DNA from: Thermoproteota archaeon
GTDB taxonomy: Archaea > Thermoproteota > Methanomethylicia > Methanomethylicales > Methanomethylicaceae
Direction: 5' to 3'
Length of the DNA: 64,000 nucleotides
Assembly: GCA_029887765.1 (NCBI GenBank)
Contig: JARXPF010000001.1
Span: forward strand, 488 to 64,487
Part shown: in pieces, positions 1-64,000 of the stretch
Numbering within the stretch: position 1 is the first letter of the stretch
Layout of the letters: each line of letters starts with the position of its first letter
Program-made: the position numbers and the translations under genes
Notes under the pieces: generated by a model
Told to the model about the DNA's origin: nothing
The model's database searches: none
Seen by the model: only the letters and a program-made list of their open reading frames with translations

Positions 1-149
1 TCATAAAGAGAATTGAAAGGTGAACAGGTAGCTTTCTTCGTAACGACCTATAAAGTTCCAGAATCTCATAAAGAGAATTGAAAGATAATGGAAAAAAGCA
101 AAACATATATCTATTAATCATGTAAGAATTTCGTAAAGAGAATTTGAAG
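1..149 (+). CRISPR. Trailer end of a CRISPR array. It has about 2.8 repeats of a 24-nt repeat GAATCTCATAAAGAGAATTGAAAG (repeat at 1-19 is truncated by the window edge, full repeat at 61-84, degenerate terminal repeat at 126-149) and two 41-nt spacers (20-60, 85-125).
   Basis: Exact 24-nt repeat with a 65-nt period. The inner TCTC/GAGA palindrome and the 3' ATTGAAAG handle are typical of crenarchaeal type I-A/III repeats. The last repeat carries 4 mismatches, as expected for a trailer-end repeat. The array body and leader lie left of the window. Confidence 0.75.
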
Positions 150-173
150 AACATTATATGAAGGTGAAAATGA

Positions 174-665
174 ATGAACTTTAAAACAGAAGAAATTTCA
201 TTAATAGCAATATTTGCTACTCTTTATGCAGTAGCAGTTATTTCATTAGCACCAATAAGTTTTGGTATATGGCAAATTAGAATAGCTGATATGTTATTAC
301 CACTTTCAATAATTTTTGGAATGCCTTGTACCATAGGATTAAGCTTAGGTTGTTTAATAGCAAATATTTATGGTGGATTAGGAATAATAGATATTCTTGG
401 TGGTACAATTGCAAATTTCTTAGCTTGTCATATAGCATATAAAATAGGAAAAAGAAATGGTATTGTTATAAGATTTCTCAGTACTATTACTCAAACATTT
501 ATTATTACTATTATTGTTGGTGTATATTTGTCATTTTTATTTAATGTACCAATAATTTTTAGTATAATAGGAGTTCTTGTAGGTTCAATTATCTCTATAA
601 ATATATTTGGTTTTATTCTTGAAGAAACTATAAGAAAAATGCCATTAAAAATATTAAGAAAATAA
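174..665 (+). CDS. Multi-pass membrane protein, QueT-like (queuosine-precursor transporter / ECF S-component-like family).
   Basis: 163 aa and hydrophobic. The motif run LYAV..ISLAPISFG.WQIRIAD.L.PL..IFG...IGL.LG..IANI resembles QueT-family proteins. Confidence 0.5.
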   Translation: MNFKTEEISLIAIFATLYAVAVISLAPISFGIWQIRIADMLLPLSIIFGMPCTIGLSLGCLIANIYGGLGIIDILGGTIANFLACHIAYKIGKRNGIVIRFLSTITQTFIITIIVGVYLSFLFNVPIIFSIIGVLVGSIISINIFGFILEETIRKMPLKILRK

Positions 666-731
666 AATAAAAATTTATCAAAAACTTTAATATTATACTT
701 TATTTAAAATATTTTGTTTAAAACTTTTAGA

Positions 732-2465
732 TTATTTCTTTAAAACAATTATTGATTCATACTTAATTGATCCTGTACTTGTTTTTTCCAATGGTCTTTT
801 TAAATATAAATCTAATGAAAATCCTATTTTTTCACCCATTTCTATTAAAATTTCATCATTTTTTACTTCAATTATTTCTTCATTTATTTTATAATTATTA
901 TTTCCTATAATTATAGCACATTTTCCATTTTTTTTCAATACTCTATACATTTCATTAAGAACTATTTTCATATCCATATGAAATTTATATGTTCTTAAAG
1001 CAGCATTTTTTCTATGATTAATAAGTTTAGAAATTGTTTCTTTTAAAATTGGAGAACATTCATTAAGATTTATTTCATTTATTTCATAAAATCTTGTATC
1101 TGGATGTCCTATCATTTTTCTTGCTAAATCATTTAATGAAGTTAATTCTAATAATATAAGTTGGAATTTATCATTTTCAATATAATTTATAGCTGTAGAA
1201 TAAGGAGGAGAAGTAACAATAGCATCTATTTCTTCATTATTTATTTGTTTCATATTTCTTGCATCAGTTAAAAAAGTTTTAGAAGATCCTAAATTAATTT
1301 TTAAAAATTCATTTAATTTTTTAAATGTATAAATTCTTAAAAGTATTTTTTTAAATCTTTCTTCAAGAATTTTATTAAAATCTATTTTTCTTCTTCTTAC
1401 AAGATCGCTAATAGATCCACTTAAAATTAAAGTAAAGAATTCTTTTATTTTTTCATTATTAATTTCATTTATTAATTTTTTAGCTAATATTATTTTTTTA
1501 ATATTATCTTCATTAATAGATTTTCTTATGAAAATTGGCAATGATTTAATTTCTATAGACTCAATACTTAATTTTTTATATTTATTAAGAAAATTATTAA
1601 CTTCATTTTTTAATTTTTCATAATCAAAAGATAATATAAAACATTTAACATTTGACATTAATACTGATAATGGATTAATTTCTATACCAATATTATTAAT
1701 TTCCATTAAAGAAGCTTCTAATAAAAGTGTTCCAGATCCTGCAAAATTGTCTAAAACTATGCCATTATTATGAGGATGAACATAATTTAAAAGAGCTCTA
1801 CACATTTTTGCATGAAATTTTCCTTTATATGGATGAATATAATGAGTGAGATAAAGAGATTCTTCTTCTCTTATAGCAAAATAATCTTGTAATCTTTTTC
1901 CAATTTTCATAGTAGTAGAAGAAGGAATTCTATAAATTTCTTTTATTGGAAAATTCATTAAAATTTCTATATTTTTATCAATTTCTTCTTCATTTCTACT
2001 TAATTTATTTATATATTCAGATTTTTCAAGAAAATATTGATGAGTTATGAATCTAAAAAGTATAAAATCATTTTTAATCCAAAATTGAGTATTTTTATCA
2101 ATAATTCCATTAGGAAAGATTTTCATTAATAATAAATTTGGATTTTCTTTAGACTTTATTATTAAGAAAATTTCTCTAGTATATGCAAGTCTTTTTATTA
2201 ATAATGAAATATCTTGAATAATATTTCTATAGCAATAAAATCCATGAAATTTTCCATAAGGAAGTTCATATGTAAAAATATCTTGAATTCTTAAATTATT
2301 ATTTAAGAAAAAAGAGAATGGCTCTTTTATTAAAATATCAATTACATTTCTTACTTTTTCAATATTACCAAATAAAGATTTTAATTCAAGTTCAGCTAAT
2401 TCAACTTCATGTTCTTCTTTTATATTATTAAATAATTTAAAGAAATAATGTAATTCCATTGTCAT
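732..2465 (-). CDS. SAM-dependent methyltransferase of the UPF0020/RlmL-Trm14 N2-guanine RNA methylase type (a DNA amino-methyltransferase is not excluded), with an unusually long insertion between motifs I and IV.
   Basis: 577 aa. Motif I is DNFAGSGTLLLEAS, followed by motif IV IVTSPPYS about 190 aa downstream. The N-terminal ~230 aa is an extra domain of unknown type. Confidence 0.5.
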   Translation of the reverse strand: MTMELHYFFKLFNNIKEEHEVELAELELKSLFGNIEKVRNVIDILIKEPFSFFLNNNLRIQDIFTYELPYGKFHGFYCYRNIIQDISLLIKRLAYTREIFLIIKSKENPNLLLMKIFPNGIIDKNTQFWIKNDFILFRFITHQYFLEKSEYINKLSRNEEEIDKNIEILMNFPIKEIYRIPSSTTMKIGKRLQDYFAIREEESLYLTHYIHPYKGKFHAKMCRALLNYVHPHNNGIVLDNFAGSGTLLLEASLMEINNIGIEINPLSVLMSNVKCFILSFDYEKLKNEVNNFLNKYKKLSIESIEIKSLPIFIRKSINEDNIKKIILAKKLINEINNEKIKEFFTLILSGSISDLVRRRKIDFNKILEERFKKILLRIYTFKKLNEFLKINLGSSKTFLTDARNMKQINNEEIDAIVTSPPYSTAINYIENDKFQLILLELTSLNDLARKMIGHPDTRFYEINEINLNECSPILKETISKLINHRKNAALRTYKFHMDMKIVLNEMYRVLKKNGKCAIIIGNNNYKINEEIIEVKNDEILIEMGEKIGFSLDLYLKRPLEKTSTGSIKYESIIVLKK

Positions 2466-2548
2466 TTTATATGTTTATTTCTTTTTTATATTTTACTTTA
2501 TTATTTATTTAGTAAAAAATAAATTTTAGTATAAATTCTAAAGACTTT

Positions 2549-3409
2549 ATGAAATTTGCTACATGTGAATATAAAGGTAAGACATTTCCATGTGTAATAA
2601 AAAATAATATAGCAATAAAAATTTCATATATTTTAAATATTGAAATGAAAGATTTATTACCATTTATAGAAATAGCTAATGAAGAAATATTGAAAAAAAT
2701 TGAGAATGAAATTAATAATAAAGAAATAGATAATGAAAATATATTTAAAATAAGTGATTTAAAATTAAGAGCACCAATATTACGTCCTCCTGCAATATTT
2801 TGTTTAGGATTTAATTATAGAGCACATGCTCCTGAATTAAAAAGACCAATACCAGAAGAGCCAATTGTATTTATGAAGCCTTCTATAAGTGTAATTGGTC
2901 CTGATGATTATATTATTTTACCAAAAATATCAAAAAGAGTAGATTATGAAGTTGAATTAGCTATTATTATTGGAAAAAAAGGAAGATATATAAAGAAAGA
3001 AGATGCTTATGATTATATTTTTGGATATACAATTTTAAATGATATAACTGCTAGAGATATACAAGAAAAAGATTTTTCACTTTCAAGACCATGGTTAAGA
3101 TCAAAGGGGTTTGATACTTTTGCTCCTATTGGTCCATATATTGTAACAAAAGATGAAATAGGTCGTAATGTTGAATTAGATTTAGAATTAAGAGTAAATG
3201 GTGAAATAAGACAAAAATCAAATACAAAAGAAATGATTTTTGATGTTTATACAATTATAGAATATATATCTTCTTTTACAACTTTAGAACCTGGAACAAT
3301 AATAGCAACTGGAACACCAGAGAAAATTGGACAATTAAAAGATGGAGATATTGTAGAAGCATATATAGAAAAAATAGGAATATTAAGAAATAAAGTGATT
3401 AAAGAATGA
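2549..3409 (+). CDS. Fumarylacetoacetate hydrolase (FAH) family protein (2-keto-4-pentenoate hydratase / HpcE-like).
   Basis: 286 aa. FAH-fold motifs are present: GFNYRAHAPE, VDYEVELAIIIGK, GYTILNDITARD, GFDTFAPIGP. Confidence 0.85.
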   Translation: MKFATCEYKGKTFPCVIKNNIAIKISYILNIEMKDLLPFIEIANEEILKKIENEINNKEIDNENIFKISDLKLRAPILRPPAIFCLGFNYRAHAPELKRPIPEEPIVFMKPSISVIGPDDYIILPKISKRVDYEVELAIIIGKKGRYIKKEDAYDYIFGYTILNDITARDIQEKDFSLSRPWLRSKGFDTFAPIGPYIVTKDEIGRNVELDLELRVNGEIRQKSNTKEMIFDVYTIIEYISSFTTLEPGTIIATGTPEKIGQLKDGDIVEAYIEKIGILRNKVIKE

Positions 3410-4074
3410 AAATAAGAGAAATTGGAATTATAGCAATGTTTTCATCTATTTATGCTATTATAAGTTTATTACCAGGATTTCAAGTTATTGGATTACCAGG
3501 ATTAGATATAAAAATTACAAGATCTTTAGAATCAATTTATGGAATTATTTTAGGACCATTTTTAGGACCATTATCAGCTTTTATTGGAGCAATTATAGGA
3601 AGAATTATAATAGGTGGAGGAATAGGAATATTATTTACTCCATTAGCATTTATTTCATCTTTTATTACAGGATATATTACATGGAAAAAAAATTGGAAAA
3701 TTCCAACAATTATATTTTTAATAATAATAATTTTATGGTATATAATTATTGGAATTCAAATACCATATTATGCAATTCCTCATATTATAGGATTAATTAT
3801 TTTACCATTATTTAATAATAAAATTTATAATTTTTTAATTTCTAATAAGAAAAGAGAAATATTTATTGGATTAATATTAATATCATATTCTTCAACTATG
3901 GCAGGTCATATGTTAGGGAATATAATATTTACAATTCTTATAAATCCATCACCAATGCTTTTTCTTACAACACTTCCTCTTACAATTATTGAAAGAATAA
4001 TAATAACATTATTTTCTGCAATTTTAGGCACTCCAATAGTAATTATAATTAAGAAATTTTTTCCAATTCATTAA
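3406..4074 (+). CDS. Polytopic membrane protein of unknown function (ECF-transporter S-component-like).
   Basis: 222 aa with about 6 predicted TM helices. Its start overlaps the FAH gene stop by 4 nt. Confidence 0.4.
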   Translation: MKIREIGIIAMFSSIYAIISLLPGFQVIGLPGLDIKITRSLESIYGIILGPFLGPLSAFIGAIIGRIIIGGGIGILFTPLAFISSFITGYITWKKNWKIPTIIFLIIIILWYIIIGIQIPYYAIPHIIGLIILPLFNNKIYNFLISNKKREIFIGLILISYSSTMAGHMLGNIIFTILINPSPMLFLTTLPLTIIERIIITLFSAILGTPIVIIIKKFFPIH

Positions 4075-4597
4075 TAATTTCATTTAAAGAAGTAATTTTT
4101 GCATTATAAACAAATTCTAAATATTTTAATCCTTGTTCATGATCTTCTTGTGTAAATGCTTCTACACAATCTTTTACAATAATTATTTTATAACCTCTAA
4201 AAAATGCATCTGCTGCTGTATGTTTTATACAAATATTTGTATGAATTCCTGTTAAAATTAAAGTATTAATTTTTAAACTTTTTAATAAAGGTTCTAATCC
4301 TGTTTCATAAAAACTACTATATGTATGTTTTTCTATAATAAAGTCTTTTTCACTTGGTTTTAATTCAGGAATAATTTCAGCTCCTTTAGTACCTTTTAAT
4401 GCATGTGGACCCCATTTATTAATAATTTCAAAATCTATTTCATAATGAGCATCATTACAATAAATAATTGGAATATTTTTCTTTCTTGCTAATTCTAATA
4501 ATTTTTGAATATTAGGAATAATTTTATTAGCTCTTTCACATTTTAAACTTCCTTTAATAAAATCATTTAACATATCAATTACAAGTATAGCATACAT
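4049..4597 (-). CDS. Isochorismatase-family cysteine hydrolase (nicotinamidase/pyrazinamidase-like).
   Basis: 182 aa with the typical D...K...C triad context: LVIDMLNDF, IIYCNDAH, LTGIHTNICIKHTAADAFFRGY. Confidence 0.8.
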   Translation of the reverse strand: MYAILVIDMLNDFIKGSLKCERANKIIPNIQKLLELARKKNIPIIYCNDAHYEIDFEIINKWGPHALKGTKGAEIIPELKPSEKDFIIEKHTYSSFYETGLEPLLKSLKINTLILTGIHTNICIKHTAADAFFRGYKIIIVKDCVEAFTQEDHEQGLKYLEFVYNAKITSLNEIINELEKIS

Positions 4598-4689
4598 AAA
4601 GTATTATTAAATAATTCAATATTAAAAATTTTCACATAAAAAAATTTTTCACATAAATTTAAATATTAATATTATAAAAATAAAAAGAT

Positions 4690-5439
4690 ATGAAAAAGCA
4701 AGTAGCTACTTCTTTTTCTGTAATATTTTTAATATTATTTTATGCTTTTCAAAATTATTATCCTCATATTATGTATTTATTTTCTAATATTTTTCCAATA
4801 TTTATTAGTGGAGTAGCATTATTTTCTGCATTTTTAGCATTAAAAAAATATTATGGTAAATTTGGTTCAAGATTTTCTATTATATGGATTGGAATATTCA
4901 TTGGATTAATATTTTGGTTTTTAGGAGAATTTACATGGGGGATATGTGCACTATTTTCAAGTAGTGAAATTCCATATCCATCTATTGCAGATGTTTTTTG
5001 GATTATTGGATATATACCAATATTATTTGGACTATTATTATATACTGAAACTTTTAGAAAAATAATTCCAAATATTCGTATAATTGGAATTACAGTTTTA
5101 ACAATGGTATTTATAATTTCAATAATTTCTATATTTATGCCAATTATTATTTTTGAAGAAAATTTAATAAAATTAATATTTGATTTAGCATATCCTATTT
5201 TAGATATGTTATTAATATATGCTGCTTTATTAGGAATAGCCATATTTTTTAAAGGTAAAATATGGAAAATTTGGATTATGTTATGTTTAGGATTTATATG
5301 TTATGGAATAGCTGATATATTATTTAGTTATACTACAATAATTGGAATTTATTATTATGGAAATCCTCTTGAAATATTATTTCATTTAGGATATATATTA
5401 TTAGCATTAGCATTTCATGAACATATAAAAGAATTTTGA
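4690..5439 (+). CDS. Hypothetical integral membrane protein.
   Basis: 249 aa, highly hydrophobic throughout, with no recognisable catalytic motif. Confidence 0.4.
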   Translation: MKKQVATSFSVIFLILFYAFQNYYPHIMYLFSNIFPIFISGVALFSAFLALKKYYGKFGSRFSIIWIGIFIGLIFWFLGEFTWGICALFSSSEIPYPSIADVFWIIGYIPILFGLLLYTETFRKIIPNIRIIGITVLTMVFIISIISIFMPIIIFEENLIKLIFDLAYPILDMLLIYAALLGIAIFFKGKIWKIWIMLCLGFICYGIADILFSYTTIIGIYYYGNPLEILFHLGYILLALAFHEHIKEF

Positions 5440-5448
5440 GGTGATTAA

Positions 5449-5862
5449 ATGAAAATATTTTTTAAAGAATTATTATTAAATACAAAAAAGAGAAGAGAAA
5501 TAATTGATATAACTAAAGAAGTTGAAAAAATAGTAAATGATAGTGAAATTGAAAATGGTATGTGTATTGTATATTCAATGCATTCAACAACAGCTATAAT
5601 AATAAATGAAAAAGAAGAAGGGCTTATGGAAGATATTATAAATAAAATAAATGAAGATTATCCAAGAAATGGAAAATGGTTTCATAATAGAATTGATGAT
5701 AATGCAGATGCACATTTAGCAGGAGCATTTATAGGACCTTCAATAACAATTCCAATAAGAGAAAGAAGGCTATGTTTAGGTACTTGGCAAAATTTATTCT
5801 TTTTAGAACTTGATGGACCAAGAATTGGAAGAAAAGTCATTATTGAAGTTTTAGGTTTATAA
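5449..5862 (+). CDS. YjbQ/UPF0047 family protein (secondary thiamine-phosphate synthase-like).
   Basis: 137 aa. The signature run CIVYSMHSTTAIIINE...DADAHLAG...GTWQNLFFLELDGPR matches the UPF0047 family. Confidence 0.8.
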   Translation: MKIFFKELLLNTKKRREIIDITKEVEKIVNDSEIENGMCIVYSMHSTTAIIINEKEEGLMEDIINKINEDYPRNGKWFHNRIDDNADAHLAGAFIGPSITIPIRERRLCLGTWQNLFFLELDGPRIGRKVIIEVLGL

Positions 5863-6613
5863 TTTTCATAAATTTAATTGCATCTTCAATCATTTTTATA
5901 TTATTAAACATTACATAAAATATTTCAGCATTAATTTTCATTATAATATTATAAAGTTTATTTAAATCTTCATTAGTATAAACATAGCGATAATTAGTTT
6001 CTTTTCCACCTATTCCATGAAGTCTAAAATATATAATATTTGATTCTATAGAAGGAAGTCTTCTAAAAGGATCTACTACATGAATTAAATTAAGTTCTTT
6101 ACAAATATTTGCTATAATATCACTATTCCAATCTCCTCTTGGTTCCCATCCTAGTATTAAATCTTCTCTATTTATAGAAGAAAGGAATTTCTTCATATTT
6201 TCTATATTATCTTTAGAAGGATTAAAACTAGGAGGGGTTTGAATTATTATTATTTTTGATTTAAGTATTTTACAAATTTTAATTATTTCTTCCCATGCTT
6301 TAAAATTCTCTTCAGTAGGTTTTAAATAACCAAAATTTTCAATTTTTCCCCATTTAGGTGGAGTAGATTTTTTCCAAGTTGGACTATTATATGGATGAGT
6401 TATTACTTGCCATGCTTTTATTATAAATTCAAAATTTTTTGGACTTTCTAATCTATATTTTTCTAATGTTTCAATTTTTGGTAATTTATAAAAAGTTTCT
6501 TGAAGTTCAATACAAGAAAATGTTTCATAATATTTAGATTTTTTACCTCCCCATCCACATGTTCCTATTTTTATTTCTTTTTGAAATTCTTTATTTATTT
6601 GGAAAACCCCCAT
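5840..6613 (-). CDS. DUF72 (YecE-like) family protein.
   Basis: 257 aa. The N-terminal IKIGTCGW...YYE.FS.IELQETFYKLP matches the DUF72 pattern. Confidence 0.65.
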   Translation of the reverse strand: MGVFQINKEFQKEIKIGTCGWGGKKSKYYETFSCIELQETFYKLPKIETLEKYRLESPKNFEFIIKAWQVITHPYNSPTWKKSTPPKWGKIENFGYLKPTEENFKAWEEIIKICKILKSKIIIIQTPPSFNPSKDNIENMKKFLSSINREDLILGWEPRGDWNSDIIANICKELNLIHVVDPFRRLPSIESNIIYFRLHGIGGKETNYRYVYTNEDLNKLYNIIMKINAEIFYVMFNNIKMIEDAIKFMKIINLKLQ

Positions 6614-8102
6614 ATTTTTCTCTTAATACTCTTCTAAGTATTTTCCATGCATTCATTTTTGGAAGTTCATTTAAAAATATTATGTATTTTGGAATTTTAT
6701 AATTTGCAATTTTATCTTTACAAAATTCAATTATTTCTTCTGAAGTAGCATTTTCACCTGATTTTAAAACTATAGCAGCAGCTGGAACTTCTCCTCTTCT
6801 TTCATCATATTTACTAAATACAGCAACTTCAGCAACTTTAGGATGTTTAAGAATTACTTCTTCTACTTCATTTGGATATATTTTCCAACCAGACATTATT
6901 ATAACATCTTTTTTTCTTGTAGTTATATAAAGCACTCCATCTTCATCAATATATCCTAAATCTCCTGTTAAAAACCAACCATCTTCAAGAAAAGATTTTT
7001 TTGTTTCTTCTGGATTCATCCAATATCCTTTTGCAACACCTGGTCCTCTTATAGCAATTTCACCTATTTCACCAATAGGAAGTTTTATTTTTGGATTATT
7101 TGGATCAACAATTTTTATTTCAGTATAACCTATTGGAAGTCCTACACTTTTAAAATTCTTAGATAAATATTGATATCTATATGGAACTGCAGTTCCAGAA
7201 CCTAAAACTAATGTTTCAGAAAGTCCATAAGCATTAACAACTTTAATATTAGGAAATCTTTTTGAAAAATCTCTCCATATTTTTTCAGGTGTAGTAGCCC
7301 CTCCAGTTATTATACATCTTACACTATTTAAATAATCTTCAATATTTAATGGAGAATATGCTAATTCATAAAGTACAGGGGGCATTCCTGAAATTATTGT
7401 TGCTTTATATTCTTTAATTAATTTTAAAAAATCTTTTAAATTATAACGTTCCATGATAATAAAAGTTGCACCATATCTAATTGCAGTAATACCCCAACTT
7501 ACACCAACATGAAAATGAGGATAGAATCCTAAATATATATCATTTTCATTAAGTTCTAAAGCCCATTTTTCAGCTTCTACAGCAGCCATCCAATTTCCAT
7601 GAGTTAGAATTGCTCCTTTAGGTTTTCCAGTAGTACCTGAAGTAAATTGAATTTGACATATTTCATCAATAGAAACATTTTCTGGAGAAAAATCAATTTT
7701 TTCATTTAAATTTTTTATATCTAATGGAATTTTAATAATATCATTTTTAATAATATCATTAAAATTATTTAATAAATCTTCACTTGTAATAATTGCTTTT
7801 GGTTTAGAAATATCTATTATATTAGAAATTTCAAGAATTTTATAATCTGGATTTATTGGTATAGCTATAGCACCTATTCTCCAAATAGCAAAATATGAAA
7901 TTATAGTCTCTGGCTTACTTCCTGTAGCTATTATTATTCTATCTCCTTTTTCAATTCCAATTTTTTTTAAATTATAAGAAAGAGAATTTACTTTATTTAA
8001 TAATGATTTATAATCAATGCAATAATTATTCTTAGAATCAATAATAGCTATTTTTTCACCATAATAAGAAGCATTTACTTCTAAAAAAGAAGTGAAGTTC
8101 AT
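6591..8102 (-). CDS. AMP-dependent acyl-CoA synthetase/ligase (medium/long-chain fatty-acid-CoA ligase family).
   Basis: 503 aa. AMP-binding motifs are present: FTSGTTGKPKGA, YGLSET, TGDLGY.DEDG.LYITTRKKD.I..GWKIYP.EVE. Confidence 0.9.
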   Translation of the reverse strand: MNFTSFLEVNASYYGEKIAIIDSKNNYCIDYKSLLNKVNSLSYNLKKIGIEKGDRIIIATGSKPETIISYFAIWRIGAIAIPINPDYKILEISNIIDISKPKAIITSEDLLNNFNDIIKNDIIKIPLDIKNLNEKIDFSPENVSIDEICQIQFTSGTTGKPKGAILTHGNWMAAVEAEKWALELNENDIYLGFYPHFHVGVSWGITAIRYGATFIIMERYNLKDFLKLIKEYKATIISGMPPVLYELAYSPLNIEDYLNSVRCIITGGATTPEKIWRDFSKRFPNIKVVNAYGLSETLVLGSGTAVPYRYQYLSKNFKSVGLPIGYTEIKIVDPNNPKIKLPIGEIGEIAIRGPGVAKGYWMNPEETKKSFLEDGWFLTGDLGYIDEDGVLYITTRKKDVIIMSGWKIYPNEVEEVILKHPKVAEVAVFSKYDERRGEVPAAAIVLKSGENATSEEIIEFCKDKIANYKIPKYIIFLNELPKMNAWKILRRVLREKYGGFPNK

Positions 8103-8106
8103 TATA

Positions 8107-9633
8107 TCACCCTAGTCTTTTTAATACTTCAATAGAAGGTTTTTTTGTAAATAAACTTACTATAAAGAATATAGGAATAGAAATTGCTAAAGCAGGTATT
8201 ACTGGATATATCCATGCTATTATAGGAGGAGCCCATGTTGATTTATATATAAATAAGAACCAAGTTAAGCCTACAATTAAGCCAGATAGCATTGATGAAA
8301 TTGCACCTAATTTTGTAGCACCTTTCCAATATAATCCTATAGTAACTGGTCCAAGAAAACAAGCAAATATAGTTCCAAAAGCAGCACCTACAATTTCTAC
8401 TATAATTCCTGTTTGAATTAAAGTTAATAATAATGATATTATTGCAAAAATTATTGGAGAAATTCTAGCAATTATTAATAATTTTTCTTCTTTTATATTT
8501 GGATTAATGGATTTTATAATATCTTTTGATAATGCAGCAGAAAGTACAATTAATGTTACTGCTAATGTTGACATAGAAGCAGCTACAGGTGCAGCTAAAA
8601 TAATTCCTTTAATACCTGATGGAGCAATTATTTCTATAGTTTTAGGAATTACCCAATCTGTATCTTTTAATAAAGAAAGAACACCAGTTTTCCCTATTTT
8701 ATCATCAATTATTAAATGACAAAAAGCACCTAAAGAAAACATTAAAAATGCATATAAAGCTACAAGTATTGGTCCAATTATTCTTCCTCTATTTATTACT
8801 TTTATATTTTTAGCAGTATAAAATTGCATTAATAAACTTGGAAGAGCAATTTGAGCTACACTTATGGAAAAAGTAACACTCATTATTAATAATGGAACCA
8901 TTCCAACATTCATTGCTGGTGGTGGTCCCATTCCATTAAATTTAAGCCAAAGTTCTCCAGAAATAGAATCTGCAATTTTCATTTGACTTAATTTTTCTAA
9001 ACCAATTATTGGTCCACCTACATTACTCATTATTAATCCAAATGTTATAATTGCTGAAATTAACATTAATAATCCAAGAAATAAATTTGTTAAAGCTGCA
9101 GCTCTAAAACCTCCAATACAAATGTAAATAATTACTGGAATTGTTAATAAAATTAATCCAATTTCGAAATTTGTATTTAATACCATGGCTAATATAATTG
9201 CCCCTCCTTTATAAACACTTGTTAAATATAATGTGAATAAAAATATTATTACAATTGCAGATACAATTTTTGCAAATTTACTTTCATATCTATTTTCAAT
9301 AAAATCAGGTATACTCATTATTCCAGTTTTTGAAGCATAATTAAAGAGTCTTCTACTTACTAAAATCCACATTAAAACTACACCAATTATATGCCATGCT
9401 GTAAGCCATGCTCCAAATCCTAAATTATAAAGATAAGTTGCTCCCCCTCCACCTAAAAAAGAAGCAGCACTAAAATAAGTAGCCATAAGAGAAAAAGCTA
9501 AAACCCAAGGTCCAAGTCCTTTATCTGCTAAGAAAAATCCACTTAAGGATTCTTTCATTTTATAACCTTTTAATCCTATTATAATTACAATAATAATTAT
9601 TGCTAAAATTATCAATACATCCATATTATTCAC
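8107..9633 (-). CDS. Sodium:solute symporter (SSS) family transporter. Its start is GTG at 9633 or ATG at 9624.
   Basis: 508 aa with about 13 TM helices. N-terminal SSS signatures (SLSGFFLADKGLGPW, MATYFSAASFLG) are present. It lies immediately upstream of the CoA ligase in the same orientation. Confidence 0.85.
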   Translation of the reverse strand: MNNMDVLIILAIIIIVIIIGLKGYKMKESLSGFFLADKGLGPWVLAFSLMATYFSAASFLGGGGATYLYNLGFGAWLTAWHIIGVVLMWILVSRRLFNYASKTGIMSIPDFIENRYESKFAKIVSAIVIIFLFTLYLTSVYKGGAIILAMVLNTNFEIGLILLTIPVIIYICIGGFRAAALTNLFLGLLMLISAIITFGLIMSNVGGPIIGLEKLSQMKIADSISGELWLKFNGMGPPPAMNVGMVPLLIMSVTFSISVAQIALPSLLMQFYTAKNIKVINRGRIIGPILVALYAFLMFSLGAFCHLIIDDKIGKTGVLSLLKDTDWVIPKTIEIIAPSGIKGIILAAPVAASMSTLAVTLIVLSAALSKDIIKSINPNIKEEKLLIIARISPIIFAIISLLLTLIQTGIIVEIVGAAFGTIFACFLGPVTIGLYWKGATKLGAISSMLSGLIVGLTWFLFIYKSTWAPPIIAWIYPVIPALAISIPIFFIVSLFTKKPSIEVLKRLG

Positions 9634-9721
9634 CTCTTAATTCTTTATAAATACCATAAGTAATTCCAATAATAAGAGTAATAATTCCAATTACATAACC
9701 ACTTATTATTAAAGCATCCAT
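9626..9721 (-). CDS. Small 31-aa single-TM peptide (MDALIISGYVIGIITLIIGITYGIYKELRGE) translationally coupled to the SSS transporter. It is a putative SSS small subunit and is too short for the ORF track.
   Basis: ATG at 9721 to TAA at 9626-9628, overlapping or abutting the SSS start. The same small-ORF + SSS arrangement recurs at 45514-45699 and 48702-48869. Confidence 0.45.
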   Translation of the reverse strand: MDALIISGYVIGIITLIIGITYGIYKELRGE

Positions 9722-9916
9722 TTTTAACACCTAAGCAAAAATGTTTAGAAAAGTTTCTTTTAAATCATTTGTGTACATATATGTTCATAAAAGCATTTAT
9801 AAAAATATATAATAATCTTCAGAATAGTGATGGAAAAAATGAATACTTTTGTACAAAATAATTAAAAAGTAAATTAAAAATTTAACCTCAATGAATATAT
9901 AATTCAAGGTGAGAAA

Positions 9917-10582
9917 TTGCCAAAAGTTAATACTAAGAAAGTAAAATGGGAAGAAGTTGAAAAATGGTGTAAAGAAGTAAGTGATAAAATATTAGATTCT
10001 GGTTGGAAACCTGATGTAATAATTGCTATATCAAGAGGAGGATTTGTTCCTGCTAGATTAATATGTGATTTATTAATTGTAGGAGAGCTTATATCTCTTC
10101 AAATTACTCATTGGCCTTCTGCTGCTCAAATGGCAAAAGAAGCAGGAATAAAATATTCTCTTCATTGTGATTTAAGTAGAAAAAATGCATTAATTGTAGA
10201 TGATATTGCTGATACTGGAGATTCTATAATTATTGCAAAAGATCATGTATGGACTAATTGTAGACCAAAAGAACTTAAAGTTGCTACATTACAATGGATT
10301 TCAAAAACTAGTAAAATAAAACCAGATTATTATGCTGAAGAAGTAAAAGAATGGATTTGGTATCAATATCCTTGGACTAGATTAGAGGATATTATAGGAT
10401 TTACAAAACGTATAATAGAAGAAAATAAAGATTTAGAATTTGATTTAAAAATACTTAATGAAAAATTTATTGAATATTATGGAGTTACATTTGATGAATG
10501 GTATTATGAAAAAGCATTAAATTATTTATTTAATACTGGTTTTCTTATAGAAAAAGAAAATAAATATTTAATGAGGAGATAG
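9917..10582 (+). CDS. Purine phosphoribosyltransferase (type I PRTase fold; XGPRT/HGPRT-like) with a C-terminal extension.
   Basis: 221 aa. PRPP-binding motif LIVDDIADTGDS is present, with upstream IAISRGGFVPARL. Confidence 0.75.
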   Translation: MPKVNTKKVKWEEVEKWCKEVSDKILDSGWKPDVIIAISRGGFVPARLICDLLIVGELISLQITHWPSAAQMAKEAGIKYSLHCDLSRKNALIVDDIADTGDSIIIAKDHVWTNCRPKELKVATLQWISKTSKIKPDYYAEEVKEWIWYQYPWTRLEDIIGFTKRIIEENKDLEFDLKILNEKFIEYYGVTFDEWYYEKALNYLFNTGFLIEKENKYLMRR

Positions 10583-10585
10583 ATT

Positions 10586-11377
10586 ATGTCATATAATGCA
10601 GATATAGGAATTATAGGAGGAAGTGGATTATACGATCCAGGATTATTTGAAAAAACAATTGAAATAAAAGTACATACTCCTTATGGATCGCCTTCAGATG
10701 TTTTAACTATAGGAGAATATAAAGGTATAAAAATAGCTTTTTTACCTAGACATGGAAAAAGACATTCCATTCCTCCACATTTAATAAATTATAGAGCAAA
10801 TATATGGGCAATGATGGATTTAGGTGTTAAAAGAATAATTGCTCCATCTGCAGTAGGAAGTTTAAAAGAAGAAATTAAGCCAGGAGATATTGTAATACCA
10901 GATCAATTCATAGATTTTACAAAAAAACGTGTATATTCTTTCTATGATGGTGCTGTAGTTGGACATTTTTCCTTAGCAGATCCTTTCTGTCCTGAATTAA
11001 ATAGTATATGTATAGAAACTGCAAAGAAATTAGGATTACAATGTCATTCTCCAGCTACTTATATATGTATAGAAGGACCAAGATTTTCTACAAGAGCAGA
11101 ATCAAGGTTATTTAAAAATTGGGGAGCAGATATTATAGGAATGACTTTAATTCCTGAAGTAATTTTAGCAAGAGAATGTGGAATATGTTATACTACTATT
11201 GCTACAGTTACAGATTATGATGTTTGGGCTGAAAAACCAGTAACTGCTGAAGAAGTATTAAATACTTTAAAGCAAAATGTTGAAAAAGTAAAAAAATTAT
11301 TAATGGAATTAATACCAAAAATTCCAAAAGAAAGAAAATGTCAATGTAAAAAATCATCTGAAGGAGCTTTAGTTTAA
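10586..11377 (+). CDS. mtnP: 5'-methylthioadenosine phosphorylase (PNP/MTAP family).
   Basis: 263 aa. Family signatures include [34 protein letters not shown] and [12 protein letters not shown]. Confidence 0.9.
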
Positions 11378-12751
11378 ATTATCAAATTTTTTTAATACTA
11401 ATCTTGTATTTGTACTCATTACACCTTTTATTATTCTTATACTTTCTAAAACTTCATTTAATTGTGTTATAGAATCTACACATATATGTGCTTCAATATC
11501 AAAATCACCACTAACTTCTAATACTTGTTTAATTCCCTTTACCCAAAGTAATCTTCTTGCGACTGCTGAAGTATATATATTAGATTGACATTTTATCATT
11601 ACTACTGCTTCTATTTTCTTTGGAATTTGTATTTCTAATTTCTTTCCAGTAATTCTTTCAGCAAGTTCAATTAAATCTACATCTCTATAACTTCTTATAT
11701 CTGGTCTATCTTTTATAGCTTGAAGTAGTTTCATTAATTCTTCTTCAGATAAACTAATTCCAAGTTTTCTTAATCTATCTTCTAATGCTGCTCTACCAGT
11801 ATATTTACTTATTACAATTTCTCTTTGTCTTCCAACAAGCTCAGGTGGAAAAGCTTCATATGTTCTAGGATCAAATATTACAGCTGCAGCATGAACGCCA
11901 CCTTTATGAGAAAATACATTATCACCTACTATAGGTTGAAGAGGAGATATTGGAATACCACTAAATTTCTCTACCATAGCTGAAAGTTCAGGAAGTTTAT
12001 CTAATTTTACTGTATCTATATCATATATAACTTTTAAAGCAACTGCAAAAGGTTCTAATGCTGTAATACCTGCTCTTTCTCCTAATCCATTTACTGTAGT
12101 ATGAACTGCAGTTGCTCCACCTTCTAAAGCTGCAATAGCATTAGCAACAGCCATTCCTAAATCATTATGACAATGTGCATCTAATTCAGCATTTTTAAGT
12201 TCTGAAGATAGTTTAAAGAATAATTCCTTAATTTTCATAGGAGTCATAAATCCTACAGTATCTGGTATACTTATTCTATCAGCTCCACTTTCTATAGCTG
12301 CTTTACATATTCTAATTAAGAAATTATAATCAGCTCTAGTAGCATCTTCAGCTGTAAATCTTACTTTTAATCCATGAGCTTTAGCATATTCTATACTTGA
12401 TACTGCAGTTTCAATAGCTTTTTCTTCATCCATTTTTAAAGATTTTAATTTTTCTTTTGTTACACCTAAAAATATAGCAACTCTATCTACATCACATTCA
12501 ATAGCAGCATCAATATCTGATTTTAAAGCTCTACTATGTGCTAAAATTTCTGCAGAAAGTTTTTCTAAAGAAATTTTCTTTACAGCATCATAGATATCTT
12601 TGGAAACTGCAGGATGACCTGCTTCTATCATATTAATTCCTATTTCATCAAGTTTTCTTGCAATTTGAATTTTTTCTTCTATTGTAAAAGATACTCCTGG
12701 AGTTTGTTCTCCTTCTCTTAATGTAGTATCTAATATTAGTACTTTTTTCAT
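11369..12751 (-). CDS. Homocitrate synthase / 2-isopropylmalate synthase family enzyme with a C-terminal regulatory domain (probably the homocitrate synthase of the AAA lysine pathway).
   Basis: 460 aa. Opens with [16 protein letters not shown] and carries the HxH metal site ([13 protein letters not shown]) of the DRE-TIM aldolase family. Confidence 0.8.
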
Positions 12752-12872
12752 AGTACATGCACTTTAATAAATGAAGTTCGAACTTAAATATAAATATTTT
12801 CGTCTATTCATTTTTAAAATTCGTATTTTTTTCATGTAATTGATTCTTAAATAGTAATAAATAAAACGTAAA

Positions 12873-15800
12873 ATGTTAAAAAATAAAAATATATCATATA
12901 TACATGTAGTAAAAAAAAGAGGGGTTAAAATTTTGGAAAATATTATAGGTAAAATTGAAGGTATAACAACAACAGAATCTTTCACAATGGTTTTAACAAA
13001 TTCTTGTATAGGAAAAGAAGATTATGTAGAAGTAGATTATGAAGGTAAAACTTATCTTTTAATTATAAAAGAAATTAAAAGAATTGGTGATAAACTTTTA
13101 GCAGATTGTATAGTAATAGGACAAACTCCTAAAACTCCTTTTCCATCAGGATTAGAAGTTAGAATTGCTTCAGAAGAAACTATAAGAAAAGGATTGGGAT
13201 TAACAACAACAGAAGCTGATGGTCTTTATATAGGAAAATTAAAATCAAGAGATTTAATGATATGGTTACCAGTAAAAAAACTTACAAGAATTTTTATTGT
13301 TGGTAAACCAGGATCTGGAAAATCTTATACAATGGGAGTAATTGCTGAAGAATTAATTAAAAAAGGAGTACCATTAGTAATAATAGATGCTCATGGAGAA
13401 TATTCAAGTTTAAAAGTACCTGCAGAATCTTATTCTGAAGAATTTAAAATAGAGCCAAAATCTTATTCTGAATATATTATAGAATTTGCTGATTTAACTT
13501 TTAATCCAGGTGCAGATATTGATATTTCTGCAATAGATAATTTAAAAATAGAAGACTTGGTATCTCAAATGCAATGTACTATAATAAATTTAAGAGGATT
13601 AGCAACTTCTGAACAATATTCTATTGTAGGAAAACTTTTGAATAGATTATTAGAAGCGATAATGATAATGCAAATACCTCCTTTTTATTTAGTATTAGAT
13701 GAAGCACATATATTTGCTGGAAGAAGTAAGCAAAAAGATCCATTAGTAAAAGAATGTTTAGATATTGTAAGAAGATTTGCTCAAGAAGGAAGAAAATTTG
13801 GAGCTAATTTAATAGTATTAACACAAAGACCTCAACTCTTAGATATGACTGTAAGAAGTCTTTCTGCTACTTGGATAATTCATCAACTTACTGATCCAAA
13901 TGATGTAAGAATAGCATTAGAAAGTGGAGGATTAAGTAAAGAGTGGAGTGAAAAAATTAATTGGCTTGAGCCTGGAGAAGCTATAATAACTGGAGATGTT
14001 GTTGAAAGAATACCATTACATATTAAAATAAGGAGAAGAGAAACAAGGCATGGTGCTCCTGGATTTAATCCATTAGATTTTGTTTCTCCAGAAGAGAAGG
14101 AGAAAATGAAGAAAAAACTAAGTTATTTAAAAACTCGTCAATTATATGTTATACAAGAAGGGCCTCCATCTCTTCCTTTACCTTCACTTTATTTACCAAT
14201 AAATATTGATGAAAAAATAATATTAGATAAATTAAAAGAAAATAGAACTTTTGATCATATTGAATTAATAAAATATAATTTAAAATATATGCCTGCATTA
14301 TTTGCAGAAGTTTCAGTAAATACTATGAGAAAAAATATTGAAATAAAAGATAGAATTAAAAGATTAATTCCAGTAGACTCTTCTATAACTACAATTGATT
14401 GGAGATATGAATCTGCTTATGGTTTAACTATAGATGATATTATAAATCCTTCACCTACTCTTCAAAGAGAAGGAAAACATCGTTCTCCATCTCCTTTAAT
14501 AATGGAGCCTTCAAGTATAGAAAATTTAAAAAATCTTTTGAAAAATTTTGCAATTTCAAAATTAACACAACAAGTATATTATCATAAAGAATTAAATGAA
14601 TATTCAAAATTAGGAGAATCAATTGAAGAATTTAAAAAGAGATTAAAAGAAAAATTAGAAATAATAAAGAAAAATAGAATTAATGAAGTTTCATTAACAT
14701 ATAATTCAAAAATAAAAGAAATAGAAAATTCAATAAAATCTATAAAAGATGAGTCTGAAAGTATAAAAAATCTTATTAATGAAATAGAAAGAGAACTTAA
14801 AGAACTTAAAAAAGAAAAAATAAAAGCTGAAAAAGAAGGAAGATCAACATTAAAAATATCAGAGCAAATTAAAACAAGAGAACTTAGAATTTCTAGACTT
14901 GAAAATAGATTATCTGAATTAAGTAGTAAAGTCATGGAATATAAAAAAGAAATGGAAATTTTAGAAGATAAAAAGAATGATGAAATTAAGAATATTACAA
15001 ATGAAATTGATAATATTATTAATTCACCTATACAAACCATGGTATTTCAACCAAGAATAGATGAAATTACAATAGAAGCAATGCATGTAATATGGATACC
15101 AATATTTGAAGCTATGTATAAAGCATACTTTAATGGTTTTAAAAAAGATTTAAAATTTGAATGGAATGGTGTAAATGGTAAAGGAATTTTTGGTAATTGT
15201 TCAGAATGTGGAATTACAATAAATCAATTACCTGATCAATTTATATGTTATAAATGTGGTGAAGTTTATTGTCAAGAACATTTAGTTTTATGTAATGAAT
15301 GTCAAAGAGGAATTTGTAATGAACATAAAAGAATTTGTCCAAATTGTGGAAAAATATATTGTATAGATGAAAAAACGTACATATGTACTAATTGTGGTAA
15401 AGAATTATGTATTAATTGTGTATTAAGATGTAGTGAATGTAAAGAAGTTTATTGTATAGAACATGTAAAAGAATGTAAAGTTTGTAATTCTAAATTATGT
15501 ATAAATCATTATAATGAACATGTAAAAGAATGTTCTAATTGTAAAAAACCATTATGTATACTTGAACAATTATTTTGTAAAATATGTAATAAAATATTAT
15601 GTAAAGATTGTGCAATTAAATGTTCAGAATGTGAAAATTATGTTTGTAATAAGCATATATGGTATTGTTCAGCATGTAGTAGAGCATTATGTATAAATGA
15701 AGATCGCTATGAATGTATTTCATGTAAAAAACCTCTATGTAGATTATGTGTAGCAACTTGTCAATTATGTGGAAATAACTTATGTAGACTTCATATCTAT

Positions 15801-15905
15801 ACTTGTCCAAATTGTGGAAGAGAAATTTGTCCCATGTGTATTATTGAAAAGAAGAAATTTGGAATATTTAAGAAAAATGTATGTAAAATATGTGCTCTTA
15901 AATAG
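12873..15905 (+). CDS. Large multidomain protein: an N-terminal HerA/FtsK-like P-loop ATPase (DUF87), a ~170-aa coiled coil, and a C-terminal ~235-aa array of about 13 tandem Cys-rich zinc-knuckle repeats.
   Basis: 1010 aa. Walker A is GKPGSGKS, Walker B is LVLDEAHIF, and the sensor/Arg-finger region is LTQRPQ. Residues ~560-720 are Lys/Glu-rich heptad sequence. Residues ~770-1005 repeat the unit C-x2-C-x4-(Y/L/I)C-x2-(H/C/E)-x3 about 13 times. Confidence 0.8.
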   Translation: MLKNKNISYIHVVKKRGVKILENIIGKIEGITTTESFTMVLTNSCIGKEDYVEVDYEGKTYLLIIKEIKRIGDKLLADCIVIGQTPKTPFPSGLEVRIASEETIRKGLGLTTTEADGLYIGKLKSRDLMIWLPVKKLTRIFIVGKPGSGKSYTMGVIAEELIKKGVPLVIIDAHGEYSSLKVPAESYSEEFKIEPKSYSEYIIEFADLTFNPGADIDISAIDNLKIEDLVSQMQCTIINLRGLATSEQYSIVGKLLNRLLEAIMIMQIPPFYLVLDEAHIFAGRSKQKDPLVKECLDIVRRFAQEGRKFGANLIVLTQRPQLLDMTVRSLSATWIIHQLTDPNDVRIALESGGLSKEWSEKINWLEPGEAIITGDVVERIPLHIKIRRRETRHGAPGFNPLDFVSPEEKEKMKKKLSYLKTRQLYVIQEGPPSLPLPSLYLPINIDEKIILDKLKENRTFDHIELIKYNLKYMPALFAEVSVNTMRKNIEIKDRIKRLIPVDSSITTIDWRYESAYGLTIDDIINPSPTLQREGKHRSPSPLIMEPSSIENLKNLLKNFAISKLTQQVYYHKELNEYSKLGESIEEFKKRLKEKLEIIKKNRINEVSLTYNSKIKEIENSIKSIKDESESIKNLINEIERELKELKKEKIKAEKEGRSTLKISEQIKTRELRISRLENRLSELSSKVMEYKKEMEILEDKKNDEIKNITNEIDNIINSPIQTMVFQPRIDEITIEAMHVIWIPIFEAMYKAYFNGFKKDLKFEWNGVNGKGIFGNCSECGITINQLPDQFICYKCGEVYCQEHLVLCNECQRGICNEHKRICPNCGKIYCIDEKTYICTNCGKELCINCVLRCSECKEVYCIEHVKECKVCNSKLCINHYNEHVKECSNCKKPLCILEQLFCKICNKILCKDCAIKCSECENYVCNKHIWYCSACSRALCINEDRYECISCKKPLCRLCVATCQLCGNNLCRLHIYTCPNCGREICPMCIIEKKKFGIFKKNVCKICALK

Positions 15906-16419
15906 TTTTTATAAAAGCTCTAAATAGCCATGGAAGCATTAAAAATGAAGATAATATTTCTGGTATAGCAACACCTTTAAATAAAAATCCTTGAAAATGT
16001 AATATCCATATTGGAATTTCTAATAATACAATTAAGGAGAGATAGCATTTTTCTTCAATAAAATAAGCTATAGATGAAAATAACAGAGATGAGAATAATA
16101 GAATTGAAACATAGAAATGAATTATACCATAATTTTCACAAAAAAGAGCTACTAATTGTAAACAAATTCCATTAAAAATTAAAAAATAAGAAGTCTTTGG
16201 TGCATGATATGCTAATGCTTTAATAGAATAGAAAATAATTAATAAACCAGATATTAATAATCCAAAATTAAATATTGGAGCACTACTATGATTTAAATTT
16301 CCTAAATCACTTAAAGCATTTTCTACCCATTTAAACCAAGGAGAAATACTTATGGAAATAAAAATAGAAGAATAAAGTACAATTATAGCAAGAATACCAT
16401 ATATTGCATTTTTATTCAT
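15898..16419 (-). CDS. Hypothetical membrane protein.
   Basis: 173 aa with 4-5 TM helices. Confidence 0.4.
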   Translation of the reverse strand: MNKNAIYGILAIIVLYSSIFISISISPWFKWVENALSDLGNLNHSSAPIFNFGLLISGLLIIFYSIKALAYHAPKTSYFLIFNGICLQLVALFCENYGIIHFYVSILLFSSLLFSSIAYFIEEKCYLSLIVLLEIPIWILHFQGFLFKGVAIPEILSSFLMLPWLFRAFIKTI

Positions 16420-16519
16420 GAATTATATTTTATTTTTAGAAATTTAAATAGATAGCTAAGACTTAAAAAGGTGTAATTTCATAAACTATAGCAAAACATT
16501 GCTAATTGGAGGTGAGTGA

Positions 16520-16816
16520 ATGGCTGAAACAACACAACCAAAACAACCAATGCCTAGAGGTGTTATTTTAGTAGGCAAAAAGCCAATAATGAGCTATGCC
16601 ATGGCAGCATTAATGCAATTAAGAGACGATGGAGAAATAACAATAAAAGCAAGAGGAAGGGCTATTTCTGCTGCTGTTGATGTAGCAGAAGTTATTACAA
16701 AGAGATTCTTAAACAATGAGGCCTTTGTAAAAGATGTAATAATTGGTACTGAAACAGTTGGAAATCCACCAAGAAATGTTTCAACAATAGAAATAAAACT
16801 ATCTATGAAGAAGTAA
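16520..16816 (+). CDS. albA: Alba (Sso10b/Sac10b) chromatin/RNA-binding protein.
   Basis: 98 aa. Alba signature GKKPIMSYAMAALMQL...IKARGRAISAAVDVAEV...VSTIEI is present, with a GGAGGTGA Shine-Dalgarno upstream. Confidence 0.95.
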   Translation: MAETTQPKQPMPRGVILVGKKPIMSYAMAALMQLRDDGEITIKARGRAISAAVDVAEVITKRFLNNEAFVKDVIIGTETVGNPPRNVSTIEIKLSMKK

Positions 16817-16821
16817 AAACT

Positions 16822-16854
16822 GGCCGGCATACCGGCCTTAATTTTTCTATTTTT
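16822..16854 (+). terminator. GC hairpin (GGCCGG-CATA-CCGGCC) followed by a T-rich run, directly after albA. This is a probable transcription terminator.
   Basis: Perfect 6-bp GC stem in an AT-rich background, followed by TTAATTTTTCTATTTTT. Confidence 0.55.
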
Positions 16855-16866
16855 ATTATCGTATAG

Positions 16867-16874
16867 TTTAAATA
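16867..16874 (+). promoter_or_regulatory. Archaeal TATA-box-like element (TTTAAATA) about 33 nt upstream of the mtmC-like start codon, with GGAG at 16897-16900.
   Basis: Match to the archaeal TATA consensus at the expected distance from the start codon. Confidence 0.4.
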
Positions 16875-16906
16875 AAAAAATTAAAATAGAAAATTCGGAG
16901 ATAACC

Positions 16907-17560
16907 ATGAGTGAGTATATTCTTAATGAATTAGCAGAAGCTGTAATATTAGGTGATGAAGAAAAAGCAAAAAATGTTGCAAAAAAAGCTATTGAAATAG
17001 GAATAGATCCATTAATAGCAATAAATGATGGATTAATGAAAGGAATGCGACAGATAAGTGAAGATTTCAGTAATCTAAAAGTATATTTACCAGAAGTAAT
17101 GTTAGCAGCAGAAGCAATGAAAGCAGCTCTTTCTATACTTGAACCAAAAATATTAGAAAAAAAATTAACAGAAGAAAAAAGAAAAGTTGTTATTGGAACA
17201 ATTCAAGGAGATATTCATGATATAGGAAAGAATATTGTAGCTCTTTTACTTAAAGCAAATGGATTTGAAGTTTATGATTTAGGAAGAGATGTACCTGTAG
17301 ATGAATTTATTAAAAAAGCAGAAGAAGTAAAAGCAGATATTATAGCAGCATCAACACTTTTATCAACATCAATGCCATACATGGAGGATTTAATAAAAAT
17401 GTTAAATGAAAGAAATCTAAGAGATAAATACATAGTAATGGTAGGTGGTGGACCTGTAACAAGAGAATGGGCAAAAAGTATAGGAGCAGATGGTTATGGA
17501 GAAGATGGAGAAGAAGCTGTAAAAGTAGCAAAGGAATTGATAAAGGTGAAAAATAAATGA
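16907..17560 (+). CDS. Cobalamin-binding corrinoid protein, MtmC-like (methyltransferase-cognate corrinoid protein with B12-binding cap and Rossmann domains).
   Basis: 217 aa, the same length as MtmC. Carries the DxHxxG motif (GTIQGDIHDIGKNIV) and MVGGGPVT...GADGYGED, close to Methanosarcina MtmC. Confidence 0.85.
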   Translation: MSEYILNELAEAVILGDEEKAKNVAKKAIEIGIDPLIAINDGLMKGMRQISEDFSNLKVYLPEVMLAAEAMKAALSILEPKILEKKLTEEKRKVVIGTIQGDIHDIGKNIVALLLKANGFEVYDLGRDVPVDEFIKKAEEVKADIIAASTLLSTSMPYMEDLIKMLNERNLRDKYIVMVGGGPVTREWAKSIGADGYGEDGEEAVKVAKELIKVKNK

Positions 17561-18915
17561 TAAGTATTTGGGAAGTTTTAGATAGAGCAGAAACAGGACA
17601 ATATATGGAAGAAAGAGATTTTGATATTAAAATTGTAGCTAAAAAATGTAGAGAATTAGTAAAAGAATATGATATAAAATTTAATCCTAATGAAATTATT
17701 ACAACTGATGATTCAATGGCTGATGATGTATTTGAAGCTGGTTTTAAATTAGCTCTTGAGACTGGTATTTATTGTATAAATACAAAACGTATAATAAAAT
17801 TTGATGAAAGTGAAATAAAAGAAGGTATTGAAACTGCTCCTCATGAAATTATAGTAGGAGAAGGAAGAGATGCTAGGATTCTTTATGCAAGAGGAATAGA
17901 AGATAGAAGAAGACCAATAATATGTGGAGGACAAGCTGGTGCTACAATACCTGAAGAATGGTATGTACCAATGGCCATGTCTTATATGAAAGAACCCTTA
18001 ATTGATATGATAAATCATGGAGGAATTGCTATTGTTGAAGGAAGAAAAGTTAGAACTCATTCTCCTCTTGAAATTCAAGCTACAAGAAGAGAACTTTCAA
18101 TGTTAAAAGAAGCAGCAGCAAGATCAGGAAGACCTGGAATAGGGCTTATTGCAGGAGAAAGTAGTGTATCTGTATTAGGTGATTTAGCTATTGCTTCTGA
18201 AAAATATATGAAAACTTGTGATTCTCATTTAGTTGCTCTACTTAATGAACTTAAAACTGATTATGATAGACTTTCTAAAGCAGTTAATTTTACTGAATAT
18301 GGAGCTTATAATGTAACATTAGTAGATCCTATTATTGGAGGATATGCTGGAGGTCCTGAAGGTGTAGCTATATGTTTTATTGCTTCATTTCTACTTGGAA
18401 GACTTCTCTATAAATCAGAATATCATGTATGTCATCCTATACATTTTCGCTATGTTAGTACTAGTGCAATAGAATGCTTATGGAATTTAAATATAGTAGG
18501 TCAAGCAATGGCAAGAAATGCAAAATTCATAATAATGGGAGATGTTTGGACATCAGCAGGTGCTGGAAGTGAAATGATATTTTATGAAATTACTGCTAAT
18601 ACTATAACTAATGTAGTAACTGGAACTCATCCATTAGGAGTCTCAGCTACTAATGGAAAATATCCACATGCTTCAGGATTAGAAACAAAATTTATGGCAG
18701 AAGTAGCAATTGCTGCAACTAAATTAAATAGAAGTAATGCAAATGAAATTGTTACAAAACTTTCAAAAGAATATAAAGATAAAATGAATAATCCTGATAT
18801 AGGTAAGCCTTTTCCTGAATTATATGATATAAGAAAAGTTATACCAAATCCTGAATGGATGGCATTATATAAAGAAATGAAAAAGAAAATTGGTGATATC
18901 ACTGGATTATGGTGA
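17557..18915 (+). CDS. MtmB-family (monomethylamine methyltransferase-like) protein, paralog 1. It has no in-frame amber codon and Ile at the position of MtmB pyrrolysine.
   Basis: 452 aa. Blocks alignable with Methanosarcina MtmB: FEAGFKLALETGIYCINTKRIIKFDESEI; PIICGGQAGATIPEEWYVPMAMSY; SGRPGIGL; DPIIGGYAGGPEG; GKPFPELYDIRKVIPNPEWM. Confidence 0.8.
   Translation: MISIWEVLDRAETGQYMEERDFDIKIVAKKCRELVKEYDIKFNPNEIITTDDSMADDVFEAGFKLALETGIYCINTKRIIKFDESEIKEGIETAPHEIIVGEGRDARILYARGIEDRRRPIICGGQAGATIPEEWYVPMAMSYMKEPLIDMINHGGIAIVEGRKVRTHSPLEIQATRRELSMLKEAAARSGRPGIGLIAGESSVSVLGDLAIASEKYMKTCDSHLVALLNELKTDYDRLSKAVNFTEYGAYNVTLVDPIIGGYAGGPEGVAICFIASFLLGRLLYKSEYHVCHPIHFRYVSTSAIECLWNLNIVGQAMARNAKFIIMGDVWTSAGAGSEMIFYEITANTITNVVTGTHPLGVSATNGKYPHASGLETKFMAEVAIAATKLNRSNANEIVTKLSKEYKDKMNNPDIGKPFPELYDIRKVIPNPEWMALYKEMKKKIGDITGLW
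17641..17751 (+). repeat. 111-nt tract 100% identical to 19005-19115, located within the 5' ends of the two mtmB-like paralogs.
   Basis: Direct comparison of the two nucleotide stretches. The flanking sequence is diverged. Confidence 0.9.
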
Positions 18916-20291
18916 TTTTTTTGAGTTATAAGATTGATGAAATTACTAAAAGAGCTTTTGAAGGAAATTACATGGAAGAAAAGGACTTTGATATTCTTTT
19001 AATGAAAAAATGTAGAGAATTAGTAAAAGAATATGATATAAAATTTAATCCTAATGAAATTATTACAACTGATGATTCAATGGCTGATGATGTATTTGAA
19101 GCTGGTTTTAAATTATTTTTAGAATTAGGATTTTATTGTCAAACTACAAGAAGATGTATAAAATTTGATGAAAGTGAAATAAAATATGAATTAAAAAATT
19201 TACCAGAAAGTATTACTATTGGAGAAGGAAAAGATGCTGTAAAAATGTATTTAAGAAAAATTGAAGATAATAAACCTCCAATAATTCATAGTGGACCTAC
19301 AGGAACTCTTTGTAGTGAAGGCGATATTTATATAAAAACACTTAGAAGTTATGCTCAAGAATTAGTTATAGATTCTATTGGAGCTGGAACTTTAGCTACT
19401 ATAGATGGATTTAAAATAAGAAAAGGCACTCCTCAAGAATTTAGAGCTGCTAGAATTTTAGCAAGATGGGCTAGACAAGCTATAACTGATGCAGGAAGAC
19501 CTGGAATGCATATAAATGATATAGCAGTAGTCAGTCCTGAAGCTAAGATATGTGCTTTAGATCCATATAATGGTATACGTAAAACTGATGGATTAATAGT
19601 TGCTCAAATGGTTGAACTTAAAACTAGTTTTTCACATTTATCATTAGTAGAACATTTAATGAGTTATGGTTGTTTTATAGGAAATCTCATGACTCCAATT
19701 TTAGGAGGATATGCTGGAGGTCCTGAAGGAACTGCAATTGTTACTATTGCAGAACATTTAGCTGGAGTTCTATGCTATAATGCACATTATCATTATCTAA
19801 GCTTAACAAATGTTAAAAATTTAAATGGAACTGATAGAAGAGGATTATGGACAATAAGTATTGTTGGACAAGCTCTTGCAAGAAATACAAAAATAATGAG
19901 TGTTTTTGATTGTTATTGTGCTGCTGGACCAGGCACAGAGATTTTATTAAGAGAAGCAGCTGCAGGAGGTGTTGCTGCAACTGTAAGTGGATTACATTTA
20001 ATGGGATGTGGCTCATGTGGAGGAAAATTAATGGATCATGCAACTGGACTTGAAGCAAGATTATTAAAAGAAGTAGGTTTGGCTTCAACTGGAATGAAAA
20101 GGGAAAATGCTAATGATTTTCTAAATAAATGGATACCATTATATGAAGAATGGTTAGATATAACAAAAGCACCAAAAGGAAAAACTTTTCAAGAACTCTA
20201 TGACTTAACAGTAGTAAAACCAAAAGAAGAGTGGATGAATATTTATAATAAAATAAAAGAAGAATTAAAAGACTTTGGAATAATTATATAA
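18909..20291 (+). CDS. MtmB-family protein, paralog 2, also lacking pyrrolysine.
   Basis: 460 aa. N-terminal 37 aa are identical to paralog 1. Further blocks: PIIHSGPTGT, AGRPGM, ILGGYAGGPEGTAIV, GKTFQELYDLTVVKPKEEWM. Confidence 0.8.
   Translation: MVIFLSYKIDEITKRAFEGNYMEEKDFDILLMKKCRELVKEYDIKFNPNEIITTDDSMADDVFEAGFKLFLELGFYCQTTRRCIKFDESEIKYELKNLPESITIGEGKDAVKMYLRKIEDNKPPIIHSGPTGTLCSEGDIYIKTLRSYAQELVIDSIGAGTLATIDGFKIRKGTPQEFRAARILARWARQAITDAGRPGMHINDIAVVSPEAKICALDPYNGIRKTDGLIVAQMVELKTSFSHLSLVEHLMSYGCFIGNLMTPILGGYAGGPEGTAIVTIAEHLAGVLCYNAHYHYLSLTNVKNLNGTDRRGLWTISIVGQALARNTKIMSVFDCYCAAGPGTEILLREAAAGGVAATVSGLHLMGCGSCGGKLMDHATGLEARLLKEVGLASTGMKRENANDFLNKWIPLYEEWLDITKAPKGKTFQELYDLTVVKPKEEWMNIYNKIKEELKDFGIII
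19005..19115 (+). repeat. Second copy of the 111-nt identical tract (see 17641-17751).
   Basis: Identical nucleotide string. Confidence 0.9.
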
Positions 20292-20292
20292 A

Positions 20293-21225
20293 TTATTCTT
20301 TTAAAAATATAGATCCTAGAGAAGCTGGTCCTTTTGCTCTCCTTCCACCTATTAATAATGCTATAATTGCAACTGAATATGGAAGTATACTTAATAATTG
20401 ACTCATAGATGCTGATAAAGGACCTACAATTAATGTTCCAATCCATAATGAAAGTGCTTCAGTAAATCCAAATATTAGAGCTCCTCCAAAAGCTCCAATT
20501 GGATTCCATCTACCAAGAATTACGATAGATATTGCTACAAATCCTTTTGCTCCAGTTATTCTTACATCAAATACATTAAACATAGATATACATAACATTC
20601 CACCTGCCATTCCAACAAAAATTCCTTCTAAAATAAGAGCAATAAATCTTAATTTATCAACTTTAATTCCAAGTCTATAAGCTATACTAGGATCTTCTCC
20701 AATAGCTCTTAAACGAAGGCCAAAAGAAGTTTTAAATAATAAATAATAAACTATGGGAGTTGAAATAAAAGCAATATATACAAATATTGTTTGATTAAAG
20801 AAAATAGGTCCAATAATTGGTATTTGACTTAAAAATGGAATAGGAATAGGAGTTATTAATTCACTTAAATATGGTAATGCTCCTTGAGAGAATATATATC
20901 TAAAGAAATAAAGACAAAGACCATAAGTTAGTAAATTTATAGCTAATCCAGATATAACTTGATTTAAATTTAATTTTATAATTAAAAATCCAAAAATTAT
21001 TGCTATTAAAATTCCTCCAATAATTGCCATTAATAAGCCTATCCAAAGATTTTTAGTAAAATATGCTCCAATAAATCCTGAAAAAGCACCAATTAGCATA
21101 ATTCCTTCTATACCTAAATTTAAAATACCCCCTCTTTCAACAATTGTTTCTCCTAAAGAAGCTAAGATTAATACAGTAGAAGTAGCCATTGTTGTTGCTA
21201 AAAGTCCTATTATTAATTCTATCAT
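20293..21225 (-). CDS. ABC transporter permease (BMP/nucleoside-type uptake system, second permease).
   Basis: 310 aa polytopic protein, in an operon with a second permease, a duplicated ATPase and a BMP-family binding protein. Confidence 0.8.
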   Translation of the reverse strand: MIELIIGLLATTMATSTVLILASLGETIVERGGILNLGIEGIMLIGAFSGFIGAYFTKNLWIGLLMAIIGGILIAIIFGFLIIKLNLNQVISGLAINLLTYGLCLYFFRYIFSQGALPYLSELITPIPIPFLSQIPIIGPIFFNQTIFVYIAFISTPIVYYLLFKTSFGLRLRAIGEDPSIAYRLGIKVDKLRFIALILEGIFVGMAGGMLCISMFNVFDVRITGAKGFVAISIVILGRWNPIGAFGGALIFGFTEALSLWIGTLIVGPLSASMSQLLSILPYSVAIIALLIGGRRAKGPASLGSIFLKE

Positions 21226-22256
21226 GTTTTAATCACCTCTCTTTTCTCTAAATATCTTAAAATTATTTCAGATGCTAATACCATTATTATTAACATTCCT
21301 TGAATAAAATCTACAATTCCTTGTGGTTGATTTAATATTCTAGACATTGTAGAAGCTCCATTAATTATAGCAGCAATAAATATAGAAGCAAGTGTTATTC
21401 CAATTGGATGATTTTGACCTAAAAGTGCTATTACTATTCCAGTATATCCATAACCAGGAGATATTGTTGGTCTCATTCTATATTGAATTCCAGCTACTTC
21501 AAAAAATCCAGCCATTCCTGCTAAAGCTCCACTAATTACTAATGCCATGAATATTGTAGTACTAACACTTATTCCACTATATTTAGCAGCTTCAGGATTT
21601 TCTCCTACTACTTTTAATTTAAAACCAAAAGTTGTTTTCATCATTAGAAAGTAAATCAATGGAAGTATTATAATAAAAGTAATTAATATTCCTAAATGAA
21701 AACGTGTATGATTAATTATAATTGGAAAAATAGCAGAATAAGGAATTCTCGAAGATTCTGGAAATAATGTTTCTGGACTTTTAAAAGGAAAAGCTAATAA
21801 CCATTGAACTAAATTTATTGCAACATAATTCATTAAAAATGTTGTTATTACTTCATTAATTCCAAGTTTAGCTTTCATAAAAGCAGGTATAGAAGCCCAA
21901 GCCGCCCCTCCTAAAATTGAAAAAATTATTGCAATAGGTAAAGTTAAAAAAAATTCACCCATAAATAGAGCTGCTATTGTTCCTAACATAGCACCTATAT
22001 ATAACTGACCTTCAGCACCAATATTCCATACTTTACATTTAAAAGATATTGCCAATCCTAAAGAAATTAATAATATAGGAGATGTTCTCACAAGAGTTTC
22101 AATTATTAATAATTCATTTCCAAATGCTCCATGAAATATATAATAAAATGCAAGAAAAGGATTAGCTCCTGTGAATATAAATAAAATTGATGTTGCTAAA
22201 AAAGTTAAAGCAATTGCTAATACTGCTCTATAAAGTGGTTTTAAGTTTAATTCCAT
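21222..22256 (-). CDS. ABC transporter permease.
   Basis: 344 aa polytopic protein whose stop overlaps the downstream permease start. Confidence 0.8.
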   Translation of the reverse strand: MELNLKPLYRAVLAIALTFLATSILFIFTGANPFLAFYYIFHGAFGNELLIIETLVRTSPILLISLGLAISFKCKVWNIGAEGQLYIGAMLGTIAALFMGEFFLTLPIAIIFSILGGAAWASIPAFMKAKLGINEVITTFLMNYVAINLVQWLLAFPFKSPETLFPESSRIPYSAIFPIIINHTRFHLGILITFIIILPLIYFLMMKTTFGFKLKVVGENPEAAKYSGISVSTTIFMALVISGALAGMAGFFEVAGIQYRMRPTISPGYGYTGIVIALLGQNHPIGITLASIFIAAIINGASTMSRILNQPQGIVDFIQGMLIIMVLASEIILRYLEKREVIKT

Positions 22257-22264
22257 TTAATCAC

Positions 22265-23785
22265 CTAAATAATTCCAAGCATTAATTTTGAAATTTCATG
22301 TATATCAATATTATTCCTATTAAATTCTCCAACTATTCTACCATTAAACATAACAAGAATTCTATCACTTAATTTTAAAATTTCATCTAAATCTGCAGAA
22401 ATTAAAAGAATACCAATTCCTTTAGTTTTTAAATCAAATAGTATTTGATGTAGAATTTCTGTAGATTTTACATCAAGACCTGCACTTGGATTTTCAGCTA
22501 TTAATACTTTAGCATGATTAGAAAGTTCTCTTGCAACAATAATTTTTTGAATATTTCCACCTGAAAGATTTCTTACTGCAATTTGAGTATTTGGAGTCAC
22601 AATTCCAAAAATATTTATTAAATTTTTAGCAAAATTTTCTATCATATTTTTATTCATAATTATGTTTTTGCTATAGGGAGGTTTATCAAAACTTTTAAGT
22701 ATTAAATTTTCAGCTACACTTAGATTAAGAACTACTCCTCTATTCAATCGATCTTCTGGTATGTAAGCAATTCCATTTCTTATTATAAATTTTGGTGATT
22801 TATTTATTAATTCATTATTTTTAAAAAATATTGAACCAGATTCTGCTTTTCTAAGTCCAGTTAATGCTTCAACAAGCTCTTTTTGACCATTTCCAGCAAC
22901 TCCTGCTATTCCAAGAATTTCACCTGCATAAAGAGTAAAACTAACATCATTTACAGCTACTTCTTTTCTATCTCCTAATACTTTCAAATTCTTTACTATT
23001 AATAAAGGCTCTCCTAAATGAGATTCTTGAAATTTAAAAGTAGGACGTGTTTCTCCAACAATTAAAAAAGCTAATTCATCTTCATTAGTTTCACTTGGAA
23101 TAAGAGTTTTTATAACTTTACCTTTTCTCATAATAGTAATTCTATCACTTATAGAAAGAGCTTCTTTAACTTTATGAGTTATTAAAATTATTGATTTACC
23201 CATGGATTTTAATTTTCTTATCATATTAAATAATTCTTTAACTTCTATTGGTGTAAGAACTGAAGTAGGTTCATCAAATATTAAAATATCTGCATCTTGA
23301 CATAATATTTTAATAATTTCTACTCTTTGTCTTATTCCAACAGGTAATTCTTCTATTTTTGCATCTGGATTTATATTTAAATTAAGAGAAGAAGAAATTT
23401 CTTCTATTTTCTTTTTTACTTCTTCTAAATCTAATTTAAATTTTAATGGAAGAGATAATGCAATATTTTCAACAACTGTAAATGATGGAATAAGAGTAAA
23501 ATGTTGATGTACTACTCCAATTTTTAAATTAATAGCATCTATTGGATTTTTAATATTAACTTTTTTTCCATTTACATATATTTCACCTGAATCTGGAGTA
23601 ATACAACCAGAAATTATTTTTATAAGTGTAGTTTTTCCTGCACCATTTTCTCCTAATATTGAATGAATTTCTCCTTTAATTAATGAAAAAGAAACATTAT
23701 CATTTGCAATTACTCCATTTGGATAAACTTTTCTAATATCTTTTACATATAAAACAATATCATTAGAAAAAAAAGGATTTGACAT
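22265..23785 (-). CDS. ABC transporter ATP-binding protein with two fused nucleotide-binding domains.
   Basis: 506 aa. Two Walker A motifs (GENGAGKTTL, GVAGNGQ) and two LSGG signatures. Confidence 0.9.
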   Translation of the reverse strand: MSNPFFSNDIVLYVKDIRKVYPNGVIANDNVSFSLIKGEIHSILGENGAGKTTLIKIISGCITPDSGEIYVNGKKVNIKNPIDAINLKIGVVHQHFTLIPSFTVVENIALSLPLKFKLDLEEVKKKIEEISSSLNLNINPDAKIEELPVGIRQRVEIIKILCQDADILIFDEPTSVLTPIEVKELFNMIRKLKSMGKSIILITHKVKEALSISDRITIMRKGKVIKTLIPSETNEDELAFLIVGETRPTFKFQESHLGEPLLIVKNLKVLGDRKEVAVNDVSFTLYAGEILGIAGVAGNGQKELVEALTGLRKAESGSIFFKNNELINKSPKFIIRNGIAYIPEDRLNRGVVLNLSVAENLILKSFDKPPYSKNIIMNKNMIENFAKNLINIFGIVTPNTQIAVRNLSGGNIQKIIVARELSNHAKVLIAENPSAGLDVKSTEILHQILFDLKTKGIGILLISADLDEILKLSDRILVMFNGRIVGEFNRNNIDIHEISKLMLGII

Positions 23786-23796
23786 TAATGTGTCAC

Positions 23797-24834
23797 CTAA
23801 GGCTTAGGTTCAGTAAATTTTGGTACAGATATTGGAACAAGCTCTCCATCTACAATCCATTTTACTTTTTCATTAATAATTTCATTTACTAAATTATCAG
23901 CAAAAGCTTTTACTTCAGGGAATTTATTAGCAAAAGCTTCATTCCAAATAAATTTTGCACCCCCAGTCTTCATTGTTGTATAGTATATTCCTGCTGGATA
24001 TTTGCCAGTTCTTGCACCTTCTATTAAAGTCTTAACCATGGGATACAAATCCCAAACTACACTACCAATTACTACATCTGGTGCAAGTGCATTTTGATCT
24101 TCAATATTACCAAAAGCATATGCAAGTATTTTTCCAGTAACAGGATCTTTACAAGCTTCAAATACACCATATCTCTCAGCATAAATTACATCAACACCAG
24201 CACTTATTAAAGCAGATGCAGCAATTTTTGCAGCATTTGGATCATACCATGAATTAATATAAGATATATAAATCTTTATATCAGGATTTACTGATTTTGC
24301 ACCTTCTATAAATCCATTTAATAAATTATTTACATCTCCTACACCAGGAAAAGCTGTCACAATACCAAGTTTATTAGTTTGAGTAATTTTTGCAGCAATT
24401 GCTCCTGCTACATATGCTGCTTCTTGTATGTAATAGTCATAAAGAACTAAATTCTTTCCAAAGTTTTTACAAAGACCTGAACCTTGAGCAAAGTATACAT
24501 TTGGAAATTGTGGAGCTAATCTATCTGTAGTTTCCCAAAAGCCCCAACTATGTGGAATTATTAAATTATATCCATGAGTAATATATTCTCTTATTACTCT
24601 TTCAACATCAGCTTCACTTACTCTTTCAGAATAGCTATATTGAACATCCAATTCTTTACTTGCTTTTTGAAGAGCTTTATGCAATATTTGATTCCATGTT
24701 TCTTCTAATGGTGTAACATATATTGCAGCAACTTTGAATTTTTGTAATGGTATAATTATATTTGTATGTGCGTATATTCCACCAGCAATTATTGCTATGA
24801 TGATTAAAATTATTAATATTGTTGTAGTTTTCAT
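23797..24834 (-). CDS. BMP-family (basic membrane protein / PnrA-Med-like) ABC substrate-binding lipoprotein.
   Basis: 345 aa with an N-terminal signal/TM segment. BMP-family blocks: KVAAIYVTP, DVIYAERYGVFEA. Confidence 0.75.
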   Translation of the reverse strand: MKTTTILIILIIIAIIAGGIYAHTNIIIPLQKFKVAAIYVTPLEETWNQILHKALQKASKELDVQYSYSERVSEADVERVIREYITHGYNLIIPHSWGFWETTDRLAPQFPNVYFAQGSGLCKNFGKNLVLYDYYIQEAAYVAGAIAAKITQTNKLGIVTAFPGVGDVNNLLNGFIEGAKSVNPDIKIYISYINSWYDPNAAKIAASALISAGVDVIYAERYGVFEACKDPVTGKILAYAFGNIEDQNALAPDVVIGSVVWDLYPMVKTLIEGARTGKYPAGIYYTTMKTGGAKFIWNEAFANKFPEVKAFADNLVNEIINEKVKWIVDGELVPISVPKFTEPKP

Positions 24835-24909
24835 AATTCCTCAATACTTTTTTTATACTAACTTATATAAAAATTTTCTTGTCTTTATTACTCAAATTGA
24901 TGTAAACAT

Positions 24910-25668
24910 TTAAAAAATATTAAATATTTTTTTAGTATTATGAGTAGTAATTCTATCTACTTCATTCTCAGGAATTTTCTTAATCTCTGCTACTTTTTTT
25001 AATGCATATATTAAATTAGCAGGTTCATTTATTGTACCTCTTATGGGTGATAAAACTGGAGAATCTGTTTCTAAGACTATATATTCAATAGGAATAGATT
25101 TAACAAGTTTTTGTTTCTGTTGAGAAAATGTAACAGAAGTTGGTATGGAAAAATAAAAACCTCTTTTTATTGCTTCTTTTGCATAACTAGTTTTACCATC
25201 AAAAGCATGCATAATTACTTTATTTGCATTTTCAGAATAAAGTACTTCCAAAGCTCTGCGTCCAGCACTTCTAGAATGAACAATTATTGGTAAATTTTTT
25301 CTTAAAGCTAATCTTATACTTCTTCTAAAAAATTCTTCTTGAATTTTTCTTTGTTTTTCATCTCTTATGTAATAATAATCTAATCCAACTTCTCCTATTC
25401 CAATAATTGATTCACTTTCTACTAAAGATTCAAATTTTGAAAATTCTTCTTCTGATAAAATTGTAGGATCAAAACCAATAGTAAGAAGTAAAAATCCAGA
25501 ATATTGAGAAATTATTTCTTTTGCTCTCTTAATTTCAGAAGGTTCTGTTATTGAGACAATTATATATTCTATTCCAACATCCTTTGCTCTTTTAACTATT
25601 TCTGAAATATCTTGAAATTCTGTTAAATGTGCATGTACATCTATCATAATAATCCATATAAACTTCAA
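24910..25668 (-). CDS. TatD-family metal-dependent hydrolase (DNase).
   Basis: 252 aa. MIDVHAHL and the internal His/Asp/Glu motifs of the TIM-barrel amidohydrolase TatD family. Confidence 0.8.
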   Translation of the reverse strand: MKFIWIIMIDVHAHLTEFQDISEIVKRAKDVGIEYIIVSITEPSEIKRAKEIISQYSGFLLLTIGFDPTILSEEEFSKFESLVESESIIGIGEVGLDYYYIRDEKQRKIQEEFFRRSIRLALRKNLPIIVHSRSAGRRALEVLYSENANKVIMHAFDGKTSYAKEAIKRGFYFSIPTSVTFSQQKQKLVKSIPIEYIVLETDSPVLSPIRGTINEPANLIYALKKVAEIKKIPENEVDRITTHNTKKIFNIF

Positions 25669-25690
25669 AAATATTAATTCTACTGAGAAT

Positions 25691-26587
25691 ATGATAATTA
25701 CAATAACTATACCTTTTCCAAAGGATTGGGGTATTGGAGAAGATACTCATTCTTATTTATTAAAATATGATAAAGGAGCATTATTAATAGATACTGGATT
25801 AGATTGTGAAGAAAATAGAAAATTAATTAAAAATAAATTAAGAGAATTAAATATTAAAAATTTAGACTATATTTTAATAACACATGGACATATTGATCAT
25901 TTTAATTTAGCAAAATATTTACAAGAAGAAACAGGTGCAGAAATATTAATTCATGAATATGATGGAGATTTGCTCAAGGATTATAGAAATGCATTAAAAT
26001 GGTTTGATGAAAACTATGATTTATTAATTGAAGGAGGATATGATGAAGGAGAATTAAAAATAATAAAAAATAAAATGTTAATGGTAATAGAAATGTTAAA
26101 AATGCCAGAATATTATAAAACATTTAAGAATTTGGACTTAGATCTTGGTAATTTTAAATTAAAATCTATTAATTTACCAGGGCATACTTTGGGAAGTGTA
26201 GGATATATTTTAGAAAATATTATTTTTTCAGGAGATGTAGCTATTGAAGGAACTACTGTAGTAGAAAATCTTAGAATGGAATTTAATTCTCTTCAAAAAT
26301 TAAAATGTTTTAATTATATATTTCCTGCACATAAAAAAACTCCTTTAATAAGAAAAGATATTGAAGAACTTGAGAGACATTTTATTAATAGATTAGAAGA
26401 AATTTTAAGAATTTTAAAAAATGGTATGAGACTTAGAGAGATGGTTAATAAAATATATGGAGAAGAAGGACAATTTAGAACTATTCTCAAATTAAGAAAT
26501 TTATTATCATATATTAAATTTTTAGAAGAAGAAGGTTATGTAATGAAAAATGGTCCTTTATGGATTTCATTAAAAGATGAGCTTTAA
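25691..26587 (+). CDS. MBL-fold metallo-hydrolase.
   Basis: 298 aa with ITHGHIDH (HxHxDH) and the downstream His/Asp ligands. Confidence 0.8.
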   Translation: MIITITIPFPKDWGIGEDTHSYLLKYDKGALLIDTGLDCEENRKLIKNKLRELNIKNLDYILITHGHIDHFNLAKYLQEETGAEILIHEYDGDLLKDYRNALKWFDENYDLLIEGGYDEGELKIIKNKMLMVIEMLKMPEYYKTFKNLDLDLGNFKLKSINLPGHTLGSVGYILENIIFSGDVAIEGTTVVENLRMEFNSLQKLKCFNYIFPAHKKTPLIRKDIEELERHFINRLEEILRILKNGMRLREMVNKIYGEEGQFRTILKLRNLLSYIKFLEEEGYVMKNGPLWISLKDEL

Positions 26588-26612
26588 TAGTATTTATTTT
26601 AAATAAAATATT

Positions 26613-27062
26613 ATGGAATTACTTGATAGTATTGATATTAATATACTAAGAGAGCTTCAAGAAAATTGTAGAGTTAGTTATAGAGATATAGCAAATAAAT
26701 TAGGAATTTCCATTGGAACTATTCATAATAGAATTAAAAGAATGAAAGATCTTGGAATTATAAAAGGATTTTCAGTAATACTAGACTCTGAAAAAATGGG
26801 ATATGAATTAACAGCTATAATATTAATACAAGTAGATGGAGGATATATTTTAGATGTAGAAAGAACTTTAGCAAATTCAAGACCAGTAATTGCAGTTTAT
26901 GATATAACAGGAGATTTCGATATAATAGTAATTGCAAAATTTAAAAGTCGAGAAGAATTGAATACTTTCATAAAAGATGTTTTAAAAATACCTCATGTTA
27001 AAAGAACTGTTACTAGTATTGCACTTAACATAGTTAAGGAAAAGATTATAGTGAGTATTTAG
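26613..27062 (+). CDS. Lrp/AsnC-family protein (transcriptional regulator; an AhbA/B-like siroheme decarboxylase subunit cannot be excluded).
   Basis: 149 aa. N-terminal HTH DINILRELQENCRVSYRDIANKLGIS.GTIHNRIKRM plus a C-terminal RAM-like domain. Confidence 0.7.
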   Translation: MELLDSIDINILRELQENCRVSYRDIANKLGISIGTIHNRIKRMKDLGIIKGFSVILDSEKMGYELTAIILIQVDGGYILDVERTLANSRPVIAVYDITGDFDIIVIAKFKSREELNTFIKDVLKIPHVKRTVTSIALNIVKEKIIVSI

Positions 27063-28050
27063 TAGTACTTTTAATTGGTTTAATAAGTGGACATAATGGA
27101 TCAGGCATTGTTGGATCATTGTATATTGCATTAGCTCTAGCATGACATCCTCCAATACATACTTCTAAATATTTACAATCTTTACAAATATTATTTAATA
27201 ATTTTGGAAAAGAAAGTTTTTTAACAAGTTCATGTTCTAAGTATTTATTCCAAGCTTCTTTAACACCATCTAAAATATTACAAACTTTTATGTTTAAACT
27301 ATCACATATCATTACACTTCCATCAGGTGCAATATCCAAAGCTTCTTTTATCATACATGGACATATGGTTACTCTTTTTGTTTTAATAATTGCAGAAAGA
27401 AATGGTGCACACCATACTTCTACATTGAATTTTAATTCCTCAGCTATTTGATCTACTGAAATAATAGCATTTTTGATTATATTTGATGTAGGAAGAATTG
27501 ATACATCAGCTCTACCAATTGGTATTAATGGTATTAATGCAGCACCTACAGCACCTATATTAAAACATAATTTTACATATTCTACAATTTCATTATAATT
27601 CAATTTATTTATTGTCATTATTGGTCTAATATTAGCACCAAATGCCTTTATTTTCCTTATTTTTTCTAATAATAATTCAAAATAAGGTCCTCTAATTTTA
27701 GTAAAAGTATCCTTAGTAACACCATCTATGCTTACTTGAACTTCTACATCTTTTCTAGCAAAAAGTCGCATGAGATTTGAACTTAATGTTAATGCATTAG
27801 TTACAACACTTAATTCAAAACCATAATCATATGCTTCAGATATAAGAATGGGCAAATCTTTTCTTAAAGTTGGTTCTCCACCAGTAAAGGATATGTGATT
27901 TGCGTTTATTTCTATAAGACCTTTAATTACTTTTATAGCATCTTCTGTAGAAAGTTCATTTAAATCATTAAAACGAGAAGCATAACAATGTCTACATTTT
28001 AAATCACATTTACCAGTTATGAGCCATACAACAAGATTACAATTATTCAT
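27046..28050 (-). CDS. Radical SAM enzyme with a C-terminal SPASM/twitch Cys-rich domain (AhbC/D- or maturase-like).
   Basis: 334 aa. N-terminal CDLKCRHC (CxxxCxxC) and C-terminal CPC...C..C...C..C...GGCHA. Confidence 0.75.
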   Translation of the reverse strand: MNNCNLVVWLITGKCDLKCRHCYASRFNDLNELSTEDAIKVIKGLIEINANHISFTGGEPTLRKDLPILISEAYDYGFELSVVTNALTLSSNLMRLFARKDVEVQVSIDGVTKDTFTKIRGPYFELLLEKIRKIKAFGANIRPIMTINKLNYNEIVEYVKLCFNIGAVGAALIPLIPIGRADVSILPTSNIIKNAIISVDQIAEELKFNVEVWCAPFLSAIIKTKRVTICPCMIKEALDIAPDGSVMICDSLNIKVCNILDGVKEAWNKYLEHELVKKLSFPKLLNNICKDCKYLEVCIGGCHARANAIYNDPTMPDPLCPLIKPIKSTTKYSL

Positions 28051-28111
28051 AAATATTCACCTTAAAATAATTTTTAGATAATTCCTTAGAAGAATTACAG
28101 TTATTTATTCA

Positions 28112-28564
28112 TTACTTATTTATTGTATTTATTATTGTTTCATAGATTATGGCTTTTAAATCTTTTTGAATAAAATTCTTATTCTTAATAATAGGAGATA
28201 ATCTTACATATATTGTTCTTGGATTTAAGTTTGATATAATAACATATTGACCAAAAGCATCTTTTATAGATTCAGTTATAAGAGGTATAATTTTATTAAT
28301 TAAATGTGTTTTACCTCTAATTTCATATGATAAAATTTCTGCAGTTGCTGGATCAACAAGGGAAATTCTATCTATAATATCAGCTAAAATAGAGTCAATT
28401 GTTATTTCAAGTTCCCATAAATCAATTACACCTTCATATGAATTTTTTGGAAATGCTCTTGAAAATATATAAGAAGATATTCTCTCACAAGCTTCAAAAA
28501 TTGCTATTTCTACTTCTAATTTTGTAATAGACTCACGTCTTTTTAAATGAGAATATTTTGTCAA
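28112..28564 (-). CDS. Hypothetical protein.
   Basis: 150 aa ORF with no recognisable motif. Confidence 0.35.
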   Translation of the reverse strand: MTKYSHLKRRESITKLEVEIAIFEACERISSYIFSRAFPKNSYEGVIDLWELEITIDSILADIIDRISLVDPATAEILSYEIRGKTHLINKIIPLITESIKDAFGQYVIISNLNPRTIYVRLSPIIKNKNFIQKDLKAIIYETIINTINK

Positions 28565-28619
28565 GATCTAACCTCAATCAAATAAAAATTTATTAAAACT
28601 TATTCAAAAAGTTTATGGA

Positions 28620-29849
28620 TTATTTTTTAATTAATTTTTCTAAATTAATTTTTATAGCTTTAATGAATTCTTCAGTAGTTACTATTTTATTTATAGGAGG
28701 TTCTGAAACATTTGCTACATCAGCAGTCATAATTCTATCATTCTCAATAGTTATTTTTACTGCTTTTTCTAATTTATTAGTAAAATCTAAAAGTTCTTTA
28801 TTATTAGTAATTTCACCATTTCTTTTTAAAGCCATAATCCAAGCAAATATTATAGCAGTTGGATTTGTTGAAGTTTTCTCACCTCTCAAATATCTATAGT
28901 AATGTCTTTGAACAGTGCCATGAGCAGCTTCTGAAAGAAAATAACCCTCAGGAGAATATAGTACAGAAGTCATTAAAGCTAAACTTCCTACATATGCTGT
29001 AGCTACAAAATCTGAAAAAACATCTCCATCAAAATTTTTACAAGCCCAAACAAATCCACCTTCAGATCTAACAACTCTTGCAATAGCATCATCTATTAAG
29101 AAATAATAATAGTTTAAGCCAGCATTTTTAAATTCTTCTTTAAATTCATTTTCATAAATTATATTAAAAATTTCTTTAAATCTAGCATCATATACTTTTG
29201 ATATAGTATCCTTACTTGCAAACCATAAATCTAATTTATTTTCTAATGCATATTTAAATGAAGCTCTTGCAAAATTTTCTATTGATTTATCTAAATTATA
29301 TATTGCTTGAATTACTCCAGAATCTTTAAAAAATGGAAATTTTGCCTTAAGCTCATTTCCATTTTTTTGTTTAATAATTAATTCTACTTCAGAAGGTCCT
29401 TCAAATCTTAAACCAATTCCATCATATATATCACCAAATGCATGTCTTGCTACAACTATTGGTTTTTTCCAAAATCTAACTGCTGGTGAAATATTACTTA
29501 ATAAAATTGGAGCTCTAAATATTGTTCCATCTAATATATTTCTTATTGTAGCATTTGGACTTTTCCATTCTTTTTTTAATCCATATTCTTTTACTCTTTC
29601 AGCATTTGGAGTTATTGTTGCACATTTAACTCCAATTTTTAATCTTTTAATTGCTTCAGCAGCTCTTATTGTTATTTCATCATTTGTTTCATCTCTATTC
29701 TTTATACTTAAATCATAATACTCTGTTTTTAAATCAACATAAGGTAATATGAGCTCCTCTTTTACCCATTTCCACATAATCCTAGCCATTTCATCTCCAT
29801 CTATTTCTACAATAGGTTTTTCCATGGAAATTTTCATTTTAAATCCCAA
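28620..29849 (-). CDS. icd: NADP-dependent isocitrate dehydrogenase (type II / eukaryotic-like IDH).
   Basis: 409 aa. PIVEIDGDEMARIMW, YYDLSIKNRDETNDEITI, KCATITP, WKSPNATIRNIL all align with type II IDH. Confidence 0.9.
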   Translation of the reverse strand: MGFKMKISMEKPIVEIDGDEMARIMWKWVKEELILPYVDLKTEYYDLSIKNRDETNDEITIRAAEAIKRLKIGVKCATITPNAERVKEYGLKKEWKSPNATIRNILDGTIFRAPILLSNISPAVRFWKKPIVVARHAFGDIYDGIGLRFEGPSEVELIIKQKNGNELKAKFPFFKDSGVIQAIYNLDKSIENFARASFKYALENKLDLWFASKDTISKVYDARFKEIFNIIYENEFKEEFKNAGLNYYYFLIDDAIARVVRSEGGFVWACKNFDGDVFSDFVATAYVGSLALMTSVLYSPEGYFLSEAAHGTVQRHYYRYLRGEKTSTNPTAIIFAWIMALKRNGEITNNKELLDFTNKLEKAVKITIENDRIMTADVANVSEPPINKIVTTEEFIKAIKINLEKLIKK

Positions 29850-29899
29850 TAATTTAAATTATTAGATTAATAAATAATTTTTCATAAAGAGGGGGAAAA

Positions 29900-30307
29900 T
29901 TGCCAAGAAGAATGATAAGGAAAAAAAGAAAAAGTGGAAGAATGTTTTTTGAAGCTGAAAAAGTATCAAGTAACATGAGTCTTAGTGATATAATGGATAT
30001 AGTATTCACAACTTCAAATTCATATAAGGAAATTGCAAGAATAATATTAGAGTGGATGAAAATGAAAAGTGATGAAGAGAATCGAGGAAAAATTAAATGG
30101 GTTACTACTAGTGAAATGTCAAATTATATAAATGAAAGATTATTGAAAAGAAGAAGAAGTGCTGCATATCATGTTATAAAAAATTACTTAATACCAATGG
30201 GTTTTATAGAATATAGACCTTCAGAATCAAAATATATATTAAGTAAAGATTTTGCTGGAGCTTTAAAAAGACTTGCAGAAGCTTATATAAAATGGATTAC
30301 TACATAA
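29900..30307 (+). CDS. Hypothetical basic protein with a Lys/Arg-rich N-terminus.
   Basis: 135 aa, 13 nt upstream of the NifB-like gene. Confidence 0.35.
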   Translation: MPRRMIRKKRKSGRMFFEAEKVSSNMSLSDIMDIVFTTSNSYKEIARIILEWMKMKSDEENRGKIKWVTTSEMSNYINERLLKRRRSAAYHVIKNYLIPMGFIEYRPSESKYILSKDFAGALKRLAEAYIKWITT

Positions 30308-30320
30308 GTAATGGATTAAA

Positions 30321-31187
30321 ATGTCAAAAAATCCAAAATGGTTTGGAATTGGAGCTAAATTTGCTCATTTAACCTCAGCTCATCCATGTTTTGGAATAAA
30401 AGCTCATTATAAAATAGCTAGAATTCATCTTCCTATAGCACCAATTTGTAATATTCAATGTAATTATTGTACTAGAGCTTTAAATAAATGTGAATGGAGG
30501 CCTGGTGTAGCTTCATGTATAATGAATTTAGATGATGCAATAAAGAAAATTGAAAGTGAAATAAAAACAAATCCTAAATTAAAAGTTGTTGGTATTGCTG
30601 GACCTGGAGAGAGTTTATATAATAAATTAACTTTTGATGTTCTTTATATAATAAAGGAAAAATGGAATTGGCTCATTAGATGTATTTCTACTAATGGATT
30701 ATTAGTAGAAGAAAAAGCAGATGAATTAAAAAATGTTGATGTCCATACAGTAACCATAACTATAAATGCAATTAATGAAGAAGTTGGAGCTAAAATATAC
30801 GAATGGATAAATTATAATGGTAAAATTTTAAGAGGAAAAGAAGGGGCAAAGTTATTAATAGAAAAACAATTAAATGGAATTGAAGCTTTAGTAAAAAGAG
30901 GAATTGTTGTAAGAATAAATACAGTATTAATACCTAGTATAAATATGAATGAAATTGAACTTATTGCTAAAGAAGTTGTAAATAGAGGAGCTAGTTTAAT
31001 GAATATAATACCTTTAATTCCTTTATATAAATTTAAAAAAATAAGAGGACCAACTTGTGAAGAGCTCGAAAAAGCAAGAAAAATTGCAGAAAAATACATA
31101 CCTCAATTTAGACTTTGTAGACAATGCAGATCAGATGCTTATGGTATTCCTGGATTAGAGTCAAAATCAACTTACTTTCATGGTTGA
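30321..31187 (+). CDS. NifB-like radical SAM protein (NifB core domain only, no NifX-like extension).
   Basis: 288 aa. HPCFGIKAHYKIARIHLPIAPICNIQCNYC...CEWRPGV closely matches the NifB N-terminal signature (HPCY..AHH.ARMHLPVAPACNIQCNYC..ESRPGV). Confidence 0.7.
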   Translation: MSKNPKWFGIGAKFAHLTSAHPCFGIKAHYKIARIHLPIAPICNIQCNYCTRALNKCEWRPGVASCIMNLDDAIKKIESEIKTNPKLKVVGIAGPGESLYNKLTFDVLYIIKEKWNWLIRCISTNGLLVEEKADELKNVDVHTVTITINAINEEVGAKIYEWINYNGKILRGKEGAKLLIEKQLNGIEALVKRGIVVRINTVLIPSINMNEIELIAKEVVNRGASLMNIIPLIPLYKFKKIRGPTCEELEKARKIAEKYIPQFRLCRQCRSDAYGIPGLESKSTYFHG

Positions 31188-32684
31188 TTTAATAATAGAT
31201 TTTAAATTTTCACTTTTCACATACTTTATAGTCCCTTCATGTTTTATCTTTATTTTTGTATTTTGAGGAAGAAAAATAGACAATCCCTGTGTTAATGGTA
31301 CTTCTAAATCTTTATTAGAATTTTCTTCTATTGAAACTTGATTTTTTGAAATTTCAATTACATCTCCATTAGAAGGAATAATTATATTTTTAGCATATTT
31401 TTCAACAGATTTAGAAAGATTTAAAAGACTTTGATAATCACCATGAATTAATATTAAATTTTCTGGTTTAATTTTTGATATATAATTACATAATTCACTA
31501 TGCATAGCATGTGCAGAAATATCAATATGTTTAATTTCACAATTAACTTTTACATTTTTTTCCTCTTTATCTATCATATCATAAAGTTTGAATTCACGAA
31601 TACCATTTATTAAATCATAACCAATTGTTCCATTTTCCATATGACCTAAAAGTATTATCATATTATCTAATGATTGAGCAATTCTAATCATATGCCAAAT
31701 ACTCCATCCTCCTCTTAACATCCCAGATGGTGCCATTATTATACAGGGTTCTTTACTAGAATGAATTTCTTTACGTTCAAGTATAGATGAAAAAGTCTTC
31801 AAAGCATCCCATTTAAAAGGATCAATACTATTAAATATATAAGATCGCCTTATATTATCATCCATATATATTATGAATTGTTCATAAACTCTGAGTGCTT
31901 CTATTGACATTCCTTCTAAGTAAATATCTACATTAGGAAGATTATTTCTATTATCTTTTAAAATTTTAAGTATTTCTTGTGTTTTTCCTACAGCAAATAT
32001 AGGTATTAGGACTTTTCCTCCACGTTCAAGTGTAGATTTTATACTTTCTAATAATTCCTTTGTAGCCTCTTCTCTACTTTTCCTATTCTTTCCACCATAA
32101 GTTCCTTCACATATAAGAATGTCTGGATATGCTATATCTTCTGTTCTCCAATATCTAAGATGATTTGATGAAGTTCCAAGATCTCCAGAAAATAAAATTC
32201 TAAAATTATTAATAGAAATTTCAATCATAGCCGATCCAAGTATATGACCAGCATTATGAAAATTTACTTGAATAGAATCTAATTTATAAAGTTCATGATA
32301 AGTTAAGTTTACTGCAAGTTTTGTAAGTGCAGTATACATGTCTTTGGAATCCCAAATTTGATCTTCAAGAGACCATTCTCTATTCATTAAAGAAAGCTCA
32401 TCTTCCCATAATAATTTTAAAAGAGCAAGAGTTGGAAGAGTCATGAATATTTTATTTTTAAATCCTTGTCTTACTAAAGCAGGTATGGCTCCTGTATGAT
32501 CTAAGTGAGCATGAGAAATGAAAATTCCATTTATTTCACTATTAGGCATTATTGGAAGAGAAGCTTTACCTTTCATTGAAGGAGAAATTCCACAATCTAA
32601 TAAAAAATGATTATTATTGAAATCCAATTGTAAACAAGTTCTTCCTACTTCTCTTCCTCCACCAAGTACTTTAATACTTATCAT
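31167..32684 (-). CDS. Beta-CASP family MBL ribonuclease (aCPSF2/RNase J-like).
   Basis: 505 aa. HAHLDHTG, followed by the beta-CASP insertion and C-terminal His motifs. Confidence 0.75.
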   Translation of the reverse strand: MISIKVLGGGREVGRTCLQLDFNNNHFLLDCGISPSMKGKASLPIMPNSEINGIFISHAHLDHTGAIPALVRQGFKNKIFMTLPTLALLKLLWEDELSLMNREWSLEDQIWDSKDMYTALTKLAVNLTYHELYKLDSIQVNFHNAGHILGSAMIEISINNFRILFSGDLGTSSNHLRYWRTEDIAYPDILICEGTYGGKNRKSREEATKELLESIKSTLERGGKVLIPIFAVGKTQEILKILKDNRNNLPNVDIYLEGMSIEALRVYEQFIIYMDDNIRRSYIFNSIDPFKWDALKTFSSILERKEIHSSKEPCIIMAPSGMLRGGWSIWHMIRIAQSLDNMIILLGHMENGTIGYDLINGIREFKLYDMIDKEEKNVKVNCEIKHIDISAHAMHSELCNYISKIKPENLILIHGDYQSLLNLSKSVEKYAKNIIIPSNGDVIEISKNQVSIEENSNKDLEVPLTQGLSIFLPQNTKIKIKHEGTIKYVKSENLKSIIKSTMKVS

Positions 32685-32744
32685 CTTAGACGGTAAAAAA
32701 TTAATAAAATTAAAGATTTAAGTTTTTTTCTATATGGTGAAAAA

Positions 32745-33422
32745 ATGATAAAAGCTATTGCAACAGATGTAGATGGAACTTTAACAAATTATAATGATGA
32801 ATTATATATAGAAGCCATAGCTACTATTAGAGAATTAGAGAGAAAAGGAATAAAAGTAATACTTTGTTCTGGAAATGCTTTATGTGTAACTAAGACTCTT
32901 GCAAAATATATTGGATGTAGTGGACCTACAGTATCAGAAAATGGTGCTGTAATTGAATATAAAGCAAAAATAAGAATTATTGGAAGAAAGAATATAGGAA
33001 GAGAAGCATTAGATGAATTAAAAAAAGTATATAATGAAGAGATAAAAGAGTCTTGGACAAATGCTTATAGATTTGTGGATATAGCCATTAGGAGAAATAT
33101 ACCATTTAATGAAGTAGAAAAAATTGTTAAAAAAATTAATGGAGCAAAAGTAATAGATAGTGGTTTTGCATATCATATAACAGATGAAACTATAGATAAG
33201 GGAAAGGGACTTCTATTGGCTTTAAATCTCATAGGAATAAAACCAGAAGAAGTTCTAGGAATTGGTGATAGTATTACAGATTTAGAAATGCTAAAAGTTT
33301 GTGGTATTAAAGCTGCAGTTGCAAATGCTGATCCAAGAATAAAAGAAATTGCAGACATAATTGCTGAAAAAGAATTTGGACTTGGATTTGTAGAAATAAT
33401 AAATAAAATTGTGAAATTATGA
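32745..33422 (+). CDS. HAD-superfamily hydrolase, Cof/phosphoglycolate-phosphatase-like.
   Basis: 225 aa with DVDGTL, S/T motif CSGN and GDSITD. Confidence 0.8.
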   Translation: MIKAIATDVDGTLTNYNDELYIEAIATIRELERKGIKVILCSGNALCVTKTLAKYIGCSGPTVSENGAVIEYKAKIRIIGRKNIGREALDELKKVYNEEIKESWTNAYRFVDIAIRRNIPFNEVEKIVKKINGAKVIDSGFAYHITDETIDKGKGLLLALNLIGIKPEEVLGIGDSITDLEMLKVCGIKAAVANADPRIKEIADIIAEKEFGLGFVEIINKIVKL

Positions 33423-34096
33423 TAAATAGAAGAGATATAATTAAAGTATTTGATGATATAGCTGAAGATTTTGATAGAACAAGGAAAAGAGTATGGAAAA
33501 GTATTGAAGATGCTGCTCCTTTTAATGAAAGTATTATATTGGATTTAGGAGCAGGAAATGGAAGAAATTCAAAATACATGGTAAATAAAGGAGCTAAACA
33601 AATTATAGCAGTTGATATTTCAATTAATATGTTAAATAAATTATTATTAAATTTAAATGAGAAAGAGAAAGAGATAATAGATATTATAAGATGTGATGCA
33701 TTATATTTACCTTTTAAATCATTAATTTTTGATAAAGTAGTATTCATAGCTACTATACATCATATACCAACAAAAGAAGCAAGAATAAAATCTTTAGAAG
33801 AAGTTTATAGAGTATTGAAAAAAAATGGCCTTCTTTTAATAACAGCATGGTCAAGATTTCAATTTAGATTTTTAAGAAAAATTCCAACTATGATAAAAAT
33901 GTATTTAAAAGGATATGAATTTGGTGATATTTTTGTACCTTGGAAAAATAAAATGAGATTTTATCATTTATTTACATTAAGAGAATTAAAATCTTTAGTA
34001 AAGAAAGTAGGATTTATAATTGAAAAAGCTTATGGTGAAAAAGTTAATTCAAGAATATTTGCAGAAAATTGTGTTGTAGTGGCGAGAAAAAAATGA
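33419..34096 (+). CDS. Class I SAM-dependent methyltransferase, Trm9-like (tRNA wobble-uridine carboxymethyl ester-forming family).
   Basis: 225 aa with LDLGAGNGRNS and HHIPTKEARIKSL..VYRVLKKNG. It overlaps the Elp3 gene start by 28 nt. Confidence 0.6.
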   Translation: MINRRDIIKVFDDIAEDFDRTRKRVWKSIEDAAPFNESIILDLGAGNGRNSKYMVNKGAKQIIAVDISINMLNKLLLNLNEKEKEIIDIIRCDALYLPFKSLIFDKVVFIATIHHIPTKEARIKSLEEVYRVLKKNGLLLITAWSRFQFRFLRKIPTMIKMYLKGYEFGDIFVPWKNKMRFYHLFTLRELKSLVKKVGFIIEKAYGEKVNSRIFAENCVVVARKK

Positions 34097-35670
34097 TGGA
34101 AAAAGAGCTAGTAAATAAAATTATAGAATATTTAAAAGAATATCCTGATAATTTATCTAAAGTAAAATATCTTGCATCTATAGGAATTGGAAGAGTATTA
34201 AAAAATTATGAAATATTAAAATATATTAAAAATGATGAAAAATTAGCAAAGATATTAATAAGTAAGAAAGTAAGAGGGGCTTCTGGAATTTTTACAGTAG
34301 CGGTTATGACAAAGCCTCATAAATGTCCAAAAGAAAAACCATGTTCATATTGTCCAGGTGGTGTGGAATATGGAACACCTCAAAGCTATATAGGTAATGA
34401 ACCTGCATTAATGAGAGCTATACAAAATAATTTCGATCCATATAAACAAGTAATGCATAGACTTTTTCAATATGTTAGAATGGGACATATTCCTTCAAAA
34501 ATTCAATTAATAATAATGGGAGGTACTTTTCCAGCTACAGATTTAGATTATCAAGAATGGTTTGTAACTAGATGTTTAGAAGCTATGAATGATTTTCCAT
34601 ATTCTAGACCATATAGATGGAAGAGTTTAGAATATGCTCAATTAAGAAATGAAAAAAGTAGAGTTAGATGTATAGGAATAACTATAGAAACAAGACCTGA
34701 TTGGGCTAAGGAAAGGCATGTAGATAGAATGATAAAACTTGGAACTACACTTGTTGAAATAGGTGTACAAACAATTTATGATGAAATATTAAAGAAAGTT
34801 AATAGAGGTTGTTATGTTAAAGATACTATTGAAGCTACTAGAATTCTTAGAGATAGTGGACTTAAAGTAGGATATCATATTATGCCAGGTTTGCCTGGAA
34901 GTGATTTTGATAAAGATCTTGAATGTTTAAAAAGAATATTTCAAGATGAAGATTTTAAACCAGATTATTTAAAAATTTATCCAACTTTAGTAATAGAAGG
35001 AACTGAACTTTATAAAGAATGGCTAGTTGGAAATTATAAAGCACTACAAACTGAAGAAGTTATTAAATTACTTATAGAAGCACATAAATATTTTCCAAAA
35101 TGGGTTAGAGTTTCAAGAATACAAAGAGACGTACCTGCTTCATTAATAATTGATGGTGTAAAGAAAAGTAACTTAAGAGAGGAAGTAGAAAGAATATTGA
35201 AATCTCAAGGAATGAAATGTAAATGTATTAGATGTAGAGAAATTGGTTTAGCAAAAATAAAAGGAGAGGAGATAGTTAATTTAAATCCAAAAATAAATAT
35301 AGAAAAGTATGAAGCTGGTAAAGGAATAGAATTATTCATATCTTTAGAAGATGGAGATTATTTAATAGGTTTTTTAAGATTAAGATTTCCATCAGAATTT
35401 GCACATAGAAAAGAAGTAAAGAATGCAGGAGTAATAAGAGAACTTCACATATACGGTCCTCAAGTACCAATTGGAATGAAGAATGAAGAAGCATATCAAC
35501 ATAAAGGATATGGCTCTATACTATTAAATAAAGCTGAGGAAATTACTAAAAATGAATTTGATTTGAATAAAATTATAGTATTACCAGGTGTAGGGGTTAG
35601 AGATTATTATAGAAAAAGAGGTTATCGTAAATTACCTTCTTCACAATATATGATTAAGTATTTAGCATAA
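34069..35670 (+). CDS. elp3: Elp3 homolog (radical SAM + GNAT tRNA wobble-uridine cm5U modification enzyme).
   Basis: 533 aa. Radical SAM Cys cluster (PHKCPKEKPCSYCPGG) and C-terminal GNAT motif (QHKGYGSILL). Confidence 0.85.
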   Translation: MCCSGEKKMMEKELVNKIIEYLKEYPDNLSKVKYLASIGIGRVLKNYEILKYIKNDEKLAKILISKKVRGASGIFTVAVMTKPHKCPKEKPCSYCPGGVEYGTPQSYIGNEPALMRAIQNNFDPYKQVMHRLFQYVRMGHIPSKIQLIIMGGTFPATDLDYQEWFVTRCLEAMNDFPYSRPYRWKSLEYAQLRNEKSRVRCIGITIETRPDWAKERHVDRMIKLGTTLVEIGVQTIYDEILKKVNRGCYVKDTIEATRILRDSGLKVGYHIMPGLPGSDFDKDLECLKRIFQDEDFKPDYLKIYPTLVIEGTELYKEWLVGNYKALQTEEVIKLLIEAHKYFPKWVRVSRIQRDVPASLIIDGVKKSNLREEVERILKSQGMKCKCIRCREIGLAKIKGEEIVNLNPKINIEKYEAGKGIELFISLEDGDYLIGFLRLRFPSEFAHRKEVKNAGVIRELHIYGPQVPIGMKNEEAYQHKGYGSILLNKAEEITKNEFDLNKIIVLPGVGVRDYYRKRGYRKLPSSQYMIKYLA

Positions 35671-35709
35671 TTTTTTATATTAGTTTAAATTTTTATTGAA
35701 TGAAAGAAA

Positions 35710-37230
35710 ATGGATTTAGAGGAAGTTGTTTCAGATTTATCAGCAATAAAATCAGGATTTATAATAGATTTAATTAGTGGAGGGAAGATTACAAATAAAG
35801 TAATAATACCAGAAGTTATTATCAATAATATAAGAAGAGAAGCTAAAAAAGGGAATATTTTAGCTTTAGAAGAATTAATAAATTTAAAAGATATTGCAGA
35901 TCAAGTTGGAGTAATAATAGAAGTAAGGGATAATAGAAGAAGAATTCAAGAAGAGGACATGGCTGCTTTAGATTTAGCAATAGATGGTAATTATCCTTTA
36001 GTAACCTCTGATGAAAAAATTGCAAAAATAGCTAAATCTATAGGAATTGAAGTAATATTTGGAAAAGCAAAATTACAAGGCCCTCCTATATTTACAAAAT
36101 TCTTTTCAGAAGGCGTTATGTCAGTACATCTTAAAGAAGGATTAATTCCAAGAGGTAAAATTGGAACACCAGGATCTTGGAGATTAGAAAATATTGGAGA
36201 TAAAGTATTAGAAGCTAGTGAAATTGAGAGAATCATTCAAGATATATTTGAAAGAGTAGAACAAGGTGAAGGAATTTCAGAAATTGATAGAGAAGGATCA
36301 AAAATTTTAATGTTAGATAATTACAGAGTCATAATAACACTTCCACCTTTTTCAGATAAGCCAGAAATAACAATAACTAAAAAATTAGTAGATTTAGAAA
36401 TTGAAGATTATAATCTTTCACAAAAATTAATAAAGAGATTTAAAGAGAGAGCTGAAGGTATATTAATAGCAGGAGCGCCAGGAATGGGAAAAACAACTTT
36501 TGCTAGAGCTCTTGCAAAATTCTATCTTAGAGAAAATAAAATTATAAAAACTATTGAATCTCCAAGAGATTTATGTTTACCAAGTACTGTAACTCAATAT
36601 TCTAAATCAAAATCTTCATCAGAAGAAATTCATGATGTATTATTATTGAGTAGACCAGATTATACATTCTTTGATGAAATGAGAGATGATGATGACTTTA
36701 AAATATTTACTGATTTAAGATTAGCTGGAGTAGGCATGGTTGGAGTTATTCATGCAGCAACACCTATTGATGCTATACAAAGATTTATTGGTAGAGTTGA
36801 ATTAGGAATGATTCCTTCAATAATTGATACTGTAATTTTTATAAATAAAGGTATGGTGGAAAAAGTATATGAACTTGAGACAAAAGTAAAAATACCTCAT
36901 GGTTTAACAGAATCAGATTTAACAAGACCAGTTGTGCTTGTGAGAAATTTTGAAACAAAAGAAGTTGAATATGAAATATATGTTTTTGGAGAAAGAACTT
37001 TTGTTGTTCCTTTAAAGTCAAAAGAAAAAGAGAATGTAGTAATATCAATGATAAATAAAGTATTAGAGAGACATATACCAATGGAGAATGTTATTATTGA
37101 AGAAAATAATGAAGGTGTAGTAATAGGGATTCCTACAAATATAATTAATTATGCATTAAAAAGATGTAGAAAGAAAATTCAAAAAATTGAAGAAAAAATG
37201 GGAATAAGAATAATAATTAAACCTATTTAA
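35710..37230 (+). CDS. PIN-domain / P-loop ATPase / KH-domain protein (COG1855-type PilT-PhoH-like ATPase).
   Basis: 506 aa with an N-terminal PIN-like fold, Walker A GAPGMGKTT and a C-terminal KH-like segment. Confidence 0.6.
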   Translation: MDLEEVVSDLSAIKSGFIIDLISGGKITNKVIIPEVIINNIRREAKKGNILALEELINLKDIADQVGVIIEVRDNRRRIQEEDMAALDLAIDGNYPLVTSDEKIAKIAKSIGIEVIFGKAKLQGPPIFTKFFSEGVMSVHLKEGLIPRGKIGTPGSWRLENIGDKVLEASEIERIIQDIFERVEQGEGISEIDREGSKILMLDNYRVIITLPPFSDKPEITITKKLVDLEIEDYNLSQKLIKRFKERAEGILIAGAPGMGKTTFARALAKFYLRENKIIKTIESPRDLCLPSTVTQYSKSKSSSEEIHDVLLLSRPDYTFFDEMRDDDDFKIFTDLRLAGVGMVGVIHAATPIDAIQRFIGRVELGMIPSIIDTVIFINKGMVEKVYELETKVKIPHGLTESDLTRPVVLVRNFETKEVEYEIYVFGERTFVVPLKSKEKENVVISMINKVLERHIPMENVIIEENNEGVVIGIPTNIINYALKRCRKKIQKIEEKMGIRIIIKPI

Positions 37231-37242
37231 TGGTGTAATTTA

Positions 37243-38076
37243 TTGAAAGAAAGGATTGTGAGAAAAGCTTTAGAAAAAATTTTTTCAAAAGAAGATTTAG
37301 AAAAAGCAATAACATCAATAGATATAATTGGAGATATTGCTATAATAAAAATCCCTTGGGAATGGGAGAATAAGAAATATGAAATAGGAGAAGCAATTTT
37401 ATCTAGTTTAAATGGAATTAAAGGAGTATTTAGACAAATTAGTCCTGTAGATCCAGAATATAGAGTAAGAGGTGTAGAATGGCTAGCTGGTAAAAAAGAA
37501 ACTATAACAATTCATAAAGAACATGGTTGTTTATATAAATTAGATATAGCAAAAGTATACTTTTCTCCAAGATTGTCTTTTGAAAGATTAAGAATAGCTA
37601 AATTAGTTAAAGAAGGAGAAATTATAATAAATATGTTTGCAGGTATTGGAACTTTTTCAATTTTAATAGCTAAAAAAAGTAATCCAAGTAGAATTTTTTC
37701 AATTGATAAAAATCCTGAAGCTTTTAAATATATGATTGAGAATACTATTATAAATAAAGTGTACAAAAAGGTATTTCCTATACTTGGAGATGCAAAAGAA
37801 GTAGTTAAAGAATTTGAAGGAATGGCTGATAGAATTCTCATGCCATTGCCAGATTTAGCAATTCAATATCTTCCATATGCTATTAATAGTTTAAAAGATT
37901 ATGGATGGATTCATATTTATTTACATCAAGAAAGTAAAAATAGAAAAAATGCTATAGTAGAAGCTGAAAAACTTTTAAGAAGAATAATTAATGTTAAGAA
38001 TATTAATGGAAGAGTTGTGAGAAGTGTGGGAAGAAAATTATATCAAGTAGTATTAGATTTGGAAATTTCGAAATGA
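37243..38076 (+). CDS. trm5: Trm5/TYW2-family tRNA (m1G37) methyltransferase (Met-10+ like).
   Basis: 277 aa with INMFAGIGTFSI and the downstream D-loop motifs of the Trm5 family. Confidence 0.7.
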   Translation: MKERIVRKALEKIFSKEDLEKAITSIDIIGDIAIIKIPWEWENKKYEIGEAILSSLNGIKGVFRQISPVDPEYRVRGVEWLAGKKETITIHKEHGCLYKLDIAKVYFSPRLSFERLRIAKLVKEGEIIINMFAGIGTFSILIAKKSNPSRIFSIDKNPEAFKYMIENTIINKVYKKVFPILGDAKEVVKEFEGMADRILMPLPDLAIQYLPYAINSLKDYGWIHIYLHQESKNRKNAIVEAEKLLRRIINVKNINGRVVRSVGRKLYQVVLDLEISK

Positions 38077-38846
38077 AGGAATTAGAAAATTGGTTCATGA
38101 ATTTAAAAAATGTATTAATAGCTTATTCAGGTGGTTTGGATAGTACATTAATAGCTTATATTGCAAATAAAGTTTTAAATAATAAAGCCATGGCAGTTAC
38201 TATTAAAACACTATTTATAGATGAATATGAATTAGAATATGCTATTAAAAAAGCAAAGGAATTAGGAATTAAACATAAAGTTGTGGAATTAAATTTACCA
38301 GAAATTCTATTTGAAAATCCTAGAAATAGATGTTATATTTGTAAAAAATATATGATTAAAAAATTAAAAGAAATTGCAAAAGAAGAAGGATATGATTTAA
38401 TTATTGATGGAACAAATTATGATGATTTAAATGAAAATAGATTAGGAATAATTGCTTTAAAAGAAGAAGGAATAAGAAGTCCTTTAGCTGAATTAAGGAT
38501 AAATAAAAATAAAATTAAAGAAATTTCAAAAGAACTTGGATTAAATTATAAAAAATCAAGTAATACATGTTTAGCTACTAGATTTCCTTATGGATATAAA
38601 ATAAAACTAGAAGAATTAAAAATGGTAGCTAATGCTGAAAAAATAATTAAAGAAGAAGGATTTGAAAATGTAAGAGTAAGACATTTTGGCAATATAGCAA
38701 AAATAGAAGTAGAAAAAGAATATATTTCAAGATTCATGAATGAAGATTTAAGAGAAAGAATTATAAATAAACTTAAATTTATTGGATATAAAGTAATTAC
38801 ATTAGATTTAGAAGGTTATTCGAGTGGAAAAATGGAATTTATTTAA
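38073..38846 (+). CDS. PP-loop ATP pyrophosphatase (LarE/TIGR00268-like sulfur-transferase family).
   Basis: 257 aa with SGGLDST PP-loop and conserved Cys residues (CYICK, C...TR). Confidence 0.6.
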   Translation: MKELENWFMNLKNVLIAYSGGLDSTLIAYIANKVLNNKAMAVTIKTLFIDEYELEYAIKKAKELGIKHKVVELNLPEILFENPRNRCYICKKYMIKKLKEIAKEEGYDLIIDGTNYDDLNENRLGIIALKEEGIRSPLAELRINKNKIKEISKELGLNYKKSSNTCLATRFPYGYKIKLEELKMVANAEKIIKEEGFENVRVRHFGNIAKIEVEKEYISRFMNEDLRERIINKLKFIGYKVITLDLEGYSSGKMEFI

Positions 38847-39934
38847 TATTGAATTGTTAAATCTCCTTTTTCTGACCAAATAAATTTTAATCTTTTTCTA
38901 TTTTTATAAAGACCTTTTTGAAGTATATATCCAACTATGAGAGGTAGTGCAATTGTAGCTTCAACATAAACAGTAGCTCTAGTAGCCTTCTTACATATTT
39001 TACCCCAAGATTTAGCTTCATCTAAAGTACTTCCACTCAATCCTCCCCAATGTGGAGGTTCAGTAGTTATTTGAAAAGCATAATGATGACCTTCAGTATA
39101 ATCTAACATAACTGCAGCATCATTTATATAGTTTTTAGGAACCCCTCCTCCAATATATATTGCACCAGTTTTTTTAGACTTCAATATTATTTGAGCAATT
39201 TCATAATTATCTTTCATTACATCAATTACAAAAGTTTCAATTCCATGCTCCTTAGCCCATTTAAAGTAACCAGCTAAACTTATTCCTATTGAACTATCTG
39301 CAATAGCAGGACAAAATATTGGAACTCCATATTTATATGCATTATATAATATAGATTCTTCATCATTTAAAGTAGATCCTAGTAAATAAAGAAATTCTCT
39401 TGTAGAATATCTTTTTGGCTCAAGTGTAGAACAAAATTCAGCTATTTTTTCATCACAATTAACAAATCCAATTTCATCAACATATGCATCATATATTCTA
39501 TCAATATATAAATCTCTAAGTTTTTCATCATCAATATTTGAAGAAGCTTTGTAATGTTTATAACCTTGAGCTATATAGTAATCTTGATATAATATAGCAC
39601 CTGTAGAAACAATAACATCAACAATTCCTTTAAGAATCATATCACTTATAACTTTTCTTAAACCTCCAGCTATTAAAGCTCCAGCTAATCCTAGAAAAAT
39701 AGTTGGTCTATCTTCATCTAATAACATATTTTCATAAACCATAGCACATTCAGCTAAATTACGAGATTGAATACCACAGTTTTTCCAATTTTCTACTAAA
39801 TCTTTTATAGTTATAATTTTTTTAAGATCTAATGGTATTATGGGATGACTGAGAAGTTTTTCTCTTAATTCTAAATCCTCTTCCTTGAGTTCAATTTCAT
39901 CAATTTTTTTCTTAAAATACTTCAAAAGTTGCAC
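38843..39934 (-). CDS. dys: Deoxyhypusine synthase.
   Basis: 363 aa. DHS-family blocks: DVIVSTGAI, GGGVPKN, HWGGLSGST, EA.SWGKI. Confidence 0.7.
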   Translation of the reverse strand: MQLLKYFKKKIDEIELKEEDLELREKLLSHPIIPLDLKKIITIKDLVENWKNCGIQSRNLAECAMVYENMLLDEDRPTIFLGLAGALIAGGLRKVISDMILKGIVDVIVSTGAILYQDYYIAQGYKHYKASSNIDDEKLRDLYIDRIYDAYVDEIGFVNCDEKIAEFCSTLEPKRYSTREFLYLLGSTLNDEESILYNAYKYGVPIFCPAIADSSIGISLAGYFKWAKEHGIETFVIDVMKDNYEIAQIILKSKKTGAIYIGGGVPKNYINDAAVMLDYTEGHHYAFQITTEPPHWGGLSGSTLDEAKSWGKICKKATRATVYVEATIALPLIVGYILQKGLYKNRKRLKFIWSEKGDLTIQY

Positions 39935-40058
39935 CTCTTAATGAGTAAAATAAAAATAAAGAGTAATATATAAGCTTCTAACTCAGTTTTCTATACTTCA
40001 ATTATTAAAAAATAAATTTTAATTTGAGAAATTTTAGAATTAAAAAGAGTGATTTTAA

Positions 40059-41003
40059 ATGTCAAATAAGATAAAAGTAACAGCCCCTGCTACAATTGCC
40101 AATTTAGGACCAGGATTTGATTTAATTGGTTTAGCTTTAAATGAACCTAGAGATTTTTTAGAAGTAACTTTAGAAAAAGAAGGAAATGATGTATTAGAAG
40201 TTCAAGGAATTTATGCAAATACAATTTCAAAAAATCCAGAGAAAAATTCAGCCATGGTTGCAGGAAGAGCTGTTCTTGAGAAAGTTGGTAAGGAAAAATA
40301 TTCTATAAAAATGAAACTCATAAAAGGAGTGCCTCCAAGAATAGGTCTTGGAAGTTCTGGAGCTTCTTCTGCTGCAGGAGCTTATGCAGTTAATTACTTA
40401 TTAGGAATGCCTCTTAATATGGAAGAATTACTTGAATGTGCTATGAAGGGTGAAAAAGCAGCTTGTGGTTCTCCTCATGCAGATAATGTTGCACCTGCTT
40501 TATTTGGCGGAATTACTTTGATATTATCATTTAATCCTATAAAAGTTATAAAATTTGAACCTATTACAAATGTAGACATAGTTGTAATAACACCTCAATT
40601 AGAAATAGGTGATGAAAAAACTAGAATTGCAAGAGAAATTTTGCCAAAAGAAATTTCTCTTCATGTTATGGTAAATCAAATGCAATCTTTTGCTAATCTT
40701 ATTATAGGCATAATGAAAAAGGATTTAAAAACTATGGGATTAGGCATCTCAGGAGATTTTGTTATAGAATCTGCAAGATCGAAGTTAATTCCAAAATTTT
40801 ATGATTTAAAAAAAGAGGCATTAGAATTGGGGGCATATGGATTTTCAATAAGTGGAGCAGGTCCTTCAATGTTTGCAATTTGTCCAAAAAATTTAAGTGA
40901 ATATATAGGAAGGAAATTAGTAAATATTCTTAAGAATGAAGGAATTGACTCTAAATTTTCAATACACAATAATTCTAAGGAAGGTGTGATTATTGTACCC
41001 TAA
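40059..41003 (+). CDS. thrB: Homoserine kinase (GHMP kinase).
   Basis: 314 aa with PATIANLGPGFD and GHMP motif PPRIGLGSSGASSAA. Confidence 0.9.
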   Translation: MSNKIKVTAPATIANLGPGFDLIGLALNEPRDFLEVTLEKEGNDVLEVQGIYANTISKNPEKNSAMVAGRAVLEKVGKEKYSIKMKLIKGVPPRIGLGSSGASSAAGAYAVNYLLGMPLNMEELLECAMKGEKAACGSPHADNVAPALFGGITLILSFNPIKVIKFEPITNVDIVVITPQLEIGDEKTRIAREILPKEISLHVMVNQMQSFANLIIGIMKKDLKTMGLGISGDFVIESARSKLIPKFYDLKKEALELGAYGFSISGAGPSMFAICPKNLSEYIGRKLVNILKNEGIDSKFSIHNNSKEGVIIVP

Positions 41004-42204
41004 ATCAAAATTGAGATGTATAAATTGTGGTAAAGAATATGATAGTAATGAAATAGTATATACTTGTAGAATTTGTAATTCTTTATTAGAAGTTATAATA
41101 GAAGTACCTAAGATATCATTAAAAGATATGAAAAAAAGAGAATTTGGTGTATGGCGTTATCGTGAATTTATACCAATAGAAAATGATTATGAAATTATAA
41201 CTTTAAAAGAAGGTGGAACTCCACTTTATGAATGTAATAGATTAGCTAAATTAATTGGTATAAAGAAATTATATATAAAGTATGAAGGGACAAATCCTAC
41301 AGGTAGTTTTAAGGATAGGGGAATGACTGTTGGAGTTACTAAAGCAAAAAGTTTAGGTTCAAAAGCAGTAGCTTGTGCTTCTACTGGAAATACATCAGCA
41401 TCTTTAGCTGCATATGCAGCTAGAGCAGGATTGACTTGTTATGTATTATTACCTGCAGATAAAGTAGCCTTAGGTAAACTTGCTCAAGCATTAATGCATG
41501 GAGCAAAAGTAATATCAGTTAGAGGAAATTTTGATATTGCTCTTAAAATAGTAATGGAACTTTCTCAAAAATTGGATATTTATATTTTGAATAGTGTTAA
41601 TCCATGGAGATTAGAAGGTCAAAAAACTTTAGCATTTGAAATTGTTGATCAACTAGGTCATGTACCAGATATTGTATGTGTACCCATGGGTAATTGTGGA
41701 AATATTTCAGCAATATGGAAAGGATTTAAAGAATTTTATAAATCAGGGATTATTGATAAATTGCCAAGGATGTTTGGTGTACAAGCAGAAGGAGCTGCTC
41801 CAGTTGTAAATATGTTGAGAAAAGGTTATAATACATTAATCCCCGTCACTCATCCAGAAACTATTGCAACTGCTATAAGAATTGGAAATCCAGTAAATTG
41901 GCCAAAGGCAGTAATGGCATTAAAAGAATCTAATGGACTTTATGAAGCAGTTTCAGATGAAGAAATTATTGAAGCTCAACGTTTAATAGCTACACTTGAA
42001 GGAATAGGAGTAGAACCTGCAAGTGCAGCTTCTTTAGCTGGATTAAGAAAAGCAGTATTAAATGGAATTATAAGTAGTGATATTGAAGCAGTATGTATTT
42101 GTACTGGGCATTTACTAAAGGATCCAGAAGAAGTTTTGAAAGTTTGTGGTAAACCTATAGAAGTTCCACCAGATGCTAAGTTAATGTATCAGAAATTCTC
42201 ATAA
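40993..42204 (+). CDS. thrC: Threonine synthase (PLP-dependent) with an N-terminal Zn-ribbon.
   Basis: 403 aa with PTGSFKDRGM (PLP lysine) and CASTGNTSAS. The N-terminus has C..C...C..C. Confidence 0.9.
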   Translation: MYPKSKLRCINCGKEYDSNEIVYTCRICNSLLEVIIEVPKISLKDMKKREFGVWRYREFIPIENDYEIITLKEGGTPLYECNRLAKLIGIKKLYIKYEGTNPTGSFKDRGMTVGVTKAKSLGSKAVACASTGNTSASLAAYAARAGLTCYVLLPADKVALGKLAQALMHGAKVISVRGNFDIALKIVMELSQKLDIYILNSVNPWRLEGQKTLAFEIVDQLGHVPDIVCVPMGNCGNISAIWKGFKEFYKSGIIDKLPRMFGVQAEGAAPVVNMLRKGYNTLIPVTHPETIATAIRIGNPVNWPKAVMALKESNGLYEAVSDEEIIEAQRLIATLEGIGVEPASAASLAGLRKAVLNGIISSDIEAVCICTGHLLKDPEEVLKVCGKPIEVPPDAKLMYQKFS

Positions 42205-42212
42205 TAAAGTAA

Positions 42213-43118
42213 TTATTTTACAGATATCATTTCAAATGGTTTTATAATTCTTGATAATAAATCAGTTCGAGTTATAATCCCAATAGGTTTTCCATTCTCA
42301 TCAATAACAATTAATCTCCCTATACTTGATTTACGCATTTTATTCATTGCTTCTAAAATATCTTCATTTAAATTTATAGTAACAGGTTTTCTAGTAGCAG
42401 CTTCCTTAACTGTAATATCAATTTTACCTTCGCTTAAACATTTTGCTATATCTGAACTTGTTAATAAACCAATTAAATTATTATTTTCATCAATAATAGG
42501 TGCAGCTCTTATAAATTCTCTATATATAATTGCTGCTGCTTCTCTTAAAGACATATTTGGAGTTAAATATACTAATCTTTTTGACATTATATTCTTTACA
42601 GATTCCTTAGGTATACTAACAATATTTATAACTTCAAGAAGTAATTCACCATGAAGTTCATCTCTTCCTATTATTTTACCTTCAATTATCATTCTTCCAG
42701 ATGAAGCTGGTCCTACAATAATTTCTTCTCCAATATTTAATTGAGAAACCTTACCAATTATTTTTAATAATGCTTGACAAAAATCAGGACTATAAACACT
42801 CTTAAAAATAATATCAGAAACAAAAGCACCAGTAGCTTCTCCATTTTTCCTAAAAATTGGAATATTAATAGATCTATAATGTTCTGGAATATTAAAACAT
42901 TCATATGCTTTACTAGTTGGTAAATAACCTCCACTAGGACCAGGTATGGATTCTATAAGTCCTAAAGCTCTGAGAGTAGGCATAATATTTCTTATAGTAC
43001 CTTCTCCTTTTCTAATTTTCATAGCAATTTCCTTACTTTTTACAAAATTTTTTTTCTGTTCATAAATTTCAATAAGTGCAAGAATTATTTCTTTTTGAGG
43101 TCGGGTTAAATTAACCAT
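42213..43118 (-). CDS. Winged-helix DNA-binding protein with a tandem CBS-domain pair.
   Basis: 301 aa. N-terminal wHTH-like region and two CBS repeats near the C-terminus. Confidence 0.6.
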   Translation of the reverse strand: MVNLTRPQKEIILALIEIYEQKKNFVKSKEIAMKIRKGEGTIRNIMPTLRALGLIESIPGPSGGYLPTSKAYECFNIPEHYRSINIPIFRKNGEATGAFVSDIIFKSVYSPDFCQALLKIIGKVSQLNIGEEIIVGPASSGRMIIEGKIIGRDELHGELLLEVINIVSIPKESVKNIMSKRLVYLTPNMSLREAAAIIYREFIRAAPIIDENNNLIGLLTSSDIAKCLSEGKIDITVKEAATRKPVTINLNEDILEAMNKMRKSSIGRLIVIDENGKPIGIITRTDLLSRIIKPFEMISVK

Positions 43119-43161
43119 AGCTCATCCTAAAAAATTATAATTATTAAAATAGATAAATTTT

Positions 43162-43944
43162 TTATGTTAGATCACCACAAATACAAAAAAGCTCATTTAT
43201 TGCACTATATAGTTCCATAAATCCAATACCTTTAGTACTAGATACCATAATAGTTCGCTTTTTCTTTTCAAGCATTTTTAAAACTTCTTGAAGTTCTTGT
43301 GTTAATCCAATTATAGTTTTACTAGTATCTAGAAGCAAAGTTTCATTATTTAATAAATCACACTTACTTATTATTTCTATTGAAGGAATATTCAATCTAA
43401 GCTCTACTATTAAACTCATAAGTTTAAGTGTTATAAAATCACTCATTTTTCTCATAAATGATGAATCTATTAAAAAAATTGAGGCTTTTCTTCCATTTAA
43501 ATAACTTGATAAAAGTGGACCTAAATCTCTAAATAAAAATATTTCCATTTGACCAGGTGTATCTATAATTATATAATCTCCATTTAGGCTATTAATTTCT
43601 TCTGAAATTTCTTTAGAATTTTCTTCAATAATTTGAGCAGCTCTTATGAGGGCACCATTTGGTCCAAGATTTTCATTTTTCATTATTTCATATACTCTTA
43701 CTAATTTTCTTATATCAAAATTAGGATTAAATGGAATATTTTCTACACCTGGATCTAAATTTACATAATTAACAATATAACCTTCTTTTTCAAGCCATTT
43801 TCCAAATGAGAATGTAAGCATAGTTTTTCCAGAACCAGCAGGTCCAATTATTAATAAATTAACCATAACAACATATAGGAAATTTGAAATTATTAAATAT
43901 TCTAGAAAAAAAAATAAAAAATTAACTAGTTCTAATGAAAGCAC
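43162..43944 (-). CDS. GPN-loop GTPase (XAB1/Npa3/PAB0955 family).
   Basis: 260 aa with P-loop GPAGSGKT, NLDPG, GPN motif LGPNGA and DTPGQME. Confidence 0.85.
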   Translation of the reverse strand: MLSLELVNFLFFFLEYLIISNFLYVVMVNLLIIGPAGSGKTMLTFSFGKWLEKEGYIVNYVNLDPGVENIPFNPNFDIRKLVRVYEIMKNENLGPNGALIRAAQIIEENSKEISEEINSLNGDYIIIDTPGQMEIFLFRDLGPLLSSYLNGRKASIFLIDSSFMRKMSDFITLKLMSLIVELRLNIPSIEIISKCDLLNNETLLLDTSKTIIGLTQELQEVLKMLEKKKRTIMVSSTKGIGFMELYSAINELFCICGDLT

Positions 43945-45517
43945 CTGTTAAAGTTTCTTTTAATAATTCTTCTGAATGAGGTTTTGTAATGAAAGCTGTA
44001 ATTAATGTTACTAATGTACTTGCAATAAATCCAGGAACTACTGCATATAAAGCTACTACATTAGGAATTATTATGTTTCTACCCCATATCCAGAATGAAA
44101 TGAGTGTTACAATAAAGCCTGCAAGCATTCCAAATCTTGCTGCATGTTTATTCATTCTCTTCCAGTATAAACCACCTACAATTGGCCAGAAGAAGCAATT
44201 TACCATTATTGAAAGAGCAGCCCATATAAACCATGCAAGCATAGGTTGTGGTGTTAAAGATAACCACCAAGAGGTTACTCCTATTACTATTATAGTTATT
44301 CTACTTATCCATTTTAGAGCATTATCTGAAATATTTGATTTCATAACATTCTTAATTATATCATATGAAACATTACTTGCTGCAGTTACAAGAAGTCTAT
44401 CTGTTGTAGACATCACAGCTGCTAATACACAAGGCAACAATAATATGAAAATTTCAAATGGTAAAGCAGCTTTTGCTATTGTTGGAAAAGCCATATCACT
44501 CCAAGCTACTACAACTCCACCTTCAAGTGTTAAAGAAGATATTTGCAACTTTCCTTGTGCCCATGCTACTCTAGCAGCTAAGCCTATTAATGATGTACTT
44601 AATATTATAGGTACACTTAATACATACATTAATAATGGTCCCCATCTTGTGTATTTAACATCCTTAAAGCATAATACATTATTAACTATATGTGGTGCAA
44701 CCATTAAGCCTAATGGAACTGTAAGTCCAAAGAGTGTTAAATTATAGACCCATCCTACTAGTGGCATCTCTGCTGGTCCGAATGGTTTATCTAAGAATGT
44801 TGCAAAAGTATAAGTTTCAGATAATCCTCTAACAACTTTTTGTAATATTGGAACTTGAGAAGTAAGTTCATTTAAAGCAACCCATCCTCCAACCCATCCT
44901 ATTATCATAGGTGCCATTACTATAGCAATTATAATCATTATTAAAGCTTGTAAGAATGTTGTCCATGCTGTAGAAAACATTCCACCACTAATAACATAAC
45001 CTATAACTACTATTAATGCTATGAAAGAAGCTATTGAATATGGTATTCCTAAGACTACTTCACTTACAACTCCTATTGCTGTATATTGACCAATTAAGTA
45101 AGCAAAGCAAGTAGCAGTAGAAATTGTTCCAGCAATTAATCTTATCCATTTACTATCTTCATAACGTATAGCTAAATAATCTTGCATTGTAAGTATTTGA
45201 AATTTCTTTCTTAAACTCCACATTTTATAACCAATTAATAGAGTACAGAAGGAAATGGCAAAAGGTGGTCCTATTACTCTTTCCCAAAGATTTGCCCAAC
45301 CACTTTGAAAACCAAGACCTGCTACTCCTATTATTGTCATTCCACTTGTCACAGAGCCTATCATTAATAATACATAAGTCCAAAATCCTAATTGTCCAGA
45401 AGCTGCAATAAAATCAGCAGTAGTTTTTGCTTTTTTAGCACCAAATATAGAAATTAATGCAATTGCAATAAAGTAAGCTGCTGTTATACCAATGGTAAGT
45501 ATATCGAAATTATTCAT
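43922..45517 (-). CDS. Sodium:solute symporter (SSS) family transporter (paralog 2).
   Basis: 531 aa with about 13 TM helices. Its start overlaps (ATGA) the small upstream ORF. Confidence 0.8.
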   Translation of the reverse strand: MNNFDILTIGITAAYFIAIALISIFGAKKAKTTADFIAASGQLGFWTYVLLMIGSVTSGMTIIGVAGLGFQSGWANLWERVIGPPFAISFCTLLIGYKMWSLRKKFQILTMQDYLAIRYEDSKWIRLIAGTISTATCFAYLIGQYTAIGVVSEVVLGIPYSIASFIALIVVIGYVISGGMFSTAWTTFLQALIMIIIAIVMAPMIIGWVGGWVALNELTSQVPILQKVVRGLSETYTFATFLDKPFGPAEMPLVGWVYNLTLFGLTVPLGLMVAPHIVNNVLCFKDVKYTRWGPLLMYVLSVPIILSTSLIGLAARVAWAQGKLQISSLTLEGGVVVAWSDMAFPTIAKAALPFEIFILLLPCVLAAVMSTTDRLLVTAASNVSYDIIKNVMKSNISDNALKWISRITIIVIGVTSWWLSLTPQPMLAWFIWAALSIMVNCFFWPIVGGLYWKRMNKHAARFGMLAGFIVTLISFWIWGRNIIIPNVVALYAVVPGFIASTLVTLITAFITKPHSEELLKETLTGAFIRTS

Positions 45518-45699
45518 CCAGACACCTCCTTATTTGAAGGTTTCCATTTTATAGCCCATAAAAATAGTATTATCACTTGAATTATTACAGGAATTATTAA
45601 ACAAGCAAATGTAATTGGTAACATACCTAATATTCGATCTGTTGATGATAATTGCTCTTTAATAATGAAAATAGCCATTAAAATACTGAAAATTTCCAT
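45514..45699 (-). CDS. Small 61-aa two-TM membrane protein coupled to the downstream SSS transporter (putative SSS small subunit).
   Basis: This ORF is in the track. Its start overlaps the stop of the PaaK-like gene and its stop overlaps the SSS start. Confidence 0.5.
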   Translation of the reverse strand: MEIFSILMAIFIIKEQLSSTDRILGMLPITFACLIIPVIIQVIILFLWAIKWKPSNKEVSG

Positions 45700-46649
45700 T
45701 ATTCCAACCTCCTTAAATCCATTATTCTTTTTGCTTTACCATCACTTCTTGGTAATGTACCAGGAGGAAGAATTTCTATATTAGTTCTAAGTTGAGTTAC
45801 TTTCTTAATTTCATTAAATATTTCTTGTCTTAATTTTTCAATAAGGCTTGTATTTCCTGCTACTCCATTATTTACTTCTAATTTTATGGTTATATCATCA
45901 ATGCCAGAAAGCACTATTAAGAAGTTTCCATTAGTTTCTTTATGAGATGCTATTATTTGTTCTATAGTAGATGGATAAAGACCAATACCTCTAATTTTAA
46001 TCATATCATCAATTCTACCTTTTATCCAATCAATTTTTATATGAGTTCTTCCACATTCACATTGATCATCTATGAATTTTGTTATATCTCCTGTTCTATA
46101 ACGAATCAATGGCATTGCTTCTCTTGTAAGTGGAGTTATTACAAGTTCTCCTTCTTCTTCCATGTCTAAAGGCTCTCCTGTTTTTGGATCTATGATTTCA
46201 GCAAGAAAATGATCCTCCCAAATATGTAAACCAGATTTGAATTTACATTCAATAGCAACACCTGGACCTCCAACCTCAGCAAAGCCATAATTATTAAATG
46301 CTTCTATTTCAAGTCCATTTTCTATTTTCTTTCGCATTTCTTTAGTCCAAGACTCAGCACCTAATATTCCAATTCTAAGTTTAAGTGAATTTCTAAATCC
46401 ATCATTAGTCTCAAGAACTTCAATTAAACGTAAAGCAAAAGAAGGTATTGCATGAAATATTGTAACACCGAAATCTCGCATAATTTCTAATTGTTTTTCA
46501 GGACTTCCTGAACCGAATGGAATTACAGTAATACCAAATCTTTCTGCTCCTTGAATTAATCCAAGTCCTCCAGTAAACATTCCTTGTGAAGTTGTATTTT
46601 GAAATATATCACCTTTTCTTGCTCCTACACATGCAAATCCTCTAGCCAT
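45699..46649 (-). CDS. Phenylacetate-CoA ligase (PaaK / coenzyme F390 synthetase) family. These are the ORF-supported coordinates. Homologous N-terminal coding sequence continues in-frame up to 47006 without any start codon, so the gene may be disrupted.
   Basis: 316 aa ORF, PaaK-like throughout. Translating the in-frame upstream region gives PNLEKIDRESL...LPFTTKKDL...RIHSSSGTTNKPITTFYTKKDLKTWSEL, the PaaK N-terminus with its P-loop. Confidence 0.7.
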   Translation of the reverse strand: MARGFACVGARKGDIFQNTTSQGMFTGGLGLIQGAERFGITVIPFGSGSPEKQLEIMRDFGVTIFHAIPSFALRLIEVLETNDGFRNSLKLRIGILGAESWTKEMRKKIENGLEIEAFNNYGFAEVGGPGVAIECKFKSGLHIWEDHFLAEIIDPKTGEPLDMEEEGELVITPLTREAMPLIRYRTGDITKFIDDQCECGRTHIKIDWIKGRIDDMIKIRGIGLYPSTIEQIIASHKETNGNFLIVLSGIDDITIKLEVNNGVAGNTSLIEKLRQEIFNEIKKVTQLRTNIEILPPGTLPRSDGKAKRIMDLRRLE

Positions 46650-47010
46650 TAATTCAGACCAAGTCTTAAGATCTTTCTTAGTATAGAAAGTTGTAATAGG
46701 CTTATTAGTAGTACCTGATGATGAATGTATACGAAGTACTTTATTTATAGGAACTGCTAAAGCACCAAATGGAAAGCAATTTATTAAATCCTTTTTTGTT
46801 GTAAATGGAAGTTTATGTAAATCCTCAAGTCCATTTATAGAATTTATTCCTGCTTGTGCTAGTTTTTCCCTTAAAAATGGAACTTTTTTAGCCCTATTAA
46901 GGGCCTTTAAAAATCTTATTTTTTGTATTTTTTTAAGACTTTCTCTATCTATTTTTTCTAAATTTGGTTGGAAATAGACCTCAGAATTTGTAAAGACAAC
47001 TCCTCCCTAT

Positions 47011-47117
47011 GCTTTGCAAAAAGCCACACCTCCTTCTTCTTTCACTGGAGTGCGTACTACTGCAAGTGTTTTAATAAACTAGATTCCTCCTTGCAGTCAC
47101 CCGCACTCCTCCAGTGA
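47011..47117. other. GC-rich structured element. A short hairpin (GCTTT-GCA-AAAGC, 47011-47024) is followed by a ~74-nt imperfect hairpin (47043-47116) with stems CACUGGAG/CUCCAGUG, UGCG/CGCA and UGCAAG/CUUGCA.
   Basis: Inverted repeats read directly from the sequence. Local GC is far above the window average. It lies between the SSS gene and the start-less PaaK-like gene on the transcribed (minus) strand. Confidence 0.5.
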
Positions 47118-47162
47118 AAAAAATTTATTAAATTATTGCATATTTAAATTTTTTGGAAAAAA

Positions 47163-48701
47163 TTAAGAAAAAAGTTCTTTTAGTCTTTCTTCTGGTAATG
47201 GCTTAGTCAATAGACTTGTTATGAAGTATATTACTCCACAGCCAAGCATTAATGTAAGTGCCCATATGCCCCAATGATTAAATGGATAAACATATTTTCC
47301 ATATACTGATGGATGTAGTAGAGCTACTATCATTCCATATATAATTGTGCAAAGTGCACCCATTTTTGTAGCTCTCTTCCAATACATGGATACAGCTACT
47401 ACAAAGAAGAATATTCCTGCTTGAGCTACTGCCGATCCTGCCATAAATTCTGATAATACTGGTGGTGGAGAAGTATAAGTCCACCATAATGGAATTACCA
47501 TTATTGGGATTATGAGTATTCTTGAAATTAAAAGAAGTTTCTTTGCACTTATATTAGGTATAGCATTATTTATTATATCTCTTGTAATATTTGTAGCCAT
47601 TACCATTACCATACCAGCTAATGTTGAAATTGCAGCAGAGAATACAGCCATGGAAAATGCTGCCCCTCCTATAGGACCACCCATAGCCATACTAACTAAT
47701 GTAGCAGCAGCATCACCATAAACTGGAGCAATTTTCATAAGTTCTGATCCCCAAACTGCTCTAGCTACAAAACCCATGACACCAATCATAAGTGGAGTTA
47801 AACAGTTTAATATTACTATTAACATTAGTATTGAATATTCTCTTTTTGTTATTTTTCTTATTCCAAGGAATCTAGCAATATTATGTGGAAAACCTGTTGC
47901 CATTAAAAGGAACATAAGCATAGCTGCAGTTACACCAATCCAATCATTTCCAGCAAAAGCAGGAGAAATAGGAGCAATGTAATTATTTAATTGAATTCCT
48001 GTATCTACTCCTCCTGGTCTTACGAATGTAGATTTTTCTATTGCTTCTGCTACTTTATCTGGTCCTCCTGCCCATATTATAGAACCTATTCCAAATATCC
48101 ATCCAACTATCATAAATATTAATCCTTGTATAGCTAAAGAGAATTGAGTTCCAGTATATCCTCCAAGTGCTAAATATATTCCACAAATTAAAGCAGTGAA
48201 TATTAAACTTAAAAGCCAGTCCATTCCTGTTGTTAATTTCCATACTGAAGCCATGACTTTATATTGTCCAACACTATATACTATTAATAAAAGAATCATT
48301 ACAATACCAACAATTGCTTGTAAAAATTTACTATTAAAGCGAAGTCTTACAACTTCTGGAACTGTTTTAGCTCCTAGAGCAGCATATCTTCGCATTCTAT
48401 ATCCTAAGACTACACATAAAGAAAGACCCATTAAGTTTGTTACTCCTATTAACCAAGATCCAGACCAACCATATGTATAAGCAAGTCCAGCATTTCCATA
48501 AATAGCCCAGCCACTCATCCATGTTGCTGTAAGTGCTAAACCAGTTACAATTGGTCCTAAATCTCCATGACCAATTAACCATTCATCAAAGCTCTTAGAT
48601 TTTCTAAAGAAGAATATGCTAACTCCTGCACTTATGATTAACATTAATGCTATTCCAATGATAGTAGAAATTGCACTATCTGATGTAGGTTGTGGTATCA
48701 T
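47163..48701 (-). CDS. Sodium:solute symporter (SSS) family transporter (paralog 3).
   Basis: 512 aa polytopic protein. Its ATG directly abuts the stop of an upstream 55-aa membrane ORF. Confidence 0.8.
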   Translation of the reverse strand: MIPQPTSDSAISTIIGIALMLIISAGVSIFFFRKSKSFDEWLIGHGDLGPIVTGLALTATWMSGWAIYGNAGLAYTYGWSGSWLIGVTNLMGLSLCVVLGYRMRRYAALGAKTVPEVVRLRFNSKFLQAIVGIVMILLLIVYSVGQYKVMASVWKLTTGMDWLLSLIFTALICGIYLALGGYTGTQFSLAIQGLIFMIVGWIFGIGSIIWAGGPDKVAEAIEKSTFVRPGGVDTGIQLNNYIAPISPAFAGNDWIGVTAAMLMFLLMATGFPHNIARFLGIRKITKREYSILMLIVILNCLTPLMIGVMGFVARAVWGSELMKIAPVYGDAAATLVSMAMGGPIGGAAFSMAVFSAAISTLAGMVMVMATNITRDIINNAIPNISAKKLLLISRILIIPIMVIPLWWTYTSPPPVLSEFMAGSAVAQAGIFFFVVAVSMYWKRATKMGALCTIIYGMIVALLHPSVYGKYVYPFNHWGIWALTLMLGCGVIYFITSLLTKPLPEERLKELFS

Positions 48702-48869
48702 TTATATCTCCTCCCATTTTTTTATTCTAAGAATTAGAAGTAATATACACCAAATTACACATACAATGAAAATTCCAAAGTATGATGCCCAACCTCCAAT
48801 ATTAGCTGCAATAATTGGAACTGAAATAAAGCATAAAGATAGTAAAATTAGAATAATGATAGCATTCAT
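48702..48869 (-). CDS. Small 55-aa two-TM membrane protein (MNAIIILILLSLCFISVPIIAANIGGWASYFGIFIVCVIWCILLLILRIKKWEEI), a putative SSS small subunit. It is not in the ORF track.
   Basis: GGAGGA Shine-Dalgarno 8 nt upstream. Its ATG overlaps the regulator's TGA stop (ATGA), and its TAA is immediately followed by the SSS ATG. Confidence 0.5.
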   Translation of the reverse strand: MNAIIILILLSLCFISVPIIAANIGGWASYFGIFIVCVIWCILLLILRIKKWEEI

Positions 48870-49222
48870 TTTATTTTCCTCCTTATTTCTTCTGCTACAA
48901 TTAAACCAGAATATGTTAATTTCACAGGAATGCCTTTTCTATAAATAGTCCCTCCTTCTATGAATTGTAAATCCCTAAGCAATCTCAAGTTCCATTTCAC
49001 TGTAGATTCTGGTATTTTAAGTAATTCAGAAATCTCTTTAACATAACCTGAAATTGTAAGCTCTGAATGTTCATTTTCCATAATATGCAAAAGAATTTTT
49101 TTCTGAATATCTGTTAAAAACCTAGAACAAATTTTTTTCAAAGATTCTTCTAAAATTTCTAATGGAGGGACTATATTAGTTCTACTACTTGAAAAGGCTG
49201 ACACCTTTGTACTTCTGTACAA
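48866..49222 (-). CDS. Winged-helix transcriptional regulator (MarR/TrmB-like).
   Basis: 118 aa with a predicted HTH (LTISGYVKEISELLKIPESTVKWNLRLL). It is first in the apparent regulator/small-ORF/SSS/PaaK/small-ORF/SSS gene string. Confidence 0.55.
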   Translation of the reverse strand: MYRSTKVSAFSSSRTNIVPPLEILEESLKKICSRFLTDIQKKILLHIMENEHSELTISGYVKEISELLKIPESTVKWNLRLLRDLQFIEGGTIYRKGIPVKLTYSGLIVAEEIRRKIK

Positions 49223-49296
49223 CCTCCTTCACATTTTTCCCTCCGTATTTTTCTTTAGGAATTAAAGTTATATTTAAATATATTGGATAAGCATAA

Positions 49297-50382
49297 TTAT
49301 CCATTTTTCATATTACTTAATCTTTTTAAAGCATTTAATCTCTCTTTTTCATTTATTTTAGCTTGTTCTATTGCGATTTTTAAGAATTCTATTGCTTCAT
49401 CCATTTCCTTTCTTTTAACTGGAAATGGAACTCCATCTTTTCCACCAAAAGCAAAGGAATATTTAACAGGATCTTTCCAACTTGGAGGTTCACCATATAT
49501 TATTTCTGAAATTAAAGCAAGTCCTCTAACTGTAGCTGGACCAATTCCATATATTGATAATAATTCTTCATAATTTCTTGGTTGAAGATTATATGCTATT
49601 TCAATTGCTTTCCAATTTATATTCCATGGCATAATTAAAATTTTTTCATTCATATATTCTAAAAGAGTTTTTTGTTTAGATTTTATTATAGCAATATTTT
49701 TCTTTATTTTTATAGGATTTTCTTTAACAATATCTATAGATACTTTACGAGCTCCTTCAGATTCTTTTGCAACCATATTAAGAACTTTATTTTCTTTATA
49801 ACCAACTATGGCTTTATGAGGTTCTAATACAAAACTATTTACTTTTTCAGAAAGCCAATGATATCTTCTAGCATATTTATTTTTTGAATTCATTCCTTGT
49901 TGTATAACTGCCCATTTTCCATCTTCAGACATGAAAAAAGTATGATGATAAAGTTGATATCCTGCTTGAATTGCTGTATTATCTACTTTTGCACTCATTT
50001 TACTTGCGTAAATCATATTTTCTATTTTTGAAGAAGACAAACCAAGTTTTTCTCCTGCTTTAATTATTTCTTCAGAAGTACTTCTTGATTTTGAACCTTT
50101 TCCACCACAAATAGCAATTCCAGTTTCATTAGAATCAATTACAGATTTTAATACTCCAGTAACAACAGTGGTTACTCCAGATGAGTGCCAATCAAAACCA
50201 AGAACACAACCAAATGCTTGAAACCAATAAGGATTAGAAATTCTTCTTAAAAATTCTTCTTTTCCAAATTCATTAATAATTATTAAAACAATATTTTTTG
50301 CTAAAGATTTCATTCTTTTAATTAACCAAGCTGGAGCTTCACCATTATGAAGTGGAAGATATGCAAATCCTGTATGAGACAC
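49297..50382 (-). CDS. Conserved hypothetical protein (archaeal, possibly DUF763-like).
   Basis: 361 aa with no catalytic motif recognised. Confidence 0.35.
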   Translation of the reverse strand: MSHTGFAYLPLHNGEAPAWLIKRMKSLAKNIVLIIINEFGKEEFLRRISNPYWFQAFGCVLGFDWHSSGVTTVVTGVLKSVIDSNETGIAICGGKGSKSRSTSEEIIKAGEKLGLSSSKIENMIYASKMSAKVDNTAIQAGYQLYHHTFFMSEDGKWAVIQQGMNSKNKYARRYHWLSEKVNSFVLEPHKAIVGYKENKVLNMVAKESEGARKVSIDIVKENPIKIKKNIAIIKSKQKTLLEYMNEKILIMPWNINWKAIEIAYNLQPRNYEELLSIYGIGPATVRGLALISEIIYGEPPSWKDPVKYSFAFGGKDGVPFPVKRKEMDEAIEFLKIAIEQAKINEKERLNALKRLSNMKNG

Positions 50383-50431
50383 ATTAATTATAACAATTAA
50401 GAAAAATATAACTTTTCTTTAAATATAAATT

Positions 50432-51202
50432 ATGGTATTAGAAAAGCTCATAATGGATATTGAAGAAATTTTGAAAGAAGAAGAAAAATTAATTGAGATT
50501 AAGAATGCTTCAGTAATAATAATAGGAGATATTCATGGTGATTATTTATCACTTGAAAGGATTTTAAAAGACTTAAAAAATGAAAAAATTGTATTCCTTG
50601 GAGATTATGCAGATAGAGGACCTTCACCTATTGAAGTTTATGAAAAAATTTTTGAACTTAAAGTTTCTCGACCAAAAGAAGTATTTTTATTAAGAGGAAA
50701 TCATGAAGCACCAGATTTATTACCATTTCATCCTCATGATTTCCCATGGCATTTGAATTTAAAATATGGAGATAGATGGAGAGAAATTTACAAAAAATTT
50801 ATAGGAATTTATAATAAAATGCCCATAGCTTTAATTATTGAAAAATTAGCATTATTATTACATGGTGGAATTTCTCCAGAAATAAAAATAGAAAATTTAA
50901 AAAATCCTGATGAAAAAATTTTAGAAATAATTTTATGGAGTGATCCATCTGATGAAATTCATGGAGTTTTACCTTCTTATAGAGGAGCAGGTATTATTTT
51001 TGGACCTGATGTTTCTTTTAAAGTATTAAGTGAAATTAATGTTAAATATTTAATAAGATCTCATCAACCAACTATATATGGATATAAATGGAATCATAAT
51101 ATGAAGGTTTTAACAATTTTTTCTTCAAAAAATGTTTATAATTTAATAAATGGTGCTTATGTAAAAATAGTAAATGGAAATTTAGAAATTGTAAAATTTT
51201 AA
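50432..51202 (+). CDS. PPP-family Ser/Thr protein phosphatase (PP1-arch-like metallophosphoesterase).
   Basis: 256 aa with GDIHGD, GDYADRG and GNHE metallophosphatase motifs. Confidence 0.85.
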   Translation: MVLEKLIMDIEEILKEEEKLIEIKNASVIIIGDIHGDYLSLERILKDLKNEKIVFLGDYADRGPSPIEVYEKIFELKVSRPKEVFLLRGNHEAPDLLPFHPHDFPWHLNLKYGDRWREIYKKFIGIYNKMPIALIIEKLALLLHGGISPEIKIENLKNPDEKILEIILWSDPSDEIHGVLPSYRGAGIIFGPDVSFKVLSEINVKYLIRSHQPTIYGYKWNHNMKVLTIFSSKNVYNLINGAYVKIVNGNLEIVKF

Positions 51203-52641
51203 ATCTCTTTTAAAGATTTAATAAAAGCATTTATACAACTAGAAATTGCATATGTCATGGTATTTTTTATTTTTGAAATATCTAATTCATTTAATACTTT
51301 TATTCTATGATATAATGGAGGATGAGGATCCCATTTTAGCCAATCGCTTACATTTACTAATTCAAAAGCTAAGCTTTGATATTTTATTAAACCAATTTTC
51401 CTCAAGGAAGATGCTAATGCTCTTGGATTTCCAGTTATTATTGCAGCATCTAAATCAGCTCTTGCTTCTAAGAATTTTGCTACAAAAAATAGTAAAGTAA
51501 AAGCAAAGAATAAGTAAAGAATATCAAAAAGAAGGCCAAATCTAGAAATGAAAGGCCAAATAATGTAAACTCTTGTTAAATATTCAAAAGTAGCTAAACT
51601 CATTAAAACTATGGGATCCCTAGCTTTAATATGACTAAGTTCATGTGCTAATACTGCTTCTATTTCCTCTTTATCCATATATGCTATTAAGCCACTTGTT
51701 ATTAAAATTGCAGATTTACTATAAGAAATCCCTGTTGCTGCAGCATTTGGTGGAAGAACATTTACTAAAGTTATTTTAGGAATTTTATTAAATTTAAATT
51801 TTGATGATAATCTTTCAATAATTTCATACACATTTACAGCTTTTATTTTAATCAATTCTGGTTTACACGTAATGCCATATTTATTGAATATTGAACATAA
51901 TACTTCTGGATTTAAATTCTTTCCTAAAGCTAAAGTAGAATCATAAATCTCTTTTTTTATAATCTTTATCTTTGGATAATGAATTCTTATTATTCTATTA
52001 AATTCTTCTTTATTCATTTTAAGCTCAGTAATATAAATTGTAGGATTATCTGGTGTTATATTGAATTCACCACGATAAGTGATTATTTTATGTGCAAAAA
52101 TAATAATTGTGAATTGTAATGCTATAAGAATTAATGGAGTTAACATTTCAAAAAATTGATATATTATTATTCCAAATAGAAGAATTATCATAAACAAATA
52201 AAGAAAGTTTCCAAAAATTATTGATCCTATAATTTTCTTTATTGTTTTTTCTTTTTCTTTAGGCAAAATATCCATTTTTGGTGAAAAAACTAAGAAAAGA
52301 GAAGGGCCTTCTTTGAAATAAGATCTTATCATTTCTTCTATTTCTAAATCCAATATTCTATATTCTTTTTCACTAATACTTTCTTCAGGATATGGAAAAT
52401 AGTAAATTTCAAAACCTTCATTTGTTGCTTTTATAGCAATATCTAAAATTCTTCCATCTATATTCATTCTATATTGTAATACTTCATTACCATTAATAGA
52501 AGATTTACTAATATAGGAAATACGTGAATTTTTTTCTAAAATTTCAATCAAATAATTAAATAATTTAGAAATTTCTTCTATTGGTACTTTTATATCGAGT
52601 ATTATTCTACGCTTCCATTCTTTAAAATCTTTTACTGACAA
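51199..52641 (-). CDS. M48-family (HtpX-like) zinc metalloprotease with an N-terminal extra domain.
   Basis: 480 aa with TM helices and HELSH zinc motif. Confidence 0.75.
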   Translation of the reverse strand: MSVKDFKEWKRRIILDIKVPIEEISKLFNYLIEILEKNSRISYISKSSINGNEVLQYRMNIDGRILDIAIKATNEGFEIYYFPYPEESISEKEYRILDLEIEEMIRSYFKEGPSLFLVFSPKMDILPKEKEKTIKKIIGSIIFGNFLYLFMIILLFGIIIYQFFEMLTPLILIALQFTIIIFAHKIITYRGEFNITPDNPTIYITELKMNKEEFNRIIRIHYPKIKIIKKEIYDSTLALGKNLNPEVLCSIFNKYGITCKPELIKIKAVNVYEIIERLSSKFKFNKIPKITLVNVLPPNAAATGISYSKSAILITSGLIAYMDKEEIEAVLAHELSHIKARDPIVLMSLATFEYLTRVYIIWPFISRFGLLFDILYLFFAFTLLFFVAKFLEARADLDAAIITGNPRALASSLRKIGLIKYQSLAFELVNVSDWLKWDPHPPLYHRIKVLNELDISKIKNTMTYAISSCINAFIKSLKEI

Positions 52642-52711
52642 TTCTTTCTCCTATTTTAAATTAAAAAAACATATTAAAAAATATGCAGGTTATAAGATTT
52701 AGTGAGTTGAA

Positions 52712-53134
52712 ATGAAAAGTTTAGATGAAGTTGATATTAAAATATTATCAATACTAAAAGAAGATGGAAGAGCTCCTTTTACAAAAATTGCAAATGAATT
52801 AGGACTATCTGAAGCTGCTGTTAGAAAAAGAGTTGAAAGATTAAAGTCTGAAGGAATTATTAAGAAATTTACAGTAGACATAGATGTAGGTGAAAGTGTA
52901 CAAGCATTAATAATGGTAACAGTATTACCATCTTATCCAAACCCTATTGTAGCTCAAGCAATAAAAAAAATTGGAGGAATTGAAAAAGTATTTGAAGTAG
53001 CAGGAGAGGTTGATATAATAGCAATAGCTTCAGGTAAAAGTATTCAAGAAATTAATAAACATATAGACGATATAAGAAGAATAGAAGGAGTTGCAAAGAC
53101 TAGTTCTATGATTGTTCTTAGGTCATGGGTTTGA
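52712..53134 (+). CDS. Lrp/AsnC-family transcriptional regulator (LysM-like, by its position upstream of the lys operon).
   Basis: 140 aa with HTH DIKILSILKEDGRAPFTKIANELGLSEAAVRKRVERL and a RAM domain. Confidence 0.8.
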   Translation: MKSLDEVDIKILSILKEDGRAPFTKIANELGLSEAAVRKRVERLKSEGIIKKFTVDIDVGESVQALIMVTVLPSYPNPIVAQAIKKIGGIEKVFEVAGEVDIIAIASGKSIQEINKHIDDIRRIEGVAKTSSMIVLRSWV

Positions 53135-53199
53135 CATTCGTACTTTTATATACGATAATAAATAAAAAAATAAAATTATTTTTTAGCGAAATCTTTAAA

Positions 53200-53220
53200 T
53201 AGATTCGTTATTCGAATCTA
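53200..53220 (+). promoter_or_regulatory. Perfect 8-bp inverted repeat TAGATTCG-TTATT-CGAATCTA overlapping/just downstream of a TTTAAATA TATA-like box (53194-53201), 18 nt upstream of lysX. This is a putative Lrp/LysM operator.
   Basis: Palindrome read directly from the sequence. A second TATA-like palindrome TCGTA-CTTTTATA-TACGA lies at 53138-53155. Confidence 0.45.
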
Positions 53221-53237
53221 TCAAGGTTTGATTCAAA

Positions 53238-54089
53238 ATGGTGAGTCTCTCAATTCTATATGATCATATGAGATGGGAAGAAAAAGCACTCTATGAAGCT
53301 TGTAAAAAAAGGAATATTGATTTTTCAATGGTAAATGCTGAAAATCTTTCACTTGAAATTACATCTAATGATAAGCCAAAAGAATTAGGAGATGTAGTAA
53401 TTCAAAGATGTGTAAGTTATTTTCGTGGACTTCATTTATCAGCTGTTATTGAGAGCTATGGTACTAAAGTCATAAATAGTTTTAAAACAATGGAAATTTG
53501 TGGTAATAAAGTATTAAATTCTTTAATTTTTAAAAAGTATAAAATACCAACACCTAGAACTTATATTGCATTTACAACTGATGCTGCTTTAGAAGCACTT
53601 GAAAAATTAGGATATCCTGCAATTCTAAAACCAGTAATAGGAAGTTGGGGAAGATTAGTTTCTTTATTAAATGATAAAACATCAGCAATAGTTGCTTTAG
53701 AACATAGAGAAATGATGTTCCCACTTTATCAAATATATTATTTACAAGAAATGATTAAAAGACCTCCTAGAGACCTTAGAGTTTTTGTTATAGGAGAAGA
53801 AGTCCCTGTTGCAATCTATAGAATAAATGAAAATGATTGGAGAACTAATACAGCAAGAGGTGGAAGAGTAGAGCAATGTCCAATTACTGAAGAAATTAGA
53901 GAATTAGCATTAAAAGCAGCAGAAGCTGTAGGAGGAGGGGTTTTTGGCGTAGACATGATGGAAAGTGAAAGTGGTTATGTAGTCCATGAAATTAATGCTA
54001 CAGTTGAGTTTAAGAATACAGTTCCAGCTACTGGTGTAGATATACCAGGTATGATTATTGATTATGCTATTAAAGAGGTGAAAAAATGA
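53238..54089 (+). CDS. lysX: RimK-type ATP-grasp ligase LysX/ArgX (LysW-glutamate/aminoadipate ligase).
   Basis: 283 aa ATP-grasp fold. It is followed by the LysY/Z/J/K-type genes, with 4-nt overlaps throughout. Confidence 0.8.
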   Translation: MVSLSILYDHMRWEEKALYEACKKRNIDFSMVNAENLSLEITSNDKPKELGDVVIQRCVSYFRGLHLSAVIESYGTKVINSFKTMEICGNKVLNSLIFKKYKIPTPRTYIAFTTDAALEALEKLGYPAILKPVIGSWGRLVSLLNDKTSAIVALEHREMMFPLYQIYYLQEMIKRPPRDLRVFVIGEEVPVAIYRINENDWRTNTARGGRVEQCPITEEIRELALKAAEAVGGGVFGVDMMESESGYVVHEINATVEFKNTVPATGVDIPGMIIDYAIKEVKK

Positions 54090-55141
54090 TACCTGTTGGA
54101 ATAATAGGTGGTTCTGGATATACTGGTGGTGAATTATTAAGAATACTTTTAAATCATGAAAAAGTTGAAATTAAAGCAGTAACTTCAAGAGAATATGCTG
54201 GAGAGCCTGTATTTAGAGCGCATCCACACTTAAGAAAAATAACTGATATTAAATTCATAGAACCAGATATTGAGAAAGTAGTGTCAATGTGTAATTTTGT
54301 TTTTTTAGCAGTTCCACATGGTACAGCTGCACCTATGGTAAGAAGATTACTTGAAGCTGGAATAAGAATTATTGATTTAAGTGCTGATTTTAGACTTAAA
54401 AATAAAGATGATTATTTAAAGTGGTATGGATGGGAGCATCCCTGTCCTGAATTATTAGAATTAGCAGTATTTGGTTTACCAGAATTTCATAGAAATGAGA
54501 TAAGAAATGCTAAACTTGTGGCAAATCCTGGTTGTATAGCAACTGCAAGTATACTTAGTATTACACCAATAATAAAAGCAGGAATTGTAGAAAATAATAA
54601 AATTGTACTTGATGCAAAAATAGGATCTTCTGGTGCAGGAACTTCAGTTAGTGAAGCAACCCATCATCCAGAACATTCAAATTTAGTTAGAGCTTATAAA
54701 CCAGTAATGCATAGACATACTCCAGAAATAGAACAAGAAGTTTCATTAAAAGCAGGATTTAAAGTTACCATAGCCCTTACTCCTCATGCAATAGACATGG
54801 TAAGAGGAATCCTTGTAACAGGTCATATGTTTCTTAAGAAAGAAGTTAATATACAAGAGATTTGGAAAGTTTATAGAGAAATGTATCAAAATGAACCTTT
54901 TGTAAGAATTGTTAGAGATCATAAAGGATTACATAGATTACCTGATCCAATGAATGTGATAGGATCAAATTTCTGTGATGTTGGTTTTGAAATAGACCCT
55001 CATGCAAATAGAATTGTAACTTTTGGAGCATTAGATAACTTAATAAAAGGAGCAGCTGGTCAAGCAGTTCAAAACTTTAATATTATGATAGGTGTTGATG
55101 AAAAAATGGGTTTAGGATTTCCAGGAGTTAGACCTATATGA
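54086..55141 (+). CDS. lysY: N-acetyl-gamma-glutamyl-phosphate reductase family (LysY/ArgC).
   Basis: 351 aa with N-terminal GIIGGSGYTGGELLRIL and the catalytic Cys region NPGCIAT. Confidence 0.85.
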   Translation: MIPVGIIGGSGYTGGELLRILLNHEKVEIKAVTSREYAGEPVFRAHPHLRKITDIKFIEPDIEKVVSMCNFVFLAVPHGTAAPMVRRLLEAGIRIIDLSADFRLKNKDDYLKWYGWEHPCPELLELAVFGLPEFHRNEIRNAKLVANPGCIATASILSITPIIKAGIVENNKIVLDAKIGSSGAGTSVSEATHHPEHSNLVRAYKPVMHRHTPEIEQEVSLKAGFKVTIALTPHAIDMVRGILVTGHMFLKKEVNIQEIWKVYREMYQNEPFVRIVRDHKGLHRLPDPMNVIGSNFCDVGFEIDPHANRIVTFGALDNLIKGAAGQAVQNFNIMIGVDEKMGLGFPGVRPI

Positions 55142-55947
55142 AAATTGTTATAAAAATTGGAGGAGATTTGCTTAAAGAAGATAAACCAAATATTTCTTTA
55201 ATAGAAGATTTAAAAGACTTTTCAAAAAAAGAAAGTATAATAATAGTACATGGTGGAGGAGATAGAGTAACAGAAATTGCAACAAAATTAGGAAAAGAAC
55301 AAAAATTTGTTATTTCTCCTGAAGGATTTAAAAGTAGATATACTGATAGAGAGACTGTAGAAATTTATGCAATGGTGATGGCTGGAGAAATAAATACTAA
55401 AATTGTTGGAATATTACAATCATACGGAATAAATGCAATTGGACTATCTGGATTTGATGGAGGATTATTAAGAGCTAAAAGAAAAGAAAGAATTGTAATA
55501 ATAGATGAAGAGGGAAGGAAAAGAGCAATTGATGGAGGATTTACAGGAAAAATAACATTAGTTAATGAAAAGTTATTAGAATTAATTATAGTGAATGGTT
55601 ATGTACCCGTAATTTCTCCATTAGCCATGGGAGAGAATTTCGAACCATTAAATGTTGATGGAGATAGAACTGCTAGTGCTATAGCTAAAGCAATAAAGGC
55701 TGATTATTTAATATTTCTTACAGATGTAGAAGGTGTAATTATTGATAATAAAATTATTAATAAAGTACGTATAGAGGAAATAGAAGAAATACTTAAGAAA
55801 ATAGGACCAGGAATGTCTACAAAAGTTCATGCTGCAATTGAAGCTGTAAAAAATGGAGTTAATAAAGCAATAATAACTTCAGGATTTATTGATAATCCTT
55901 TAAAAAGAGCTATAGAAGAAAGGAGTGGAACTATAATATGTCATTAG
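55138..55947 (+). CDS. lysZ: Amino-acid kinase family (LysZ/ArgB, [LysW]-aminoadipate/glutamate kinase).
   Basis: 269 aa with IVIKIGG and VHGGG motifs of the acetylglutamate kinase family. Confidence 0.85.
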   Translation: MKIVIKIGGDLLKEDKPNISLIEDLKDFSKKESIIIVHGGGDRVTEIATKLGKEQKFVISPEGFKSRYTDRETVEIYAMVMAGEINTKIVGILQSYGINAIGLSGFDGGLLRAKRKERIVIIDEEGRKRAIDGGFTGKITLVNEKLLELIIVNGYVPVISPLAMGENFEPLNVDGDRTASAIAKAIKADYLIFLTDVEGVIIDNKIINKVRIEEIEEILKKIGPGMSTKVHAAIEAVKNGVNKAIITSGFIDNPLKRAIEERSGTIICH

Positions 55948-57119
55948 AAAAATTTGAAGATACTTTCTTAGCAAATACTTTTTGGAAAAGGCCAATAACA
56001 ATAGTAAGAGGATTTGGGGCAAAAGTTTGGGATTCAGAAGGTAGGGAATATATTGATTGTGGTTGTGGATATGGTGTAGCATTACTTGGCCATTGTCATC
56101 CAAAAATTGTTGATGCTATAAAAAAACAATGTGAAAGATTAATAACATGTCATGGATCTTTTTACAATGACATTAGAGAAGAATGTCTTTTAAAACTATA
56201 TAAAATAAAACCAAAAGGAACAGATAAAATATTTTTATCAAATTCAGGAGCAGAAGCTGTTGAAGCTGCAATTAAACTTGTTAAAAAATTTACAAAAAAG
56301 AAAAAAATAATTGCTATGGTGAATAGTTTTCATGGAAAAACAATTGGAGCATTATCATTAACATGGAATCCAAAATATAGAGAACCATTTCTTCCATTAC
56401 TTGAAGGTATTAAATTTGCTCCTTATGGAAATTTTGAAAAATTAAAAACTCTTATAGATGAAGATGTTGGTGCAATTTTTATTGAACCTATACAAGGAGA
56501 GGGAGGGATTAATGTCCCCCCTCCAGACTATTTAAAACAAGTAAGAGAATTATGTAATGAAAAAGATATATTATTAGTACTTGATGAAGTTCAATCTGGT
56601 TTTGGAAGAACAGGCAAAATTTGGGCTCATGAATATTTTGGCATAGAACCAGACATACTATGTGCTGGTAAAGCATTAGGAGGGGGTTTACCCATAGGCG
56701 CAACTTATGCTCGTGCAGATATTATGGATTCGCTTAAAAGAGGAGAGCATTCTAATACTTTTGGTGGAAATCCTTTAGTTTGTGCTAGTTGTAAAGCTGC
56801 TATTGAAGTTTTAATTGAAGATGGTCTTATAGAAAATGCTAAAATTATGGGTGATTTCTTATTAAATGAATTTTCAAAAATTAATAGTAAATTAATTAGA
56901 GAAGTTAGAGGAATAGGATTAATGATAGGAATAGAGATGAGATTTGAAGTTAAGGATATTATACTTGAAATGCTTAAAAAAGGAGTAATAGTATTAGAAG
57001 CTGGGAAGAATGTTATAAGATTACTTCCACCTCTTGTAATTACAAAGGATGAGGCTGAAAAAGTAATTTCAGTTTTTGAAGATGTTATAAAAATGGAAGA
57101 GAAGAAAAAATTTGGTTGA
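55938..57119 (+). CDS. lysJ: Class III aminotransferase (LysJ/ArgD).
   Basis: 393 aa with DEVQSGFGRTGK (PLP lysine) and an ArgD-like fold. Confidence 0.85.
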   Translation: MSLEKFEDTFLANTFWKRPITIVRGFGAKVWDSEGREYIDCGCGYGVALLGHCHPKIVDAIKKQCERLITCHGSFYNDIREECLLKLYKIKPKGTDKIFLSNSGAEAVEAAIKLVKKFTKKKKIIAMVNSFHGKTIGALSLTWNPKYREPFLPLLEGIKFAPYGNFEKLKTLIDEDVGAIFIEPIQGEGGINVPPPDYLKQVRELCNEKDILLVLDEVQSGFGRTGKIWAHEYFGIEPDILCAGKALGGGLPIGATYARADIMDSLKRGEHSNTFGGNPLVCASCKAAIEVLIEDGLIENAKIMGDFLLNEFSKINSKLIREVRGIGLMIGIEMRFEVKDIILEMLKKGVIVLEAGKNVIRLLPPLVITKDEAEKVISVFEDVIKMEEKKKFG

Positions 57120-58210
57120 AAATTATGGAATATCCAATAGAATTATTAATGAATTTATTAAGTATTTATAGTCCAAGTGGAAGAGAAGAAAAAATTTCCA
57201 ATTTTATTGCCTCAGAATTTAATAAACTTGGATTTAATGTTAAAGTAGATGAAGTAGGAAATGTTGAAGGAGTTTGGGGAAAAGGAAGGCCAAGTATTTT
57301 ACTTTGTGGACATATGGACACTGTTAAAGGTTTTATAAAACCTAAGATTAGAGGAAAAGTAATTTTTGGAAGAGGAGCAGTAGATGCAAAAACATCATTA
57401 GCAGCATTAATATGTGGTGCAAAAAAATTCATTGAAATTGGAAATAAGGGGAAGATAACAATATTGGCTGTAGTTGATGAAGAAAAAAATAGTATAGGAA
57501 TAAAACATTTCATAAATAGATGTAGTGAAGAATATGATTATGCTATTTTTGGAGAACCTAGTGGAGCTTATGGATTAACAATAGGTTATAAAGGTAGACT
57601 ACTTTTTAAAATTTCATGTAAAACAGAGTCTGGTCATGCTAGTGTTCCACAATTCTTTGAAAATGCAATATATTTAGCAATGGATGTTATTAAAGAAATT
57701 CAAGAAATTCAACAAAAATGGGAAATTCTTGGAAAAGATAGATTTTGGACGCCTAGTTTATGTGTTACTAAAATAAGAGGAGGAGAATTTCATAATACAG
57801 TTCCATCACATTGTAATATGATTGTTGATGCTAGAGTACCACCTAATATGCGTAATGAAGTTATAAAAGAAATTTCATTAATTTTAGAAAAATTTTCAAA
57901 TACAAAAAAACAAGTAAGTATGGATTTATTAGATGAAAGTGAACCATTTTTAGCACAAGAAGATTCTGATTTAGTAAAAATATTTATTCAATCAATAAAA
58001 GAAGTGACTGGAAGAGAATGTAAACTTTATAGAAAAACTGGTACTGGAGATGTTAATGAATTTGTAAAGAAATTTAAAATTCCATGTGTAGTTTATGGTC
58101 CTGGTAATTCTAAATTAAGTCATACAAAAAAAGAAAATGTATCAATAAAAGAATATTTTGATAGTATTGAAATAATAAAAAATGTTCTATTAAAGCTCTC
58201 TAATCATTAA
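57116..58210 (+). CDS. lysK: M20-family deacylase LysK/ArgE ([LysW]-lysine/ornithine hydrolase).
   Basis: 364 aa with LLCGHMDTV and the M20 metal ligands. Confidence 0.8.
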   Translation: MKIMEYPIELLMNLLSIYSPSGREEKISNFIASEFNKLGFNVKVDEVGNVEGVWGKGRPSILLCGHMDTVKGFIKPKIRGKVIFGRGAVDAKTSLAALICGAKKFIEIGNKGKITILAVVDEEKNSIGIKHFINRCSEEYDYAIFGEPSGAYGLTIGYKGRLLFKISCKTESGHASVPQFFENAIYLAMDVIKEIQEIQQKWEILGKDRFWTPSLCVTKIRGGEFHNTVPSHCNMIVDARVPPNMRNEVIKEISLILEKFSNTKKQVSMDLLDESEPFLAQEDSDLVKIFIQSIKEVTGRECKLYRKTGTGDVNEFVKKFKIPCVVYGPGNSKLSHTKKENVSIKEYFDSIEIIKNVLLKLSNH

Positions 58211-58215
58211 ATATT

Positions 58216-58602
58216 TTATTCTATTGGTATTGTAAAAGGCTGTTCTTTTTTAGAAAGTTTTATTTCTAATATACCATTTTTAAATCTTGCCCTAGCAGTC
58301 TCAGGGTCTATTCTTGAGGGCAAAGACAATCTTTTAACATATCTACAAAACTTTACTTCTCTTTGAAAAGTACCCCACTTTTCATAATGTATTACTTTTT
58401 TTACTTTTGCTTCTATTAAAATAGTATCTTCTGTTAAATTAATTGTAATGTCTGATTTATTTTCTACAAATGGCATATCTATTCTAATAATAATCTCATT
58501 ATTATTTTCATAAATTTCTGATAATGGTTCTATACAACCAGAAGTATAGTCCCACATGATTTTCTTCACCCAAAATTCTTTAATCAAATAATAACACCTC
58601 AC
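58216..58602 (-). CDS. Hsp20/alpha-crystallin small heat-shock protein (start probably at the internal Met, about 58557).
   Basis: Alpha-crystallin domain ending ...ARFKNGILEIKLSK. Confidence 0.75.
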   Translation of the reverse strand: MRCYYLIKEFWVKKIMWDYTSGCIEPLSEIYENNNEIIIRIDMPFVENKSDITINLTEDTILIEAKVKKVIHYEKWGTFQREVKFCRYVKRLSLPSRIDPETARARFKNGILEIKLSKKEQPFTIPIE

Positions 58603-59357
58603 ACATACATTAGTGGAAGTTCATACTCTTGAGACTTGCCCATTCTCTTCAAATTTTCCGCAGTTTTTCTCATGAGTTCTCTAGCACTTAATCTTATTTC
58701 TTCAGATTTATCCATTAAAGATTTTACATCAATGTTTAATGATATTAATTTATTAAGAGCTGAAATTACAGAAGCTGCTGCTCCAGGATCAGGATAATTT
58801 GGATAAGATTCTGCCAAAAGTACAAGATTTGGAATTTTTTCTTGTAAAGAATATTTAGCTATTAAAGCATATGGTCCTGCTAAAAACCCTTCTTCCATTA
58901 TAGGGATATCCAGCTTCTTCATATTATCTCTTATATAATCCATATTTGATGCTCCATATACTTTCGGAACTTCTATATCAAGTCTATTTGGAACACCAAC
59001 ACCTCCAAGAGAAATAAGTAATGAAGTTTTCTTTTCTTTAGACCAATTTACTATGGATTTTGCTAAAGGAAATATAGATTCTGGTGTAAGTGCTATTTCA
59101 GAAAATATTGCAAGTATATTCTCTTTTTGATAAATTCTTAATGGATACGTAGGAGTTCCTTTATGAAATACAACTATTGGTGGAAATAATTCTGAATCTA
59201 TGTATGCTACTTCTTCCATGTTTAGAGATTTTATTATATGAGATACTGCAATTACCCCAACAAGTCCAATATCTGGAAGGCCACAAATTACTATAGGATT
59301 TTCTATTTTTATGTGAACTGTCTCTATTATAGAAATCTCTTCCATAATTAAACCCAA
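58599..59357 (-). CDS. PAC2-family (proteasome assembly chaperone, PbaA/B-like) protein.
   Basis: 252 aa with ICGLPDIGLVGVIA, typical of archaeal PAC2 (COG1938) proteins. Confidence 0.6.
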   Translation of the reverse strand: MGLIMEEISIIETVHIKIENPIVICGLPDIGLVGVIAVSHIIKSLNMEEVAYIDSELFPPIVVFHKGTPTYPLRIYQKENILAIFSEIALTPESIFPLAKSIVNWSKEKKTSLLISLGGVGVPNRLDIEVPKVYGASNMDYIRDNMKKLDIPIMEEGFLAGPYALIAKYSLQEKIPNLVLLAESYPNYPDPGAAASVISALNKLISLNIDVKSLMDKSEEIRLSARELMRKTAENLKRMGKSQEYELPLMYV

Positions 59358-59378
59358 ATATTTATAGTATTTTCATAT

Positions 59379-60677
59379 TTAAGTAATTTCTTCTAAAATT
59401 AATATTGGTCCATCTTTATCAATTATTTTATATTTTTTTCCTTTCTTCATACCCGTACTACATTTAGCTTGCCAATGTTCTCCTCTAAATAAAACAAAAG
59501 CAACTTCATTTGGTTGTGCATCTGAAATTGCAGTTACAATTTCTCCAGCTATTTTTCCAATAGTAGAAGGTCTTTTTCTTACTTGTATTATTCTTACAAT
59601 TATAAATACAAATGTTGCTGATAAAATTAAAGCAATAGCTGTTATAGAGTATGTAAATGTTGCATACCATTCACTAGAAATTGCCCATTTCTCAGGAGTA
59701 AATGGTACTATAAAAAGTGCACCAAATGTTAATAATATTATTCCAGATATACCAAAAAGTCCAAAACCAGGAGTTGCAAGTTCATATACCAATAATATTG
59801 TTCCTATTATCATCATTATAAGTGAAGCTATATTTATATCAAATCCCATTCCAATTAATGCTAATAATATTGCAATAGCTCCAATTATTTCTCCACCATG
59901 ACCAGGGGCAGATAAACCATAAATTAAAGCCAATAAACCTATTAAAAATAATAAACTAGAAATTGTTGGATCTGATATTACGTTAATAAGACTATCTCTT
60001 AATCTAAAATTATATTCTATAATTTTTGCATTAGCTGTTTTAAGAGTTACATTTCCAATTGATGTATTAACAGACATTCCATCAATTTTTTTAAGTAATG
60101 ATTCAATATTATCAGCTCTAACTTCAATTACTCCATAATTATAAGCTTCTTCATCATCAACATTTAAATTTTCAGTAATAAACTTAATAGCTAAAGTTTC
60201 GTTCCTTCCATGTGCTTTAGCATGTGTTGACATTACAGATATTAAAGCATTTATTATCTTTGTGTCATTAATAGGAGTACTGCCAAAAGGAGAATAAGAA
60301 ATAGGTTGACAAGATCCAATTACAGTATGTGGAGCCATTGCTGCAATATGACATGCCATTAATATATATGTACCAGCAGACCATGCTGTAGTACCAGAAG
60401 GATAGACATAACCAATTATTGGAATTGGTGAATTAGTTATTAAAGTAATAATTTTTAGAGTGGCATCTAAACTTCCACCAGGTGTAGAAAGCACAATTAC
60501 TATTGCAGAAATGCCTTCATATTTTGCAATATTAATTGCATCTGCAAGTGCTTCATAATGAGCAATAGATATTGTGCCAGTAATTTTAAATACTAATACT
60601 TTTTCTTCAATAGAATTAACTTGTGTAAATAATAAAAATGAAAAAATTAATATTAAGAAAATTACTGCTCTTTTCAT
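59379..60677 (-). CDS. NfeD-family membrane-bound ClpP-class serine protease (stomatin-operon partner).
   Basis: 432 aa with a signal sequence, an N-terminal ClpP-like domain (STPGGSLDAT), central TM helices and a C-terminal OB domain. Confidence 0.8.
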   Translation of the reverse strand: MKRAVIFLILIFSFLLFTQVNSIEEKVLVFKITGTISIAHYEALADAINIAKYEGISAIVIVLSTPGGSLDATLKIITLITNSPIPIIGYVYPSGTTAWSAGTYILMACHIAAMAPHTVIGSCQPISYSPFGSTPINDTKIINALISVMSTHAKAHGRNETLAIKFITENLNVDDEEAYNYGVIEVRADNIESLLKKIDGMSVNTSIGNVTLKTANAKIIEYNFRLRDSLINVISDPTISSLLFLIGLLALIYGLSAPGHGGEIIGAIAILLALIGMGFDINIASLIMMIIGTILLVYELATPGFGLFGISGIILLTFGALFIVPFTPEKWAISSEWYATFTYSITAIALILSATFVFIIVRIIQVRKRPSTIGKIAGEIVTAISDAQPNEVAFVLFRGEHWQAKCSTGMKKGKKYKIIDKDGPILILEEIT

Positions 60678-61477
60678 TTTCCTGATTTATCTAATGCTTT
60701 AGCAACACCAGCAAATTCTGCAATTCCTGGTGTACCTACAGTAGTAACTAAAATCAAATTCTTCTCTCTTGCAACTTCAGATATCATTTGAAATTCTCTA
60801 AGACGAAGTGCAATTGGATTCTTTTCATAAAGTTTTGCAGCTTCACTCATTCTCTTTGCAGCTTCATATTCTCCTTCTGCAATTATTACTCTTGATCTTC
60901 TTTCTCTCTCAGCTTCAGCTTGTTTTGCCATTGCTCTTTGTAATGATTCAGGTAAAACAACATCTTTTATAACTACAGCTGTAACTTTTATTCCCCAAGC
61001 ATCAGTTGGAATATCTAAAGCCATTTGAAGTTTTTGATTTAATTCTTCTCTTTTTACTAATAAATCATCAAGAGTTGCTTGTCCAATAGTATCTCTTAAA
61101 GTTGTTTGTGCAAGTAGATTTGTAGAAAGTACATAATTTTCTACATTAACAATGGCTTTTACAGGATCATAAACTCTATAATAAACCACGGCATCAACTT
61201 GAACAGTTACATTATCTTTTGTTATTATTGTTTGTCTTGGTACATCAAAAGTAAGGACTCTTAAGTCTACTCTTCTAAATGTATCAACAAATGGAATTAT
61301 AAAGAATATTCCTGGACCTTTTGTACCTAGTAGTCTTCCTAATCTAAATATGACAGCTCTTTCATATTCCTTAACTATCTTTATAGCAGAAGCTAAGAAC
61401 CAAAGTATTATAACTAATATAATAATATACACAAGAAAGTTTGCTATAGTAGGAATTATTTGTTGAATTGGAATCAA
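60674..61477 (-). CDS. SPFH/band-7 (stomatin/prohibitin-like) protein with a TTG start.
   Basis: 267 aa with YERAVIFRLGRL and a coiled-coil tail. GAGGAGGT Shine-Dalgarno 5 nt upstream of the TTG. Confidence 0.85.
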   Translation of the reverse strand: MIPIQQIIPTIANFLVYIIILVIILWFLASAIKIVKEYERAVIFRLGRLLGTKGPGIFFIIPFVDTFRRVDLRVLTFDVPRQTIITKDNVTVQVDAVVYYRVYDPVKAIVNVENYVLSTNLLAQTTLRDTIGQATLDDLLVKREELNQKLQMALDIPTDAWGIKVTAVVIKDVVLPESLQRAMAKQAEAERERRSRVIIAEGEYEAAKRMSEAAKLYEKNPIALRLREFQMISEVAREKNLILVTTVGTPGIAEFAGVAKALDKSGK

Positions 61478-61694
61478 ATTTGGACCTCCTCAAGAAATAT
61501 TATAAAACAGAAATATATTCTCTACTCTTGAGGTTCCCATAAATAAAGCGACCTTTCCCAAACTACATCAATTCTATTACGCAATTTCTTTTTATTTCTT
61601 CTAGGAATTTTCTTTTTTAATACTAACAATTTAGTCTCCATTAAATATATTATTTGTCGAAATATATAATGATTTCCTTCGGCTTTTATCTTAG

Positions 61695-62738
61695 TTAAAT
61701 TCGTCTTTTGTCTAATATAATTCTACGTAGTACTTCTGCCATAATTTCATAAGTTCTATCAATTTTACCAAAAATGTTTGACCCTGCATTATAAACATCA
61801 AATTCCATAATATCTGCACCAATAATTTTAGATTTTGACTTATTTATACATGAAATTAGAGAATATAATTCATTATGTGATATTCCTAAATAATCTAAAA
61901 ATCTCGCACCTTTAATTGAAACATTAGCACAAATATCTACATCAATAGAAATATAAGTATAAGGAAGAGAAGTATTTGAAATAATTTTACATACATCATC
62001 AAAATGCTTTTTTATATCATCTTTTTTAATAATATGGACTTTAGACTCTTCTATACTTTTATAAAATTCAACATATTTTTTTACTCTTTCATCATTTATT
62101 TCTTCAGCAATCTTAGGAGGATAATCACTTACACCGATTAGGAAAATATTTTCTGGAGGCAATTCTTTTGAAATATAATTTAGAAAAGAATCTGCATTAT
62201 AACTATCTGGTCTATTGTAGATATATGGGTCATAAGGAGAGAATTTTGTATTTGGATTATTTTCTAAATCATAGTGTATAAGTCCACATCTTATTGTAGG
62301 TAATATGAAATCAGTATGACTATCAAATACTATTAATCTAATATTTTCATGACCATATTCTTTACATAATGCTCTTATAGCTCCACCTGAAAGTGAGTGA
62401 TCAACTCCTATTAAAATAGGAAAATCTGGAATTATATTTTTGTAAATATTTTCCATTAATTGATCAGCATATTCTTTACAACCATTCGAATCTATGAAAG
62501 TTACAATATTCTCTACAGTAACCATGAATATCATTTCTGAGGGGGGTGTAGGAGTAAGCCATAATTCTATATCATTTTTAATTAAATTAAAACGCTCTTC
62601 AAGTTGATTTAATATTCCAATAGCAGGATCTTTAAACAATACATTCCTATAATTTTCTTTACAAGCATTTATTTTCCTATTTATATAAGCAATTCTTTCA
62701 TCAGGATCTAATAAACCATTAATAAATTTAAAATTCAT
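61695..62738 (-). CDS. Arginase/agmatinase/formiminoglutamase-family ureohydrolase.
   Basis: 347 aa with GVDHSLSGGAI and DSHTDF Mn-binding motifs. Confidence 0.75.
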   Translation of the reverse strand: MNFKFINGLLDPDERIAYINRKINACKENYRNVLFKDPAIGILNQLEERFNLIKNDIELWLTPTPPSEMIFMVTVENIVTFIDSNGCKEYADQLMENIYKNIIPDFPILIGVDHSLSGGAIRALCKEYGHENIRLIVFDSHTDFILPTIRCGLIHYDLENNPNTKFSPYDPYIYNRPDSYNADSFLNYISKELPPENIFLIGVSDYPPKIAEEINDERVKKYVEFYKSIEESKVHIIKKDDIKKHFDDVCKIISNTSLPYTYISIDVDICANVSIKGARFLDYLGISHNELYSLISCINKSKSKIIGADIMEFDVYNAGSNIFGKIDRTYEIMAEVLRRIILDKRRI

Positions 62739-62754
62739 AAAAAAGAGAGAAAAA

Positions 62755-63996
62755 TTATTTTTTCTTTATTATAGGCTCAAGTATTTCAGTTATATCGAGC
62801 ATTTGCATTTTTGCCTTTGATGTATTTATAGCATCACTTAAGTTTCTCCAACAGAATGGACATACACTAGTAATCACTGATGCACCAGTAGATTCAGCTT
62901 CTTTTATACGTTTAACTGAAGTTTCAATTGAATAATCTGGATAACCTCCTCTAACACCACCACCAGCACCGCAACAGAATGCAAATTTTCTATTTCTATA
63001 CATTTCAACAAACTTTACACCAGGAATGGCTTTTAGTACATTACGTGGTGATTCATAAACTCCAGCATGTCTTCCTAAGTGACAAGGATCATGGTATGTG
63101 ACTATGTTATTAAAGCTTCCTTCGAATTCAATTTCACCTTTCTTAATCATGTCTTCTACTAATTGAATTGTATGAATTACTTTAACGCCTTCCATTTTTC
63201 CAAATTTATCTGTATAACCTTCTGGTGGTTCTTTCATATAATCAATTGATAACGTTCTATAACAACCAGCACATGTAGTTATAAAGCCACTTGCACCATA
63301 TTTTTCAGGAAGTTCTCTATTATGCTCTATGAATTCTTTTGCAATATTGTATTGACCAGTCCTTAATAATGGAGATGCACAACACCATTCATCTGGAACT
63401 ACTGTGAAGTCTACTTTTAATTTTTGAAGAAGTTTTACAGTAGCTAAGGCAATATTCTTTTGTCTATAAGATGCTGTACATCCTACAAAGTATATGTATT
63501 CAGCTTTCTTTGGAAGAGATTCTCTAATACTAATTGGTAACCAATTTAATCTATCTTCATGTTTTTCAAGATATGGATTCTTATTTGCTTGTATTGTAGA
63601 ACTCCATTTCTTCACACCTTCAGGTATGCCCATGTTAAACTTCCAAGCTTCACCCTTAAGAACTTCAAACATTCTTAGAAGATAGTCCTTTATATCAGTC
63701 TCACACATTTCTTTGCATGCACCACAACCTATACATGTGTAAATTACATGAGTGACTTTTTCAGACCATTGAATCATTCCACTAAGAAGACCTTTAGCAA
63801 GAGCTGCTTTTCCTTTAGATCCTCTATAGGCTTCAAATTGATATTTATCACCTTGAGGACATATCATAGCTGCAAAGTTTTCAGTAGCACCATATTCATA
63901 GCCATATTTACAATTTCCACATTGAGTACACATGGAAATTTTATCATAAAGTTGAGCTAATTCTTTCAAATCAGTATTTCTCAATACTAGAGCCAT
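62755..63996 (-). CDS. HdrD/GlcF-like iron-sulfur oxidoreductase with 4Fe-4S ferredoxin motifs and two CCG domains.
   Basis: 413 aa with CTQCGNCKY and CIGCGACKEMC clusters, plus CCG motifs (CCASPLL; CCGAGGG). Confidence 0.75.
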   Translation of the reverse strand: MALVLRNTDLKELAQLYDKISMCTQCGNCKYGYEYGATENFAAMICPQGDKYQFEAYRGSKGKAALAKGLLSGMIQWSEKVTHVIYTCIGCGACKEMCETDIKDYLLRMFEVLKGEAWKFNMGIPEGVKKWSSTIQANKNPYLEKHEDRLNWLPISIRESLPKKAEYIYFVGCTASYRQKNIALATVKLLQKLKVDFTVVPDEWCCASPLLRTGQYNIAKEFIEHNRELPEKYGASGFITTCAGCYRTLSIDYMKEPPEGYTDKFGKMEGVKVIHTIQLVEDMIKKGEIEFEGSFNNIVTYHDPCHLGRHAGVYESPRNVLKAIPGVKFVEMYRNRKFAFCCGAGGGVRGGYPDYSIETSVKRIKEAESTGASVITSVCPFCWRNLSDAINTSKAKMQMLDITEILEPIIKKK

Positions 63997-64000
63997 TTTA

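Follow-up and report, generated by a model that had tools for sequence, protein, structure and literature searches.

A HerA-type ATPase of Methanomethylicia and related archaea carries a C-terminal array of putative, serially cross-braced zinc sites

The window, which is the whole 64,000-nucleotide stretch of Methanomethylicaceae DNA analysed here, contains a gene for a protein of 1010 residues in which a HerA-type ATPase is followed by a middle domain, a coiled coil and a Cys-rich array (the HerA-array protein; Table 1). A protein from a Ca. Methanomethylicaceae metagenome-assembled genome (MAG) is an identical match over 98% of its length. The protein has about 95 full-length homologues, and the family spans three archaeal classes and about 50 species; an alignment of 80 homologues with 37–80% identity, from Methanomethylicia, Nezhaarchaeales and Bathyarchaeia, was used for the conservation analyses below. 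The full-length AlphaFold2 model has a mean pLDDT of 86.8. The neighbouring genes encode a homocitrate-synthase-like protein, MTA phosphorylase, a DUF998 protein, Alba, a corrinoid protein and MtmB, the last two adjoining the HerA-array gene in what is a methanogen setting. A conserved partner gene was sought at 51 loci of the family and none was found, the only synteny being local and inside Methanomethylicia.

Table 1. Features of the HerA-array gene and its product, with the predicted metal sites S1–S14
Feature	Residues	Nucleotides	Strand	Basis
Whole gene	1–1010	12873..15905	+	ORF, 1010 aa
N-terminal beta-barrel, HAS-barrel-like	24–98	12942..13166	+	AlphaFold2 strands; inside Foldseek match to Sulfolobus HerA 4d2i
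RecA-like ATPase core	117–400	13221..14072	+	Pfam DUF87, motifs, PDB HerA matches by sequence and fold
Walker A GKPGSGKS	144–151	13302–13325	+	motif search
Walker B LVLDEAH	273–279	13689–13709	+	motif search
TQRPQ motif	317	within ATPase core	+	motif search
Beta-rich 'mid' domain	438–571	14184..14585	+	AlphaFold2 secondary structure
Two long helices	584–655, 660–716	14622..15020	+	AlphaFold2 model
Beta-hairpin junction into array	721–775	15033..15197	+	invariant W741, P743, W764, N765 ('WNG' motif)
N-cap: lone knuckle, then 12-residue spacer without second half-site	C776-x2-C779	15198..15245	+	both Cys invariant
13 full units, a+b	792–1003	15246..15881	+	motif layout, conservation, AlphaFold2
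Full-unit starts	792, 807, 822, 838, 853, 868, 887, 902, 917, 932, 948, 963, 978
First half-array, u1–u7	776–886	15198..15530	+	lag-110 self-similarity; invariant extra His883 in 7-residue helix
Second half-array, u8–u14 and C-cap	887–1010	15531..15902	+	conservation, lag-110 self-similarity
C-cap: basic beta-hairpin, then C1004-x2-C1007 entering terminal helix	990–1004, C1004, C1007	15840..15902	+	DSSP, conservation
Predicted S1	C776, C779, C800, H803
Predicted S2	C792, C795, C815, H818
Predicted S3	C807, C810, C830, E833
Predicted S4	C822, C825, C846, C849
Predicted S5	C838, C841, C861, H864
Predicted S6	C853, C856, C876, H879
Predicted S7	C868, C871, C895, probably H883
Predicted S8	C887, C890, C910, C913
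Predicted S9	C902, C905, C925, H928
Predicted S10	C917, C920, C940, E943
Predicted S11	C932, C935, C956, C959
Predicted S12	C948, C951, C971, H974
Predicted S13	C963, C966, C986, C989
Predicted S14	C978, C981, C1004, C1007

The Pfam model PF01935 (DUF87) matches residues 119–211 with 61.8 bits, above its curated cut-off of 23.2, and the ATPase motifs, with the Walker residues K150, S151, D276 and E277, are invariant in all 80 aligned sequences. HerA proteins were matched in the PDB by phmmer (E 1e-20), and by Foldseek the barrel and RecA-like core together match chain B of 4d2i (E 8.4e-25, TM-score on the target 0.61). Judged from these features, the N-terminal part is an intact HerA-fold ATPase of the HerA/FtsK superfamily and, by analogy with the solved HerA proteins, presumably forms a hexameric ring. 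It shares the N-terminal barrel, the RecA-like core and the Walker A and B motifs with archaeal HerA (Sulfolobus 4d2i and the Thermococcus HerA-NurA complex 9x1m) and with the HerA of defence systems (SIR2-HerA and DUF4297-HerA). Unlike all solved HerA proteins, however, it continues into a 600-residue C-terminal extension that comprises the mid domain, the coiled coil and the putative zinc rod. Assignment as the canonical DNA-repair HerA was rejected, because the scores against the NCBIfam equivalogs lie far under their cut-offs (NF040937, 96.1 bits versus 800; NF040819, 75.6 bits versus 970) and the NurA/Mre11/Rad50 operon is missing; genes for NurA, Mre11, Rad50, SIR2 and DUF4297 are all absent from among the neighbours. 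The gene is a conserved HerA paralogue of methyl-reducing methanogens and Bathyarchaeia.

A Pfam search with the mid domain gave no match. The two long helices that follow it gave only weak matches to coiled coils of the SMC/Rad50 type, and they appear to form an antiparallel coiled-coil hairpin, the antiparallel packing being deduced from the model. The junction that leads into the array has a homologous counterpart in array proteins associated with SNF2 (hhalign probability 96.5%, E 7e-10); this homology surfaced only in profile–profile comparison, a BLASTP search with the middle region against the SNF2-associated proteins having given no match.

The array itself occupies the last 235 residues (776–1010; nucleotides 15198–15902), and 47 of the 51 cysteines of the protein lie inside it. 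Its unit is C-x2-C-x4-C-x2-(H/C/E)-x3, in which we call the C-x2-C knuckle 'a' and the C-x2-(H/C/E) half-site 'b', and there are 13 full units, with a half unit at either end. Nine units are 15 residues long, whereas u4 and u11 have 16, u7 has 19 and u14 has 26. Position 4 of the unit is G, K or N, position 7 is L, Y, I or V, and position 11 is H in six units, C in four and E in three, much as a sequence-only reading of this DNA had proposed (G/N/K, Y/L/I and H/C/E). That reading placed the start of the array at 15170, which has to be corrected to 15198. It had also described the units as near-perfect copies; the ligand register of the 13 full units bears this out, but the units are only 32% identical overall and 14% identical over the 11 non-ligand positions. 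Its remark that the repeats are diverged at the DNA level agrees with our finding that no period-45 tandem repeat exists in the array DNA. Shuffling the array 2000 times gave 0.57 motifs on average and never more than five, against the 13 found, and the motif is absent elsewhere in the window in all six frames. At a lag of 110 residues 79% of the cysteines are in register, by which u1–u7 correspond to u8–u14, and the two halves of the array are 34% identical.

Every cysteine of the array is conserved in the 80 homologues, and the fourth ligand position interchanges solely among H, C, D and E. Almost all homologues retain E833 and E943, and all retain H879 and H883; in u8 the fourth ligand position is not conserved. 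In the C-cap the DSSP assignment gives strands at 990–995 and 999–1004 and a helix at 1005–1009, C1004 and C1007 are invariant, and conserved K/R residues stand at 994, 995, 1000, 1001 and 1005. AlphaFold2 modelled the array alone with a pLDDT of 92.9 and a pTM of 0.69 (about 90 within the full-length model, and about 90–98 across units), placing a two-residue strand ahead of each half-site, a helical turn at seven of the 13 b sites, and the Cys pair of the C-cap at the start of a helix. Homologues with unconserved cysteines, or a predicted structure lacking consistent metal-ligand geometry, had been named beforehand as grounds for giving up a metal-binding array; the cysteines are conserved throughout the alignment. 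The prediction, a protein-only model, is confident and ordered. The earlier proposal of four metal ligands per repeat is supported by this conservation, from which metal binding is deduced. Conservation and model together strongly support residues 776–1010 as a structural metal-binding array whose 28 ligand half-sites would suffice for 14 tetrahedral sites, most probably occupied by zinc.

Which half-sites share a metal can be addressed through units that have lost ligands. Among 1699 units of 129 distant relatives, mostly SNF2-associated and outside the HerA-array family, b(i+1) tends to be lost where a(i) is lost (119 joint losses in 52 proteins, odds ratio 14, Fisher p 7e-55), these figures depending on the parsing of degenerate units and on repeats that are not independent within one protein. 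Counted by protein, a(i)+b(i+1) is favoured over b(i)+a(i+1) in 48 proteins and the reverse holds in one (p 2e-13). The other pairings fared differently: staggered a–a and b–b pairing, as in a zinc-ribbon ladder, has odds ratios of 1.0 and 0.5; sequential pairing of b(i) with a(i+1) is ruled out by an odds ratio of 0.7; and pairing within the unit, a(i) with b(i), is weak (2.3) and would force the caps to pair with each other across arrays of variable length. A zinc ribbon, in which two C-x2-C knuckles 10–20 residues apart hold one zinc, was rejected on the same a(i)/a(i+1) ratio and on a Zn_ribbon_3 score of 16 bits against 27. The link between a(i) and b(i+1) makes it probable that each zinc spans two adjacent units, and the sequence-only idea of interleaved knuckles gains support from the same statistics. 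This pairing calls for exactly such ends: a lone knuckle in the N-cap, and in the C-cap a lone C-x2-C where the helix begins.

Each metal would then be clasped between a knuckle, C-x2-C, in unit i and a helical-turn half-site, C-x2-(H/C/D/E), in unit i+1. Treble-clef fingers would then follow one another in a cross-braced series, each 15-residue unit stapled to the next. With no hinge left, such a chain should be rigid and rod-shaped, holding a zinc every 15 residues. Against this scheme, some Bathyarchaeia homologues lose b13 while its predicted partner a12 is intact. Two further observations also count against it: glutamate as fourth ligand at two sites is unusual, and S7 recruits His883 from outside the regular register.

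A different use of so many thiolates may be considered, namely that it senses redox state or metal, oxidation of the 47 thiolates releasing zinc, unfolding the rod and switching the ATPase, or else that it is a rubredoxin-like chain of iron sites for electron transfer. The Cys density is very high, in a strict anaerobe with genes for MtmB and a corrinoid protein adjoining, four predicted sites are all-Cys, and zinc–thiolate switches such as Hsp33 are known. However, at most sites the fourth ligand is H, D or E, with free exchange among them, as is typical of structural zinc and not of rubredoxin iron or Fe–S clusters; the spacings of ferredoxins and radical-SAM proteins are absent from the array; and the array also occurs in high-GC relatives, so that it is not confined to the low-GC methanogen lineage. 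We therefore consider a redox or iron function highly improbable.

The proposed pairing has precedents among discrete zinc fingers. PMC4999995 describes an overlapped cross-brace in which the first and third half-sites share one zinc. The half-site spacing of the AN1, B-box1 and FYVE fingers, C-x2-C-x(9-12)-C-x(1-2)-C-x4-C-x2-(C/H), recurs in every unit of the array as a(i)-x11-a(i+1)-x4-b(i+1), and in these fingers of the RING-like group half-sites 1 and 3 lie on one zinc, as the co-loss suggests for the array. Just as Asp can act as a ligand in B-box2, Glu or Asp would do so here. Unlike AN1, B-box1 and FYVE, which are discrete domains of 40–70 residues with two zincs, the array would iterate the cross-brace 14 times without a break, each unit supplying the 'hairpin turn' of one site and the 'knuckle' of the next; it is a continuous run of 235 residues and 28 half-sites without a domain boundary, and in relatives the number of units ranges from 5 to over 25. 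The segment a1–a2–b2 is a weak AN1-like match, with a zf-AN1 score of 14.2 bits, below the threshold of 27.9, and the Pfam search gave no zf-B_box match to the array. A profile of the array matched PDB sequences at E 0.002 or above, including weak matches to cross-braced fingers, and Foldseek against the PDB gave a best E of 3e-3 and a TM-score of at most 0.35, with a local structural match to chain B of 1zbd over 48 columns (rmsd 3.0 Å).

The best Foldseek matches were tandem LIM domains (PINCH LIM4-5 and LMO2/LMO4; E 3e-3 to 0.1, TM 0.14–0.35), rod-like strings of zinc modules that serve as scaffolds for protein interaction and in which, as predicted for the array, neighbouring half-sites 2–4 residues apart serve different zincs. 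LIM fingers, however, are sequential, non-overlapping and eukaryotic, with about 55 residues per two zincs, and fingers of that sequential type were rejected for the array on the odds ratios of 0.7 for b(i)/a(i+1) and 2.3 for a(i)/b(i) against 14 for the interleaved pairing. The CHY zinc-finger region of Pirh2/RCHY1 (PDB 2dkt) also places consecutive zinc sites with closely spaced Cys pairs in one beta-rich stretch, but has fewer sites and other spacing, and its Foldseek match (E 7e-3, TM 0.12–0.17) is not significant.

The array is widespread. A profile search detected it in 770 protein clusters at 50% identity, and there is no family match for it in Pfam, NCBIfam or the PDB; the view that such an array is unusual is thus right as regards known families and wrong as regards rarity. 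The literature searched contains no description of it; Burroughs, Iyer and Aravind 2011 (PMC5938088), a treatment of prokaryotic binuclear treble clefs, might mention relatives. An array-only word-index search had given no homologues, which was an artefact, since phmmer with the array alone recovers the family at E values down to 1e-119. In relatives the array is fused to other HerA-like ATPases, to SNF2, to a DUF559-REase with UvrD, to a weakly matching Mrr_cat domain and to an E2 domain, and in five of five informative contigs an array gene lies 1–10 nucleotides downstream of an SNF2 gene or overlaps it. This arrangement resembles, as a functional analogy only, that of CDCA7 and HELLS, in which a Cys-rich zf-4CXXC_R1 zinc-finger protein recruits an SNF2 ATPase (PMC11343034 and 10.1101/2023.12.19.572350); unlike the array, CDCA7 contributes a single domain, with no kinship in sequence or fold.

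That arrays are repeatedly fused to DNA motors and nucleases, or share operons with them, could mean that the array binds nucleic acid directly, which the sequence-only reading had suggested first, with oligomerisation as its other candidate role. The array would lie along DNA or RNA 'in register', each unit spanning a set number of base pairs, and so load or guide the HerA motor. In the HerA-array family the array carries a mild positive charge (K+R−D−E averages +7, and the window protein has +10). Five knuckles keep K/R at their position 5, and the hairpin of the C-cap is also basic. However, homologous arrays in relatives are acidic (−14, −20 and −93), which argues against nucleic-acid binding as a general property, and Cys-thiolate zinc sites bring extra negative charge. 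The non-ligand surface is also barely conserved between units, and Pfam and PDB profile searches gave no match to DNA-binding zinc-finger families. On this evidence direct binding seems unlikely.

We favour, with some reserve, a zinc rod of a(i)+b(i+1) cross-braced units that serves as a stiff arm or scaffold of a DNA motor, here by fusion to HerA. The rod, together with the preceding coiled coil and beta-hairpin, may be a portable accessory module of DNA motors, and the rod would hold the motor in place with respect to some partner or substrate. An arm or scaffold role is the most likely one by guilt by association, and the array is probably neither an enzyme nor a classical sequence-reading DNA-binding domain.

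The company kept by relatives also bears on whether the HerA-array protein is a component of anti-phage or anti-plasmid defence like its SNF2-, Mrr- and UvrD-linked relatives, its variable-surface rod sensing an invader protein or DNA. The neighbourhoods of relatives resemble defence islands, with Mrr_cat, PLDc_2, SF1 helicase, GAP1-N2, DO-GTPase and WYL genes; a recent expansion of units has produced 11 identical 30-residue copies in the relative P0121; and, from PDB titles, HerA ATPases belong to the SIR2-HerA and DUF4297-HerA defence systems. However, the HerA-array gene stands alone amid housekeeping genes with no effector nearby and with synteny only within Methanomethylicia, and PADLOC-DB gave generic HerA and coiled-coil models only, with no partner genes of a system in the vicinity. 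Furthermore, the number of units is 13 in 79 of 94 parsed sequences, and such near-constancy across about 50 species of three archaeal classes looks like that of a vertically inherited core gene. A defence role for this protein thus appears distinctly improbable.

To return to the stiff arm, a broader proposal may be offered tentatively and with more doubt: that the array is an unclassified polynuclear zinc fold, an open-ended series of cross-braced treble clefs in which a zinc recurs every 15 residues and 5 to more than 25 units follow one another, and that it gives DNA motors a rigid arm of tunable length. Two things would be defined by it: an uncharacterised two-gene cassette of SNF2 and zinc rod, as is typical in conflict islands, and a HerA–zinc-rod machine inherited vertically in Methanomethylicia, Nezhaarchaeales and Bathyarchaeia, maybe a lineage-specific genome-maintenance factor. 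The zinc-finger classes known so far comprise treble clefs with one or two metals and tandem arrays whose fingers are separate; if the proposal is true, an unbroken chain with zinc shared from unit to unit would be a new stiff rod made from very little sequence. That the array is joined time and again to motors (HerA, SNF2 and UvrD) and to nucleases hints at an unrecognised accessory principle for DNA translocases, with a candidate conflict system based on SNF2 as one instance. Neither Pfam nor NCBIfam has a model for the array, although it occurs in hundreds of clusters, and a model built from an alignment would annotate many 'hypothetical' proteins.

Two further ideas about the relatives did not hold. 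A split gene was considered for the HerA-like relatives of 570–600 residues in Asgard archaea, but these have a short coiled-coil tail only and no Cys-rich ORF nearby. The first twelve arrays, with 5, 9, 13 and 17 units, suggested that the unit number is always odd or 1 mod 4, a rule supposed to go with the staggered a–a and b–b pairing; P0211 and P0176, which have six units and the same caps, break this rule.

The array lies at the 3' end of the gene that encodes the 1010-residue HerA-type ATPase, and residues 776–1010 hold 47 of the protein's 51 cysteines. Nine of the thirteen full units (u2–u14) are exactly 15 residues long, u4 and u11 have 16, u7 has 19 and u14 has 26; in both 16-residue units, Glu stands at the fourth ligand position. 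The unit motif occurs 13 times in the array, compared with 0.57 on average and at most 5 in shuffled array residues, confirming the thirteen-copy 15-residue Cys4 repeat proposed in the sequence-only reading. It does not recur in the six-frame translation of the window. The description of the copies as near-perfect holds for the ligand register but not for the rest of the unit, since the eleven non-ligand positions show 14% identity between units. As also proposed, the repeats are diverged in DNA: Tandem Repeats Finder detected no 45-nt repeat in the array. The Cys register peaks at a lag of 110 residues (79% in register), the half-arrays u1–u7 and u8–u14 are 34% identical, and this register is the trace of an ancient duplication in which a block of seven units was copied.

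Features of the array-bearing protein, its gene neighbourhood and related loci (L007 and the like are contigs of relatives)
Feature	Position	Basis or context
Array-bearing gene	window 12873..15905 (+)	1010 aa
HerA-fold ATPase	residues 24–400	Pfam DUF87 above threshold; Foldseek, Sulfolobus HerA 4d2i, E 8e-25; phmmer 1e-20
Beta-rich mid domain	residues 438–571	AlphaFold2 model
Two long helices	residues 584–655, 660–716	AlphaFold2 model
Beta-hairpin junction with invariant W-N-G motif	residues 721–775	AlphaFold2 model; directly ahead of array
N-terminal lone knuckle (u1)	C776-x2-C779	parsing of protein sequence
Thirteen full units, C-x2-C-x4-C-x2-(H/C/E)-x3	starts from residue 792 to 978	parsing
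Basic beta-hairpin	between last full unit and final Cys pair	parsing
Closing Cys pair (C-cap)	C1004-x2-C1007	parsing
Homocitrate/isopropylmalate-synthase-like gene	window 11369–12751 (-)	divergent, upstream
DUF998 membrane-protein gene	window 15898–16419 (-)	convergent, downstream
Corrinoid protein gene (B12-binding)	window 16907–17560	
MtmB monomethylamine methyltransferase gene	window 17557–18915	
Array-less ATPase, Lokiarchaeum ossiferum	L004 7781–9819	
P0121, SNF2-associated array protein	L007 6001–8658	
Kinase-SNF2 helicase genes	L008 3111–5918; L092 4273–6999	directly 5' of array gene

The protein has about 95 full-length homologues, and a Candidatus Methanomethylicaceae MAG protein is identical to it across 98% of its length. 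Among 80 homologues (37–80% identity), each array cysteine is fully or almost fully conserved, the opposite of the unconserved cysteines that were to count against the sequence-only reading, and swaps at the fourth ligand position are confined to His, Cys and Asp. H883 is invariant, E833 and E943 are almost so, and u8 is the sole unit in which the fourth position is unconserved. Judged from these alignments, the substitution pattern at the fourth position is that of metal ligands, in support of the suggested four ligands per repeat. The metal would be zinc; free exchange of the fourth ligand among H, D, E and C makes redox or iron functions unlikely. In one homologue (P0048), an Arg/Ala-rich stretch of about 35 residues (…SSARRASPIRAQYAERRLRRLCWDASTAAARATARS…) stands in place of u4–u6, apparently through a frameshift or misassembly in that MAG. 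The AlphaFold2 model of the array alone (meee9e3c29599) has a pLDDT of 92.9 and a pTM of 0.69; the full-length model has a mean pLDDT of 86.8, with about 90 in the array. Every ligand pair is preceded by a two-residue strand in the model, short helical turns occur at the C-x2-H pairs of 7 of the 13 units, and the final Cys pair lies where a long beta-hairpin passes into the terminal helix.

Each unit carries a half-site a (the C-x2-C knuckle) and a half-site b (the C-x2-(H/C/D/E) pair), which could be joined within the unit, a(i)+b(i), sequentially, b(i)+a(i+1), as a ribbon ladder that staggers a(i)+a(i+1) and b(i)+b(i+1), or as a(i)+b(i+1). All candidates except the within-unit pairing explain the lone caps. 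Co-loss of half-sites was scored with our own parser in 1699 units of 129 proteins, which are distant arrays, many with degenerate units, retrieved by a profile of the array alignment (A3). In these relatives of the window family, where repeats within one protein are non-independent, a(i) and b(i+1) were lost together 119 times across 52 proteins (odds ratio 14, Fisher p 7e-55). The odds ratio within the unit was 2.3; the ladder (a/a 1.0, b/b 0.5) and the sequential pairing (0.7) were rejected. Protein by protein, a(i)+b(i+1) was preferred to b(i)+a(i+1) in 48 and the reverse in 1 (p 2e-13). The sites in these relatives therefore vanish whole as a(i)+b(i+1), and this coupling supports the interleaved arrangement suggested earlier. 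With a(i)+b(i+1) pairing, each of the 14 predicted sites would have three Cys and one H, C or E, and H883 could supply the missing fourth ligand of u8.

In the binuclear cross-braced treble clefs (RING-like, AN1 and FYVE), according to PMC4999995, the half-sites alternate along the sequence, and the second zinc has its first half-site in the primary hairpin's turn. The loss pattern of the array matches this logic, and its spacing, C-x2-C-x11-C-x2-C-x4-C-x2-(C/H), is that of AN1, B-box1 and FYVE. These types are also its sole weak hits among cross-braced fingers: zf-AN1 (14 bits), the MID1 B-box1 (E 0.005), FYVE domains (E 0.002–0.05) and rabphilin 1zbd_B (48 columns, rmsd 3.0 A). No Pfam or NCBIfam model scored above threshold on the array in the window protein or its relatives, the PDB held no significant match at the level of sequence, profile or fold, and a literature search found no description of it; the top Foldseek PDB matches were tandem LIM domains (E 3e-3, TM <=0.35), with the Pirh2 CHY finger also present. 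The array is best filed as an open-ended, serially cross-braced treble-clef chain, widespread and DNA-motor-linked, outside all family models. Among predicted viral structures (BFVD), the model matched uncharacterised giant-virus proteins at low TM (E 3e-11 to 1e-4) from Edafosvirus, Bodo saltans virus (PARP and WWE proteins), Hyperionvirus and Klosneuvirus, which may contain analogous poly-zinc strings.

This conserved, ordered and metal-ligand-rich array sits on an intact HerA-type ATPase, whose Walker A and Walker B motifs are invariant. The protein is distinct from canonical repair HerA: NCBIfam HerA equivalogs score about a tenth of their cut-offs, and neither NurA, Mre11 nor Rad50 is encoded near the window gene. 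We read the two long helices of the model as a probable antiparallel coiled coil, about 100 A long.

The A3 profile retrieved 770 proteins at E <= 1e-3, and 260 at E <= 1e-10, from 1.84 billion representatives. Among the best 143 outside the window family, 74 lack any Pfam hit and combine an N-terminal domain with a coiled coil, the array and a small domain at the C-terminus; in 32, the W-N-G junction of the window protein follows another HerA-like ATPase or a weakly matching Mrr-like nuclease domain; 10 have the array fused directly to a SNF2 helicase; four have an E2 (UQ_con) domain; and two are fusions with a DUF559 endonuclease and a UvrD helicase. On all five contigs with enough context, the gene of the 74-member group starts 1–10 nt after a SNF2 helicase gene or overlaps it. 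In profile–profile comparison (probability 96.5%, E 7e-10), the coiled-coil end, beta-hairpin and first knuckle of this group are homologous to those of the window family; the coiled coil and hairpin therefore belong with the zinc rod to one portable module. It is associated with DNA translocases, and has been joined to DNA motors and nucleases repeatedly in evolution. Full-unit counts in W-N-G-type arrays cluster at 5, 9, 13 and 17, steps of four units (about 61 residues) that may reflect a four-unit structural super-period; rare arrays have 6 (P0211, P0176). In P0121, a 30-residue two-unit block (CNSCKKQFCQTDRTR CAECDLEFCRNDAGE) is present in 11 identical copies, a recent expansion in two-unit steps.

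Serial cross-bracing would make the array a hinge-free rod, which most likely gives the motor a rigid arm or a scaffold for interactions. We favour a scaffold over direct DNA reading, because the homologous arrays of relatives are strongly acidic (net -14 to -93) and between-unit conservation of surface positions is minimal. Since the array of the window family has a mildly basic average charge (+7), with conserved lysines in the C-cap hairpin, local contact of the rod tip with nucleic acid or membrane is possible. In P0155 and three relatives, the fusion partner of the array is a ubiquitin-conjugating E2 domain (UQ_con, 41.9 bits); the C-terminal end is hydrophobic and membrane-segment-like by eye. 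RING/B-box-type fingers partner with E2 enzymes in eukaryotes, and the fusion is intriguing because of the array's likeness to such fingers.

The sequence-only reading had also proposed searching other archaeal proteins for the motif. With one genome per GTDB species, the full-length architecture was found in about 50 species, in Methanomethylicia (including complete Methanosuratincola genomes and Culexarchaeia), Nezhaarchaeales and Bathyarchaeia, and 79 of the 94 sequences parsed have 13 units. A closely related ATPase of Asgard archaea (46–53% identity over 400 residues) has only a short coiled coil as its tail. In Lokiarchaeum ossiferum, this is followed by a 236-residue protein without a Pfam hit and a Metallophos (Mre11-like) gene, a hint that the ATPase without the array has a DNA-repair-type setting.

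A defence role is clear for many array-bearing relatives: SNF2-array neighbourhoods include Mrr_cat, PLDc_2, SF1 helicase, GAP1-N2, DO-GTPase and WYL genes. For the HerA-array gene it is less likely, given vertical conservation and neighbours that are housekeeping genes, kept among close relatives only (a homocitrate-synthase-like gene at 24 loci, Alba at 17, MTA phosphorylase at 16); it looks like a vertically inherited stand-alone gene, not a mobile defence cassette. At L008 and L092, the SNF2 helicase carries a fused N-terminal Ser/Thr protein kinase and lies in a conflict-system neighbourhood with GAP1-N2, DO-GTPase, TCAD9 and WYL genes.

The upstream homocitrate-synthase-like protein (HMGL-like and HCS_D2) has a C-terminal Lrp/AsnC ligand-binding domain, and this enzyme–regulator-domain fusion is syntenic with the HerA-array gene at 24 Methanomethylicia loci. 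The final 8 nt of the HerA-array gene, with its stop codon, also belong to the DUF998 gene, so that the two have common 3' ends. The corrinoid protein gene overlaps the start of the MtmB gene by 4 nt. In Methanosarcina MtmB, an in-frame amber codon marks pyrrolysine; here the MtmB frame is uninterrupted and the Pfam profile is covered from 1 to 448 of 450, and the gene is therefore without such a codon. The G+C content of the window is very low (21–33% in 2-kb windows), with a minimum of about 21% in the first 6 kb.

Follow-up and report, generated by a model that had tools for sequence, protein, structure and literature searches.

One corrinoid protein and two pyrrolysine-free MtmB-family proteins form a conserved Methanomethylicia operon adjoining a Bmp/PnrA-type ABC transporter

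The C-B1-B2 operon and its host

The DNA analyzed here, a 64-kb window from a Methanomethylicaceae archaeon, carries three genes encoding a corrinoid (B12-binding) protein, C, and two members of the monomethylamine methyltransferase (MtmB) family, B1 and B2, which lack pyrrolysine (Pyl) (Table 1). The conserved neighbors of these genes point to imported N-methylated purines, over free methylamine, as the likely methyl source, and we tentatively read C-B1-B2 as a methylated-purine:corrinoid methyltransferase module that supplies methyl-reducing methanogenesis. The genes themselves are not new, and the first-pass annotation of this DNA overstated their novelty as an uncharacterized system: studies of Methanomethylicia MAGs routinely annotate them mtmB/mtbC (PMC10033731), and it was pointed out in 2019 that Pyl is lacking beyond Methanosarcinales and Methanomassiliicoccales (PMC6421429). 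Pyl-free MtmB homologs are a recognized class, the first of which, MtqB, was characterized in 2026 with tetramethylammonium and choline (PMC13044021). The new element appears to be the genomic context, with its purine/nucleoside link.

Table 1. Features of the C-B1-B2 locus (positions in the 64-kb window)
Feature	Position	Strand	Remarks
Terminator-like hairpin GGCCGG-CATA-CCGGCC, then T-rich run	16822..16855	+	3' of Alba gene; predicted from sequence
Putative archaeal TATA-like box, TTTAAATA	16867-16874	+	Ahead of C; read from sequence
Putative ribosome-binding site, GGAG	16897-16900	+	Ahead of C; read from sequence
C, corrinoid (B12-binding) protein	16907-17560	+	217 aa
His-on DxHxxG motif of C, DIHDIG	17210-17227	+	aa 102-107
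B1, predicted Pyl-free MtmB-family methyltransferase (MT1)	17557-18915	+	452 aa
Gene-conversion tract, B1 copy	17641..17820	+	Partner in B2, 19005-19184
Pyl202 column in B1, Ile198 (ATT)	18148-18150	+	
B2, predicted second Pyl-free MtmB-family methyltransferase	18909-20291	+	460 aa from ATG at 18909
Gene-conversion tract, B2 copy	19005..19184	+	Partner in B1, 17641..17820
Pyl202 column in B2, Asn203 (AAT)	19515-19517	+	
Bmp/PnrA-type ABC transporter operon	20293..24834	-	Convergent with C-B1-B2; PF02653 x2, PF00005 x2, PF02608
ABC permease genes	20293-21225 and 21222-22256	-	PF02653 x2
Double ATPase gene	22265-23785	-	PF00005 x2
Substrate-binding (Bmp) protein gene	23797-24834	-	PF02608

The open reading frames confirmed three tightly coupled genes, all on the forward strand, and a direct reading of the sequence found no internal stop codon in any of them. 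ATGA overlaps had been described at both junctions. That at the C/B1 junction is genuine, but the B1/B2 junction depends on the start codon of B2: the ATG at 18909 gives a 7-nt ATGGTGA overlap, and the TTG at 18921 (456 aa), which public MAG annotations use, leaves a gap of 5 nt.

NCBI labels the host Methanomethylicaceae, and MAGs of Candidatus Methanomethylicaceae encode a protein 100% identical to B1. The triad was also found in the complete genomes of both cultured methyl-reducing methanogens, Methanosuratincola petrocarbonis LWZ-6 (76% identity for B1 and 71% for B2) and Ca. M. verstraetei LCB70. Counting these two, 24 named Methanomethylicia genome loci retain C-B1-B2, as do further metagenome loci; this includes every retrieved Methanomethylicia locus that was complete enough to display the triad, and all of them have B1 orthologs of 72-90% identity. 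The "non-methanogen context" originally assigned to the operon is therefore not supported. As also noted at that time for mcr, mtbA, ramA, and pyl, the 64 kb contain no mcr, MT2 (URO-D), RamA/RACo, or pyl genes, and we found no tRNA there, including tRNA-Pyl. With MT2 and RamA/RACo absent, the window does not hold a complete MT1-CoP-MT2-activase module; the methanogenesis genes would simply lie outside it. URO-D and RACo adjoin the homologous genes in related loci (L052-L054, L057, L059, L060, L064, L087, L100, and L101).

B1 and B2 are MtmB-family proteins without pyrrolysine

Profile searches placed both ORFs inside the MtmB family, as first proposed: PF05369 (gathering score 25 bits) matched B1 with 393 bits over profile positions 1-448 and B2 with 362 bits over positions 5-450, of 450. 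The proteins matched Methanosarcina barkeri MtmB structures (B1 versus 1L2Q, E value of 5E-77; B2 versus 1TV2, E value of 2E-75; 1NTH is a further structure of this system), and the AlphaFold (AF2) model of B1 (pLDDT 96.6) superimposed on 1L2Q in Foldseek with a TM score of 0.96 and an rmsd of 1.5 Å over 452 columns, establishing the MtmB-type TIM-barrel fold. The GRPG, GGYAGG, and C-terminal GK(P/T)F..YD blocks of M. barkeri MtmB are retained, and a cognate corrinoid protein with a DxHxxG motif is likewise encoded immediately upstream. Unlike the M. barkeri system, to whose MtmB the proteins are only about 33% identical, the locus pairs two diverged paralogs with a single corrinoid protein, lacks nearby pyl, mtbA, and ramA genes, and is linked to a Bmp-type ABC transporter.

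Protein C contains the PF02607 (B12-binding_2) and PF02310 (B12-binding) domains and scored 225.5 bits against TIGR02370, above the curated cutoff of 215.3, which places it in the methylamine-type cognate corrinoid family. The B12 motif reported earlier is present as DIHDIG, starting at residue 102. A specific likeness to MtmC was not borne out, as none of the NCBIfam substrate-specific equivalog models (MtmC/MtbC/MtgC/MtaC) matched C at its cutoff, and the best matches were to MtgC/MtbC-type models below theirs. C, B1, and B2 are all under purifying selection (dN/dS of 0.07-0.11, 0.07-0.17, and 0.10-0.16, respectively). B1 and B2 are 43% identical as proteins and are best explained as anciently diverged paralogs served by the one corrinoid protein.

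Pairwise HMMER alignments and a 265-sequence MAFFT alignment agreed on the column of Pyl202, which is occupied by Ile198 in B1 and Asn203 in B2; the first-pass annotation had named the same two residues and the absence of UAG/Pyl. In the B2 clades, both this Asn and an Asp at the next position are invariant. A Pyl-type mechanism is excluded for B1 and B2. The acidic and polar residues contacting Pyl in M. barkeri MtmB, reportedly E205, E229, E259, and Q333 (Hao et al. 2002; checked here at the level of residue identities in the sequence), are largely replaced. The E229 and E259 columns hold L225 and L255 in B1 and Ile230 and Leu260 in B2, the Q333 column holds Asp in both, and E205 is kept only in B1; the ESS motif kept by B1 types is also lost in B2. 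Across the window's B1 clade, 98-100% of sequences carry Leu at the E229 and E259 columns; the window's B2 clade and the large bacterial B2-like clade carry Leu or Ile there. In other B1-like clades, the E229 column holds Leu, Phe, or Met. The Pyl-proximal non-Pyl clades, from which B1 and B2 are separate, retain E259 and, for the most part, E/D229; MtqB would belong near these clades by its description, as it is said to branch near the Pyl-MtmBs (PMC13044021).

Conserved neighbors of the methyltransferase genes

The ABC operon downstream of B2 lies next to C-B1-B2 in almost every Methanomethylicia locus. Among solved structures, AtzT (6PI5) is closest to the window's Bmp binding protein, which is also close to a Brucella basic membrane lipoprotein; the best NCBIfam match of this binding protein was a weak one, to a "putative B6" model (108 bits versus a cutoff of 400). 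To score the neighborhood, loci were dereplicated at 90% identity and required to have at least three visible neighbors. Within five genes, 35 of 38 such loci had a BPD_transp_2/Bmp ABC transporter, a transporter of another kind, or a gene of purine catabolism (11/12 from Methanomethylicia, 10/12 from other archaea, and 14/14 mostly bacterial). B1-type and B2-type genes adjoin either Bmp/PnrA-type nucleoside ABC transporters or ECF/NCS1 transporters, and the bacterial neighbors also include adenine, adenosine, and 5'-deoxyadenosine deaminases and xanthine dehydrogenase (XDH). General synteny around the window's operon is conserved as well (TatD and MBL genes).

Outside Methanomethylicia, in further archaea and a probable bacterium, the Bmp/ABC genes share an operon with the homologs or diverge from them. 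Several loci have transporter and methyltransferase genes interleaved on one strand, as in L057 (C-B1-ATPase-permease-permease-UROD-B1'-RACo) and, similarly, L059 and L099; others are divergent (L053, L054, L060, L064, L101, and L027), and L100 has the order RACo-B2type-C-Bmp-ABC-permeases-homocysteine methyltransferase. Since all of these arrangements occur, the adjacency of transporter and methyltransferase genes survives changes of orientation. Bacterial loci have the orders ABC-XDH-adenosine deaminase-C-B1 or adenine deaminase-C-B1-pterin MT2, and that of Formimonas is NCS1 permease-C-B1-MtrH-adenine deaminase-PucR. One B2-type gene adjoins a 5'-deoxyadenosine-deaminase-type amidohydrolase and XDH subunits, and one Methanomethylicia-group locus reads adenine-deaminase-like-EamA-UROD/RACo/C-B1.

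Proposed function and alternatives

We propose that, in this Methanomethylicaceae archaeon, C-B1-B2 would activate the substrate as one half of a corrinoid-dependent methyl-transfer pathway. A methylated nitrogen compound would enter through the adjacent Bmp/PnrA-type ABC transporter, and B1 or B2 would take it into the TIM-barrel pocket that houses Pyl in MtmB and hand its methyl group to Co(I) of C. From there, an MtaA-like MT2 of the URO-D family, encoded separately, would move the methyl group on to coenzyme M, to be reduced to methane with H2, and a RamA/RACo-type activase encoded elsewhere would repair oxidized cobalt. We infer the identity of the substrate, the direction in which methyl groups flow, and the presence of MT2, activase, and MCR partners in this genome. 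The favored donor would be an N-methylated purine of the adenine type, either a base or a nucleoside (for example, N6-methyladenine or N6-methyladenosine), whose CH3-NH-C(=N) group is similar to the adduct of methylamine with pyrrolysine. In the non-Pyl MttB superfamily (MtgB, MtcB, MtpB, and MtyB), too, Pyl-free paralogs of a methylamine methyltransferase use a substrate that imitates the Pyl-amine adduct, with the same three-component MT1/CoP/MT2 logic, although these enzymes belong to another family (COG5598; ~12% identity, TM score of ~0.5) and use other substrates.

Besides the neighborhood, the remodeled pocket and the failure of Formimonas strain DCMF, which encodes a B1-type system, to grow on monomethylamine (PMC9768040) favor the purine reading. 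Against it, LWZ-6 has the orthologous triad and can grow on monomethylamine plus H2 (PMC12244365), as would suit the simpler annotation, and the window's ABC operon is convergent and not cotranscribed with C-B1-B2, in a region where general synteny is also conserved. The known routes that remove the N6-methylamino group from adenine derivatives (6-MAD Bh0637, Bsu06560/YerA, and E. coli Add) are linked to the present genes through the homologous deaminase genes flanking bacterial B1-type and B2-type genes; unlike corrinoid methyltransferases, they are hydrolytic and release methylamine, and none is encoded in the window. As the neighboring deaminase families include members that release methylamine from N6-methyladenine or N6-methyladenosine (PMC8643624, PMC13296781), the purine link could be indirect.

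The principal alternative, which we consider rather unlikely, is that B1 and/or B2 are Pyl-independent monomethylamine:corrinoid methyltransferases, with free or deaminase-released monomethylamine supplying methyl groups to coenzyme M and methane. Whether taken up free or released inside the cell by deaminases from either methylated purine, monomethylamine would be demethylated directly; the deaminase genes beside the bacterial homologs are in keeping with such release. The existing mtmB/mtbC annotation and the small monomethylamine activity of MtqB (PMC13044021) also favor this alternative, as does the use by LWZ-6 of monomethylamine but not dimethylamine, trimethylamine, or betaine. That growth could, however, be due to a Pyl-type enzyme encoded at another place in LWZ-6, because some Methanomethylicia are reported to have Pyl machinery together with MtmB/MtbB (PMC5424206). 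Pyl is reported to be important for methylamine methyltransferase function (PMC13044021, PMC9842639), while here Pyl and E229/E259 are replaced by hydrophobic residues; a nucleoside-type ABC importer within the same operon would be superfluous for monomethylamine; and Formimonas, which has a B1-type system, cannot grow on it.

It is improbable that B1 and B2 are MtqB-like quaternary-amine methyltransferases acting on tetramethylammonium, choline, or related compounds. MtqB, the only characterized non-Pyl MtmB homolog, does use these two (QMA and choline), and a cationic N-methyl donor would need no Pyl, by analogy with the non-Pyl MttB enzymes. MtqB/MtqC of Methanococcoides methylutens Q3c (PMC13044021) likewise pairs a Pyl-free MtmB homolog with its own corrinoid protein in a methanogen and sets the precedent that such proteins can be active MT1 enzymes; conserved Met/Cys and aromatic residues are described around the QMA docked in it. 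B1 and B2, however, form separate, deeper clades with a remodeled pocket (the distance being judged from the reported branching of MtqB), and their genes have a purine/nucleoside context in a Thermoproteota rather than a Methanosarcinales host. The annotated neighbor families include purine/nucleoside genes and Bmp transporters, with no choline/betaine transporter of the BCCT or OpuA type recognized among them, and LWZ-6 did not use betaine, trimethylamine, or dimethylamine; choline and QMA are not among the substrates reported tested.

Very improbable is a division of labor in which one paralog is catalytic and the other is a structural or regulatory hetero-oligomer partner, or in which the pair is decaying. 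The single corrinoid protein and the loss of E205 and the ESS motif from B2 would suit such an arrangement, as might gene conversion, which keeps the N-terminal ~60 codons of B1 and B2 alike and could preserve a shared interface: over a 180-nt tract the genes are 89% identical, and within it same-genome paralogs are more alike than between-genome orthologs. Yet the low dN/dS of both paralogs and the invariant Asn-Asp pair of the B2 clades argue otherwise. In other organisms, B2-type genes can stand alone, accompanied by a corrinoid protein, an activase, a transporter, and an MT2 of their own, and B1-type genes are likewise found alone; because each occurs alone and has a low dN/dS, the two types are probably independent enzymes. 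Loss of a TAG from Pyl-type genes through sequencing or assembly error can be dismissed, as nothing was found in its support, the identical B1 adjoins a full-length, uninterrupted B2 in at least six independent MAG assemblies, Ile/Leu and Asn are conserved at the aligned column across dozens of independently sampled orthologs, those of two closed genomes among them, and true Pyl-type MtmB genes appear in the database split into ~201-aa and ~251-aa fragments.

Returning to the purine reading, B1-type and B2-type homologs in general could conceivably be corrinoid-dependent demethylases of N-methylated purines (N6-methyladenine/N6-methyladenosine and a second, related substrate), a broader proposal about which we are doubtful on balance. 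If true, methyl groups from the breakdown of modified nucleic acids could yield methane in Methanomethylicia and acetate or methionine in anaerobic bacteria, which would add a previously unrecognized class of methylotrophic substrate and an anaerobic route of m6A demethylation.

Sequence upstream of the operon

The hairpin 3' of the Alba gene probably sets that gene apart from the operon. In a region of ~29% GC, the TATA-like box and the GGAG may, at most provisionally, be assigned as promoter element and ribosome-binding site, respectively.

Operon structure, family assignment and host lineage

The genes for the corrinoid protein (C) and the two MtmB-family methyltransferases (B1 and B2) were called exactly where the first-pass annotation had placed them. 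Internal stop codons were absent from all three, in agreement with its statement that there is no UAG-encoded pyrrolysine (Pyl). The ATGA overlaps that it described held at one junction: that between C and B1 is a true ATGA, whereas B1 and B2 share the 7-nt ATGGTGA when B2 is started from the ATG at 18909. The start of B2 is ambiguous: public MAG gene calls place it at the TTG at 18921, for a protein of 456 aa rather than the 460 aa obtained from the ATG, and the Methanosuratincola B2 orthologs begin a few codons farther downstream. The three genes are translationally coupled, and the upstream sequence suggests that a TATA-like box and a GGAG site belong to the operon itself, downstream of a terminator-like hairpin after the Alba gene. 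The dN/dS values against orthologs were 0.07 to 0.17 for all three genes, indicating strong purifying selection.

Features of the operon and of other regions discussed in the text
Feature	Position	Strand	Length	Basis or remark
C, corrinoid protein	16907-17560	+	217 aa	ORF call; two B12-binding domains
B1, MtmB family	17557-18915	+	452 aa	ORF call; PF05369
B2, MtmB family	18909-20291	+	460 aa	ORF call; PF05369
ABC operon	20293-24834			Two BPD_transp_2 permeases, double ATPase, Bmp/PnrA-type binding protein; convergent to C-B1-B2
B1 tract similar to B2	17641-17820		180 nt	Near the 5' end of B1
B2 tract similar to B1	19005-19184		180 nt	Near the 5' end of B2
AMP-binding acyl-CoA synthetase and sodium:solute symporter (SSF) pairs	6591-9633; 43922-46649; 47163-48701 (-)
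Phosphoribosyltransferase and PNP_UDP_1 nucleoside phosphorylase	9917-11377	+		Purine salvage
HerA/DUF87-type ATPase	12873-15905	+	1010 aa
HdrD-like protein (CCG + Fer4_8)	62755-64000	-		Runs past the window end

C scored 225.5 bits against TIGR02370 ("methyltransferase cognate corrinoid protein"; curated cutoff, 215.3) and carries the predicted DxHxxG motif as DIHDIG at residue 102. Its description as MtmC-like needs a correction, since by the NCBIfam/TIGR02370 scores C is a corrinoid protein of the generic methylamine type and not an MtmC in particular. Membership of the MtmB family was confirmed by profile search, PF05369 matching B1 and B2 end to end with 393 and 362 bits, and the M. barkeri MtmB crystal-structure sequences matched them with E values of 5e-77 and 2e-75, respectively. 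An AlphaFold2 model of B1 built from a 100-sequence alignment had a pLDDT of 96.6 and a pTM of 0.94 and superposed on 1L2Q with a TM score of 0.96 and an rmsd of 1.5 Å.

The B1 protein has a 100% identical counterpart in "Candidatus Methanomethylicaceae archaeon" MAGs, and the locus is present in at least six such assemblies. NCBI places the Methanomethylicaceae in Thermoproteota, class Methanosuratincolia, with the genera Methanomethylicus and Methanosuratincola. When species-representative genomes were scanned, the C-B1-B2 triad was located in 24 Methanomethylicia loci. Among them are loci in the closed genomes of Methanosuratincola petrocarbonis LWZ-6 (B1, 76% identity; B2, 71%) and "Ca. 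M. verstraetei" LCB70, the two methyl-reducing methanogens in culture; the "non-methanogen context" initially assigned to the operon is therefore not supported. The accompanying observation that the window lacks mcr, MT2 (second methyltransferase), RamA and pyl genes was correct for these 64 kb, across which no mcr, URO-D-type MT2, RamA/RACo or pyl gene was annotated and tRNA and Rfam scans gave no matches. The window holds housekeeping genes, among them those of lysine biosynthesis and those encoding Alba, a HerA-like ATPase, and acyl-CoA synthetases with SSF transporters.

B1 and B2 belong to separate clades with rebuilt active sites

At E ≤ 1e-3, the MtmB family comprised 994 representatives of 50%-identity clusters. 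Most of the best 150 were full-length, at about 450 to 470 aa, and true Pyl-type MtmB genes appeared in two pieces, of about 201 and 251 aa; when TAG-split fragments from Methanomethylicia were sought among the matches to M. barkeri MtmB1, those named were of Methanosalsum and Methanolobus. B1 and B2 share 43% identity and were placed in different clades of a distance tree built from 265 full-length members. Pairwise and 265-sequence alignments agreed that the column of M. barkeri Pyl202 holds Ile198 (ATT) in B1 and Asn203 (AAT) in B2, as first proposed for B1 and considered possible for B2. This column is mostly hydrophobic (I/L/V) in the B1 clade of the window and in related archaeal and bacterial B1-type clades, the exceptions being Lys in a few members and Ala in one small related clade. 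It is always Asn in the B2 clade and Asn or Glu in a large bacterial B2-like clade, and in B2 types an invariant Asp directly follows the Asn.

In M. barkeri MtmB, E205, E229, E259 and Q333 reportedly surround Pyl, a description credited to Hao et al. 2002, and the M. barkeri sequence has the matching residue types at these positions. The E259 column was Leu in every B1-type and B2-type clade, and the E229 column was Leu or another hydrophobic residue (Ile230 in B2 of the window, Phe or Met in two B1-like clades). The Q333 column was Asp in nearly all of these clades, and E205 was retained in the majority of B1 types, with Gln instead in one clade, and replaced by Ala in B2 types. E259, and mostly E/D229 too, have been kept in the non-Pyl clades nearest to M. 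barkeri MtmB. Since hydrophobic residues replace E259 and E229, the predicted pocket for the charged Pyl adduct has become largely hydrophobic, and B1 and B2 differ in how it was rebuilt.

B1- and B2-type genes lie beside nucleoside-type transporter and purine catabolism genes

A set of 65 further metagenome loci, retrieved with a 6-sequence B1-type alignment as the query, was assembled together with several loci on long contigs, and the neighboring ORFs were called, clustered and named by Pfam and NCBIfam. Once the loci had been dereplicated at 90% identity, a transporter gene or a purine gene lay within five genes at 11 of 12 loci from Methanomethylicia, 10 of 12 from other archaea and all 14 of the mostly bacterial loci. 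Nearly every Methanomethylicia locus with enough sequence, that of LWZ-6 included, had the convergent ABC operon after the triad, and one locus of this group had the order adenine-deaminase-like-EamA-URO-D/RACo/C-B1. The relatives of the other archaea are named Ignisphaera, Desulfurococcaceae, Korarchaeota, Baldrarchaeia and Asgardarchaeia. In these other archaea, the same ABC transporter was either divergent from C-B1-B2-(RACo or URO-D) or interleaved on one strand, as in locus L057 (C-B1-ATPase-permease-permease-URO-D-B1'-RACo), and some loci had an ECF transporter in place of the ABC type. On a 4.9-Mb, probably bacterial contig, the order RACo-B2-C-Bmp-ATPase-permease-permease-homocysteine methyltransferase was found on one strand.

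Bacterial B1-type genes were arranged as (ABC)-xanthine-dehydrogenase-like-adenosine deaminase-C-B1 or as adenine deaminase-C-B1-pterin-binding MT2, and in Formimonas as NCS1 permease-C-B1-MtrH-adenine deaminase-PucR. Another B2-type gene adjoins xanthine-dehydrogenase subunits and an amidohydrolase scoring above the "5'-deoxyadenosine deaminase" cutoff. The closest solved structure to the Bmp protein of the window was AtzT, annotated as the atrazine periplasmic binding protein (6PI5, E value of 3e-32), and the next closest was a Brucella basic membrane lipoprotein. AtzT has reportedly been crystallised with guanine too, and the Brucella protein with adenine.

The link of both MtmB types to purine or nucleoside uptake and catabolism is strong and apparently unreported; our literature search, of incomplete coverage, found no paper connecting corrinoid methyltransferases or MtmB with methylated purines and none naming Methanosuratincola together with mtmB, and a preprint on the "mlp gene cluster" mentioned neither MtmB nor purines. 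The C-B1-B2 genes in themselves are not a discovery, since they are already annotated in Methanomethylicia ("mtmB" and "mtbC/mttC" are among the methyltransferases named in MAG work [PMC10033731]) and the non-Pyl MtmB class is known. Berghuis et al. found Pyl only in methyltransferases of Methanosarcinales and Methanomassiliicoccales (PMC6421429). Kashyap et al. showed that the non-Pyl MtqB from Methanococcoides methylutens takes methyl groups from tetramethylammonium and choline and has a small monomethylamine (MMA) activity; its branch lies close to the Pyl-MtmBs, and the other non-Pyl MtmBs were given as of "unknown function" (PMC13044021). Overall, the observation held and the original interpretation was supported in part. 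As a Pyl-free MtmB homolog with a corrinoid protein, the system is of a known kind in a known methanogen lineage, but its clades are uncharacterised, with a rebuilt active site and the purine link.

Several further arrangements were observed. The Formimonas warabiya locus (L033; CP017634.1, 1866248-1883612), purine-flavoured in its NCS1 permease, adenine deaminase and PucR genes, encodes two MtmB-family proteins, each with its own corrinoid protein and MT2. By its gene numbering, Ga0180325_111810, the MtmB-superfamily protein most induced on dichloromethane (PMC9768040), may fall in this locus. At the position immediately upstream of the corrinoid gene (L012, L014 and L032), some Methanomethylicia loci have a Hydantoinase_A-family gene, and Methanosuratincola has aldehyde:ferredoxin oxidoreductase and ferredoxin genes. 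In four loci of Asgard and related archaea (L034, L061, L063 and L065), a lone B1-type gene is directly downstream of an ECF-type transporter composed of a double ATPase, CbiQ and a membrane protein of about 197 aa that had no Pfam match and is possibly a new S component; the fetched flanks of these loci contained no corrinoid-protein gene.

Candidate methyl donors

Chance is hard to accept as the source of an association that survives changes of orientation, transporter type and domain of life. We argue from it that both enzyme types take the methyl group from a compound imported by nucleoside/nucleobase-type transporters and related to adenine/purine catabolism. B1 and B2 might themselves demethylate an N-methylated purine base or nucleoside, a reading that we favor tentatively, as something a little short of probable. 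In bacteria, the demethylated adenine or adenosine would then be deaminated and oxidised. N6-methyladenine would be an attractive donor because its CH3-NH-C(=N) group resembles the methylamine-Pyl adduct, which would extend to B1 and B2 the idea of a substrate mimicking that adduct already proposed for MtgB and MtqB, and a purine ring would sit well in the hydrophobic pocket. The methyl group on Co(III) of C would pass to an MtaA-like URO-D MT2, and a RACo/RamA-type activase would keep C active; both are encoded beside the homologous genes in related archaea and here would lie outside the window.

Alternatively, B1 and B2 may be Pyl-independent MMA methyltransferases supplied with methylamine by neighboring deaminases, which we consider rather unlikely. 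In favor of this reading, LWZ-6 grows on MMA; with H2 it reduces MMA and methanol, and it does not reduce DMA, TMA, betaine or methanethiol (PMC12244365). Deaminases of the 6-MAD/YerA or Add kind, such as may be represented among the neighbors, release methylamine from N6-methyladenine or N6-methyladenosine (PMC8643624, PMC13296781). However, PylS and MtmB/MtbB have been reported from some Methanomethylicus genomes (PMC5424206), so MMA use by LWZ-6 could have a Pyl-type source. Furthermore, the operons of the window and of L057, L059 and L100 include an importer but no deaminase, and Formimonas strain DCMF does not grow on MMA (PMC9768040) despite its B1-type system, both of which favor direct demethylation of a purine. 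An MtqB-like function on quaternary amines appears improbable, and we give little weight to a non-catalytic paralog or an artefact.

The substrate range of the Methanomethylicia, cultured methanogens outside the Euryarchaeota, has largely been deduced from annotations such as "mtmB", and such predictions would need revision if the Pyl-free enzymes do not use free methylamine. For a family of about 1,000 clusters with one characterised non-Pyl member, the purine/nucleoside link makes function a tractable question and offers a concrete hypothesis that is open to experiment in the existing cultures of LWZ-6 and LCB70. If direct demethylation is correct, methylated nucleobases would join the list of methylotrophic substrates, with oxygen-independent removal of N-methyl groups from purines; Pyl-independent MMA methyltransferases would be equally informative as to why Pyl exists.

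Gene conversion between the paralogs

The N-terminal tract of about 60 codons was 89% identical between B1 and B2 at the nucleotide level, compared with about 54% for the remainder of the genes. Within genomes, the paralogs were 89% identical over this tract in the window, 87% in the related locus L010 and 71% in LWZ-6, whereas the orthologs of the window and L010 were 79% and 76% identical; outside the tract, orthologs were more alike than paralogs. This reversal indicates recurrent gene conversion between B1 and B2. The similarity was not seen in the more distant lineages L021, L026 and L054. The converted tract may mark a docking surface for the shared corrinoid protein. An obligate B1/B2 heteromer was considered but not adopted as the leading model, since in other organisms either type can be found by itself beside a corrinoid protein of its own; we regard B1 and B2 as probably two enzymes for two related substrates that use one common corrinoid protein.

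Other features of the window

The GC content was very low (21 to 33% per 2-kb bin); that of Methanosuratincola petrocarbonis is 54%, yet its orthologous proteins are 70 to 77% identical to those of the window. The HdrD-like gene, the only heterodisulfide-reductase-related gene in the window, adjoins a FAD_binding_4 (GlcD-like) dehydrogenase gene. Tiny ORFs of 55 to 61 aa are attached to some SSF transporter genes of the repeated synthetase-symporter pairs. The HerA/DUF87-type ATPase has a long coiled-coil middle and a C-terminal region dense in repeated CxxC zinc-ribbon-like motifs, and its gene also precedes the operon in the closest relatives (L009-L011, L036 and L037). The purine-salvage pair, about 6 kb upstream of the operon, is syntenic in the nearest relatives (L010 and L011), possibly by coincidence.
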